From Octopus sinensis (taxonomy: Eukaryota): DNA of 64,000 nt. This document shows positions 1-64,000 of this stretch, piece after piece; the first letter of the stretch is position 1, and every line of letters starts with the position of its first letter. Location: NCBI RefSeq assembly GCF_006345805.1, contig NC_042999.1:56172001-56236000 (forward strand), written 5' to 3'. The position numbers and the translations under genes were made by a program. The notes below the pieces were generated by a model. That model was not told the origin of the DNA, did no database searches, and saw only the letters and a program-made list of their open reading frames with translations.

Positions 1-362
1 CTTAAATAACAAGAAAAACATTTCATATTAGATTAGCCTATTTTAAAAAAGGAATTCAAAATTAATCTTAAGTATGCAAAACATTTAATTGAATTTAACA
101 ATATTTTTAAATATTGGTCTTAAATTTTGCACAAGGCCAGCAATTTTGGGGGTGGGAGTAAGTCAATTATATCAACCCCAGTGCTCAACTGGTACTTATT
201 TTATCAATCCCAAAAGAGTGAAAGGTAAAAGCTGACCTTGGCAGAATTTGAAGTTAGAATATAAAGCTAGACAAAATACTGCTAAGCATTTTGCCTGGCA
301 TGGTAATAATTATACGAGCTCACCACCTTGTCTCAAAAGATATATTCAAATAATTGACTTAC

Positions 363-467
363 TTGGAAACATCCACTGCTAGCTGCACATGGATAATGAT
401 ATTTTTTCGTACAACGAGGAATTCTGCAAGTTATTGTTGCGCCGTATCGATGACAGTAACTGCATTT
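363..467 (-). CDS. KMT2C: KMT2C/D exon, ePHD core: KCSYCHRYGATITCRIPRCTKKYHYPCAASSGCFQ; gene continues beyond the left edge
   Basis: C-x2-C...GAT-x2-C-x4-C-x3-YHYPCA motif of KMT2 ePHD fingers. Acceptor ttttacag|aaa, donor caa|gtaagt; 105 nt, phase 0 to 0. Confidence 0.95.
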
Positions 468-2949
468 CTGTAAAATTTGTTTTTAAAATGAACATTTGCT
501 GTAAATTGTCTAAATAATATTCACAAATTAGTTTCAACATCTAGTTTTCCCACTCTAACTCTTCAAAAAACTAAATAAACTCAGAAGCTGGAAATGTTGC
601 CATTTTTAAGTCTAAATCAAGAAATCTGCCCTTCTGTTCATGTCTAACTTATTCTTTATTTTTCAATTCAAGATTCAATCACTACACAGAAATTACAATA
701 CATATGCTCATAATTCTATGAGAACTGCCACAACAACAATCTACACACTACGAGCATGAGCCAACAAGAAAGCCTCTACATATTCACTTGACCTTGTAGA
801 AATAGAAGCCAAATTTTCCTCAAACAATATTCTATATCTTAACAAAAAGGACACATTTCCCATAAAAGATCATCATGAATGGAATGCCTTTGTTCATATG
901 TCTACTCAATCAGAGCTGACATTAGGTTAAAAACAATAACAATTAATTACCAACAACCATTAAATAACTTACAAGAGGGTTTGCTAAATAAAAACATACT
1001 GCAAACAGAACACTTTCAACCAAAACCGGTATATCTTCTACTTCTTACTCTTCTCTCTGTATACTCCAGACTTTCCTTAGTTTAGACACATGGCCACCAG
1101 TTACAATAATTCCTTTAGTAGCTAAGGTCCCACAAATCAATGGATCCTGGCAGTATTTCAGCCATTATGAAATAGTATACTCCCAAGTTGACTCTTAAAC
1201 TCACTATGCTTTTTTTAGAATTTCTTTCTCTTAAGAATTTAATGTAAAATATGAAAGCATATTCATTAGAAAATCTAATAAAGCTGCCTACTCTCAGTTT
1301 CCATCTAAATTGTGAACTATTTGTCAAGTTGTTCAATTGCAGCATGTGCTGATGAAAATCTGACTACACTTCATTTACTTCAGTTCCATCATTTCTTTAT
1401 CATTCCTAAAACAGATACCAACACACTATATAACCTCTAGCTATACACATACATAAATATCCACATGCTACAGCTCACTTTCAGCCAACCCCTACCACCG
1501 TCATCATGCACTATTTTCACCCCTATATATTTCTGATATCACCCTGTCACTATGCCTTCCCCTCACACCATCCCAAATTATCTGTACTGCCATCTACCAT
1601 CTCCCCAACCCACCCTATTTCCTCCACCTACATTCACCTGTATTCCCATCTCTATCAATGTGCTACTCTCCTTTCATATTCTCACAACCTTACCTACCCA
1701 GCCACTATTCAAACCTGTTCTACATCTCTCTTACACTCACCTTCTTTTCTCTCTTTCCAGCTGGAGTAGCCATGTATCTCCTCTACAGCAAGACACCCGT
1801 TCCTGGTAATCTTACTTTAGCCTTTCATCACCAGGCATAAAGCCACCACTTCTCAATACTACAGCTCAATTCAGTAATGGGATCTTGTCTTGCAAGTTAC
1901 TTGGTGGCTTCACTAATGCCACGGTCACAAAAAAGCACCCAGTATACCTTGTAAAGTGGTTGGAATTAAAAACCACACTAAAGTATATATATTAGATCCC
2001 AATGCAGTCCTCTGTTTCATCAAAATCCTGTTGCATCATCCAACCCATGCTAGCATGGAAGATAAATGCTAAATGATGATAGTGTGCATATTCTCAATAA
2101 TTCCTGCTAGAGCTTATAGCAGCATTCTCCACTTATTGAATACTGCTTCATAAGCGTTTTCTCTTCAGTAAGAAAATACAGAACAAATAATAATCTTAAA
2201 ATACCAAACTTAGGACACAGAGTGATCATATACATATACACAACTATTTTAGCATTAAGCCATACTTTGTTTCTGTCTTGTATACTACTATAACTATACT
2301 CTAATAAATTTTATTCCATTTAATATGCTAATTATACCACTCCCACCTCAGCTCACTTAATGCATCTATTTCTCCTCCATTCTATCACCCTTCAGAAACT
2401 TAATTTTAAAGCCTATACTACCTTGCTCAATTGCTCCAACTCATACTCATGTTTTCCTTCTAATTACTCGCCTGCAACAATGCAACTTCACTTGTTTATA
2501 TTTATATAACACAGTCTACAAAGATTTATTATATGAGGAAATAGCAGTGGTCATAATTTTTTTTTATAAATCAATTTTCAAATGCTAATTAATATCTCTG
2601 TATCTACAAAGGTTAAATTGAATCACAGCACAAAAAAGGTTTCAAATCATAATACACAACTTAATTGCAAACCATAGTTTAACTCATTATATCAATTTTT
2701 CAAATCCTTAATATCTCACCCTCTGCTTCTCGCCTTTACAGCTCAATTACTTCATACATGGTATCTCTGCTTGTTAAGATGCTTCATGTTTCATATACAA
2801 TTAGTTGTATAACTTATAGTGGTTTTCAAAACAATGTTTTACATTATACATATTTTTCAAATGATTTAACACAATATTTAGAATTTCAACGTAATTTTAC
2901 ATAGAAATTGTTAATGATTTTTAAAAGAAAAAATTACAAAATGATTTAC

Positions 2950-3059
2950 CTGTGTCAAACCGGCAAAAACAGCTCTATCAACAAACTGCAAGCTATCATC
3001 ATCTCTCATTGTTACACCCTCAGACCAACATGCACAAGACTGATGACCCCATACATGTC
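2950..3059 (-). CDS. KMT2C: KMT2C/D exon, ePHD: (G)HVWGHQSCACWSEGVTMRDDDSLQFVDRAVFAGLTQ
   Basis: W-x-H-x-x-C-x-x-WS-x-GV ePHD signature. Acceptor taattcag|ga, donor cag|gtaaat; 110 nt, phase 1 to 0. Confidence 0.94.
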
Positions 3060-4488
3060 CTGAATTAAATAAAAGGCAATTGTATCAAAATATAGCTGAT
3101 ACTTTATAAAAATATATTAAAAACATAGGTTTTCATGCAGCTTCACCACCTACATTTATTGCTATTGTTCAATCTTTCACTCTCTTCTCAATTTCCTTTT
3201 GTTGGCATATCACTTTCCCAAAATTCCAATATTATTTCCCCAAATCTTGTCCCCTTCTCCCATCACTCCACTTAAGCTATTTTTTCTATTAAATCTCCCT
3301 ATCAACAATTACTATCTAATTACCCATCACTGTTTTTTCTTCCATTACTCCTCTCCTACATTTACACTATTATTACTGTTCCTCCCATTATAGCCATACT
3401 CAAAACTCCTTTCATACTCTCACTCTACTTCACTATATGCCATCATCCTCTCTTCTACTCGCCCACTTAGTAATATCTGCCTTGAACAAATGGCAAAAAT
3501 GTAAAGTAAAGAGGACTTTTAGCCCTGCACACAACAAAGTAACCTTCTTAGTGCTGATGCTATGGTAAAGTATATTCAGTACACTCTACAATTTGGTTAG
3601 CAGAGACAATGTTGCGTCAAAAGGATTCTTTTGTCGTACTGAGGACATGATAACCTCTTCAATGCTAGTGATGTAATAAAATGCACCTAGTACATTCTGT
3701 AAAGTAACTGATGTTAAGAAGAACATCTAACCACAGAAACTACACCAAAGATGGAATATACTACCCAGATGGTTCTTCACACACCTAGGAGGACAGTAAC
3801 TTCAAATGAAAACTGACTTAGAATATAATCCATGCCAAGAAGGTAAATGAATGTCAAAAGGTGGTGGAGGTGATGAAGATTCTTCTATCAAATTATTGAA
3901 AATACTAACATAAATCATAAGAAAACATTTTTACAGATTTAAATTATACTACAGTAGCCATGCTAGCCAAGAAAAAGGGATTATAAACAGTGAAAGAAAG
4001 ATAAACCATACACCTTTCATATCTATGAACTTTTAATTCACATTCAATCACAGTTAAAAAGGATAATGATCAACACATCCCCAATAGCTGCAGATCCTTC
4101 TACTTGAGGAGAATATGTTATTATAGTCGTTTTGTATCAATAACCTAAACAAATAAATTTGTTATTTACTAATTATATCAATTTTGTAATCCCTTCACCT
4201 CTCTGCAAATTATACCATCCCATTCCAGTTCCATAATTAATACCAATCCAAAAGTATCACATTGAAATACCAGTATGGCTGATACATATAGTCTTATTCT
4301 CATATCATGTAAATAACTGCAAATTGCCTGCTTTAATATATTTTTAAACTTCTGGTTATCTCATTGCTCTTATAATATCAGCTATTTTATATGACCAGCT
4401 TGCTGAAGAGCAGTACACAAAATACCAAACAAAAAATTTTTTTATGAAATTCACAAAGAAATACAAAAAAAAACTCCAATTAAGTTAC

Positions 4489-4628
4489 CTGTTATTTCAT
4501 AAACCTGATGCACATCTACATCTTCTGAATGACCAACCAAACTAAGTTCATCAACAATTGCCATGGGCCGTCCATCTTCATCGTGAATACTATGAGGATT
4601 TGGACGTCGTGGAGATTTACTTCGCTCT
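4489..4628 (-). CDS. KMT2C: KMT2C/D exon: (R)ERSKSPRRPNPHSIHDEDGRPMAIVDELSLVGHSEDVDVHQVYEIT
   Basis: DELSLVG matches the same segment of human KMT2C (recalled). Acceptor tgattgtag|a, donor aca g|gtaact; 140 nt, phase 2 to 1. Confidence 0.92.
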
Positions 4629-5141
4629 CTACAATCACAAAATTACATTGAGAGTATATATTACAGTTGTAACATTTCCATTAAATTAAAAACTTTATAA
4701 AAATGAATAGAAAAAAAAACAAAATTTTTATATAAGAAAATAGTCAGTGCTTAATAATGATTAAGTATTAACAGAGAAACAAATGTTTATACATCCTCAT
4801 AAAGGAGCATATACTTAGAACTCAATTATTAAGTAAATCATCTGTCAAAACAAAAATTTAAGTCTGTCTGAAAACTATAGGATCATGCGGTGGAGTAAGC
4901 TCCCAGTTTCTCAGATGTTTAAGCAACTAAGTTTCCTCCAGAATGGGACACCAGTCCACTGCAAGATTAAACAACCCCCTCCCCAGCCACTGCTGGAGTA
5001 CACTTTGGCTGAAGAGACTGGAGGTTGCTCAAGGAGACAACATGCCACTCAATCTGGGAATCAAGCCGATGACTTTACAAACATGAATGAGCTTAACACC
5101 CAAGCTACACCTTAAGCTTAATTTTGAACAACAGGTATTAC

Positions 5142-5357
5142 CTAGCAGGTCTAGATGGGCCTCTAGGTCTTCTCCATGTTAAGTGCTTTGGATTTCTGTC
5201 ATTTCCTTTTTCATCAATTTCTGAAGATGTTCTCCTTGCTCGCTGAAGTATCCGCTTGAAAGGATTAAATCCAGGGGTTGGGTCATATTTTGACAATATT
5301 CCTTGACCAAGTAAGCTATTTTCACCACAGTTACAAAAGGAGCATGTACGACTATTA
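5142..5357 (-). CDS. KMT2C: KMT2C/D exon, start of the ePHD pre-PHD zinc knuckle: NSRTCSFCNCGENSLLGQGILSKYDPTPGFNPFKR...RPRGPSRPA
   Basis: CSFCNCGENSLLGQG resembles human KMT2C CAFCYCGEKSSLGQG (recalled). Acceptor ttttacag|t, donor ag|gtaata; 216 nt, phase 2 to 2. Confidence 0.93.
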
Positions 5358-5767
5358 CTGTAAAATGAAAAGAATCAAAGAAAATTAATTCACAAGATAT
5401 TCAAATCTAAAAATTATACATGGAATGGAATTATATAATTCTACTTCATTAAAAACAAAAATACTAGTGATATCACAGCATGAATACTAATAAGCTATTC
5501 AAATTAGAATATGTATTTTAAAAAAATACTTAAACATACGTGTTTTAATTTATCGCATTTTCCAGCATACAAGTCAATTTTTCAGACCCAAATTTACAGC
5601 CAAAAAAGTAGGTCAACTTATACATCAAGACAACTTTAGGGGACCAAGCAGGATTTGCAAAGAAAGGGATAATGTTTCAATGTTTACAGTACATTTATTT
5701 TCATACTATATACTAGATCGATGAGTATGCCAGAAAATGATATTTATACTGAAGATGTGAAAATTAC

Positions 5768-5858
5768 CTTAAAATTCCACTTGAATTCGAATCTTCAGAA
5801 AGCTGCCTATCAGAAGACTGAATAATGCTGTTATCAATAGCCTCAACACAAGGATTAT
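5768..5858 (-). CDS. KMT2C: KMT2C/D exon: (D)NPCVEAIDNSIIQSSDRQLSEDSNSSGIL
   Basis: Acceptor ttctag|at, donor ttaag|gtaatt; 91 nt, phase 1 to 2, exactly bridging the flanking exons. Confidence 0.8.
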
Positions 5859-6977
5859 CTAGAAGCATTAAGAAAAAATTATTTTTTCAATAGCTATGTA
5901 TGTTGGTGGTTAGTTTTTTTTAGACATCATCCACTCAACTGAATCTTTCTCTAGTATAGTTCCTTTATTTAAAATACATGTATGAGCAAAGATGAGAATA
6001 AAATAATAGCAACAAAAATTCTATTACAAATTGAACATATATTTTTTAAAAAAGCAGTTTCTTATAATAGTGTAGCTATTTCTATATCAAGGTGAAGAAA
6101 AATAGCAACTGTTGCTTATCATTGAATATATTAAATATATTAATTTCTTTTGACTTATTTCAATAAATCAGAATTACAGGAGAAAGTGTAAATGAATATT
6201 GTAATATCTAGGCATTTCCTGAAGACAATGTAGCATAAGTAAAATGAAACAACCACATCTGGGAATCAAAAGTAAATCATATAACATTTTATACTAGAGT
6301 AACAGGAAATAGTATTCAACAGTTCTCTTGATTCTTGGATATTAAAATATTACCAAAGTTTTAAAATTGCTGAAATGAATGTACAAATAGTGATTATCAT
6401 ATACAAGCAAGAGATGGAAACCTATACAAGAAATACATATCTAACTATTGCAGTAATTATATTTTCTGATGATAACAGTTTTCAACAATGGTTTTATCAC
6501 TAGAGAACAGCAAATCAGCAAAATAATAAATTGATATTTGTTGCCTTTTTACATATGAACTTTCTTCTGTGGCTTTTCAAGTTAAAAAAATTACTGTTGA
6601 AACAAAATTGTAAGTTCACCCAACGACAATTGAATCAAGCAGTGCTAGACAGGGGAAACTAATTATTCCAATCATTTTATTTTGCATCATATTAAGAAAG
6701 TACTTCCCACAAGACATTGATGGAGACAGCTTCAAAGGATTTGGTTGCAAATACCGTAATGTAAATATTCTGCTAAATTACTGCCTAAGTTAATGAAACC
6801 TCAAAAATAAAGCATGACTGATGACTCAAAACAATAGACCGGGGGAAAAAATAATTGGTTAATTTAAATCACTATCAACAAAAGATTAAAATTTTCAATC
6901 AAGAAATGCAATAAAAATTAATAAAACAAAACTAAATACTATTTTTCTAAACAATTAAGATCATTAATAAAAATTAC

Positions 6978-7222
6978 CTCCAGATGGTGTTTCTGATAAT
7001 TCTGTCTCAGTTGATTCATCAGCAAGGATATCATCAAGAATTGAACTTGGAATAGCTTCAGTTGTTGTAGGAATAGTAGTAGATAAACTAATAGTAGTAG
7101 AATCTTGAAGTTTGAACACGGATGCATCAACACTTTCAGTAGGTATATCCATTGCAATATCGGGACTGAAACTCTCAACAACAAGGTTATATTTGGGTTT
7201 ACGTCCAGGAGTCTTTACTCGC
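6978..7222 (-). CDS. KMT2C: KMT2C/D exon: (T)RVKTPGRKPKYNLVVESFSPDIAMDIPTE...ELSETPSG
   Basis: Acceptor ttttcag|g at 7222 (phase 2), donor gga g|gtaatt at 6978 (phase 1); 245 nt, open frame, phases match both neighbours. Confidence 0.85.
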
Positions 7223-7736
7223 CTGAAAATTATATATGTAAAAAATATACAGGAAATATCTAAACTTTGTCAGAATTTTTCAAATTATATTAACTCTTTA
7301 CATGCTTGTCATTTTATAAAATCCATATATAATTAGAGTTTTTGAATTCTAATACATTATCTAAACAAAATTGTCCATTACATATTCAAATATTACACTA
7401 TATTAGTTTTAAGACTATATCAGAAACGAAAATAAATTGACAAGTTACAGTTTTCTTTTTTCAATTCATAAATTTCTCAACAACAAATATGCATATTATT
7501 AAATTGAAATAGGGTTCAATATTTGTTGAACTCATAATACAGCATAATGATGAGTGTAGAAATAGTGAAATAACTAAAAAAAATTCTGCTAACAATTATT
7601 TTAAACAGGAAAATGAAGGGATGGATCAATCAAATCAGAAATGGCCATTATCAAATATTAAAACTATAAAATATTTTTATGTACTTTCTATTTTATTCGT
7701 TACTATTCATAAACAATTTTGAAAAGGACTACTCAC

Positions 7737-10700
7737 GTTTTTTTCTTAACTAAATGTGATGGGGTTCCAACCGATTCTTTTCTAGGCCTGCCTGGTCCTC
7801 GCTTTTGTTGACTTCCACCAAAACTTTCATTCAAGTCCCCAGCAGTACTCGACTGAGAAGAATCCACTGTTGCTGAAGACAGTAAGCCCTCAGCTTCCAA
7901 AAACATATTTGGAGAGGATTGCAATTCACTATCAGATTTATTCTGTGAGTCATCAAAATATGTATTCCTATCAACAAAACTACTTGCTTTACTTTCTTTG
8001 ACATCCATGTTCTCATCATATTTTAATTCAGCTTGTTCTGAAGAAAGTTGTTGCATTAATACTGATTGGGATTTGGGAGATGTAGTTTGTTCTAAGGAAG
8101 ATACAGAATGAGCTTGTGTAGATCTGTATGAAGAGAGGTTTTGCTCATTTGATGCCTCATTATCAGGTTCCCAATCCATTTCTTGTGACAGGGACTGTTC
8201 TGACAAAGGATGACTCGAAGAAGATTCTGAGCATTTTGGAGACTGGTCAATTTGCAATTGCCTTCTTTCCGGTTTCTGTTGCTTAGAGCTTTCAAACTCA
8301 TATTGTAATTCTTGAAATCGTTCAGTAAGAGGAATTTCTGAAACACAATGTAGATTCGAGTTTTCTGTAGAAACACTTCCTTTTGTTAATTCAGTGATAT
8401 CTGATTTTTCTCTCTGCTGCAGTAGAAGATTCTGATCAAAGTTATCCACAGATTTTGTTTCAGATTCTACTATAAATTCCTGATTCAAATGAGTATCTTT
8501 CTTTCCTAAGTCTTGTACTTCTTCATTTAATGTTAGTTCAGCTGTTAAATTCTCTGCTCCTGGGGAAGATTTTTCATTATCTGTTGATTGAACTGGCATT
8601 TCAATAGACTGAACTGAATGCAAGTCTTGTTTTGTGCTACATCCAGATACTAACTCTGATTTATTGGATATAATAAATTGTTCCTGTTCAGCTGTTTCAC
8701 TACTAGCAATTTCTGGTTTCATTTCCTGAACATGTAATTCAGATGCAGAACCTGTAATAGATTCTACATCTGATTTTTCAGAAGAAACTAAATGCAAGTT
8801 CGTGCTCACAAATGAAACAGATTGTATCTCTGATTCTTGAGTATCAACTGATTGTATTTCAGACCAAGTTGATTGTTGGGTAAGCTCAGATGCTGGAAGA
8901 GATTCAAGCTGTATCTCAACAGCTGAGACAGTTTGTACTTCAGTATCTGTAGATGATTTACTCAATGACACACTGAACTGAGGAACATTTTGTTCTGATT
9001 CAGTAACTTGATATAGTACCATCTCCTTTTCTTCTTGTGCTTCATGGAAAAATTTCCCTTCTTCAATCTGTTGATCACTCATTCCTATTGAGAGTGTTTC
9101 TGGAAGAGTTACTGATACTACATCTTGCTTAACTGTTTGGAAAGTATAAAATCGTTGATCTTGTTCAGATGTTAGTGGATGATTGCCAAGATTTTCTTCA
9201 GTAGAAACATGTGGCTCTTCAACTGATAATGCACTTTGTTGCTCAGAATCTGTTTCAGAAAAGAGGGTTTGATTTATTTCAGAATGTTGTTCCTGTTCTG
9301 GTACAGGCTGTTCGACTTTAAGATCAGATGCAGTGTGTAAAGACTGCCTTTGTTTCAATTCTGATAGAGAACTTACGTGTTGATTTTCTGTTTCACCTTG
9401 ATGTTCATTTTCTGGAAGCTGTTTCTGTACTTCTGATTTTGTACATAATTCTACAGTTTGATTGGTTTCTGACTCTGAATTTTGTTGCACAGATGACACA
9501 ATTTGCTCTTGTTGTTTTATCAACTCTGAAAGTGCTTGTGATTTTTCCTGCTGATTTTGCTCTAAAGATTCTGAAAAGGTTTGTTGATCTGATTCTATTA
9601 TATTTTGCTGCTGTGAATCAATATCAGAAATAACTGCCTGTAGTTGCTCAGTTTCTACAATTGGTTCCTTCTGATCACATTTTAACACCATTTCCTGTGA
9701 CTGCTCCATTTCTGATATCTCTGTTACTTCATAATTAGGCATAATTTCTTGTTGCAGTTGCTCATTATTAGATACCATTTCTTGCAACTGGTCATTTTCC
9801 AACAACATTGGCTGCTGCTCAACTTCTGACACTGTTACTTGCATTTGAACAGCTTCAGATGGCAATTGCTGCTGCTGTTCAACTTCGGATACTGCATGTT
9901 GCTGTTCGACTTCAGATAACAGCTGATGCTGCTCTGGTGCAGATTCAGACAAGTGTTGCTGCTTCTGTTCAACTTCAGCCATTGCCTGTTGCTGCTCAAC
10001 TTCAGACACCATTTCTTGCAGCTGCTGCTGCTTAATTCTAGATACCATCTCTTGCAACTGCATAGCTTCCGGTATTTGCTGCTGCTGAAGATCACTTACC
10101 ATCTCCTGTAAATGTTCAACTTCAGACACATCTTGCAACTGCACGGTGTCAGATATGTGCTGTTGCTGATCAACTTCAGAAGCCAGCTCTTCATGTTGCT
10201 CCTCAATTTCAGAAATTATCTCCTGTGGTTGCTGTTCAACTTGAGAAACCATTTGTTGCTCTATTTCTAGTATTACATGAGCCTGCTTCGGTTCATTCAC
10301 TATCTGCTGTTTCTTGTCACTTTCAGATATCATATGAGGCTGCTCGACTTCTGAAACTATATGCTGTGATTGCAAAATCTCATGCATCTGCTCATTAGCT
10401 TGTGATTGTTGTGATGACACAATCTGCTGGTGCACACCTTCACTCATCTGCTGTTGCTGCTCTCCTTCAGACAATACATACTGTTGTTGCTGAGGAACTT
10501 CTTCAGACAAAATCTGTTGTGGAACTTCTTCAGATAAAATCTGTTGTTGTTGTTCACCATCGCACACTATTTGTTGTAAATGAACCTCACCATCACAAAC
10601 AATCTGTTGAAACTGCTGCTCACTCTCACACACAATACTCTGCTGCTGATAACCTTGGAACCTAATTTCTTGATCAGATATTTCAGATGCAATTTCCTGT

Positions 10701-13305
10701 TGTTGCTCATCAATACATAACATCTCCTGCTGGTTGTCACTTTCAGAAACAACTGATTCAATTTCTTGTTGTTTATCTTCAGACACTTCTTGTTGCAATT
10801 CACTTTGGGACATAATTTTCACTGGTTCTCCTGAAACAATTTCCACTTGCTGTTGTTTAATATTCTCAGATAATATCTGTTCTTGGGGCATATCATCAAG
10901 CCCTACTAATTGCTGACTATTATTTTCTGATAATATTTGAGGTTGCTGTCCAGGTGTGGTAACAATTTGTTGCAACATGCTTTCCATAACAATTTCTTGC
11001 TGTTGTACAACTTGTTGCTGTTCAGCTTCAAGCACAATCTCTGGTTGCTGTTGTTCAGTTTCCAATACAGTTGGCTCAGCTTCTGATACAGTTGCATCAG
11101 CTTCTGATATATCCTGCTCTGCTGTTGAGATTTCCAATTGATCAGGTAAAATTCCCACATGCTGTTCAGATGAAGACACAATCTCTTGTTGACCTGATTT
11201 AGATATAAGTTGGGCTTTTTGATGGTGTCCAGATTCCAACAAAATTGGTTGTTGCTGAGTAAATGTAGATTCTGACACAACTTGTAGTACTTCCTCTGAT
11301 TCTGTCAGAATAGGTTGCCATTGTTCACACTTTGGCGAAGTCTTTTGTTGTTGCTCTTCTTTACATATAAACTGTGATTGTTCATCAGGTTCATAATTTT
11401 GCTGCTTTTCATCAAACTGTTGTAGCTCCTGCTCTGGTTCAGGTATGAACTGTGTTTGTTCAGGAATAAACTGCACTTGCTGTTCTTCAATATCTGGAAT
11501 AAACTGTGTCTCATGCTCTGCTTGAGGTATAAACTGCAATTGCTCATGTGAAGTTAAATGAGATGGTATCTCTTCTGATACACAGTGCAGTTGCTCTTCT
11601 GTGATAGCTGGTTGCTGTTCTTCTGATACATATTGCTCAGCTGTCCTATATTGCTCATGTTGTTCTTGCAATTCAAACTGCATGTGTTTTTCAGATGAAA
11701 ATTCTGTTGTTTGATCTCCAGACTCAAACTCATTTTGCTGATCATGAGAGGCAAATTGCACTTGCTGTTCCTCGGAAATAAACTCAACTTGCTGCTCTTC
11801 AGAGATGAACTCAACTTGCTGCTCCTCAGAAATGAACTCAACTTGCTGCTCCTCAGAAATGAACTCGACTTGCTGCTGTTCTTGTAGTTGTAAGAACTGC
11901 ACATGTTGCTCATTAGGTATTTGCACAAACTCCATTTGTGGTTCCTCAGAGATTGTCTCAAATTGCATTTGCTCTTCTTCAGATATTGACTGAATTTGTA
12001 CTTCTTGAGCTTCAGACTCTGCACCCACAAACTGAGGGACTTGTTCAGTTTCTGTGGCAAGTTGGGGTAACACTTTTGATGGAGATTGTTCTTCAGAAAC
12101 CAATGCCAACTGTACTTGCTCATCTGGCACAAAGTTCTTCTGTTGTTGCTCTGATTCAAGAACAATTGTTTCTTTCTTTGTAGATGTTTCATATTTCTTC
12201 TCTTCCTCTTGAAGTTGCTCTTTAGGTACAAATTGTTGTAGATGTATAGAATCTTGTAATGTTTGCTGCTGGATTGATTTTTGTAAAATGAATTCTGGTA
12301 GAATCTGCTGCGAATCTGAAATTTGCTGCCATTCAGCTGTACATCTATCTTGCTTGATTTCTTGTCTAGATTCTGGTGTAGAAGAAACCACATGAGTAGA
12401 TTCTGATTCAACATATTGTGGTTGTTCCGTTTCTGGGTTAATAGTCTGTTCATATTCATGATCATAATGGGAAACTTGTGTTTGTTCAAATTCTGCCACA
12501 GGTATTTGTTGCTGGTTTGAATCTGAATCAAGACTTGGTACGTGTTCTGACTCTGGTGTAACTGGCTTTGCTTCAGATGTAACCAATTGAGAATTTGTTT
12601 CTTCCTGTTGAAATTCTGTCTCACAATCTTGTTTGTTTTGTTGCATGAATGTTTGATGCAACGTATCTTGAATTTCTGACAAAGATCTATGAGAATTACC
12701 CATTTCAACATCATCCACATCTGAAACAGAATCCTGAAGTTTAACATCATGAATAGGCTGAATGTTTTGCTCCAGCTCATGTTGCAAACCAGCCTGTGAC
12801 TCTGGAGAGAAACCTGCTTTGGTGTCTGACAACACAACTTGTTGTACACCTTCTTGTTGCCCTGGTAAAAGTAGAACATCCTGTGTTTCAAACTGTTCAG
12901 TTTGCTCAATTGTTGCTGGTTGAAATAATACCTGCTCATAGCTTTGTGCTGTTGATAAATCTTGTGAAGTACTTGTTTCCTGGTTCCATAACTGACTATT
13001 TTTTGATATTTCTGGTTGTTCTTTATCTTCAAATGATTGGCATGGAAGTGGAGGAGATTGCTGAGATGTATTAGAAGGACGTGGAGAAGATACCAAACAC
13101 TCTGAAGGATTAGTTTGAGTTGAACATAATTGTTGATCTTGCTCTTCACTTGTTTGCTGGAGTACTTTACTTTCAGAATTACTCTGCAACTGTGATTGTA
13201 CGTTATCACCATCATTACTTATAGGAAGATTAGTAGTTGCAGAATCAGGTAATTCTTCAGGTTCTTGGTGTTTCTCCACCAGCTTTTCTTTTTCTATTAA
13301 TTGGG
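7737..13305 (-). CDS. KMT2C: KMT2C/D-family gene, giant internal exon: about 1,855 aa Q/E/S-rich low-complexity region ending in an AT-hook (KRGPGRPRK)
   Basis: Lies within the stop-free 1,885-codon ORF 7733..13390. Acceptor ttgttctttttgtag|cc at 13305 (phase 1); donor aaaaaac|gtgagt at 7737 (phase 2). 5,569 nt = 2+1855x3+2. Splices in frame to the ePHD exons. AT-hook at about 7778-7806 corresponds to the N-terminal RPRGRPRK of human KMT2C (recalled from memory). KMT2C versus KMT2D cannot be resolved here; invertebrates usually have one co-ortholog. Confidence 0.88.
11760..11878 (-). repeat. Coding minisatellite, 27 bp x 4.4, encoding QQVEFISEE
   Basis: Units start at 11760, 11787, 11814 and 11841. 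Confidence 0.95.
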
Positions 13306-14926
13306 CTACAAAAAGAACAAAACAATTTGCAATCAAATATATTAGTACATTTATATGACAAAAAATGGGCTGAAATAAAATAAAATGCACATTCTCTGAG
13401 AGTAGTTCATAGCACTTGCTACCAAGGTGATATAATTTGCAGGTTATTTATACATATGAGGAAGGATTGAACATTTGCTTTTGCATGTATACATAAATGT
13501 TTACATGTAAGTGTGTGTGTGAGAGAGAGAGAGAGAAATCATTATTCATCATTTAACATCTTAATACCCATCTTCCATACTAGCATGGGTTAAATGGATC
13601 AACAGGATCCAATGAGCAAGAAGACTGCAGTGAGCTTCATAGTCTACTTTGGCATAGTTTCTGCCACATTGAATTCCATCTGATCCATGTGAGCATGGAA
13701 AAGAGAAAACGATATGTTTGATATAACACAATAGTTGTAAATGAGCATCAGTGTTATACAAGCATTGTTATTCATTTCCAATCTAATGTGGAAACATGTC
13801 CAGCCGTGGGGGAAAATAATATGCATGGAAGAAAGTGAAGGTTAGTGGCTGGAAGCCATAGAAAATCTGCTTCAGCAAATTTTGCCTGAACCATACAAGT
13901 ATGAAAATGGGGATGTTAAAATAAAGATGATTATATTTTTATATGTATATCTGAGTGAGTGAGTGTGAGAGTGTGTGTGTGTATGTGTACATTGATGTGT
14001 GTGAGTACATGATGATATACATGTATATGTGCATATATAAATGTTCATATGCATATATGTAAGTACATGTGTTTTTATTTATATTGTTCATCATCACTGT
14101 TCCTTTATTTTTACATCTGTTTTTCCATGATATACAGGATAAGCAAATACATTACTAAGGCTATTTTTTTCACAGCCAAGTGCTTTTCCAGTCACTAACC
14201 CATACCTATTTTACACATACAAGATCTCATATTTCACATGTCTTCAAAGACAATGTCAGCAGACAATTTGCTGATGGGGAAAATGATAATTATGTAACTC
14301 AGCAATTTTTAGAAGTGTAAGCAAACACACAGACATACATATATGACAGGCATCTTTCAGTTTCCCTTTACTAAATCTACTCACAAAACATTGGCTAGTT
14401 TGTAGCAATAGCAGAAGACGGTCATATTATTTTTATGTGTGTTTATATAAACAAGAAGGTGTATATGTAAAACATAAGTGTAATTGTCAAATAAGAGATG
14501 AGAGCACTCAACACCAGGTTGTTAGTGTAATGTAAAATAATTAACAAGAAATGCCAAGAATCACATCATAAAATTATATCATAACAACATAATACACTCA
14601 TCAGGCATATTAAACAATCTGGATTTGTCATTATTAAACAAAAACATAAATTACTAGAACAAAAGGTCTATTCTAGTTTAGAGACAGTCCTTGATATGAC
14701 CTAGTCAATTTACAAACATCTGCAGTTACAACCATTTTACATTTCCCCACATACACATATTTTCTCTTGGCATTCATCACAGCTCAGAACTCAAATTCAG
14801 ATATTCCAATGTCTGTGCTCAAGCAATATCTTCAAGTGTTGTTAGCTCACTTTCTCCAAAGATCATTTATACTTCAGCATTCACATTGCTTATAAGCTAT
14901 TTTATAAGATCCTCAAGTTTTATTAC

Positions 14927-14998
14927 CCCAAATATATCTTGCAAAAGGAAGTGCTTCCATCTAGCAATACACCAGGCAAGAAACAGAAGTAACTTGAT
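14927..14998 (-). other. Candidate 72-nt exon upstream of the giant exon, containing in-frame TAG immediately followed by ATG (MEALPFARYIW, phase 1)
   Basis: Acceptor aaattttaaccttcag|at at 14998, donor tgg g|gtaata at 14927; ATG at 14960-14958 splices in frame to the giant exon. Splice-like motifs are common by chance in AT-rich introns. Confidence 0.28.
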
Positions 14999-15077
14999 CT
15001 GAAGGTTAAAATTTAAATTATCAACACAAATGATTTGCAGTTGTTTAAATTCAATGATCTCCATTATTATTAAAAAT

Positions 15078-15297
15078 GGTGGTGAGCTGGCAGAATTATT
15101 AGTGCACTGGACAAAATACATAGCAGTATTTCACCTGTCACTATGTTTTGAGTTCAAATTCCACCGAGGTCAGCTTTGCCTTTCATCCTTTCGGGGTCGA
15201 TAAATTAAGTACCAGTGAAACACTCAGGTGAACATAATCGACTAGACCCCTTCCCCTGAATTTCAGGCCTTGTGTCTTTAGTAGAATGGATTATTAA
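15078..15297 (+). mobile_element. tRNA-derived SINE, family B; minus-strand copies at about 113-330, 39985-40160, 40178-40350 and 63015-63240
   Basis: Head GGTGAGCTGGCAGAA...GAGTTCAAATTCC and body ctttgcctttcatcctttcggggtcgataaattaagtaccagt recur at the listed positions. Confidence 0.82.
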
Positions 15298-16553
15298 AAA
15301 GCACTAAGAAAAGTTTTAAATGCAGCAAAAGGTACAGCTATATGCAGTTAACAATAATAATAAAGGACAACAATCTATCATCAAAATAGAGAAATTGTTC
15401 ATGATCTGGACCAAAAATTAAACATAAAAGTGTATACCTAAAACCCTACTAATAATTTAAGCTAAGACAAAAAGTATTTTTGTGACTTTGAAGAAATGAA
15501 TGAGACAGAGATGCAAAGAATATTTTCAAGACAACAACAGATAATTTAATCACTTCAAAATAATAAATCATCTCTCTTCATAATGTCCAAGTAATAGCGG
15601 AAGCATCAAGCACAGGATGAATTATCAGAAGAAAAGTACTGTATTGGCTGGCACTTAAGACACACTACTATTTTACAAGTATATTTTATGGAAAAAAAAC
15701 AAATTTAATATTTTTCAAAATACACTTATTGGAAGATATTTTGAGGCAATTTTGTAGGGAAAAATGTACAATTCTGCACATGTAAATAAATTGACAGGAA
15801 ACTAGAATAAAGTATGAAACCATGATAGTACCATATTTCAACTTTGTCTTCTTTCAGATCAACTATAGTTGTTAATGGTTTGGTCAAGAGAATTACCATA
15901 CAGGATGTGAAAGTTGTATTCCTGACAATGAATTTTTATGTAACCACTAATAGCCACCAGGGTGGTTGCACCACAGCTATGATTTTGTTGTCATCCACTA
16001 ACTGAAAATAGCCAACAAGTAGATGAAAACTGAACATTCTTTTCATCTTTCTAGGAAAATTTTTCACTCAGATAAATTAAGAATGCTTCTTAAAGGTAAT
16101 ACAGTCACTGAATAATGTAAGCCACATCTCACATAAGGGTTATGTATGTTGAGGAAGATGGTACAATGAGATGATGTAACTGACGCACATGACTGCCAAC
16201 ATACAACATGCAATTTTTTATAAGTTTATCATGAGTAACAATTATTGTGCCTGGCAGACTTATGCTCATCTAGCTCCCTAGCCTACGACACTTGGTCTTC
16301 TATCCATAATACAGATGCATTAGATGCAAGGCAATTTTTTGATACATTTAAAATTTTTTAAAAGTGCCTTTATATGCCATAAAATACAGTAATTTAACAG
16401 AAAAAGATATTCAACATGGACAAGACTGACTGACATAGACAAAGGTTATTTGAACAATCATACATACACAAAGAGGTAAACACAGCATAGGTTTCAACAT
16501 TTAAGTACCAGATAGCTGTTATTAGAGGGGAATGTAGCTAGATATAAATTTAA

Positions 16554-16754
16554 CCCTTTAGCATTCAGATTTTTTGGTCAAATGTAAAGCTTATTTATTC
16601 ACATTATCTTGTAGCTTTGAGAGTTCAATAATGTGATATTGTTTCATTTTTAGAAGGCATTGTAGGGTAGGTGCGAGAGATTAGATCTAGCTGGTTTGAG
16701 CATAAAACAAAGAAAATATTTGGGCTGAAAATGGCTGGTTTAAATGCTAAAAGG
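16554..16754. mobile_element. piggyBac-like MITE (201 bp) with TTAA TSD; a similar, weaker element at 17048-17246
   Basis: ttaa|ccctttagcatt ... aatgctaaaagg|ttaa. Confidence 0.7.
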
Positions 16755-16839
16755 TTAAGCCTTTTCTAATCTACCACTCTTAAAATTGGTGCACATTCAA
16801 CAAACAAGATCAAATAGATAAAAGTTATGAAAAATTCAA

Positions 16840-17420
16840 ACATTGTTTGAAGACTAGTTTCTCTTTCAGTGTATATTCCAGATACAAGAGTACTGCATTG
16901 AAAAAGAAATCCTGATTTTATTTACCTTAGATAATGCAACTGGACATCGACCCTAGCTATATGACATCTAACCAGATGTAAGAATCATCTATTTGCTACC
17001 TTGTCTATCTGTCAACGGCTGAACTGAAGAGCTAAAACAACATTTAACCTTTTTTAAACCAGCCTGCCTGAAACTGTCCCTGGTTCTATGATAAAGACTT
17101 TTCATTATCAAGTGATTTAAGTTGAAACTTTCCATCAAAATTACATGTTAATTTATGTTCCAAAACACCAGTTTAATAATGACAAAGTTACTTTGCAAAA
17201 TTAATTGAAACAAAGGCAATATAACAGAAATATGGTAAGAAAAGGATTAAGGCCTTCAATCAACATTTTCCCAAGCTAAAGTATGATGAGGGTATACATT
17301 TTAGAATGTTCTAGAAAGGTTACAACATTCATCACTGAATCACAAATATTGCAGCACTACTGGAGAATGTTAGATTTAAATTATGAAAAGAGTACAAAAG
17401 CAGTGTTGCAGACATTGTGC
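16840..17420 (+). pseudogene. Decayed pogo/Tigger (DDE_1) transposase remnant, split by the MITE at 17048-17246
   Basis: FED*F..., LDNATGH at 16927-16947, PDVRIIYLLP and F*KGYNI pieces occur in the expected order; many stops. Confidence 0.55.
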
Positions 17421-18190
17421 TAATACATTTGCCAGTTTTGATGGAATCGAAGAGTTGAATGGAATTAAAGATGTCTGGCACAGGCACGGCTGTGCATTTA
17501 AGAAGTTTGCTTCTTAAATTACATGGTTCAAATTCAGTTCTACTGTGCCATACATTGGGCAGAACAGTTATATGGCAAAAGATAAAATAGGAGGAAAATA
17601 GAAAGAAAATATACGGAAAGGAAAAATGTTCATTAATTCAATAGTCTTACATTTTAGTGACTTCCATAATTATTTGTATCAGTTGGAGGGTAGAAGAGAA
17701 GAGAGTTTGCTAAATCCATGGTCTTATAATTTGTTAGTTTCATAATTGCACATGTCCGTCAGTTCTGTCATCCAGTGCCCATGGCTAGTTGGCCACCAGT
17801 GTAAGCTGAGGGAGTTATAGGTATTGGGGATGTCTGGTGTAGTTATTTGGACATTTCATCTAGTTTCAGCTCACGAGCTGTGGCCATGCTGGGGCACCGC
17901 CATTTGTGACACTAATTTATAACTTGTAAGTTAGTTCATTTAGTTTCAAAGGAAGCTGCAGTATAAGGCTAATGTTATTATTTAAAGTATGTATGATACA
18001 GTGTGTGCAATGGGCTAAGTAAAGGAATAATAGAAAGGGTTGAAGAGTGCATAGAAAAACAATAAGATTGATAGGGAAATTATAGCATGTAAAATGAGTC
18101 GGTAGACTAGCTAACAAATGAAATTAAATTATCGGAAAATAGTGCCCTAGTGTAGTACGTAAAATAAGTAAAAGTTCAGTAATTAGTTTC

Positions 18191-18434
18191 AATGTGGAGT
18201 GAAGTTGAGTAGTACTAAGTGGTATGTGGGAAGGTTAAGGGGAAGTAGAGAAAAATATTTTTTGTTTGCATAAAGGCCAATTCGTATTCTCAAAATATTG
18301 CTAAACCTATTGATCCTTTAAATATTGCTAATCCCTATTTTACAGGCTATTAGCGAACCTGCTTAACCTCTTATTACCGCCCCCCTTAACCTTCTCACGT
18401 ACTACTTAGTAATACTCAACTTCACTCCACATTA
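18191..18434. mobile_element. MITE-like element with inverted termini of about 52 bp
   Basis: aatgtggagtgaagttgagtagtactaagtggtatgtgggaaggttaagggg pairs with 18383-18434; no TSD recognised. Confidence 0.6.
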
Positions 18435-19314
18435 TCTAATCTATAAAATGAAGGCGAACATTGATACAAATTCGACTTTTATGTAAAAAGGGGCCTAAAT
18501 GGGGCTGGAAGGGAATAACTTGAAGTGAGAAATTGATTGGGAGACATTTTGGGGTGTTACAGTGGTTGCTTTGGTGTGAAAATGGGGATTTAATTGATTT
18601 TTGGGGATACTTGGGAGTCTAGATTGGACACCTTTTGCCCGATTTCAATCAAACATGGTAAAGTGGAAGTGGATTTGTAATTTAAGCGTGGAATGTGTTT
18701 GAAATTTTGAAAATTAAGGCATAATTTTTTAAGTTGAAAAAAATTTCTCATTTTTATGTATTTTTGCCTTTTATTTTTTCTGAAAAAAATTTACAGCTGC
18801 TTGTAGCCTGTGTTTAGAGCTTTCATTTGGATGGTAAATCATTGAAAAATTCCCAAAATAAGTACTATATTTAACAAAGAAATCCTTTTTTCCTTATTTT
18901 TAATCACTCAAATAGTGGCACATACAAAAGGTAAGTGTACTTTCCATTGTCACTGCCTGATATTTATGATTGATCTTTCAAAATATTTTCTTTCTCAACT
19001 TACTCAAGATCTTTTGTTTTTATAAATGGAAGAGAGATAGATATAGAGAGTAAGAGAAAGTGAGGGAGAGTCCGAGAGAAAGGAAGAGTAAGAGAGTGGG
19101 AAAGTGAGAGAGAAAGGAGAGAGAAACAAAGAGGGTGAATGTGGCGATAAGAAACAGAAAAGGAAGCAATAGAAAGTAACAACCACACCCTCACCTGTGC
19201 ATAGAGCAGATCACCTTAAGCTAGTAACTTTTACTTGTTTTGCAAACAACGCTAGGGCACTATTTTCCTATAATTTAATTTCACTTGATAGCTAGACTAC
19301 CGACACCATTCAAA

Positions 19315-19565
19315 ACGTGATCGTTACCAGCGTCACCTTACTGGCACATGAAAAACATTCGAGCGAGGTCATTGCCAGTGCCACTGGACTGGCTCCAGTG
19401 CAGGAAGCATGTAAAAGCACCTACTACATTCTCGGGATGGTTGGCATTAGGAAGGGCATCCAGATCAGATTGGAACCTGGTACAGCCATCTGGTTCACCA
19501 GTCCTCAGTCAAATCGTCCAACCCATGCTAGCATGGAAAGCAGACGTTAAACGATAATGATGATA
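19315..19565 (+). mobile_element. RTE-type 3' tail element (truncated LINE end or tail-sharing SINE); similar copies at about 1880-2085, 21000-21210, 41440-41650, 57170-57500 (minus) and 58430-58680
   Basis: Shared blocks gtggttggcattaggaagggcatccag and ccaacccatgctagcatggaaagcagacgttaaacgat(gat)n, also present at the 3' end of the 45445 LINE. Confidence 0.8.
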
Positions 19566-21249
19566 TTATACATATATATATATATACATACTAGCAGAAG
19601 TACCCAGTGTTGCCCAGTATAACTCAAATGAACCAAAAGACTTCCGTTAAACACAACAATAGAAGTAACAATTTACAGGTGTTGGCCCTAAAGAAGGCCT
19701 TTGAACGTTCACTATGAAATATCTCTGTGGAGGTGCTGCCAGCAAAGATGAATCCGATGGTAACAATTTAATCTTACTAGCCCCGAAGAAAGCCTTGGAT
19801 CATTCACTCTTACAAAAGAGCTGGCCCTGAAGAGAGCAAGTCAATTACTGACATAGAAACGAAAAAAGCAGCTTTGGGAAGCCAGAAAAGCCAGTCAATT
19901 TTTTCGATAAATTCACAACATGAACGTCTCCACAACTCAACTACCGACTCACGGTCTTTTGCTGATCTCAACACACAAAACAATGCAACACCTACACAAC
20001 AACCGTTCTGCGACTAACATTTTATGTCTACTCGACAACCGAACTCTTTTCCTGTCTTCCCTCTGTTGGGTTTGTATCAGGTAGGCTCTCTCTTTCTTCC
20101 AGCATTCTCCACATTCAGCAACCTCTCATAGTAGCACTTCCATGCTCTTTTTCATCAGCATCAATAGGAGCAAGTGTGCCATAATTATTCCATATACACT
20201 CTCCCCAATATTTCAATTTTCTCTGAAACAATGTCTGGCAATGTGATATAAGGATCAAGCCTCAGATCCTTACATCACAAAACATATGCAAACTTTTGCT
20301 CATCCTCTCCCCTTGCTATGTACCTCTGACCACCTTCAACCCAATCATCATACATCATCTCACACATGCAACCTTTACCTATCCAATTCCAACACATCGC
20401 TTCCCTGTCTCCCTTCATTCCCCTATCAACTGTACTATTATTCTGCTGCACTTCAAGCTTTCCATACTGCCAACTATCACCTCTTCTGCCTTACCTTACT
20501 TCCAAATTGTAGTTACCTGCAACCACCTTTCTACCCTTACTTATTTTCTACCCCCAACCCACCTCACTAACAATCTTTCACTCTCCCCAACACTCTGGCA
20601 ACCCATCCAACCACTTCTGTTCACCTTTTTTACCCTGAATGGAACACTGACACTTTATCACTACCATTTTATCTCTCTTTCTACACACAGATATGTATAT
20701 GCATATAAATGACACCTTGGACAAGTACCTTTGACTAGAGCCACAGGACAACCAAAAGCCTTGAGTGGATTTGGTAGATGGAAACTGAAAGAAGGCTATC
20801 ATGTACATGCACACACATACCCATTTGTCTCTTTTTTCATATATGTACATCTTGCATCTTCCACTAATTACTTTATCTTTCTATCTCTCCCCTTCCCTAA
20901 CTAGATGTGTATAGCCATGTAGATCCCTCTACAAGAACCTGCTCCGTCCTCCACCTCACTGTTCAATCCCATCATCCCCTAGCATGAAGCTGATCTCCAC
21001 CCACATCACCCAGGGTCCACAGTCCTGCAAGCTGTATGGTAACCTCAATAATGCAGGTGAAAAAAAAGCACCCAGTCCACATTGTAAAGTGGTTGGTGTT
21101 AGAGAAGCACCATGTTATAAAAACCATGCCAAAGCAGACAGAGCATGATGCAGTTCTTGGACACAATCAGATCCTGTCAAAACATCTTACCTATACCAGC
21201 ATAATCATATGATGATATACAAACATACACATGCATGCATATATATATA

Positions 21250-21635
21250 CTAGCAGTATCACCCGGCGTTGCTCGGGTTTGTAAGGGAAATAACTATATA
21301 AGCATTTTTAGAGAGTTATAGCCAAAAAATAGGGAAAAAATGCATTAAAAATGGAAAAAAAATTAAGGTAAATTTCTTTTTAAATCGTTGACACATCGTA
21401 GATATTTTTAGAGAGTTACTTCCCTTATATAATAGCGAAAAAAATGCATTAAAATGGAAAAATATGATGGTAAATTTTTTTAAATCGTAGACTCATGCTA
21501 ATACCCAGAAGGGCTTGATATGACTCACAACTATAAGATACCCGGTTTTGGTTACACTGCACCGCAAAATGTGGGAGTAGTTAGGAATCTAAATCGTAGG
21601 AGACAGACACACAACTTCACTCTTATATATAAAGA
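21250..21635 (-). mobile_element. Non-autonomous Helitron (386 bp)
   Basis: Minus strand: A|TC start at 21635, hairpin cccgagcaacgccggg, CTAG|T end at 21250; internal direct subrepeats; no TSD. Confidence 0.8.
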
Positions 21636-21747
21636 TATAAGTCACGTAGTTATATACACATACTTTGTTATATACACATTCTAAAAAGAAAATGTTATTT
21701 TGAATACAACATTTATAAAGAATAAAATATTTTTGGGTTTTTCTTAA

Positions 21748-22330
21748 CCCTTTCGTTACTATAATTCTGACCAAAATACACCCCTTATGTGTTTCAATTA
21801 ATTTCTAACGTAATCATAAATTTAGTCTGGTTTCATTAAACAACAATAACTTTTTTATTTATCAATATATTAACGTGAATTTTGGAAGATAATTTAATGA
21901 AATGTCCTCAACCAATTCTATACTATAATTTTTGTCACAAAGTGACTCTAATTGCAGGTAGATACAGGTATATTCAACAATATATAAAATTATTAAAATT
22001 TTGTTCAAACATCGCTATAGAAAATGGGTTATTAGCTAATATTCAATTGGGTATACAACAAAATTTTACAATAGAATTTGTTATTCTGGGTAACTTTCTG
22101 ATACCCATAATATTTATGGCAAAATAGGCCTTAATTTCATTTAAGGTTGTGGGAAATAACAAACTATCCTTTCTTTCGTTTTGTTTACGTTTAGCGTAAC
22201 GTTTTGTTTCTGCCGTAATGATTTCAAATGGGCTCATTCAAAAAAGTAAATAGAAATAGTCTACGGCTTTACTCTTCTGGGAAAGTCTGTGGCTTGGTGC
22301 AGTTTCTTCAGAAAAATCACCGAAAGAAAC
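21748..22330 (-). mobile_element. piggyBac transposon remnant: one terminus and a transposase N-terminal fragment
   Basis: TTAA|CCCTTT at 21744-21753; ORF 22043-22237 FEIITAETKRYA...PTTLNEIKAYFAINIMGIRKLP resembles the piggyBac ETNRYA...EIKAF...MGI-KLP segment. Confidence 0.7.
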
Positions 22331-23756
22331 AGTTTTTAAATTTTCACTCCATTCAGGTACCAATTCGTTTTCTTTATCGCTGTCGGATTCACTGTTTTCA
22401 CTTTAATAGCTGCAAACTTGCAAAGACAAAGGAGGAGAAGGGTGATAGCGTCAGTGAAACAATTCGCTCCCTTTGTGTGTGTGTGCGTTTGCGTGTGATG
22501 TAAATCACATTAAGAAAAACATTTGACATACACACCAGAATGTGAGTTTTCTGTAAATTTTGCTTAATTGGAGTTTAAATTTTAAAAACTGGACCTGGCA
22601 TGACCCGATGCATTCTACTCTTAAAAATGCTAGGTAAATTGTAATTGAAGAAATCCTATATTGTAGATTTCTATAAGTTACAAAGGGAGGCAGATAAAAT
22701 CTGCCTTTTATAATAAGAGAGATATATATACACACACACACACACACACATCATCATCATCAATTATATCCACTTTCCTAGATGACATGTGCTACACTGT
22801 TTAAAAGGATCTAACAGTTCAGCAGACATCTCACCTCAATGACATTGTTTTCCAGCTGGAAGCCATTCCTAACACCAACCACAGTTTTTTTGTTTTTTTT
22901 TTTTGTAAATAGGAAAATTAAAGAGCCCCATGACTGAGAGAAAACATAGGAAAGAGAGTATTAACTTTAGGCAAAAATGTTAAGATATAATGGAGAGAAC
23001 AGGTTTATTGTTGTAAGGTGTTACTGGAGAGACTGAAAAAGACAGTATTGGAGGAGAGAGTAATAGAAGGGAAAGTGAGGGAAGTGTGAGGGGTTAGCAA
23101 GAATCAGGGACTGATAAGGACAGTAGGGTTGATTGAGTAGGAAGAGATTAAGTACTGTGTTTTATATATGTGTGTAGTGGTATATAGAATGGCAATACAA
23201 AGAGAATAAAGATAGTGGTGATGGGAAGCCAGAGTGTATCCCCAATGTAACATGTCCAGGAAAATAAAGAGAAGAGAGAATGGTGACAGAAATACCAGGA
23301 AGAATGGTTGCAAGGATGTTGGAAAAGAGTGATGAATAGAAATAGAGATTAAGATGGTCAGAGGTAAATATGGGTGAAGGTAGTCAATTGGAAAAATGAG
23401 TGAGGAAGTCAATGATAAGAATGAAGGAGGGATGACAGTAGGAAATGGTTTCAAGAAAGAGTTATAACTGGCTGTACAGAAAGGCTAATGATATGTACTA
23501 GTAGGTTCTATTTTCATTAATTACAAAAGCAGAAAAATGCAATAGGTGAAAGACTAATGGAAGGAGAAATGGTGGGGGGGGGGCAGTAGATGTAGACTTG
23601 AGGACATATTGAGCAAAGGACACACATTTTTGTTTTCAGCCTTCATCACTACCTTAAATTCAACAGTAGTTTTGCTGTTTGCATAGCTGGGCAAAATGAC
23701 CTATGGAATTGATATTTCATGAATATTCTTCTGTTTCTAAAATGAGTGTCATATGG

Positions 23757-24130
23757 ATGGAAGCACTCGACGATGAGGGTTCCGGTTGATCCGATCAACG
23801 GAACAGCCTGCTCATGAGATTAACGTGTAAGTGGCTGAGCACTCCACAGACACGTGTACTCTTAACGCAGTTCTCGGGGATATTCAGCGTGACACAGAGA
23901 GTGACAAGGCCGGCCCTTTGAAATACAGGTACAACAGAAACAGGAAGTAAGAGTGAGAGAAAGTTGTGGTGAAAAAGTACAGCAGGGATCACCACCATCC
24001 CTGCTGGAGCCTCGTGGAGCTTTAGGTATTTTCGCTCAATAAACACTCACAACGCCCGGTCTGGGAATCGAAACCGCGATCCTATGACCGCAAGTCCACT
24101 GCCCTAACCACTGGGCCATTGCACCTCCAC
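23757..24130 (-). mobile_element. tRNA-derived SINE, family C, with a well-preserved tRNA-like head
   Basis: Minus strand GGCCCAGTGGTTAGGGCAGTGGACTTGCGGTCATAGGATCGCGGTTTCGATTCCCAGACC followed by about 290 nt of unrelated body; no clean acceptor stem. Confidence 0.8.
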
Positions 24131-25256
24131 GAGTGTCATATAGACACTTAAAATATAGTTGGCTACATGAACTAATTCTCTTTAAAGAAATACCAAAGAT
24201 ACTTCTTTAACAGACATTTTCAACTGATAATGCCATTTTTTCATTTAGTAATACTTGGGTCAAAAAGACAGGAAGAGAATGAGAGAATGGCATAATTAGA
24301 TTGTTTTTAAACATACATTTTGAATTGTATCAGTTGGCCACATGTACTTGTAAAGAAGTGTCTTTGAAACAGAGCAATTTTTAATTGATTATGCCATTAT
24401 TTATTAATATAATACTTCGAAAATGAGATAAATAAAAGATGATGTTAAAAAGCTTTGTTACCTAATCCAACTCTTCTTTCCCTTTCACTTCCTTTTTAAA
24501 TCAAATTCACATTTTCGATCTATATACTCTCTTTCTCTCATGTTTAATTTACCTCAGACTCTTACTTTGCCCCTTACTTCATCTTTTTATTCTTCAGTTT
24601 ACTCTATCCTTCACTTTCTCTCATCACACTTGATCCTTCACCCTTTCATTCCTACTCTGGCATTTTATAATATTCAAAAGTTACAAAGACAAAATAAATG
24701 TACAAATATATATATGGCATATCATCATATTGAATATATACTGCACACACACACACACATTATTTTCAAGAATTTATTTGAAGATATAAAAACCCTAGGA
24801 TTATAAACTGTTTTCAAAATATAACCTGAAATCCAGATGGTTGTTGAAAAACTTAAATTTGTGAAGTACAAAATCTGATATTGGCACCCACAGTCTCTAT
24901 CTATATAGATTTTAATGGAATTCTGAACCTGAAATCTAAGCATCTCAAAGGTTGTTGACATTGGTTGAAATTGGTTAAGTAAAAATGAAAGTTGTGTATA
25001 ACAAGGTTTGTATCAAGACAACCAAATAAAAGTATATTGACAAACTTCTATATTTGTCAACACAATTGTTACTACTACTATAAGTATTAGGGTTAAGGGT
25101 GATAAAAATAGCAAAATGCAAGACAAAATACTGCGTGGTATTTAGTGGACTCTTATGTCCCAAGTACACATCCTACTGAATTGATCTACCCAAACCCTGT
25201 GTTTGATTTAATCAGCTGTATCCCAAAACACCAAAATTTTTAGCTTTATATCTAGT

Positions 25257-25458
25257 TACTCTTTTACTTGTTTCAGTCATTTGACTGCGGCCATGCTGGA
25301 GCACCGCCTTTAGTCAAGCAAATCGACCCCGGGACATATTCTTTGTAAGCCCAATACTTATTCTATCGGTCTGTTTTGCCGAACCGCTAAGTGACGGGGA
25401 CGTAAACACACCAGCATCGGTTGTCAAGCAATGCTTGGGGGAAAACACAGACACACAA

Positions 25459-25493
<35 letters not shown>

Positions 25494-25647
25494 CGACAGG
25501 CTTCTTTCAGTTTCCGTCAACCAAATCCACTCACAAGGCATTGGTCGGCCCGGGGCTATTGTAGAAGACACTTGCCCAAGATGCCACGCAGTGGGACTGA
25601 ACCCGGAATCATGTGGTTGGTTAGCAAGCTACTTACCACACAGCCAC
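25257..25647 (-). mobile_element. tRNA-derived SINE, family A (near full length); partial copies at about 14340-14420, 20715-20810 and 26770-26900
   Basis: Head GTGGCTGTGTGGTAAG...GGTTCAGTCCC (pol III A/B-box-like), central (TA)n/(CA)n, tail ...TGAAACAAGTAAAAGAGTAA. Confidence 0.88.
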
Positions 25648-26141
25648 AGGTCAATTATCATGAGAAAAGGAGTAACTAATAATGACAGAAGGGAAGAAAA
25701 CACTTTACTAAAAAAACTAGAATCAGTTTTGGGGGGTTTTTTTCTTCTTTTCTTTGTTTCTTTCACACACTAAATATGAGAAAAGACCACGAAGAAAATG
25801 TTGTCAAACCTAGCAACTAGAGGCTGGCATGTAGCTGAGAGAGAAATGGAGAGAAGCTGATTGAGACAAATAAAGTGAAAAAATAAGTAGAGATAGTCAT
25901 ATACTTTTCAATATTCCTCATCACTCATTTCTTTGAAGGTTGTTGATAAGGCAAATTATTTATACCTAATTTGCTCATTCAAAAGGAACAGAAGCTATTT
26001 TATAGTAGTGGCAGAAGAGACAGAGAGAGGAATTAAACTTTATTGATCACTTGAATAGCCTTTGGATGAAGTCTAGGATGTAATAATTATGCAAAGTATG
26101 ACAGAAATTGCTAGGAAGTTTGCATAAACAGTAACTTCTGG

Positions 26142-26195
<54 letters not shown>

Positions 26196-28271
26196 AAAGA
26201 CTATCATAAGAGGCAATTGTAAATTCATATGTTTGCTTTAGAAGTCAAGAAAAGTATATTTTAAGAAATAACCAAGAGGAGACACAAAGAATATATTCTA
26301 GCAGTACACACTAATCTAGTTTCGATATGCACAGTAAGAATGTTTAAACAATTCTGAGAAATAACTGTCAGTAAAATTTCATTTAAGTTTCTATCATACA
26401 GCCTTGTGAAAAAATATTTTTCATCATGTTTATTTTACAAAATGGAAATTATCAGAATTTTAATATTTTTTTTTTTAATCTTAAAATGAAAATTTAACTT
26501 ATTATATTTCAAGCAAGTAAACAATCAACACTAAAATCTCCATCATCATCATTCTACACCCACTCTTCCCATGCTTGCAAGGGTCAGATGGAATTTGTTG
26601 AGACAAGATTTATTGCCAGATGCCCACTGTTGCCAGCCCTTACATATTTCCAGAAAAGGTATTTACCCATGGCCAAACATGTTTTTCATGGAAGACTGGA
26701 AATGAACAATGTCACTTGTATAAGTGTTGCTCATTTACATCACATGATATCAAAACAAAGTTACACACACAATGGGCTTCTTTCAGTTTCCATCTACCAA
26801 ATCCACTCACAAGGCCTTAGTTGACCCAAAAGCAAGTGTCTTCCATTCAATGGGACTGAACCAAAAACCACATGGTTAGGAAGCAAGCTTTTTAAGCCAC
26901 AGTGTAATATAATATTAGAAACTAAGTTAGCTAAAAGGTAATTGTAAAAAAATATTCATACTCATCTGATCACAGCAATTTAAAATGATTCTAAAATATA
27001 TACTTTTAATCATCAACCCACCATATCATCATCATTTATCCACTTTCCATCTTGGCATATTTAGACAAGTCGTCACAGTTTGAGCTAAATTTTGTCAGGA
27101 GTAACTGCCCCACCTCTCCCCAGTGGCCAGGGATCCATGCCTCTAGTCCATTTTCATCATCATCAGCCATTTTTTCTACAGCTGAATGTCCTTCCTAACA
27201 CCAACTATTTTACAGAGTGTATTGGGTGCATTTTTCATGGCAACAGCACTAAAGAGGTTGTCAGGTTTTCAACAAGGCTAAAAAGTTTTCCCAATCTTAC
27301 GATATTTCTATACATTCACCAACCACTTTACATGACACAGCACTAAAGAGATAATTGTCTTTGCCAAGACAAGAATAATGATCCTCTCTCTGAACCCTGT
27401 ATTTCCGTCTCCGTTCATCTTTCACTTCACAAAATATACTGGATGAAATTTATAGTGGCAGCTGGTGATACACTGGGAAGTAATGTTAACTAGTAAGAGA
27501 TAGCACAATTGGATAGTTGATATGGCAATGGAAAGAAAATGAATGATGGATGAGTGATCTGAGTGGGAAGGGGCATAAGCATATGTATATGTGTGGCTTG
27601 TTTTTATATTTACACCAGTCAAAACATGTTATCTGTTCATTCATGTCTTGTAACATAGCAGTTCAGTAAAATAAGTACTAGATTTGAAATGACAGACTAA
27701 ACTTGAAGCGATGCTCCAGTATTACAAACCAATAACTAAATCCAGTAGAAGAATTCAAGCAATTTTTAAAATTTCTGTTATCTGAAGTCTTACATACTTC
27801 TTGACCATGATAAGTAAGCTCCTTGAATTTTAGGAATCATCATCAAGCACTTTTGCTAAAATAGGGTGTTAACCTTGCAGATTAACCCTCACTTTAACCA
27901 GGGGCAGACTTCCAATCATAATCATATTTTTGTGGGGGTTTTTTTTGGGGGGGGGGAGAGGCAGAGCTGTGCTTTTACAGCTAAATATAATGCCAACCCT
28001 TTTAGTCACATTCTACCAAATTTTACATTTTGTTGTTATTATGCAAAAGTGTCTCATAACTTTAAAACGCTTGTTTAGAAAACAAAAAAATAGCAAAATT
28101 CTTATACAACACATTGACAATTTTTGATATCTTGGCATTTGAAGCAGTAGGAGATACAGTAGTTTGAACAAAAGAACTGGATTAGCAAGCAAAAAGCAAA
28201 TATTGAAAAAAGTACATTTGGCCAAATTTGGACATACAACAGTTTAACATAATAGCAACAATTTGTTTATA

Positions 28272-29319
28272 CTGGTTGTCCCAAAAGTCACTGATGAGTT
28301 TCAATTTTTAACAACTTCCTTAACTTTACAAATAAATACATGAAATTTTGATACAATATAAAGGACATAATGGAAATTAATATACACACAATAGGTGGAG
28401 GAGTGGCTGTGGTAAGTAGCTTGCTTACCAACCGCATGGTTCCAGGTTCAGTCCCACTGCATGGCACCTTGGGCAAGTGTCTTCTACTATAGCCTCAGGC
28501 TGACCAAAGCCTTGTAAGTGGATTTGGGAGACAGAAACTGAAAGAAGCCCATCATATATGTGTGTGTGTGTGTTTATGTTTGTCCCCCCTCCTAATTTCT
28601 TGACAATGCTGGTGCATTTGCATCCCCGTAACTTAGCAGTTCGGCAAATGAGACTGATAGAATAAATACTAGGCTTACAAAGAATAAATCCTGGGATCAA
28701 TTTGCTCAACTAAAGGTGGTGCTGCAGCATGGCCACAATCAAATGACTGAAACAAGTCAAATTCTGCAACACTAATACATCACATATGAAAAATGACATC
28801 GCTTAAATGGCAGCCATTTTCAGCTTCACATACCTGTTGCTCTTTCCAAAATTTACACCAGGGTCTGCGGTTTGTAGATGTAAACCTTCTCTTACAAGAA
28901 AAAATCTGGGCTAGTCAAGTCTGGGGAACGTGAAGGCCAGCTGACGTTGCCGTGGCGGAAGATTATTCTCTCTCCAAAGCACTGCCATAGCAACTGCATT
29001 GTTTCTCTTGCAGTATGAGCAGTTGCCCCATCTTGCTGGAACCATGTGTGAGGTCTACTTTGAATAATCAGAGAAGTTGGGTTTGAAACTCTTGTTACAG
29101 TGCAAGTTTTGGAAAGAGCAGAGGTATGCGAAGCCGAAAATGGCTGCCATTTAAGCAATGTCATTTTTCATATGTGATGTAGTGGTGTTGCAAAATTCGA
29201 CTCATGCATATTAATTTCCATTATGTCCTTTATATTGTATCAAAATTTCACGCATTTATTTGTAAAGTTAAGGAAATTATTAAAATTTGAAACACATCAG
29301 TGACTTTTGGGACACCCTG
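28272..29319 (-). mobile_element. Non-autonomous Tc1/mariner derivative with long (about 200 bp) inverted arms and a central transposase fragment
   Basis: Termini ctggttgtcccaaaagtcactgatg / catcagtgacttttgggacaccctg; inner arms 28765-28850 and 29105-29200 are inverted; centre encodes WFQQDGATAHT...WPSRSPDLTSPDFFL. Confidence 0.85.
28394..28757 (+). mobile_element. tRNA-derived SINE, family A, inserted in the left arm of a mariner derivative
   Basis: Reverse-complement match to 25257-25647 throughout. Confidence 0.88.
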
Positions 29320-29499
29320 AATTAGTTATATTCTATGTTCAATTATATCAAGAAATTAAATTGAAGTTGCTCAGTAACACCAATAACAGTTATTTTTAAT
29401 ACTTTTCTTGCCGGATTGCTTGTTTGTTTCTCTTTTTGCCATTTCTGATTTTATTTTTTATCTTCTATATAAATGAAGATATTTCCTCCATCTGGAACA

Positions 29500-30062
29500 G
29501 TCAAGGTGATGCATTAGATACAAATAATTACAGAGGTATCGAGTTGTTGGATCAGGTAATGAAAGTCATGGAGAGGGTCATAGCCCAACTAATTAGGGAG
29601 AAGGTCAGTCTAGACGAGATACAGTTTGAGTTAGTGCCAGGGAAAAGCACCACTGATGCTATATTTCTGGTAAGACAGCTGCAGGAGAAATACCTAGCCA
29701 AAGATAAACCTCTGTACCTGGCTTTCATTGACATGGAGAAAGCTTTTGACAGGGTCCCCCTCGATCCCTTATCTTGTGGTCATTGTGGAAACTAGAGATA
29801 GATGAGTGATTAGTGAGAGCTGTACAAGCCATGTACAAGGGATGCTGTCAGTAAGATGAGGGTTGGTAACGAGTACAGTGAAGAATACCAGGTAGGGGTC
29901 CACCAAGGATCAGTCATTAGCCCCCTCTTATTCATCATAGTTCTCCAGGCAATAACAGAGGAATTCAAGACAGGATACCCTGGGAGCTTCTCTATGCTGA
30001 TGACCTTGCTCTAATAGCTGAGTCACTATCTGAACTAGAGGAGAAGTTTCAGATGTGGAAAC
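29500..30062 (+). mobile_element. Internal RTE LINE reverse-transcriptase fragment, same family as 45445-47100
   Basis: NNYRGIELLDQVMKVMERV...STTDAIFLVRQLQEKY...AFIDMEKAFDRVP...GVHQGSVISPLLF...YADDLALIAES, with frameshifts. Confidence 0.9.
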
Positions 30063-31779
30063 TTAAATATTTCTGAAAGTTAACATCTTAGAGCAGAAAT
30101 ATGTAACAAGTTTGTTATAAAAAGTTTCAAGAATTAAATAGCTACCGAATTACAACCTGACCTCAAAAACCGATAATTGATTGGATATAGTACAAAGATG
30201 GACAAAAAGCTTAGACAAGAGTAGCTCCTAAGAGAATATATATTTATTGATAGAACACATTACAGTGCTATACAATAAAAAATATATATATATACTCATT
30301 TAACTTGATCACTGAATAATCAATATCTGATAAAGAAATCCAGTTTCTAATGTTTGAATAATCTCATTCATTCTATCAAGAAAATATTTTATGGTAGAGC
30401 TGAATGGTTTAGCATTTTACATTAAATGGAGCATCTGATGGCCAAATTACTCACAAACTAATAACCACTGCAACTGTTTTTCATTTCTCAGAACACTTAT
30501 CTACATTGCTTTAATTCAACTAGCTTGAAAGAATAGGTACCAAAATCATCTGGGACTATTTTACTTGCAATGTAATAGTTCTCTATGTTTTTTTTTTTTA
30601 TCTGGACAAATTTAAGTAGCAAAACTTTTACAATAGAATCTAACTAGAATTAATGGTAGTCTAAGACTCTAATCATTCAAACAAAGCATCTTTATGCCTT
30701 TAAAGTTGCCATTGTTTATATGAATTACTATTAAATTACATTTAAAATTCGTGCCAATATTAAAACAAATGAATTTCTGATTAAAATATTTTTATTCATT
30801 ACAGCTGTAAAATTTTATAATCAAAGTTATGTATAGACATAAATGACAGATCATTCTGTATGATATGGAAAATTTTGATGAACTGTTTGAAAACTTTTAG
30901 AGTAAATATTGCAAAACATTTACAGTAGTAAGAAAACACCAGTGTTTGACTCTTCACCGAATATAAAAGAGTGACCCAGATAGGGGACTATTTCAACCAC
31001 AATGCCTAAAAGCATAAAAATATATGGTAGAGTGGTATAGATTGTAAAAAATTTAAATTGTCTGCAAATCTACATTTTAAGTTCAAACCCCAACCAAAAC
31101 AAAATAAAAGCCATGAATTCATGGCACTTTGATCAACAAGGTAAAAAATATTTTATAATTGGTGTAAAAGCACTGAATCAAGTGCATTACAATATTTAGT
31201 ACTCGTCCCAATCACAACTTGAGTTCGAATTATATAGACTGACGTGCCTTCTTCCTATTTGATAAAATGTACTAGTAAATACACAAACCCAATTCCATCA
31301 GCTATATCCCTCTTCTACAAAAATTAGCCTTGTGTCTAAGTAATCATTAGCGTATTGATTCCATGTCTATTTATAGTTAATGGAGTAGGTTCGTCAGAAA
31401 TATTGCAATATACAACAGCATAAAATTCCCCAAACCATATTTGTATCATGCAATTCTCGGTTTATTTACATCACCTAAACTACTTTTTTATATTTTGACG
31501 TAGCAAACTTGTTTTCCAAACAATGATCTTTTCCTCAGTCTGTCATCTATGCCTGTATGCCTAAGAATTTTTTTTTGTATTCTTTAATCACTATATATTT
31601 TCTAAACAATTATCAATCGCTTTGAAATGAAGTTTATCCTTGACTATCAGCCATCAACTTCATACATTAACAGAAACACGATTTAAATGTAAGTTGCTCA
31701 GTTATCAAAACTGTAAACATGAATATATACTACAACACTCAGTTTTTATGTCCTTAAAATATACGGTGTATATTATTAA

Positions 31780-32739
31780 GCAGGAGAGTGCCTTAGTGAG
31801 AAAGCGTACCCTCGTCCCTAAGTTTTGATTTTATCAAACTGTCCACTTCCCATCAGCAACTTCTCATATACGTGTGTATGAGATAGAACTAGCGCCAAAA
31901 AAATACGGAATAATAACGAATATCATTATTCCTAGCATTCGATTCCATTTATGTCATTTCAATGAAACGTAGACGTTACAATAAAACTCTTAACATAAAG
32001 ATGTTATTACTATTCCCAGGTAAAATAATTAATTGAACCAAAACACGGATCGGGAATTTTAAATTGTAATCTTCCCACAAAATTCCAAACTGAAATGTTC
32101 ATGTATTTTAATTCGTCTTGAAACTTCAAAATTTGAAGCAATTAGTTCTATTTACGACGAAACTACAAGATGAAAGTTGAGAAAAGTTTCGCCAAATACC
32201 AATATCTTGCAGAGAATGCAACATCGAACAAGACCATTTCTCCGTTCCTAAATTTGTTGAACACAGCGTATTGACCTATAAACGGGTATGGAGGAATGTG
32301 CGCGCACGCGCTTACTGGCCTATATCAATCATGATTAATTTCTTTTCAGATTCAAAACCTCAGATTTTTAAAACATTGAAATGTTTTGATGCTTATGTAA
32401 TTCATTTAAAACAGAAATGCCAGTGACGTTTGTGAAAATAGTTTTTTTTTCTAATTGGGAATCGTAACAAAATAGCAACACGTCAGACAAATAACATAAA
32501 GCAATTCGAGTCAAAACGAAAGATAGCCCAATATTTGAATCTCTAAGTAAATGAGATTTTATTTCATCATTGAAAATTTTTTAATCTTAATTCCCAGCCC
32601 TACAAAAATATTGAATTTTCGGCAATATAGCCTTTTGTTTACACAATGTAGAATAAACAGTTTACTGAGGTTTTATGTATTAACGATATTATAGAGGATC
32701 CAGCTGAGAACTGAAAACGGATGCATAGATTATCAATAT

Positions 32740-32788
<49 letters not shown>

Positions 32789-34310
32789 TTTTATATTAAT
32801 TTTGTATGTTCGCGTGTGTATGTACCTCAATTTAGACAATACTAACGATTTGACTTTCGAAATAATTCACTACATTTAATGAACGATACTCAACTAGCCA
32901 TATATATATATAATCGTTCTTTACACACAACCAAATCGATGAGTTAATGATTGTCGCTATGTTGATAATAATCTTTTTTTTTTTTTTAATCCTCGTACAT
33001 CTAAACTACCATTGCGCCTTTGAAAAACAAACACAAAAATGATTCATCGTCGTCAGTATTGGTATGTTTCTTATAAAGACTAAGGCTTCTTCATAAGTGA
33101 ACACCGAGTATGATAGAAGAAGCAAGGGATATGAGGGACTAAAATATATCTGTAGTAAGTAGAGCAAATTATGTCCAACAGTAGTAGAAAGCGTGCATAG
33201 TGATTGTAAAATTTTATGAATTATTTTTTGTCCTTTTTCTTTTCTTTCCTGCCCCACCCCTACCCCTCGCGGAAAAAAAGCTGGGTTTTTATATACCGAG
33301 AAGTATAAATGGTTAAGTTACTGAAATTACCAGAAAGAGGTAAAGGAAAAAGAAACAAGCAGATAGATATTCCGGTGCAAAAGAAAGGGACATAATTGAA
33401 TACAGAAGAATGAAGAAAGCAAATTTGAGAAATTAACAAAATCACTTAATATCTAGTATAATTAAATGTTTGGGAGTTGCAACAAAGTTTAGAGAGGAGC
33501 TAACTTAAAATAATAACAACACAAGGTCGGGGGAAAATAATTGTACTAAAATCCTATAAATTGGAAGGCTAGCACCTAAAATATAAGGCTGGTTATAATA
33601 GAAATGTTTTTCTCCAGAAGACGAATTTTATATGGCAGCCATATTGAATGTTAAATTGGCGAAGACAGGTTGCTTGGTTTACTGTTAATACACAGGACGG
33701 CATCGAAATATGACTGATTACTCTGCCAACATTGGCTGAAAATATATCATTTTCTAAAATATTTCATCTCCACTAAATTTTATATTGTTTTGAGAAAAAT
33801 AAAACAAATATGAAACTAAGAATATATATTCCCTTTACCAGATATCAAGAGTAGCAAGGAATATTTATTTGATTTTAACTTGTCACAGACGGAAGATAAA
33901 CAAAATAGAAAAACTTTTCTTGATGGCATTTTCTAATATAAAAAAAATCATTCGAAATATTGAAACATATAAAAAGATAAACATATTTCTTACCTGACAT
34001 TTAGTCTAACCGGTGGTGCACAAGTAGCCCAGTTAAGTACTATGTGTGTCCTGCAGAACCAGCCAAGCAGTCGCCAAAGGCCTTGTTGCGGTTTCTTACC
34101 CAGTTTATCTTTGACATGAGGCAGGTCACAAATACTTAAATGATGGAAAAGGGGGCGATCCCAGAGTACGATAACAATAGTAAAGAATCACTGAATGGTC
34201 GACAATGCATATTCCACAAGCAACTAGTATAATAATAATCTCAAATGTATAATGCAACTCGCTTTCATACAAATCATAAAGTTCTCTATTCGGTTCCAGA
34301 TAGATTTCGG
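31780..34310. promoter_or_regulatory. Repeat-poor, CpG-retaining region; probable promoter and first-exon zone of the KMT2C/D gene
   Basis: CG-containing blocks at about 31780-32350 (including gtgcgcgcacgcgc at about 32298), 32960-33300 and 33990-34310; no SINE or LINE insertions seen; upstream of the gene on the minus strand. Confidence 0.45.
33994..34000 (-). CDS. Candidate first coding bases of the KMT2C/D gene (ATG TCA G), at the end of a putative exon 1 extending to about 34250
   Basis: Strong donor ag|gtaaga at 33994/33993 at the end of a more GC-rich block. ATG TCA G gives the phase 1 that the giant exon needs (MSAQLIEKEK...). Inference only; implies a 20.7-kb first intron. Confidence 0.3.
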
Positions 34311-36034
34311 TTTACTGAAAAGATTAAAAAAATTTTTATATAATTTATTAAAAAAATACACAGATTATATTTTATAATGAATTATTTATTTTTATAGTTA
34401 ATCAGGTTAGCTGCTAGATTAAGGTAAGATATTATTACTAGTATATACAAATTTGTATAATTTTATTACAAATCTAAATGCTTAAACTATGAAAATCGAA
34501 CGAAAACATCTTTAAAGCATAAAATTATAACCAAAAAACAATCGTTAATATCTTCCTCTATTACAGAAAACTGATATTTATACAATTAGTGAAAGCATGA
34601 CCCAAAAACGAAAACTACTCACCAACTATTATTGTAAGGTTGATAACAAATAAGATTTCCACTGATCACTTATCAACCATTATAATAGAATTAAATTTTC
34701 TTTTATATGTCCTAATACTGTTCTTATATTATTCAATTTGCTTTGTAATATGCGAGTAGTTGCAGTAAGCTTGTCTAAAATCCGTGAAAGTAAAATCTCC
34801 AGCCAACATTGAACGAGCAAATACAACACTAACATTAAGGCGTATTACTATCACATCAAGCAACCAAAATCTTTAATTGGATGGCTGCTTCAGAATCCTA
34901 CGCGGCAAAATATAGTTCCTTGGTCTGCATCCGGCTGATTCTTTATACAAGAAAACTTTTAAAGTATAAGTTAAACATTAGACTTGACCTCTCCACTGAT
35001 ATTTTATGTTGTTTATTATATTTTCTACAAACAAACTTAATAGCTTGATCTTGTTAGGATATTAGCGCACAACTACATTATCTGGTTTACTAACAAATTA
35101 GTATAGATTCATAGTGGAATGTAACCAATGTGAGCATGTTTTGGGGAGGAACTTTTTAGATAAAAAGGTTAATTCTAGTAATTCTATAATTATTATTTTA
35201 ATACGTGATTTATATAACTTTAAAATAGGGTAATTAAAGATTCATTCCATGTATTTTGTTTCTAGAGTGAACTTTTCAACTCACAATTGTGTTTTTCTCA
35301 TCAGCAAAGTTTATATTTTAATAAAACTATATCTAAAGACATATTATTTCATAATCATGATCAACAAACCTTAATATTTGAAATAACTTTCAATTTTTAA
35401 CTACGGAACAGATTATCATTAGTAAGACAATTAAAGGAACTCCAGAATTATGTCCCTTGTTTAGGTTCATTTATAAATTTCAATTCCGACACGAAATCGT
35501 TAATCAATGAATTGAAATTGTATTTATTTAGTATTAAAATATGGGGAAAAAATACTTCAAGTTTTTAGAGAACCAAACGTTTTTAATTATATATTCTAAA
35601 GGTGTCTATATAATGAATTCTATAAAATACAGTTTAGCTTAAATGTTAATTTGTATAGAAGGAAGGCTGCTTCATACACCAGTAAACAACAAAAATTAAG
35701 GTGCTAATAATTTTAATCATTTTATTTGTTTCAATAATACTAATTAATTATAGTATTATAATTTCAATAATCTAGTTTAATTATAGAAATACTGGAGAAA
35801 TAATTGGAATAATACAGTTGTATATCAAAGAATAATAGGTTCGATTACAAATTGCGCAATTCCTTTAACTGTGAGCGGATAGACACAATGTTGGAAGCGT
35901 GGGGGGGGTCATTCATCTAGATAGAAAATTTTATAGACTAGTTTGAAAATTAAGAAACTTTCTTTACTTCTTTAGCCCTGGTTTGTCGTCGTCTTCAGAA
36001 ATTTACAACAGAGGAATGTATTAAATTAATGTGT

Positions 36035-36101
<67 letters not shown>

Positions 36102-37099
36102 ACACACACACAGATGGAAGTAAATTAGATTAAATACAAATTTTATTTTACTATCAAATTATTTAGAAAAATAGATTTCTTTTTGGGAGAGATATTTTAC
36201 TTTGCAAATACAAGACAGAATAATTATAGCCAAGATTAACATTGTCCTAATTCAGACTTTCTTTTGCAAATACTAATGAAAAAGTTGGTAATTTTACTGA
36301 AAGAGCTTTCTTTTTTACTGTTTTACTTTTCTTTTTATCGCAAAAAAATTGTGAGGATTTTCTCAAATTAGAATATTTGGATATTAAGTAGTTATTTATT
36401 ATAACTGGATCCTTGCCTTAAAGTGATAACTTGTTTATCAATGAAACAGATTTATTTTGACCAAAGACAACGCAAATGAAGTAGTCAATCAAGTTAGAGT
36501 GCAATCACATGTGGTCCAATCATTGAATTATACCGATTTTTATGTTTCCCTGAAAATGGAAATCAATATTGGCTGCAAAAATCTAAAAGTCCACTTGAAG
36601 ATATCATTGTTTACTCTGATTTAAGACAAAGCAGCACTGTTTTAAAAGATCAACAATTTACAAAAATAAATGGTTGATAATATAACAAAAGTGTAATTAC
36701 ACTCTCTTAATTACACACTGCAACAAAGAATACTGGTATTTCCCTATAAGTTTTTGAGGCAATGCATAACACTTATGTCATTACTTTAGGTGATACAAGT
36801 TTGAGACCCTGGAACAACCAGGAACTCTCATTACCTGATATTTCAGTAAGACAACATGCCAACTAAGACAAAATTTTCATTGTCAACAAGCTGGCTCCAC
36901 AGAAAATATTGAATGTCACAAGTTGAAAAATCTAATTCAGTAGCATATTATGGTTTTCAGGATCTTGTTCTATTAGACGACAGATACAGAATCTCACATT
37001 TAGTATATGTGATGGAGAGTGTCTTATCTTACATAAAGCATCAACATCTAGCCCAAGGTAAAAAAAAGAGTAAGCCCATCAGATATCTTTCCATCATAT

Positions 37100-39119
37100 C
37101 TGGATGAAGGTAAGACAACTGGCTCTAGGAAGTCTACAGCAGCCTCATCAAATCAACAGAGGAAGTTGCATTGGCTACTCTTACCAAAAAGAAGAGTAGG
37201 GGCCAGAGCAAACCTTCTAATTCCCCAAATGTCATCGAAGCCAGAAACCATCTAAAGTCTATATCACTAGCTTACCACCGTTCTCCATCCCAGTCACTGA
37301 AGATCCAACTCATAACTGCCAAGAAGAATCTTGATGAGGCTTACTTGAACGCCGAGGTCGACTTTATCAACAGCAAAATTAGCAAACTATCCAAAGAGCA
37401 CATTAGTAAAAAACACCATCTCGCCTGGAAATCCATCAAAGACCTATCAGGCAAAAATTCTGAGTCATCAATTAGAATTAAAGGGGGAGCAGCTAAGAAG
37501 CGTTTAGAAAATTGATCAACTCATTTTAAAAACCTTCTTGGGAAGAATGCCAAAATCCCTGATAACCCCACTCTTCCAAGTGTGCCTATATCAGACACAC
37601 TGGACATCAACACCTCCCCTTTTACCATATTTGAACTAACAGCAACCACTAAACAACTGAAAGCCTCGAAAGCATTTGGTCCCAACAACATCCCAGCTAT
37701 AATTTGGAAGGATGATAGATTTCACGCACTTTTGCTCAATCTTTGCAACCACACACTTTCCACTTTTGTAGCTCCAAAGATTTGGCACCAATCTCAAATC
37801 ATCCCAATACCCCAAAAAGGCGATTTATCCCTCGTCACCAATTACAGGGGTATATCTCTAATGTCAATTGCTGCAAAATTGTACAACAAACTGATTCTAA
37901 ATCGTCTCGTCCTTTTTGTTGAACCTTTGCTCCGAAAGAACCAAAATGGATTCAGACATGGGCGCTCAACGCTGAGCCAGATACTATGCCTACGCAGACT
38001 TATTGAAAAATCAAAATCATTTAATCGCGATCTTGCAATGGTGTTTGTAGACTTTTCTAAAGTGTTCGACACTGTAGATAGGTACAAGATGTTTGAAATC
38101 CTTAAGCTCTATGGGATACCAGACAAAATCATTTCTGCCATCAAGTTCCTCTACACAGATACGTCTTCAACCATCTTAACCCCTGACAGAGAAATATCAT
38201 CTTTCTCAATCAAAGCCGGAATACTGCAGGGAGACACACTCGCCCCATTTCTCTTCATCATTGTCGTTGACTATGTGCTACATATGTCAGTTGATACCAT
38301 TTCTGGCAAGGGCTTTGAAATAAAACCTAGAAGTTCCAGACACCCAGCTGAATACTTGACAGACACTGACTTTGCTGACGACATCGCTCTTATCAGTGAT
38401 TCTCTCTCCAATGCCCAGTCTCTTTTACAATCTCCCGAACAAGCCTCAAATTGTGTAGGTCTTTACCTCAATGAGGCCAAGACTGAATATATAAACAAGT
38501 GCCTGTCCAACAGTGATTGCATCATCCATACTCTCAACAATGCACCCTTAAATATGGTTTCTGATTGCAAATATCATCATCTGGAAAAGAGTTTCTAACT
38601 AGAAAGGATATGGCCTGGTCAACCTGTAATGACATGCATAAGATCTGGTCATCAAATCTAAGTAGAGACTTCAAACTTGAAATCTTCAAAGCCACAGTCA
38701 AATCAATTCTACTATATGGCTCAGAAACCTGGACGTTATCAAAGAAGCTTGAGAGGTGGTTGGATAGAACCTACACTCGCCTCCTTATGAGAGCTCAAAA
38801 TCTCTCATGGAAGTGTCATCCAACCATAATGCAAATATATGGGAAACTACCACCTGTGTCATCTCTTGTGAAAGGTAGGAGAGCCCAGTTTGCTGGACAT
38901 TGTTGTAGAGCTGAAAACGAGGCAATTTCTACTCTTCTCCTCTGGAAGCCATCTACTCGCAATACCAGAGGGCACACACTCTTCTACCCTGATGTAATCT
39001 CCAGGGATACAGGCATCCAGCAACAGGACCTCCATAATGCTATGATGGACCGTGAAGTCTGGCGTAGCATGGTAAATTCCATTGTCTCGACCACGGTCGA
39101 ACAATGATGATGATGAGAG
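37100..39119 (+). mobile_element. 5'-truncated, inactivated RTE-clade LINE (reverse transcriptase and C-terminal region)
   Basis: ORF pieces 37171-37515, 37582-38598 and 38565-39107 with YRGISLMS, QNGFR, FVDFSK-FD, GILQGDTLAP, FADDIAL and LLYGSETWT motifs; internal stop and frameshift; (tga)n tail at about 39105-39117. Confidence 0.92.
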
Positions 39120-42100
39120 ATGAGGGAATTTAAACCTAAGCTATAAATGATTTTATCATCCAATTTATAAAAATAAAGAAACATTATATTCATCTCAATT
39201 CAATTGACATGGCAATCCATGAAGACACCCACCCCTGAATTGAGAGGCTTGCTAGTAACACCTTGTTCCTTTATATACATCAGCTGCAACTTTTAACAGT
39301 GATAGAGATATGAAGTTCATCTGGACTAAAAAAGCCACTAATATTTACCATAAGTACAGTGTCAACACAATCCCCAACACTGATGAAAAAAAAAGAACAG
39401 AGTTCAGAATTTGCTTCAAGTGTAAAGTGCTTAAAATTCTCTGAGGTAATATGTGCTGCTCTGGAACTAAGAAACCAAGCTCACTTCCACAATAGAGCTC
39501 CAGCCACCTACTTTTGGGAGCTAGTCTATGTTGAAAAAGAGATGGTATCTCCACCAAAGAGGAAGAAGCATGAATAGAAGAAAGGAAATAGAGAAAAGCT
39601 AACAGATAGCATTTATGTAAATCCAAGCCTTAAATTATTTAGGCCATACACACTGTTCAAGGGATTTCAAAACATGTTTAACATTCTCCAAACTTTAGAG
39701 TTTCATAAAAATGAAGTCATCAAAAATTGCCAAAATAACGAGAATCTAAATGAGGGACTAACCATATGAATGTATGCTTAGTATCTTAGAAAGAAAAGTG
39801 AGCTGAAAAGCAAGATAAGGAATTGGGTCTCCAAAGGAACATCATGATGGAGGAGAAAGTAAATAAAAGCTATGTAGAAATACCTAAATTAATCTTGAAA
39901 AGTTTTCTAAAATAACTACTAAATAAGTATTTAAAATATTTTCTTGATAATTACAATGATGACCAGGAAATTAAAATTATTGGTTTCAAATTTTGGCACA
40001 GGGCCAACAATTTTGAGTGAGTAAGTCAATTACATCGACCCTGAAAGAATTAAAGGCGAAGTTGACCTCAGCAGAATTTGAACTTGGAACATAAAGATGG
40101 ACAAAATGCTACTAAACATTTTATGAAACATGCTAACAATTCAGCTAGTTCACTGTCTTAAAAGAAATTCAAATTATAAATTTCAAAGTTTGATACAAGG
40201 CCAGCAATTTCGTGGGAGGGAGGGAGTCAATTACATCGACCCCAGTGCTCAACTAGTACTAATTTTATCAGCTCTGAAAAGATGAAAGGCAAAGTTGATT
40301 TCAATGGAATTTGAACTCAAAAACATAAAGGCAGACGAAATGCCACTAATAATTTTGAGAAATTAAAATTATTAACAATTAATTTTATCACTGGGAAATT
40401 GGCATAACTATCTGAGGTCCAACCCATGCCAGTATGGAAAGTAGATGTTAAATGATGATGATGATGATCCAAAACCATTTTATTTTATAAGAAATATTAG
40501 AGACATGATTTGGTTTGTCTTTTTAATCAAATACATTTATTTTTACATATACCATTGAAAAATGTATGCTCTTTACACTCTTGGGTTATATAAACTCTAG
40601 AAATGTATAGTCACAAATATGAAGTGAGGATAGTTATCTTTAAAGCCAGGAAACAAAATACTGTCTTAAGACAAGATATTATTGTGCATTGAATCTAGAA
40701 TTCAAGAACTAAAAGCAAGACACACAAACATAATTTCTTGACAGTAGCAGCAACCTTCAAGGAAAAACCAAAAATAATCAGATATTAATTTTATTTGACA
40801 TGAAATTATTGCTTTTAGCTCCCCATTTATCAACCACAGCCTAAAGTGATTCAAGGTCACACCAGATTGTTGTCTACAGAAATGTTAAGACAATAAACCC
40901 ATTGAAGAGTACAATAAGACACCAGATAACAATGCAACAGATTTAGAACTGGAAATCAGCCTATCTTGACAAACATTTACAAATAAAACACCTTCCAAAA
41001 AATAATTTAAGATAATATGTTACTGTTATTTAGTTTCAAGTCAACCCAGATCAATCAAACCTATGATCAATGCAGTCCAACCATGACCATCCTGTCTTTT
41101 TCATGTATTCAGAAAAAAAAACAGGATTACATAATCCAACATCTCAAACCATCTATCACTCTCTTCTCACAATCCAACCCACACCCATCCCCAATTCTTT
41201 GTCCATGTTTTATCATATACTTACCTTCTTGTATCTTGTGAGTATGTTTTGACACCTCATCACCACCATCATTGTCTTCTTTCCAGCTACTCTCACCCAC
41301 CCATATATAATGCCAGGTAGCTAAGTATTTCCTTTTCAGAAAAATACCAGTGCCGGTCCTATCATACTTTAGCTTCTAAACACCTGGTATAAACCACCTC
41401 CCACTCTGTTACAACTCCACTCAGTTGAGAGAGTCTCTTTTTGTCTTGCAAGTTATTTTGGCTACCTCACTGCTGCAGATGTTACAAAAAAAGCACCCAG
41501 TACACTCTGTAAAGTGGTTGGCATTAGGAAGGGCATCCAACTATATACCAAGACAGACATTGGAGCTCGATACAGTCCTCCAGCTCATTGTCCAACTCAT
41601 ACCAGCATGGAAGAAATACATTAACTGATGATGATGATGATGATGATGATGATAATTACACACACATACAAAATCAAGATTCACAGTTTCACAACCACCT
41701 CTATCCCTTGTAGCTAATTTAACTCATGACCCATGCCAGCTTCTGTTAAGCCCAACATTCAAAGATCAAGCTTCACCACCTCATCCCTCATCTCCATGAA
41801 GCCCAAATTTGAAGATCATGCTCCCAGCAATGGCCACAATGTATATGTATGCATACATACACATGCACACATACATATGTAAAAATAATGGAGTCTTCTG
41901 ATTGGGCAAAATTACCAAAAAGTTCAACCTTTAAAGGCTTGTAGCTTTTATATTACTAATTTCTCAAAAGATGGATGTGATTTTTGTAAGTAGTATGTAA
42001 AACAATATCAGCATAGAAAATTTCAAAAGAATTAGTTACAACGATTTAAACAGAATAGGTCCTATTTCTTTTATATCCAGAAATCTGGTAATTGCTAATC

Positions 42101-42536
42101 TTGTATCAATGTCTGTTCTTATTTGACTATTGGTGATAGATGTATTCATGATGAAAAGAAACCGAAAGTAATGGAGGTTTTATATCTTAGTCATTTTTAT
42201 TTGATTTGTTACTTATTTTATTCACAATTAGATTCTCTTGCCACATTTTCTAACAAATTTTTTGTCTAAAAATTTTTCTTGACTTAGTTACTTAGACTTT
42301 TGATAACATAAGTTTTAAACATTCTTTTCACTATTTTATAGCACTCAATAGCTTTCTCTTAAAATTTTAGTGTTTTTTTTACTTTTGCATGTTTGTTTTT
42401 TTTTGTTTTTGGTGCACTTTATATAAATATAAAGCTTCATGGATTTTGTTGTATCAGGTGAGGTCCTTCTGTCAATAATAAACATATGCACCTAACTCAG
42501 AACTAATCAAGTAATTAATATAGGAAATGTCATATC

Positions 42537-42656
<120 letters not shown>

Positions 42657-43382
42657 TGCATGCTGATGAAGTCACTAAAGTTGTAATGTCTATGTTGCAT
42701 ATGGGAGATGCATGGACACAAAAGATTAGGCAGGTATCATCAATGCAATCTTTATACACAATATGTCTAAAAAAAGATATTTGCTGGATCAGGATTCATC
42801 TGGGGTTAAACAACACATTCTACACAATCACCTCCCAGTTCTTTAACATAAATATTCTACACCACTAAATAGTATATATATCATTCAATAAAAATATAAC
42901 AATAGAGATCTGAATTTAAATATTACAGCATTAAAACTGACATGACAGGAAGCATAGTAAAGTGTATCGGTAATTTATCCAATTTCCTATCTCTCACTTC
43001 CCTAGAAGACAATTTCAGCTGAATATTGAAAACTATAAAAAGAAAAGCCTAGACTTAACATATAGACTCTGAGAAGACAGATGAAACATTGACATATACA
43101 GGATTTTATATTAAATCCATTCAAATCCCCTATACCTGTTTGATCCTTTCACATCATTAATAAACTCACACTTTAATTACTCCCAAAAGAAAAGAACCTT
43201 CGCACACAAAAGTATAAACACATTCTCTCCTTCTCCCTTTCACTGTCTCACTTAACCTGAAGAGAAATCTCCCTTCCCAAACTTCCACATGGTCACATGG
43301 GCTGATAAAAGATGGGCACTTTTTCATATCAACAAACAGGAGAATTTTAATTTATGAAGAGAAAATGAAATAGCAAATATTT

Positions 43383-44157
43383 GGATCTTTTCCTTTTGAA
43401 CGGCAGATGTCAACACAATTTCTAGTTAACTAAACACTTTTAAACTTCATATACTGGTATAATGTGTTTATAAAACATCATTTTCTCTTGGTTTTATTGA
43501 GAAAATTCTATAGTTTGTAAGATATTTCGTCTGAAAATCCGAGCATTTCAGCAATTTTAACCAATCGATTACCTCCATTTAGGTAAACAACATTTGCTGC
43601 GTCTAAAACCGAGACAACATCCTGTAACTAACCCTAATCCTAACTCTAAATTTTTTTTTCTTAATTGTTAAATTAATTTAATTGCTACGCGTGTAAAAAA
43701 AACTAAAGCAATGGAAAATAATTTAAACAATTAACATACAAAATAATTCTATAATTTTATACACATGCTTTCCGTATATGTACGGAAAGCATGTGTATAA
43801 AATTATAGAATTATTGTGTATGTTAATTGTTTAAATTATTTTCCATTGCTTTAGTTTTTTTTACACGCGTAGCAATTAAATTAATTTAACAATTAAGAAA
43901 AAAAAATTTAGAGTTAGGATTAGGGTTAGTTACAGGATGTTGTCTCAGTTTTAGACGCAGCAAATGATTTTAGCTCAAAAGAGAGCATAGGATTGGATAA
44001 AATTCGAAAAATTAAACCACGTTAAACAAACAAATTACAATTTTCTCAAGAAAGCCAAGAGAAAAAAATGTTTTATTTTAATACATTCTACCAGTATATG
44101 AAGTTTTAAAGTGTTTAGTTTACTAGAAATTGTCTGCCGTTCAAAAGGAAAAGATCC
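43383..44157. mobile_element. Foldback MITE (775 bp), termini GGATCTTTTCC...GGAAAAGATCC, 8-bp TSD aaatattt; Merlin-like
   Basis: TSD at 43375-43382 and 44158-44165; palindromic about a 4-nt loop at 43777-43780; empty site at 44944-44951. Superfamily call rests only on GG termini plus an 8-bp TSD. Confidence 0.85.
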
Positions 44158-44559
44158 AAATATTTAGATACACAACCAGTGAAATTTTTTCTATTGAATA
44201 TTTCAAATTGATTGGCTGAATTGTCTCCCTTTCTCTATCTCTCTTAACCTGAAGAGAAATCTCCCTTCCCAAACTTCCACATGGTCACATGGGCTGATAA
44301 AAGATGGGCACTTCTTCATATTGTAGTGGATGTGTGGATGTATTAATAAATACATAAGTTGTTTTGTAATAAATTAGAGATTTATTTTCACTACATCAAT
44401 TTGTAAGCAATGCTACACATTGCTTGTACAAAAATGCATATTAAATAATGCTTGCAAAGAATAAATATTAAAGAAATGCATAATACATGATACATATTAA
44501 AGAAGAATATGTTTGATGGTGTGTGAGTAAATCATGCAGGACAGTCACCTTTATGAATA

Positions 44560-44880
44560 TTCTCTCGTCGTCTCCTGAAATGCGTGACGTTCATTTAGGT
44601 GTCGGTTCTGGTTCTCTCTAGATACCGATTTTTCTGTTCTATTTATAAAATCTCAAATAGCCAGAAAAATAGATATATCGCAAGAGAGTTATCGTTAAAG
44701 TAGGTCACTGGTCGTTCAGTTAAACTTCGCCTGACCTGGCTCAGGTCAGAGGTCGAAGGGAGACGATCCATCACTTTTTGTCAGAACAAAGAAATTCTGA
44801 TTTCGCGCCTTTTTATGCATTGGTATTTGCCGACCAATGATTCTTGGGTTTGATTTCGAATCCAAGCTTAGAGAAGGAAG
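44560..44880. promoter_or_regulatory. Orphan CpG-rich regulatory-like element with opposed CCAAT boxes, TGACGT and nuclear-receptor half-sites
   Basis: TGACGT 44585-44590; AGGTCA 44702-44707; TGACCT 44732-44737; AGGTCA-g-AGGTCG 44743-44755; ATTGG 44819-44823; CCAAT 44834-44838. Confidence 0.4.
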
Positions 44881-45444
44881 TGCTAATTCTTACAATATCA
44901 ACAAACAGGAGAATTTTAATTTATGAAGAGAAAATGAAATAGCAAATATTTTGATACACAACCAGTGAAATTTTTCTATTGAATATTTCAAATCGATTGG
45001 CTGAATTGTCAGAGCATTGGACAAATGCTTTGTGGTAATGGTTCCAGGTCTTTATGTTTTGTGTTCACATCCTGCTGGGATCAATTTTACCTTTCATTTT
45101 CCTAATTTGCCATGGGAAAATATGTTGGTTTATAATAGTAATTTCTTTCAACAAATATTTTGCTACACAACAATAGGTATTCATCTGCAGGATAGGAATC
45201 TTCAATGAGTTTCAAATTTTCATCACAGCTCAAACAAGGCCAAAAGTAGTAATTTATTTGCTGTTAATCATGGATTTTTTTATTAACATTTTTATATACT
45301 TGGACAGTTAATAGCCATGCTTTTCTCCTGTTAACCATACATGTAATCACAAAATATTTCATAAATCCAACTGAAATAATGGAAACATCATCCTATGTAC
45401 TTTACAATATCTATTTGGCTCTACTGTTCAGGTTGCTTCTCATC

Positions 45445-47100
45445 ATCATCATCATCATCATCATCATTTAACGTCCGCTTTCCATGCTAGCATGGGTTGG
45501 ATGGTTTGACTGAGGGCTGGGAAACCAAATGGCTACACCAGGCTCCAGTCTTGATCTGGCAGAGTTTCTACAGCTGGATGCCCTTCCTAATGCCAACCAC
45601 TCCGAGAGTGTAGTGGGTGCTTTTATATGCCACCGGCATGGGGGCCAGTCAGGCAGTGCTGGCAACGACCTCGCTTGAATCTTTTTACACATACCAACGG
45701 CACAGGTGCCAGTAAGGTGATGCTGGTAACGATCCCGCTCGAATGGTGCCTCTTACAGAAGCCAGTTAGCCACTCTGACAATGATCACGCTCTGATGGTG
45801 CTCTTAGTACCCTACTAGCATGGGGCACAAGTGCCAGTAAGGCGAAGCTGGTAACGATCACACTTGAATGGTGCCTTTTATGTGCTACTGGCACAAAAGC
45901 TGGTTGGCCGCTCTGTCAATGATCACACTCGTATGGTGCTCATGCCCGTCATCGAATTTCACTTAGATTTTGATTTTGATTTCGATTTCACTTGCCTCAA
46001 CAGGTCTTCGCAAGCAGAGTTTAGTGTCCAAAGAAGGAAAATGTATGCACAAGTGGGCTGCCCCTGGCATAGGCCACGAGGTTATGGTCTCATTTGGCTT
46101 GCCGGGTCTTCTCAAGCATAGCATATTTCCAAAGGTCTCGGTCACTAGTCATTTCCTTGGTGAGGCCTAAAGTTCGAAGGTTATGCTTCACCACTTCATC
46201 CTAGGTCTTCCTGGTTCTACCTCTTCCACAGGTTCCCTCAACTGCTAGGGATTGGCACTTTTTCACACAGCTATTCTCATCCATTCTTGCTGCATGTCCA
46301 TACCAGCGCAGTCATCTCTCTTGCACACCACATCTGATGCTTCTTAGGTTCAACTTTTCTCTCAAGGTACTTACGCTCCGTCGAGTATGCACACATCCAT
46401 CGGATCATACTGGCTTCATTCCTTGTGAGCTTACGCATGACCTCATCAGTCACAGCCCATGTTTCTCTGCCATGTAGCATGGCTGTTTGTACACATGTGT
46501 CATACAGTCTACCTTTTACTCTGAGTGAGAGGCCCTTTGTCACCAGCAGAGGTAAGAGCTCTCTGAACTTTGCCCAAGCTATTCTTATTCTAGCACCTAC
46601 ACTTTCAGAGCACCCTCCCCACTACTGACTTGGTTACCCAGGTAACGGAAGCTATCAACTACTTCTAGTTTTTCTCCCTGGAATGTGGCGGAAGTTGTTC
46701 TCTGCACATTTTCAGTGTTTATTGCTCCCGAGCATCTGCCACATATGAAAACTATCTTCCCAGTTAGCCTCCCTTTGATATTACTGCACCTCTTATGTGT
46801 CCATAGCTTACACTGGGGACATCTTATAGAGTTTCTAACTACACCTCTACTACAGATCGAGCAGAGCCATCTACCTGAAGGGATTTGTGGTTTGCCTGCC
46901 TTACTACTTATTAGGGACTTTGGTTTTAGCTAGGTTGACTCTAAGGCCCTTCGATTCTAATCCTTGTTTCCACACTTGAAACCTCCTCTAGTTCTGATAG
47001 TGACTCAGCAATTAGAGCAAGGTCATCAGCATCCTGTCTTGAATTCCTCCGTTATTGCCTGGAGCACTATGATAAATAGGAGGGGGCTGAGGACTGAACC
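45445..47100 (-). mobile_element. 5'-truncated RTE-clade LINE with long 3' UTR and (gat)n tail
   Basis: Minus-strand QGSVLSPLLFIIVLQAITEEFKTG and ADDLALIAES pieces; ORF 46277-46543 (RLYDTCVQTAMLHGRETW); tail ...catggaaagcggacgttaaatgatgatg at about 45445-45490. Confidence 0.9.
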
Positions 47101-47227
47101 TTCTATTAATGAATATTTTTGTTGAACCTTGGTAGAGGCTGAGGACTGAACTTTCTATTAATGAATATTTTTGTTGAACCTTGGTGGAGGCTGAGGACTG
47201 AACCTTCTATTAATGAATATTTTTGTT
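47085..47227. repeat. 52-bp tandem repeat, 2.7 copies, at the 5' junction of the RTE LINE
   Basis: ggctgaggactgaa starts at 47085, 47137 and 47189. Confidence 0.92.
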
Positions 47228-48144
47228 CCTTAATAGTTTCATTTACAAAGAGAAAATTAAAGGAGATTCTGAGAATGAAAGAGTGCCAAAAGGTAACCAT
47301 GAGATGTTTAACAGCATCTAAAGCTGATTTTGGATAAGATTCTCTCCTGAGTAACATTCAAAATAATGTCTCCTCCCATCTCCATCTGTTCAGATCTGTT
47401 TGTAATTATTGTTCCACATTTGGTTAATGGTGCCATTTTCTTCATGCTTGAACTAATAACTTTCGCTTTATATATACCACAGTACATCCTGAAGATGCCA
47501 GTATCCGAGTTGCAGACATTGAGCCAGTAGTAATTAATCACAATTCAATGACAATAGCAACATCAGCTACAGAAAAAGCAAGAAACCAGTACTCATCATC
47601 AAGTGCTAGAATGTTTGGATGATGACAAACATATGAAAAGAACCTTCAAGCCATCCATGACATTCACAACAAGCACACACACATGCACATACACACCAAA
47701 CACACACACACACATGAATAATTCTCATCTAGTATTGCAAATCCTCCAAAACCATCAAGGTAATGGAAAACATTTCCATGCATCACACAGTCTTCAATCT
47801 TTCATACATTCCAAAAGGCAGCTGGTCCCTTGCCAAAAGGCTCCCAATCAATGTCATATAATTTTCTTTTCTTCCACCTGTCAGCCATGGTGACTCAGTA
47901 AGACATACTCATGTGGAAAAAGCCTCTATATTTGCCATTTGATTCACACTGAGGTCAAGCCCGTCGCCAGACTTTGGTGCTTGAGGGTGCTTCAGAATGT
48001 TCTGGTTGGGTACTAATTTGTAATAATGCTAAAGTAGTGTTTCCAAAATAAGTATATCAGTGTAAATTAGAGCGTGTACCATTTAATAGTGAGGGGGCAT
48101 TACTCACACAACACACTGCTAAGCTAGTCCCTATCCGCACCAAA

Positions 48145-48145
<1 letters not shown>

Positions 48146-48204
<59 letters not shown>

Positions 48205-48560
48205 CACACAGATATATCTTAATCATTAGAAACAAGCTACATTGAATCCCATTCCCAAGAATGACAACCTTCTGCTCCTGCAGATGATAGTTTATGAATT
48301 TGTTTTGCAAGATTCCTGATATGAAATGTGTGTTGAAACAGATATTGTTATATTTCGGGTTGGTCATTTTTTTGTTTTTTCAAACCAAATAAACACATGG
48401 ACTCGTTCTTCATTCATTTATTATTGTTCTTATTTTATCTTACATCCACTGTCTGGAAATCTTTCATCACACATCTGTGACCTCTTTGGCGACTCTTCCA
48501 TCCAACATGTATCCCTCTGTTCCATTTAGTCCATTCTGTCTTTCTATGATGTGTATCGCA

Positions 48561-48631
<71 letters not shown>

Positions 48632-48988
48632 CACACAGATATATCTTAATCATTAGAAACAAGCTACATTGAATCCCATTCCCAAGAATGACAACCTTCT
48701 GCTCCTGCAGATGATAGTTTATGAATTTGTTTTGCAAGATTCCTGATATGAAATTGTGTGTTGAAACAGATATTGTTATATTTCGGGTTGGTCATTTTTT
48801 TGTTTTTTCAAACCAAATAAACACATGGACTCGTTCTTCATTCATTTATTATTGTTCTTATTTTATCTTACATCCACTGTCTGGAAATCTTTCATCACAC
48901 ATCTGTGACCTCTTTGGCGACTCTTCCATCCAACATGTATCCCTCTGTTCCATTTAGTCCATTCTGTCTTTCTATGATGTGTATCGCA

Positions 48989-49037
<49 letters not shown>
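48146..49037. repeat. Near-identical tandem duplication, period 427 bp, bounded by three (CT)n tracts
   Basis: attgaatccc at 48241 and 48668; the unique parts appear to differ by only one inserted base (aaatgtg versus aaattgtg). Confidence 0.93.
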
Positions 49038-49053
<16 letters not shown>

Positions 49054-52000
49054 GGTAAGAATACACATTATAGAAAAACAGAATGGACAAAACAGAATAG
49101 GAGAATACACGTGGGATGGAAGAGTTCTTGAAGAGGTCACTAGAAAAAACATGACCATACCAAAATATAATAATACCATTCGATTATACTTCCAATATTT
49201 CAAAGGTGACAGAAACAGCCATAAACAGCCTTCTTCATCAACCTCAAATCTCTCTCCTCCTAAAGAGTTAACAAGACGACTTCTGTCAAGCTAAAGAGGT
49301 CATTCAAATGAAAAAAAAATAACATAACAGAGAAGTTACGCAAAAATTCAACAGTTCAATTTTTTGGCTAATGTTTACTTTAGCACCCGGCCGCCAAAAC
49401 AAATAAAACAAATGTAATAGATGTAAAAAAACATGTATTAAACAATTATGAAAACAAAAATTTGCACCAATAAACCGGGGGTGGGGAGATGACTTTCAGA
49501 AAATTCACCCAATCTGATTTTTTCCCTTGTAACTTTTAGGAAAAAGGATATCTTTTAATGAAATCTTATATAAATACCTTTCAAATGGCATAGATTACGA
49601 TTATAAAGAAACTTGTGGGAGAAAGTTTTTTTCTGAGGGGTTGGAGAGAGGACTTTTGGAGAATTCACATGATTCGATTTTTTCCCTCACAACCTTTAGG
49701 AAAATGGATATCTTTTAATGAAAAAGTTTCCTTAAATTTGTGGGGAAAATTTTTTCCAAGGGGGTGGGGAGAGGACTTTCAAAGAGAAAGAAATTCATAA
49801 ATTTTTTTTTGCTTGAGTGTAATGGTAAAAAGTTTGGAAAAAATTGGTGGGACTGACCCAAAATGGGACTTCATCATGTGTATCTGCGTGCATACATGTG
49901 CATGTGGGGTGGGGGCAGGGAAATGGAATGCACAAGAAAAACATTTGCGGAAATAAACTCGTGCAATGTTACACCTCTGAATTTCTTTTTAATTGTGATA
50001 ATGAATCATGGGGTTTAGTCTACCAAAATTAATTTCCCTTGCATTTTCTCTTTTCCAATATTAAATTAAAAGAGAGAATATGTTGTTACCAATGACGTTA
50101 AAACTTTAGTAACTTGATCAATCTGTCATTGAACCAGGATTTTAATTTCATTTGATACACACTTTGCTATCATTTGTATGGAGAATTGCAAGTGTGGCAT
50201 ATAAAGACAACTTATTCTAATAGAAATTTAATGAGTACATTTCCATAAATGTTTTTCTTGCGCACCACCACCACCCCACACACACACATATGTACGCGGA
50301 TATACATAGATTAAGTCGCATTTGGAAGTATGTTAAAGTTTTTTTATTATTTTGGAATGAAGAACATAAACATAGGTGCTGAGTCAGTGACTAAACTTGT
50401 AGTATTTTGTTGGGATTAATCCAATGAATTGACAGCAAAATAATTGCTTCTATCACAATCATTTACCTTTAAAGCGCAAAAACAAAACCGAAGTATACGA
50501 CAGGTATGTAAAATATATTTTGTGTACTTCTTTCTTTGTTCATTCAGATAAGCCGTAGAAATTTGATATGTGCACGTGCATGCACAAGTACAAAAATTCT
50601 CCAGACATTTAGCTGTTATCTTTGGCATATCGAGTTTTGTGGTGAGGGCTTCACATACGGTGGTCCTTTTGCTGTTTCACTATAAACCTACACATGTGGA
50701 AACAGACTAAACAGCCGTTCATTTTCACTTTTAGACAGCAGGATGGGGTGTGGATCAATTTTGGAGTTTTTTATAAAAAATTTGAAATTAAAATTTGTGT
50801 TTTTGGTTAATGTTGACATTATTACCCAGAAACGAAATCGAAAAAAAAATATAGTGCAACGGGTGTAAAAAAAGGTGTAGAAAACAAATCTGAAAACAAA
50901 AATGTGCAGAGAACAATAGGAGTGGGGAGAGGTCTTCGGAAAATTCACAAGATCCGATGTTTTTCCCTCATAACATTTAGGAAAATGGGTTTTTTCAATG
51001 AAATTTAATATAAATACCTTTCAAATGGTATAGATTACGATTATAGAGAAATTTGTGGGGAAAATCTTTTCTGATGGGGTGGAGAGAGGCCTTCGGAAAA
51101 CTCACAAGATCCGATGTTTTTTCCTTGTAACTTTGAGGAAAATGGATATCTTTCTACTTCACACCTACATAGGAAACGAACCTGAAAACAAAAATATGTG
51201 GAAAGCAATGAGGGGGGAGGGTGAGTACTTCGGAAAATTCACAAGATTCACAAGATCTGAGTTTTTCGCTCATAACTTTGAGGAAAATGGATATCTGTAA
51301 ATGAGATTGTATATAAATACCTTTTAAACAGCATGAATTACAGATGCTTAATGTGCCACAAACCCCTTATTTTTCTTTGGAAAGTGGGGTGGGGGACCGG
51401 AATTATTGGAAAACGTTTTTCTTTATTCAATGAATGAATTATGGTGACCTAATATGCTACAAAACACTTTTTTGTCTGGAAAACGGGGGCTGTTTCTTTC
51501 TTTAAAATTTCATTAAATTTTTACAAATGCACCTTTATAAAAATTAGTGGTAATGAAGTCTGGACAAGAGAGAGAAAGAATGATACAAAATCATTATAAA
51601 AACCATGTTAATGCTTGTGTGTGTGTGAAACAAAGTATTATATTTATAAATATCTTTTACATACCTCTTAAAAATCACTGGCTTTCAAATGGTATCCAAT
51701 GCTTTCACTTTCCATTAGCAATTTTTCGTGCCAAAACTTTAATCGGTAAACCAATACGATTCAATTTAGTGTGGAGAGAGGGAGAGAGAGAGACAGATCT
51801 TTCATGTAATATACTTTGTGTAGCTAAAACTTCCAATGGCATAGCAATGTCATGGGTCAAATGGAGCGAGTGAGTGATTTCATATATGTATGTGTGTGTG
51901 TATTATATATATATATATATATATAGTAGAAGTAAAGACCCAAACCCTTCAAAGGAATTTTAGCATCCAAGTTCCTGAGGAAAAGCCTAATTTGTGATTT

Positions 52001-52862
52001 CAAAACTTGGATCTTGCGAATTTTCCAAAGTACTAACCCCACCCCCATTGCTTTCTGCACATTTTTGGTTTCAGATTAATTTCCTATGTCGATGTGAAGT
52101 AGAAAGATATCCATTTTCCTCAAAGTTACGAGGAGAAAAACATCGGATCTTGTGAATTTTCTGAAGTCCTCTCTCCACTCCCTCAGAAAAGATTTTTGCC
52201 ACAAATTTCTTTATAATCGTAATCTATACAGTTTGAAAGGTATTTATATAAAATTTCATTGAATAAACCCATTTTCCTAAACGTTGTGAGGGAAATTTCA
52301 TTGGATCTTGTCAATTTTCCGAAGGCCTCTCCCTATCCCTATCCCCATTGCTCTCCACACATTTTTGTTTTCCCAACAGTAACCAGATTGGTTTTCTACA
52401 CTTTTTTTTACACCCATTGCACTATTTGTTTTTTTCGATTTCATTTCCATGTAATAATGTCAACATTAACCATTTCCCCCACCCCACCCCATTTTCTTAA
52501 TCTGTATATTTCCAAGTAGATTGAAAAAACAGGGGCAAGACTTCCACCCGTCCTCCCACCCCAAAAAAACACCCTTTAAAAAAATTTTTTTCGACACAAG
52601 CACCCCCACCTCCCGCTTTTCGGCTACAGGGAATACAAATCTGCAAAAAAATTGGCAAAAATTGGCATTTTTAAATTACCCCCCCCCCCCATTTCATTCA
52701 TTTTTTTTTTTACGTTTTCAGATATATATTTTTTTCTAAATATGCGGAAACTTACGGAGATTATAATTCTGAAAAAAATTTACAAAAATTTTTTTTTCTA
52801 AATATGCGGAGAAATTTCTTTATAATCGTAATCTATACAGTTTGAAAGGTATTTATATAAAA

Positions 52863-53368
52863 CTAGCAGTATTGCCCGGCGTTGCTCGGGTTTGTAAGGG
52901 AAATAACTATATAAGCATTTTTAGAGAGTTACTTCCCTTATAAATTCGGGCTTTCTTAGCCATTTTTGTTTTGGTGTCTTCAAGCCATGAAGTTATTGTT
53001 CTAAAAGAACGCTGGTTTCCTTCACAACGCATTACGACGTTGATTTCTTTACACTCCCTTCCCCACAGCTTCACGAGGGAGGGAAGGGGGAGAAGCAAAC
53101 AGGTGCAGCTGTGAGCGTGGACGCCAACTCCGCCGCCATCGACACACGATGCATTTTATGCATTAAAATGGAATAAAAAATGATGTTAAATTATTTTTAA
53201 AATCGTAGACTCATCGTTGACACGCGCTAATAGTCAGACGGGCTCGATATGAATCACGACTATAAGATACCCGAATTTGGTTAAACTGCACCGCAAAATG
53301 TGGGAGGAGTTAGGAATCTAAATCGAAGGGGACAGACACTCACACAACTAGAGTTTTATATATATAGA
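52863..53368 (-). mobile_element. Non-autonomous Helitron (506 bp), same family as 21250-21635
   Basis: Same TC and hairpin-CTAG ends; inserted between A and T; removing it restores the repeat sequence seen uninterrupted at 52241-52268. Confidence 0.85.
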
Positions 53369-53424
53369 TTTCATTGAATAAACATTATGATTCAGACAAA
53401 AATTTCAAAACATTTCTGTAGTTA

Positions 53425-53510
53425 CGGTTAGGATAAGGGTTTTAGGGTTAGTGCTCAGGGGTTAGGGTTAGGGTTTTAGGGTTAGAATTTTAGGGTTAGG
53501 GTTAAGGTTA
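53425..53510 (+). repeat. Degenerate interstitial TTAGGG-like repeats
   Basis: ttagggttag...gggttagggttaggg...ttagggttagggttaagg; short and interrupted. Confidence 0.7.
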
Positions 53511-54613
53511 ATGTTGGGGAAAAAAGTAAAAATTGAAGAGTTTGGTTGGGGAAGGGGAGCAGATTTTCACAATGCAGATTTTGGGCAATTTTCCGGAAAC
53601 TCCGTATCCGAAAATGGGGGGTTTTGGCAAAAAATTTTTTTAAATAAACAAATTTGGGAGAAAATGGGGGTGGAGTGTTCCAAAAAGGGCAATCAAAATT
53701 TCGAAAAAAATTTAAATATTAAAGAATTGGGGATGTTGGGGAGGGAATTAAAAATTTTGAAAATGTTGCAATTTTGCATATTCGGAATCTCTGTTATCGA
53801 AAACATAGGAATCCGGTGAAAAAAAAATTGGAAAGGTTGGCTAAGGGGTGGATTGACTCTCCTCCAGTTCCACCAAAAAATTTTAGATTCATTTATTTTG
53901 CGTTTGAGTAATAGAGAAAGGTTATTTAAAAAAATCCGATGTATGATGGTGAGAAACGAATTCATAAATATGATGTTGAATATAGTTTCACTATAGAAAA
54001 AAGTTAAAGGGGATTTAGTTGTTGTTTTTAGTACATCTCCACTGTTGAGATCTTTTTTAAAATCTTTTTCTAGTACTCAAACAAAAACTAAATGAATCTA
54101 CAAGTTTTTTGGTGGGGTTTTTTTTCAAACTTTTTTCCTTTACTCAAGCAAAATAAAAATGGTTAATGTTTAATAATTTTTGAATTTCTTTCTCTTCGAA
54201 AGTCCTCCCACCACACCTCAGGAAAAACTTTTCCCTCAAATTTCTTTATAATCATAATCTATGCCGTTTGAAAGGTTTTTATATAAAAATTTCATTAAAA
54301 CATATCCATTTTCCTAAAGTTATTGAGGAGAAAAATCGGATTGTGTGAATCTTCCGAAAGTCCTGTGCCCCACCCCTTCAGAAAAAACTTTTCCTCTTTT
54401 TTTTTTTGTAATCTTCCATGTTTAAAGCATACAAATCCACAATCCATGCACCAGGATCAAACTCAAAACTACATATAGTGAAGTGGATTTGTTTACCATA
54501 CAGCTATGACTGCAACATAAGGATATGTTCTCAATGTTTATAAATTTAATAATTAAAAATGTTGCTTCATTCATGTTATAATTGGTAACAGAAGGTTATA
54601 AAAGAAAATACTG

Positions 54614-55300
54614 AGCTCTTTTCCTTTTGAACGGCAGTTTTCAACACAATTTCTAGTTAACTAAACACTTTTAAACTTCGTATACTGGTAGAATGTGTCA
54701 AAATAAAACATTTTTTTCTCTTTGCTTTCTTGAGAAAATTGTAATTTGTAAGTTTAACGTAGTTTAATTTTTCGAATTTTAACCAATCAATGGCCTCTAT
54801 TGAGCTAAAATCATTTGCTGCATCTAAAACTGAGACAACACCCTGTCACTAACCCAAACCCTAAATTTTAGTCTTTCGTTTTTTTTCTTAATTGTTAAAT
54901 TAATTTAATTGTTATGCGTGTGTCTAAATTACTCGTTTTGTTTTTGTTTTGAGTTTTTGCTTTCGTTTAGGCCTTTCGTTTTTTTTTTCTTAATTGTTAA
55001 ATTAATTTAAGGATAACAATTAAGAAAAAAAAACAACGAAAGGCTAAAATTTAGGGTTAGGGTTAGTGACAGGATGTTGTCTCAGTTTTAGACGCAGCAA
55101 ATGATTTTAGCTCAATAGAGGCCATTGATTGGTTAAAATTCGAAAAATTAAACTACGTTAAACTTACAAATTACAATTTTCTCAAGAAAGCCAAGAGAAA
55201 AAGTGTTTTATTTTGACACATTCTACCAGTATACAAAGTTTAAAAGTGTTTAGTTAACTAGAAATTGTGTTGAAAACTGCCGTTCAAAAGGAAAAGATCC
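54614..55300. mobile_element. Second copy of the foldback MITE family (687 bp), TSD aaatactg / aaataccg
   Basis: Same outer arms (cttttccttttgaacggcag...ctgccgttcaaaaggaaaagatcc); arms of about 270 bp pair closely; different centre. Confidence 0.85.
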
Positions 55301-56049
55301 AAATACCGACACATCAGTAGTGTTCCTTCTTGAGGACATGATATATTACAAAATACACTTATAGGTTTAAAATCAATTCTGTGTTTGTACATTAGTAAAA
55401 CTTTATTAAATACAATGTGCAACTGTAAACGGTTGGCTTTTGGGGCGGGGGGGATGGAGAAGATGCTTTCACAGATAAGACAAATTACAGTTAACACACA
55501 GTTTAGGGGGTCGAAACAAATGAAAGTAAATTGACCGGAAGTGACGACATGATATCTCATAATTTGTGAAATCCTTCGACATGACATCTCTAATTAGTAA
55601 AATCCTTTAATTTTATTATGCCATATTTGCAGATACATACTTGCATAGTACCTTCTAGTGATGTCAAGTATATTAGAAATAACGAAGTTACCCCGGTCCA
55701 ATGTATTATATCCAGCAACGAACCACTAAGAAAGCAAATCGGCGGTTTGCTTGTATGTCGATGCATGACAGCCACCGCAGCTACACATGTTCAATGCAAT
55801 AATCTTGTATGACCACTGAGCCATACATAAGGATTTGATAGGAAATGATGATGTTGTTTCTGTTGATTCTCGTTCTATATATTGGTTGTGTAACATAAAC
55901 TGCTTACATGAAATTATCAGATGCCACTGTCGTCACTTCTGGTCATTTTTACTTTCACTTTGTTTTAAATCCCTAAACTGCATTTCAACCGGCAACAAAT
56001 CTGAATAACCGTTTATATATCTAATTTAAATTTTGGTTTGATTTATCTT

Positions 56050-57060
56050 GTTAAACTCCCTTATGATGGTCTGTAGGACTATGATGAAGAGGAGTGGACT
56101 AAGGACTGAATGCTGATGGACTGCTACCTCCATGTTCTTTCATTTTTGCTAAGTTTACCTTGAGGCCTCTTGATTCTACATTTAGCTTCTACATCTGGAA
56201 TTTCCTCTCTAATTTGCTTATAGATTTAGCTATGAGAACTAGATTGTCAGCAATATAAGAGTTCCTATGATCAGCCAGTCTTAAACTCCCTTATGATGGA
56301 ATGTAGGACTATGATGAAGAGGAGAGGACTAAGGACTGAGTACTGATGGACTGCTACCTCCATGTTAAATTCATCACTGAACTCGTCATTGACTCTCACT
56401 TTACTTACAGCATCTCTGTACATAGCTTGTTTAACTTACACAAACCATTCATTTACACCCAGTTTCCTCAGTGACCACCAAATTACTGAGCAGGGTACTC
56501 TGTCAAATGATTTCTCCAGATCAATGAAAGCCAGGAATAATGGGTTATTCTAAGCCAGGTATTTCTCCTGCAATTGCCTCACTTGGAAGATTGCACCTGT
56601 GTTACCTCCTCCCACAACATATCCCCAATACACACTCCCTCCATCTCTGTCTGCGTTTTACACCTCCATCCACCTACCACTCTCTTTTTGTAATATATAT
56701 ATATTGTACACAATATCCACAATTACAGACCAACACTTTTTTACACAGATGTCCTCATCCATACACATCACATGACCATACCAGTGCAGTCTTCCCTCTT
56801 GCACACCACATCTGATGCATCACAGAACCAATTTTTCTCTTAAAACACACTCTGTCATATATGCGCACTGACATTGCATATCTAGCAGAGTATGCAGGTT
56901 TCATTTCTTTCAAGCCTTCTCAGCAGTCACAACTGTCCATAGATTGGCTTGCAGAGATACACTTGCTAGGCAAGTGACTAGAACTGGGGCCATGTGTTGA
57001 AACTAAAACAATCACAGCCTGGAAGAGACATTCTAAAACACGGTGACCCTGTCACAGTTA
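56050..57060 (-). mobile_element. Degraded RTE LINE fragments with an internal duplication of about 85 bp (56052-56135 and 56282-56365)
   Basis: Minus-strand remnants VHQHSVLSPLLFIIVLQ and ELLYIADNLVLIAKS; ttgcacaccacatctgatgc is shared with the 46320 copy. Confidence 0.7.
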
Positions 57061-57686
57061 ATGCACTGAAAATTTTGACACCAAAACCTAATGTTTAAGT
57101 GAAGCTAACAGTCTTTGAATGTCTTTTATGTGTCTTCCATGCTGTAATTGTGTGTGCGAGTGGGGTCTGTATCATCATCATCATTATAATCATCACCATC
57201 AACACCGTTGTTTAATGTCTGTTTTCCACGTTGGCATGGGTTGGACGGTCTGACAGGAGTTGGCCAGTCAGAGAGCTGCACCAGGCTCCAGTTGTCTGTT
57301 TTGGCATGGTTTCTACTGTTGGATGCCCTTCCTAATGCCAACCACTTTCTACAGTGTACTTGGCCCTTTTTACATGCCACCTACACAAGTGCATTTATGT
57401 AGTGCTGGTACTAGTGCATCTTATGTGACACTGTTGCGGGTGCCTTTTATGTAGCACTGCCACCAGCAAGACAAGGATCTCTCAGCTGGGAGAGGGAGTT
57501 GGGGCATGGCCATAAAGGATATTCCTGTATGTATGGATGGCCACAATTTCTTCTCAAGTACAGCAAATTGCCACAAGCCCCAATCCCTTGTCATTTCCTC
57601 AGTGAGGAAATGACAAGGGGTTAGGGCTTTACTCAACCCTTCATCCCCTGTCTACCCATTCCACAGTTTACTTCCACAATTAGAGA

Positions 57687-57726
<40 letters not shown>

Positions 57727-57768
57727 CGTGTGTATATGTATGTATGCATGTATATATATATATATATA

Positions 57769-58293
57769 CGTCTCCGATGAAGGAATATTATTATTAATTA
57801 ATATCCTAGAAACAGCTGTAAGACCTTCTATTTATAAATGCTCTAATATCTATACAGCCTTGGTTTTTTTTATCTCATTACACAAAAAATTCATATACAC
57901 ACACGCTGACATAGAACCAACGTTGAACCTTTTATTTGCAATATTACTGAATCTGGAATTTAACTATGGTCTGTCTATAGCACTTATTCAGCATTACCTG
58001 ACACCTTTGGGTCTTAACGACACCATTATCTCTTATAACCTCAACTTCTTGCTAATATAAGCACTTATCCCAGGTAAAGCTTCAGTAATGGATAATCAAT
58101 TCCTTGGCATTTCTCTTAAAGGCACACCTATTCCTTCACTGAAGACTTTCCTAAATTTTCCTCTCACACCGTCTCCGATGAAGGGATATTATTATTAATT
58201 AATATCCTAGAAACAGCTGTAAGACCTTCTATCTATAAATGCTCTAATATCTATACAGCCTTAGTTTTTTTTATCTCATTACACAAAAAATTC

Positions 58294-58300
<7 letters not shown>
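57769..58300 (+). mobile_element. Penelope-like element end: direct repeat of about 130 bp (period 401) flanking a GIY-YIG-like C-terminal remnant
   Basis: cgtctccgatgaagg...cctagaaacagctgtaagacc at 57769 and 58170; between them IQHYLTPLGLN, resembling the P-x-GLN end of Penelope endonucleases. Confidence 0.5.
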
Positions 58301-58342
<42 letters not shown>

Positions 58343-58713
58343 CACATATCACATACTTACACATATATATACACATATCACATACTTACACATATATATA
58401 TACACATATATATGTATGTATATATACCTGTAGCACATAAAAGCACCCATTACAGTCTTAGAGTGGTTGGCATTAGGAAGGGCATCCAGCTATAGAAAAC
58501 CAAACCAAATCAGACTGGAGTCTGGTGCAGCCCCTCAGCTTAACAACACTAGTAAAACTGTCCAATCCATGCCAACATGGATAACAGACATTAAATGATG
58601 ATGATGATGATATATATATATACATCATCATCATCATTATCGTTTAACGTCTGTTTTCCATGCTAGCATGGGTTGGAATATATATATGTGTGTGTGTGTG
58701 TTTGATATATATA

Positions 58714-59678
58714 CAGGGGTTGGACAAAATAATGGAAGCACCTTAAAATTTCAAACAAATTTATTTTAATATGGGGTAGGACCGCCTTTGGCAGTAATTA
58801 GTTATAGACTTGTACAAAGTTTGAATTGTTTCCAAAGGAATTTTTGTCCATTCTTCAGCTAAAAAAGTCTCCAGCTCTTGTAGAAAACCATTGTGCTGGT
58901 GGATTTCCAAGATATAGCCCCCAGATCTTCACAGATCCTCTTCCATGTTCAACAGTTGGAAGAAGGCAGTCTGGGTCAGATGCTTCTTTTCACTGTCTCC
59001 ACACGTATACTTGGCCGGTGGTCAGAGATAAGGTAAAGGATGACTCGTCCAAGAAAATAACATTCTTCCATTGCTCTAGGGACCAATTCTGTAGGTTTTA
59101 CTGCATCCAAATGCTTTGCAAAGTTTGTTTTTGAAAGCAGTGGTTTTCTGATTGCAGCCCTCCCTTGAAATCCAGCTTTCTGCAGAACAGTTTTTGTGGA
59201 AACTGGGTTCTCAAGGAGGTCATTAAGCTCTGCAGTAATTTTGGGAGCTGTATTTTTGTGATCCTTTCTAAGAATACGTGTAAGAGTCCAATGGTCCCTA
59301 TCTGAAAGTTTGGTTTTCTTCTGGAGTTTGTTTCGACGAGAAGGCTTTTCCCTCTTTCTCAAAGGTTATCATTACTTTCAATACAGTACTTTTTGATACA
59401 CCAAACATTTTGACTGTTTTCATAACACTGGCACCTGCCATACGAGCACCAACAATTTGACTTCTTTGAAAGTTTGATAGATCTGTCAGTTTAATGAATT
59501 TTAATCACCTTTTTCTGATGATATTTGAAAAGAAACAGCAATTTTAGCAAAACACATTAAGCAACACTAATAATAAATCAAAAAACATAAAAATAAACAA
59601 GCTTTTGACAGTTTTATAGACATTTCAGAATTATGATACTATGATGCTAGGTGTTTCCATTATTTTGTCCAACCCTTG
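58714..59678 (-). mobile_element. Internally deleted Tc1-like DNA transposon (965 bp)
   Basis: TIRs caggggttggacaaaataatggaa / ttccattattttgtccaacccttg flanked by TA (58712-13, 59679-80). Minus-strand transposase remnant KLSDRDHWTLTRILRKDHKNTAPKITAEL...AIRKPLLS, then KNVIFLDESSFTL; the remainder of the catalytic domain is missing. Confidence 0.9.
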
Positions 59679-59702
59679 TAGATGTGTGTGTGTGTGTGTA
59701 TT

Positions 59703-60106
59703 CTTTTACTCTTTTACTTGTTTCAGTCATTTGACTGCAGCCATGCTGGAGCACCACCTTTAGTTGAACAAATCAACCCCAGGACTTATTCTTTGTAAGC
59801 CTAGTACTTATACTATCAGTTTTTTTTGCTGGACCGCAAAGTTACAGGGATGTAAACACACCAGCATCGGTTGTCAAGCAATGGTAGGCAGACAAACAGA
59901 CACACAAATATTCATACATGTATATATGTATATGTATACGACAGGCTTCTTCTTTCAGTTTCCGTCTACCAAATCCACTGACAAGGCTTTGGTTGGCCCA
60001 AGGCTATAGTAGAAAACACTTGCCTAAGGTGTCACACAGTGAGACTGAACCCAGAACCATGTGGTTGGGTAGCAAACGTTTTACCATACAGCCACTCCTG
60101 TGCCTG
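59703..60106 (-). mobile_element. tRNA-derived SINE, family A
   Basis: Collinear with 25257-25647. Confidence 0.88.
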
Positions 60107-60740
60107 TATACATATGCGTATATAGACATTTTATGCACACTATACTATGAATCAGAAGGCCTGAAATACATTTAAATATCAGAAAAAACCCAGCTGTGAA
60201 AGAAATATAACAATGGAGACATATTTTCTCTTCACTTTTGATATACAAAAAGACAACTAAGAGATGGGAGTGCCCTGACTGACCATCCCATAGCTTGTTG
60301 ACTGTTCCTCAGGGAAGTAGCCAGTTTCTTTCCTTTGTTCATAGCATAAAATATTCATCTTTTATATAAAGCAGTCCTAAATTAGGCTAATACCAGACAT
60401 ATCTCTTCTGAGGAGCAGCTAAGTGTAAAAATGGCGATTGCTCTCCTTATTTCTTGAACATCAAAAGCATAGACAGTATGTGTTTACATGCTCATATTTC
60501 TGTCACTGCCAGGCATTCTAACACACACACACACATGCATGCCTACATATTGGTGTCCCAAATTCCAGAGTCGGGACAAATAGGTGCCCATATACTAGGT
60601 AACAGAGTGGGAATATTATTATTTATATAATATGATAATCCCAAGAATCCCTAATTACAAAATGGTTCCTCTGTGTGTGTGTGTGCAAGCGCGTATGTGT
60701 GCACGTCTCTGCTCGGCTGTCTATCTATTTATCTGTCTGG

Positions 60741-60778
<38 letters not shown>

Positions 60779-60866
60779 GTCTCTCTCTCTCTCTCTATCT
60801 ATCTGTGTGTGTGTCCGTCTATCTATATCTGTCTGTCTGTCTATCTATCTGTCTATCTATCTGTCT

Positions 60867-60915
<49 letters not shown>

Positions 60916-61145
60916 AGATTCTATAAGGAACTTTAATATCCGACACATTTCCTTCCTTTTAAATTTTACTGAATAGGAGAGTTACGGTATTTGTCCCCAA
61001 AATTGTTATAAAATATTTGTACGTTGACCCCTGAAAATATTTTGTTTCCGGGTCAACATCACGACATCATCATTTATTTGTCTGACAATAAACTGTTTCG
61101 TTTAATTAAAAAAGATTTCATTCAGCATAAACCAAACACTCTTGA

Positions 61146-61176
<31 letters not shown>

Positions 61177-61221
61177 AAACAAACATATAAAAACGGTATA
61201 TTTTATTTTTCTTTCGTAATC

Positions 61222-61563
61222 TTATCTCAGAGTGATACTATTTATAATGATATCAAATATCAGAAGTCTGGATTTCCAGTTGAGATTTAAACAGCAGCAT
61301 TGGGTATATGTATATATCATTCGTGGATGGTTAATTAACGCTAGAGAGAGGGTGGAAATGGGTGAAGAATCGTTGATGCTTGTCTTGTATACACTTATGC
61401 TATAAAGGAATTGAAACAATTCCAATAATGTAATCAAAATAAACTTCGGAGTGTTCTCAACTCGCTGGAAACCTGCGTCGTTCGATGGTGCTGTCCTTCC
61501 TTGAAAAAAATTCCAAAATTTTCCGTCACCTCTCGAACAATTTGCCGAAGCAAATGTACCCAT
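61222..61563 (-). CDS. Unidentified 113-aa ORF divergent from DNAL4 (MGTFASANC..., one hydrophobic stretch)
   Basis: ORF track; ATG start, located at the edge of the CpG-rich promoter; no family recognised. Confidence 0.22.
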   Translation of the reverse strand: MGTFASANCSRGDGKFWNFFQGRTAPSNDAGFQRVENTPKFILITLLELFQFLYSISVYKTSINDSSPISTLSLALINHPRMIYTYTQCCCLNLNWKSRLLIFDIIINSITLR

Positions 61564-62240
61564 CTATCGTTGTATAAATCACCACAACCCCACCCCTCCG
61601 GCATTAGTCATAGGGAGACAGACTGGAGTTTTGGAAAGGAATCCAGACAGTAGTTTACGTCTCCAGGGAAGTTCTGACTCAGCCCCATTCAATAAAGGGC
61701 ATTAACTCTTGAGCAGGTGCTCTGCCTAATTGGATATTAATTTACATATTTTTATGGTGTCTGTAATGTTTAAACCGGTGATATTTAGTGGCCGGTGGTT
61801 GTATTACTAGATGTTATTTACTACTGGAGGTTTGGTATCGTAGTCTCTTCCTCCACCACCCTCATTAAGTATCTTACACCCCTACCCACTTCATTCTCGG
61901 TCGACAATACGAAACGTGATACACTCACATACTAATATTATATTCGGACACCTACGGTAACGGATTTATTTTGTTTTTCTATCCTCCGCCGTCACCACTA
62001 AATCAACAATTCAATGAAGGCCCACATAGTGTTAATCTACTGATAAATAAAGCTTCGTAACAACCTCGGTGACAAAGCCTCGGAGTGGCTTCGCATCTGG
62101 TTACTAACCACAAACAGCCCGGCTTAACATCAATAAACAAACATCGACCGACATTTCGATAAACGACTCAGAGATCCTAGAAGGGGGCAAAAGATCGCTG
62201 CAAAAAAGTTTCCAGACTCGCCTTGATCTTCGCAGAGAGC
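61560..62240. promoter_or_regulatory. CpG-rich promoter region of DNAL4, possibly bidirectional
   Basis: Visibly more CG dinucleotides than the flanks, no recognisable repeats, directly upstream of the DNAL4 ATG. Confidence 0.6.
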
Positions 62241-62312
62241 ATGGCAGAAACTACAGAAGATAAGAAGGAACCAGAGACTAAACGAGCTGCCCACACATAC
62301 CCACTTATACGA
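62241..62312 (+). CDS. DNAL4: First coding exon of axonemal dynein light chain 4: MAETTEDKKEPETKRAAHTYPLIR; remaining exons not found in the window
   Basis: Resembles the human DNAL4 N-terminus MGETEGKKDEADYKRLQTFPLVR (recalled). ATG in good context (agcATGG); exon ends at a consensus donor cga|gtaagt; CpG-rich upstream region. Only 24 aa are visible. Confidence 0.8.
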
Positions 62313-63249
62313 GTAAGTCGCAGATTTTTGATTACGATAACGTTCTTATCTAATTCCATTTACATTCATAAATCTCTGATTAGATTCCCGAACTTTAATG
62401 TTTTTCATTATACGTTCTGCCTAATTAGCTATAAAGCTTTATACCTAATTAATTATAATTATAATGTTGTTACTCAGCGTACCGGCAAGTTAAATCAGTG
62501 ATCTGGGTTCGCTCACCACCCGCTTAAAGCTGTTTCATTTACATTTTAAAATGCATGAACGTCACACAATCTCATTTTCCCTTATCCTAAATGTGAAACT
62601 TTGGGTCTATGTAAGGAATCAATACGTTTTAATTTAATTTTTTAAAAAAATCGTTTGACTGACGACACTCGGATATTAAAGACCCGAGTTTTTTTTTCTC
62701 TCTTTTAACGTGGAAGTGTGTGTTATATTGAAATGCTAAACTCGACGAATTTACCTCACTTCCCGGTTTCGATTCCTGGTTGGAACAACATCATTTCATT
62801 AAAGATTTAACCCTTAAAAAAATCTGACACAAGAACACAAATTTTGATGGACAGGCAATGAACAACTGCTCCTTTGTATATGACTGGTATAGATTTTCAT
62901 GATCCTGGGAGAATAAGAAACGAAATTGATTTTGACAAGATTTGTTCTCAAAAAGCAAAGGACCATTCTAAATATAACCTTTCCTAGATAATAATAATAA
63001 TAATAATAATAATAATCACTTCTAGTTTGGCACATGGCCTGAGATTTTGAAGTGTACCAGTTGAACACTGTGGTCGATTATATCAACCCCAGTGTTCAAC
63101 TGGTACATTTTTGTATCGGCCCTGGAAAGACAAATGACAAAGTTGACCTCAGCAGGATTTGATCTCAGAATGTAAAGAGCAGGAAGAAATGCTACTTAGC
63201 CTTTTGCTCAAAGTGTTAACGATTTTGCCAGCTTGCTGTTTTAATAATA

Positions 63250-63575
63250 ATAATAAGAGCACTTAGAGAGCACAAACCCCCACCAAGGCAACACCAATGT
63301 CCTCTCAAAGATTAGTCAGGGATGATTTTTAAAATGAGAATATCTGAAAGAAACTCGACTGCTCTCAAAAATTAAGTAAAAAAACAGGAAAAATAATCCA
63401 GAATCCTTGTGCAGCATCGGATTAATCCCAAAATCTAATTAGTTCATAGCAGTCATGAGGTCAAACATCCCTGAAAGTTTCATCCGAATCCATCCTGTGG
63501 TTCTTGAGATATCTTGTCCACAAACAAACAAACACGACTGAAAACAATACCTCTGCCTTCACTAAGGTAGAGGTA
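63250..63575 (+). mobile_element. Helentron-associated (HINE/DINE-1-like) non-autonomous element
   Basis: Starts aataagagcacttagagagcac, has a (caaa)n microsatellite near the 3' end, and ends in a hairpin tacctctgcctt-cact-aaggtagaggta (63548-63575); flanked by (aat)n. Confidence 0.55.
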
Positions 63576-64000
63576 ATAATAATAATGATGATGATGACGA
63601 TGATTTCTTTTATTAGCCAGTGGGGCATAGATGAGGAGGACATCACAAGGACAGTCTACAATTTATGTGGAAGTTTGCATAAAAGATGAGGGGAAGGAAA
63701 AGGGATAGATGGTGAAATGAGATAAAAAATATACATGGTATACAGAAAATATGATAGCATGATTGATTTAGTCCTTCTGATATAGAAGAACTTCCAATTA
63801 GGGCCAATCAAGGAACCCCAGAAATCCAGGATTACCCTCACCACCAAAGCACGAGCCCACATCCAACCGTTGTTCTCCACTCTACAGAGGCATACTTAAA
63901 GTAGGGCCATTCACTCTAACCCTTTTTCACAAATTTCTTCTCAACCCTCATTTTCCTTTCCAAATGGAACTTAGAAAAAGTCAATGAGGGCTTAAGATAA

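Follow-up and report, generated by a model that had tools for sequence, protein, structure and literature searches.

A predicted giant acidic exon with an overlapping +1 reading frame in an octopod KMT2C/D-type methyltransferase gene

The giant exon and its gene

The window, the whole 64,000-nt stretch of Octopus sinensis DNA analysed here, carries on its minus strand a single stop-free exon of 5,569 nt (13305..7737). It holds 1,855 full codons (13303..7739), and two bases at its 5′ end and two at its 3′ end complete split codons. The raw ORF around it, 7733..13390 on the minus strand, is open for 1,885 codons. The coding frame contains 0 stops, and the other five frames contain 56, 213, 72, 73 and 133. 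First-order Markov simulations with matched composition (n = 300) gave longest ORFs with a mean of 105 codons and a maximum of 184. The base composition of the exon is strongly dependent on codon position. An earlier annotation made from the letters of this DNA (the sequence-only reading) had described a stop-free exon of 5,569 nt, and it is present exactly as stated.

The acceptor ends in ttctttttgtag, with CCCAATTAA opening the exon at 13305; the exon closes at 7737 in AAAAAAAC, followed by the donor gtgagt. The polypyrimidine tract and AG of the acceptor occupy 13306..13325 of the minus strand (ttgttctttttgtag in front of CC), and the homologous position in Argonauta hians reads ctttatttacag in front of CC. 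Nucleotide similarity between the two species begins at 13325, at this acceptor. The GTGAGT donor (7731..7736, minus strand) contains the in-frame TGA that ends the raw ORF. In A. hians the donor at the same position is GTAAGT, with an in-frame TAA within it. The translation start probably lies in a further-upstream exon, because the giant exon opens at a phase-1 acceptor and its first in-frame ATG does not come before codon 201. The exon with the start codon was not located, and the 3.3 kb that precede it in A. hians hold no block conserved between the species. No second copy of the giant-exon sequence occurs anywhere in the window. The introns of the window are full of retroelement fragments.

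The giant exon joins in phase to six downstream exons, which encode the N-terminal ePHD of a predicted KMT2C/D orthologue. The resulting seven-exon model has GT-AG at each junction, compatible phases and no stops, in agreement with the canonical, phase-compatible splice sites proposed earlier. The proposed joining to ePHD exons is upheld as an in-phase spliced model, but two linker exons (7222-6978 and 5858-5768) intervene before the first ePHD exon. The linker exon at 6978..7222, encoding RVKTPGRKPKYNLVVESFSPDIAMD, has an in-phase junction, 81% nucleotide identity to A. hians and a dN/dS of 0.37, and the one at 5768..5858 (DNPCVEAIDNSIIQSSDRQLSEDSNSSGIL) shows 89% nucleotide identity. The first ePHD exon (CSFCNCGENSLLGQG, 5142..5357) is collinear with the homologues P0001-P0004 and aligns to A. 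hians. The next exon of the model, encoding ERSKSPRRPNP...VDELSLVGHSEDVDVHQVYEIT (4489..4628), is 94% identical to A. hians in nucleotides. It is followed by two ePHD exons, GHVWGHQSCACWSEGV (2950..3059) and KCSYCHRYGATITCRIPRCTKKYHYPCAASSGCFQ (363..467), both placed by the spliced model, by Pfam and structure matches and by alignment to A. hians. All six exons lie on the minus strand. Beyond the first ePHD the KMT2C/D gene leaves the window at its low end, and the SET domain and the rest of the enzyme lie outside. Enzymes of this family also carry an HMG box, FYRN/FYRC and a C-terminal SET/post-SET catalytic domain.

In Pfam the downstream exons hit zf-HC5HC2H_2 (9.1e-11) and zf-HC5HC2H (1.6e-10), and among PDB structures they match the KMT2D ePHD best (3.5e-10). 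Their library matches include 'histone-lysine N-methyltransferase 2C-like [Ptychodera flava]' with 50% identity and JGI 'MLL3'. The A. hians continuation P0001 adds a PHD finger (PF00628). The model therefore shows an N-terminal AT-hook followed by an ePHD and PHD cluster, the PHD being taken from A. hians P0001, and its closest relatives, judged by the named library matches and the solved structure, are KMT2C/D orthologues. These matches bear out the assignment made by the sequence-only reading. On the evidence of frame, junctions and homologues, 13305..7737 is a genuine predicted coding exon of the octopod's single KMT2C/D-type (MLL3/4, Trr/Lpt) histone H3K4 methyltransferase gene.

Composition and conservation of the exon product

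The AT-hook KRGPGRPRK occupies exon residues 1834-1842 (7778..7804, minus strand) and is unchanged in A. hians; the homologue P0002 likewise has RGPGRPRK close to its N-terminus. Because the AT-hook sits within the exon, about 1,833 exon residues lie upstream of it. The extension claimed earlier is thus real, but its figure of about 1,855 residues before the AT-hook is slightly too large. The AT-hook of the window sits in an exon entered via an acceptor, not in the first coding exon.

The exon product is dominated by Q, E and S, as had been claimed: 334 Q, 287 E and 231 S among 1,855 residues (18%, 15.5% and 12.5%), with a net charge of -274. Composition and charge are kept in A. hians, where the net charge is -314. 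In the window no Q run exceeds 4. The degenerate 9-12-residue units quoted earlier are real and concentrated at residues ~380-1260. This repeat core (9524..12166, minus strand), delimited by a unit listing and by Tandem Repeats Finder periods of 21, 27, 33, 36 and 54 nt, is built of degenerate units of the form E-Q(n)-x-hydrophobic-hydrophobic-S-E. It includes a 27-nt tandem array (11760..11877, minus strand; Tandem Repeats Finder, 4.4 copies, 91% matches) that encodes EEQQVEFIS repeats. The array has an equal copy number in A. hians, with F in the window copies and mostly Y in those of A. hians. The core may have grown via tandem duplication of 21-54-nt units.

No Pfam domain was found in the exon product. 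Its mean hydropathy of 0.396 falls under the Uversky boundary of 0.466 in a charge-hydropathy plot, and AlphaFold2 gave residues 381-780 a mean pLDDT of 37 with nearly all coil, which, from a single-sequence model, is weak evidence for disorder. A disordered region is expected to combine low mean hydropathy and a high net charge with the lack of a predicted fold and with rapid, indel-rich evolution. The product shows all of these, and the very large acidic region of the earlier reading is probably disordered. Prion-like condensate domains are Q/N-rich, enriched in uncharged polar residues and poor in charged ones. By a check of composition only, the product is a poor fit to the classical charge-poor type, because D+E make up about 19.5% of it and its net charge is -274. 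The product would form a long polyanionic, glutamine-rich flexible arm. The regularly spaced hydrophobic pairs flanked by acidic residues could give it a multivalent docking or activation-domain-like surface, and the acidic arm, tethered beside the basic AT-hook, may compete with DNA for the hook. A condensate or activation role of the exon product is speculation.

The orthologous exon of A. hians (L001:3289-8830) has 1,846 codons with the frame intact, no frameshift, and acceptor and donor at the same positions. The two products display 64% amino acid identity over 1,740 aligned residues, with about 60 indels, all in frame. On the downstream side of the giant exon, L001 extends for about 19 kb. 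The alignable blocks between the window and A. hians are exons only; the introns do not align. Mismatch rates at codon positions 1, 2 and 3 of the giant exon are 0.213, 0.137 and 0.361. By NG86, dN (0.20-0.22) is below dS (0.81-0.89), giving an omega of ~0.25, or 0.44, 0.15 (repeat core) and 0.30 by part. The omega of the repeat core is uncertain because its dS of 1.14 is probably inflated by misalignment; measured against the gene baseline dS of ~0.5, omega would be nearer 0.4. The overall dN/dS of the giant exon is thus about 0.25-0.45. The ePHD exons are 94-98% identical between the species, with an omega of 0.03 and a dS of ~0.5. At the protein level the giant exon has diverged about 12 times as much as the adjacent ePHD, and the dN of the linker exon (0.21) is similar to that of the giant exon. 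What the two species do retain is the reading frame, together with composition, net charge and about 20 short blocks that are well conserved. The giant exon, as far as this pair of sequences indicates, evolves like a constrained disordered region.

An overlapping open reading frame

The 5′ third of the giant exon is overlapped by a long ORF in the +1 frame (11554..13215, minus strand), a candidate second coding frame. It starts with ATGATGG at exon nt 91 and runs for 553 codons and a stop. Its A. hians counterpart (L001:3379-5070) is open over 563 codons, or 1,689 nt against 1,659 nt in the window. ATGATGG is present at exon nt 91-97 in both species, showing that the initiation codon of the +1 ORF is conserved. 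No other ATG, in whatever frame, precedes it in the exon, and it lies two codons past the last upstream +1 stop. The second ATG of ATGATGG has A at -3 and G at +4. The sequence-only reading had missed this conserved frame.

The +1 ORF has 0 stops where 10.4 and 13.1 are expected, and the minima among 5,000 synonymous shuffles were 3 and 5. Within its region, no xTA codon precedes a purine (0/30 in the window, 0/34 in A. hians), whereas other A-ending codons do so in 125/212 and 105/182 cases (~58%). In the rest of the giant exon the counts for xTA codons are 40/95 and 41/88. About 280 single-base changes would create a +1 stop, and none has been fixed in either lineage. The jointly open +1 run is 532-552 codons, versus a maximum of 190 in 2,000 codon-column shuffles. 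In published simulations, conserved alternative frames that arise by chance lie below about 500 bp (PMC1868773); the present frame is longer than this threshold and is open in the orthologue beyond chance. The +1 frame, as judged from these two lineages, has been open since before the split between the Octopus type and Argonauta.

The predicted +1 product is rich in L, K, S and N and very basic, with 99 K+R, 4 D+E and a net charge of about +95. It shows no homologues and no domains, and its predicted fold is of low confidence. Exact look-ups of the main-frame and +1-frame products gave no match. The +1 protein is only 58% identical between the species, versus 71% for the main frame, and the substitutions follow the main-frame pattern; conservation of the +1 frame can therefore be demonstrated for its openness but not for its sequence. 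We tentatively suggest, with slightly less than even confidence, that the 5′ third of the giant exon is dual-coding, for the acidic extension and for a very basic +1 protein of ~553 residues. The +1 ORF would be translated by leaky scanning on the same mRNA, or from its own or an internal transcript. Through its opposite charge, the basic protein could bind the polyanionic arm that the same nucleotides encode, neutralising or regulating the arm.

The GNAS XL exon offers a parallel. There, XLalphas and ALEX are translated from overlapping frames of one transcript (PMC1186735). Like the octopod exon, it is large, repeat-rich and lineage-specific, encodes an N-terminal extension, and contains a long +1 ORF that begins a short way past the main start codon and has stayed open in orthologues (PMC1186735, PMC1868773). 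The octopod case differs in that its +1 ORF is longer (1.66 kb), belongs to another gene family and phylum, and is a candidate coding frame. If true, a master enhancer regulator would carry an invertebrate equivalent of XLalphas/ALEX.

Alternative explanations, age and related systems

It is nearly an even call that the open +1 frame is untranslated and reflects an unmodelled constraint, such as a codon-pair or RNA-level preference in the 5′ third, or a historical accident. The lower conservation of the +1 sequence, the substitutions that track main-frame codon positions, and a product without homologues, domains or a confident fold are what such a frame would show. However, only the three stop trinucleotides are depleted (xTA before a purine), and this depletion is confined between the conserved ATG and a roughly conserved end and is absent in the remaining exon. 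The openness also persists in two lineages at a dS of ~0.5 despite the many possible stop-creating changes. As for the exon itself, a separate gene for a stand-alone acidic protein of ~1,850 residues, ending after the AT-hook in the donor stop and unspliced to the KMT2C/D exons, is quite improbable. The A. hians annotation does have a 1,852-residue product over the exon, ending at the in-frame TAA inside the donor, and assigns the ePHD exons to another, partial product of 381 residues; since an in-frame stop lies within the donor hexamer in both species, an unspliced transcript would end cleanly. But any GTRAGT donor read in this phase contains a stop simply by virtue of its consensus, the two species share the position and phase of the donor GT, and the frame runs on into the next exon. 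At the end of the exon, the AT-hook and the basic patch are collinear with KMT2C-like N-termini, ahead of the same ePHD, and the annotated first exon is a 13-nt ab initio guess while the second model carries a 'partial' flag. Another rival reading takes the frame as open by chance in intronic DNA of low complexity or transposon origin, or the exon as a decayed pseudo-exon. This reading would draw on the Q/E-rich low-complexity DNA, which lowers stops in some frames, and on the retroelement fragments of the introns. It is refuted by the frame statistics, with 1,855 open codons far above the simulated maximum, and by exon-only conservation in A. hians: the orthologue is intact, its indels keep the frame, dN is below dS, the flanking introns are unalignable while the exon aligns, and the window holds no other copy. 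We therefore give it practically no weight. On the whole, the locus is probably best explained as a constrained KMT2C/D coding exon that encodes a disordered acidic arm and has its +1 frame kept open.

The giant exon, present in both species, is at least as old as the split between the window species and Argonauta. Outside the octopods, two transcript-like contigs have only ~33 and ~66 residues before the AT-hook, each with an in-frame stop just upstream of the ATG, in line with the short N-terminus that the sequence-only reading cited for human KMT2C. In human KMT2C, ~33 residues precede the AT-hook, which lies at 34-46 (UniProt Q8NEZ4). In these other animals the AT-hook is, by sequence comparison, 30-70 residues from the start codon, versus ~1,833 exon residues upstream here. 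The independent evolution of the extension in this lineage, as claimed earlier, is borne out only as far as its presence in two octopod lineages and its absence from two non-octopod animals. That the extension is instead an older molluscan or lophotrochozoan KMT2C/D feature missed by the searches, and not an octopod or cephalopod innovation, seems unlikely, at a level that still calls for attention. Library searches with the exon gave no match, and carry no weight because even the A. hians orthologue (local phmmer score 1e-251) was missed. The short N-termini of the two independent contigs and of human KMT2C argue against an older origin, as does the 64% identity between two octopods, an evolution fast enough to make deep homology hard to keep.

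The octopod protein shares with human KMT2C (MLL3) and KMT2D (MLL4) and with Drosophila Lpt (Cmi) and Trr the AT-hook, a basic patch, an acidic or serine-rich linker, a CxFCxCGE...GATIxC ePHD and PHD fingers. Its ~1,833 extra residues upstream of the AT-hook set it apart from human KMT2C and the two other animals. Like vertebrate KMT2C/D it contains very large low-complexity regions, and in vertebrates these too are encoded by very large exons. The prion-like domain of KMT2D (MLL4-PrLD), which drives condensates, comprises residues 3561-4270 (PMC13584762), that is, elsewhere in the protein, as the sequence-only reading had it. Like MLL4-PrLD, the octopod extension is glutamine-rich, predicted to be disordered and part of the same enzyme family; unlike it, the extension is N-terminal and not in the C-terminal half, is strongly acidic, and its Q runs do not exceed 4 residues. 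MLL4-PrLD and the extension are not homologous.

Acidic activation domains and acidic tails beside DNA-binding modules, such as the HMGB1 acidic tail, place acidic residues amid hydrophobic pairs next to a basic motif. Compared with HMGB1-type tails, the octopod extension is similar in composition, which is a lead only, and an order of magnitude longer.

A giant exon of the KMT2C/D gene

The minus strand of the window carries a raw open frame of 1,885 codons (7733..13390), inside which lies an exon of 5,569 nt. The exon runs from 13305 (first base) to 7737 (last base), with a polypyrimidine/AG acceptor (ttctttttgtag, followed by CCCAATTAA from the first exon base) and a GTGAGT donor. It holds 1,855 full codons (13303..7739), and the 2 bases at each end complete split codons. 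There is no stop in the coding frame; the other five frames have 56, 213, 72, 73 and 133. In Markov simulations with the exon's composition the open run never exceeded 184 codons. The base skew by codon position is strong, with G at 6% in position 2 and C at 5% in position 3. The product is rich in Q (18%), E (15.5%) and S (12.5%), with a net charge of -274. Residues ~380–1260 are degenerate E-Q(n)-x-hydrophobic-hydrophobic-S-E units, delimited by a motif-anchored split; self-BLASTP for internal repeats gave the identity match alone. Tandem arrays in the DNA have periods of 21–54 nt. A stop-free exon with canonical splice sites and a Q/E/S-rich product of degenerate units, as a sequence-only reading had described it, is indeed present.

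The giant exon joins six downstream exons on the minus strand (7222–6978, 5858–5768, 5357–5142, 4628–4489, 3059–2950 and 467–363) with GT-AG junctions throughout, compatible phases and a joined translation without a stop. An extended PHD finger (ePHD) spans the last four exons; it matches Pfam zf-HC5HC2H_2 (9.1e-11) and zf-HC5HC2H (1.6e-10), and its closest solved structure is the KMT2D ePHD (3.5e-10). A library search with the AT-hook-to-ePHD segment gave matches named by their sources as 'histone-lysine N-methyltransferase 2C-like' (Ptychodera flava) and 'MLL3', as well as a partial protein of the argonaut octopus Argonauta hians with 91% identity. These homologues share the order of AT-hook, basic patch, acidic/serine-rich linker and CxFCxCGE ePHD. 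The AT-hook, KRGPGRPRK, lies within the giant exon at exon residues 1834–1842. Its position inside the exon and the collinear order of the homologues argue that the exon is part of the KMT2C/D gene, not of a neighbouring gene, in line with the attachment proposed earlier. The window ends before the SET domain and the other parts of the enzyme.

The giant exon begins at a phase 1 acceptor, and its first in-frame ATG does not come before codon 201, yet coding conservation between the window and A. hians holds from the first codon. Therefore at least one upstream exon must supply the start codon. The A. hians sequence extends 3.3 kb 5' of the giant exon and contains no conserved block that would mark such an exon.

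The A. hians annotation cuts the KMT2C/D gene into two products. The first, a 'hypothetical protein' of 1,852 residues (locus L001 of assembly GCA_054771915.1, 2937–8834), begins with a 13-nt ab initio first exon and terminates at a stop within the donor of the giant exon. The second, GAB1600281.1 (L001 10001–17546), is a 'partial' ePHD/PHD protein of 381 residues. We read the two-gene split as an annotation artefact. At least one published cephalopod annotation thus splits the gene at the giant exon, and therefore orthology tables and protein-length comparisons for KMT2C/D are likely wrong.

Conservation, distribution and nature of the extension

The orthologous giant exon of A. hians (L001 3289–8830) has the same start, CCCAATTAAT, after AG, and a GTAAGT donor in the same phase, after which the next exon keeps the frame going. 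It reads through 1,846 codons without a break in frame. The two proteins are 64% identical over 1,740 aligned positions, and the indels between them, about 60, are all in frame; frameshifted orthologues would have told against the reading, and that of A. hians keeps its frame. In a whole-window BLASTN against L001, only the seven exons align, not the introns.

By the Nei-Gojobori method (NG86), the whole exon has dN 0.20–0.22 and dS 0.81–0.89, giving an omega of ~0.25, or nearer 0.4 against the gene's baseline dS of ~0.5. Omega is 0.44 for the N-terminal part, 0.15 for the repeat core and 0.30 for the C-terminal part; the higher dS of the repeat core is probably in part misalignment. For comparison, the ePHD exons have dN 0.017, dS ~0.5 and omega 0.03, and the first linker exon (7222–6978) has dN 0.21 and omega 0.37. 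Mismatch rates at the three codon positions of the giant exon are 0.213, 0.137 and 0.361. The values point clearly to purifying selection, on an exon whose rate of evolution is about 12 times that of the folded domain. On these values the exon behaves like the gene's other disordered segment. Composition is kept between the species, as is net charge (-274 in the window, -314 in A. hians), and about twenty short blocks are nearly invariant.

The repeat arrays are common to both species but homogenised in each lineage, as with the F-type and Y-type EEQQVE[FY]IS copies. Five such copies (window 11760–11877; L001 ~4700–4835) all carry F in the window and mostly Y in A. hians, a pattern that points to concerted evolution or gene conversion within the array more than to each copy having descended vertically on its own. 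In A. hians, mixed CAA/CAG tracts also encode polyQ runs of 15 and 14 residues (approximately L001 5921–5965 and 6056–6097; exon residues 878–892 and 923–936), where the window has Q3–Q4. Microsatellite-like expansion is therefore still active in the exon of one lineage.

Two homologues on intron-less, transcript-like contigs have only ~33 and ~66 residues ahead of the AT-hook, and both carry an in-frame stop a few codons 5' of the ATG. The AT-hook of human KMT2C is at residues 34–46. The extension is therefore lacking in at least some other animals, and two octopod lineages have it. The proposal of a large acidic disordered extension on KMT2C/D, which several other animals do not have, holds up. 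Of the further proposal that it evolved independently in this lineage, presence in two octopod lineages and absence from some other animals stand, and restriction to the lineage is supported in part.

Word-index protein searches with the whole giant exon, and with its less repetitive C-terminal 600 residues plus the ePHD exons, each filled up with 8,000 low-complexity candidates, none significant. An exhaustive phmmer search with the last 1,200 residues against 1.84 billion representatives returned no match, the A. hians orthologue included, though local phmmer scores that orthologue at 1e-251. Scanning JGI metagenomes with an alignment of both species' sequences gave no match either. By exact look-up, the 1,852-residue A. 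hians product is absent from the protein collection, and the raw open-frame product and the product from Met201 hit no contig. Among matches to a library query with the conserved ePHD there was no Octopus-genus protein. Because the libraries evidently do not hold the relevant cephalopod proteins, even the A. hians orthologue, these empty searches are uninformative on squid, Nautilus and other molluscs and do not indicate absence. A literature search on cephalopod KMT2C or cephalopod Q-rich expansions found no paper.

The exon product matches no Pfam family. Its mean hydropathy, 0.396, is below the charge-hydropathy boundary of 0.466, and single-sequence AlphaFold2 of residues 381–780 gives a mean pLDDT of 37 with almost all coil. 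The product as modelled fits an intrinsically disordered polyanion, which bears out the predicted acidic, disordered domain. The composition is not that of a classical, charge-poor prion-like domain and does not fit the analogy drawn earlier with such domains; the proposed role as a condensate or activation module is speculative. The prion-like domain of human KMT2D occupies residues 3561–4270 (PMC13584762). In this octopod KMT2C/D, a polyanionic arm of ~1,830 residues adjoins the DNA-binding hook. Disordered regions of KMT2C/D are thought to control clustering on chromatin, and to our knowledge the enzymes prime enhancers in all animals. The arm offers a natural experiment in which a conserved chromatin enzyme gains a large new interaction surface. 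Taken alone, the giant exon is of moderate interest, as a disordered region that has expanded in one lineage; a conserved overlapping frame raises its interest.

An overlapping +1 reading frame

The 5' third of the giant exon is also open in the +1 frame relative to the main frame, over 553 codons in the window (13215..11554, minus strand) and 563 codons at the homologous place in A. hians (L001 3379–5070, plus strand). In both species this ORF starts with ATGATGG at exon nt 91. That start comes two codons after the nearest +1 stop upstream, and the exon has no earlier ATG in any frame; the second ATG is flanked by A at -3 and G at +4. The ends agree within about 15 codons, the window's stop lying inside a 5-residue insertion. 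The ORF cannot be entered from the acceptor of the exon, since the +1 frame has stops at codons 1–2 and 27; its own ATG must therefore be the start.

The +1 frame is free of stops between codons 28 and 582 of the main frame. In 5,000 synonymous-codon shuffles, which keep protein and codon usage, 10.4 are expected for the window (minimum 3) and 13.1 for A. hians (minimum 5), so +1 stops are significantly depleted in both species. In this region 0 of 30 xTA codons in the window and 0 of 34 in A. hians are followed by a purine; for other A-ending codons the counts are 125 of 212 and 105 of 182, and for xTA codons from the exon's remainder 40 of 95 and 41 of 88. That remainder has no depletion of +1 stops (52 observed vs 60.6 expected, and 57 vs 57.7). 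A +1 stop could arise through about 30 synonymous or 250 nonsynonymous single-base changes, and neither lineage has fixed one, although the +1 part has dS ~0.47 and dN ~0.2. The jointly open run is 532–552 codons, against a median of 67 and a maximum of 190 when aligned codon columns are shuffled after Chung et al. In simulations, alternative frames conserved by chance are shorter than ~500 bp (Chung et al., PMC1868773).

Several observations count against translation of the +1 ORF. Substitution rates in the region (0.185, 0.121, 0.306) follow the main-frame pattern, and the +1 product is 58% identical between species vs 71% for the main frame. The product also has no Pfam domain and no match in the PDB, and its AlphaFold2 model is of low confidence (mean pLDDT 44), with long helices in the first 220 residues. 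Set against the stop depletion, these points leave dual coding of the 5' third as a well-supported candidate, judged on two genomes. Exact look-up of the +1 product hit no contig. The product would be extremely basic (K+R 99, D+E 4), and what these nucleotides encode in the main frame is acidic. As a precedent the GNAS XL exon comes closest; in it, XLalphas and ALEX come from overlapping frames of one transcript and bind each other (PMC1186735). If translated, the +1 ORF would place this region among the longest conserved dual-coding stretches known from nuclear genes of animals, and make it a clear example of acidic and basic proteins sharing the same DNA, in which the origin of new proteins by overprinting would be directly testable.

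Repeats upstream of the exon and across the window

The window's 50 kb upstream of the giant exon is rich in retroelement fragments. A LINE-type retrotransposon remnant at 37171–39107 (plus strand), with a Pfam RVT_1 ORF (9e-28) followed by a DUF6451 ORF, lies probably inside an upstream intron of the KMT2C/D gene. A further reverse-transcriptase piece is at 29424–29795 (plus strand; RVT_1, 1e-11), and a Tc3-type transposase HTH at 58976–59362 (minus strand; 1e-6). A weak PHD-like zinc finger in an ORF at 46600–46929 (minus strand; 4e-5, just below Pfam's cut-off) was considered as part of the KMT2C/D gene and rejected, since it sits in a retroelement-like fragment. ARAGORN found no tRNA in the window.

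A SINE-like interspersed repeat of about 200–300 bp has at least 8 copies in the window, on both strands and with 70–93% identity (45400–45750, 19304–19564, 58424–58677, 57178–57381, 41489–41655, 40418–40468, 27173–27248 and 2037–2080). In L001, pieces of the repeat match near 23.9 kb and at 25.5–27.2 kb; the family is therefore shared with Argonauta.
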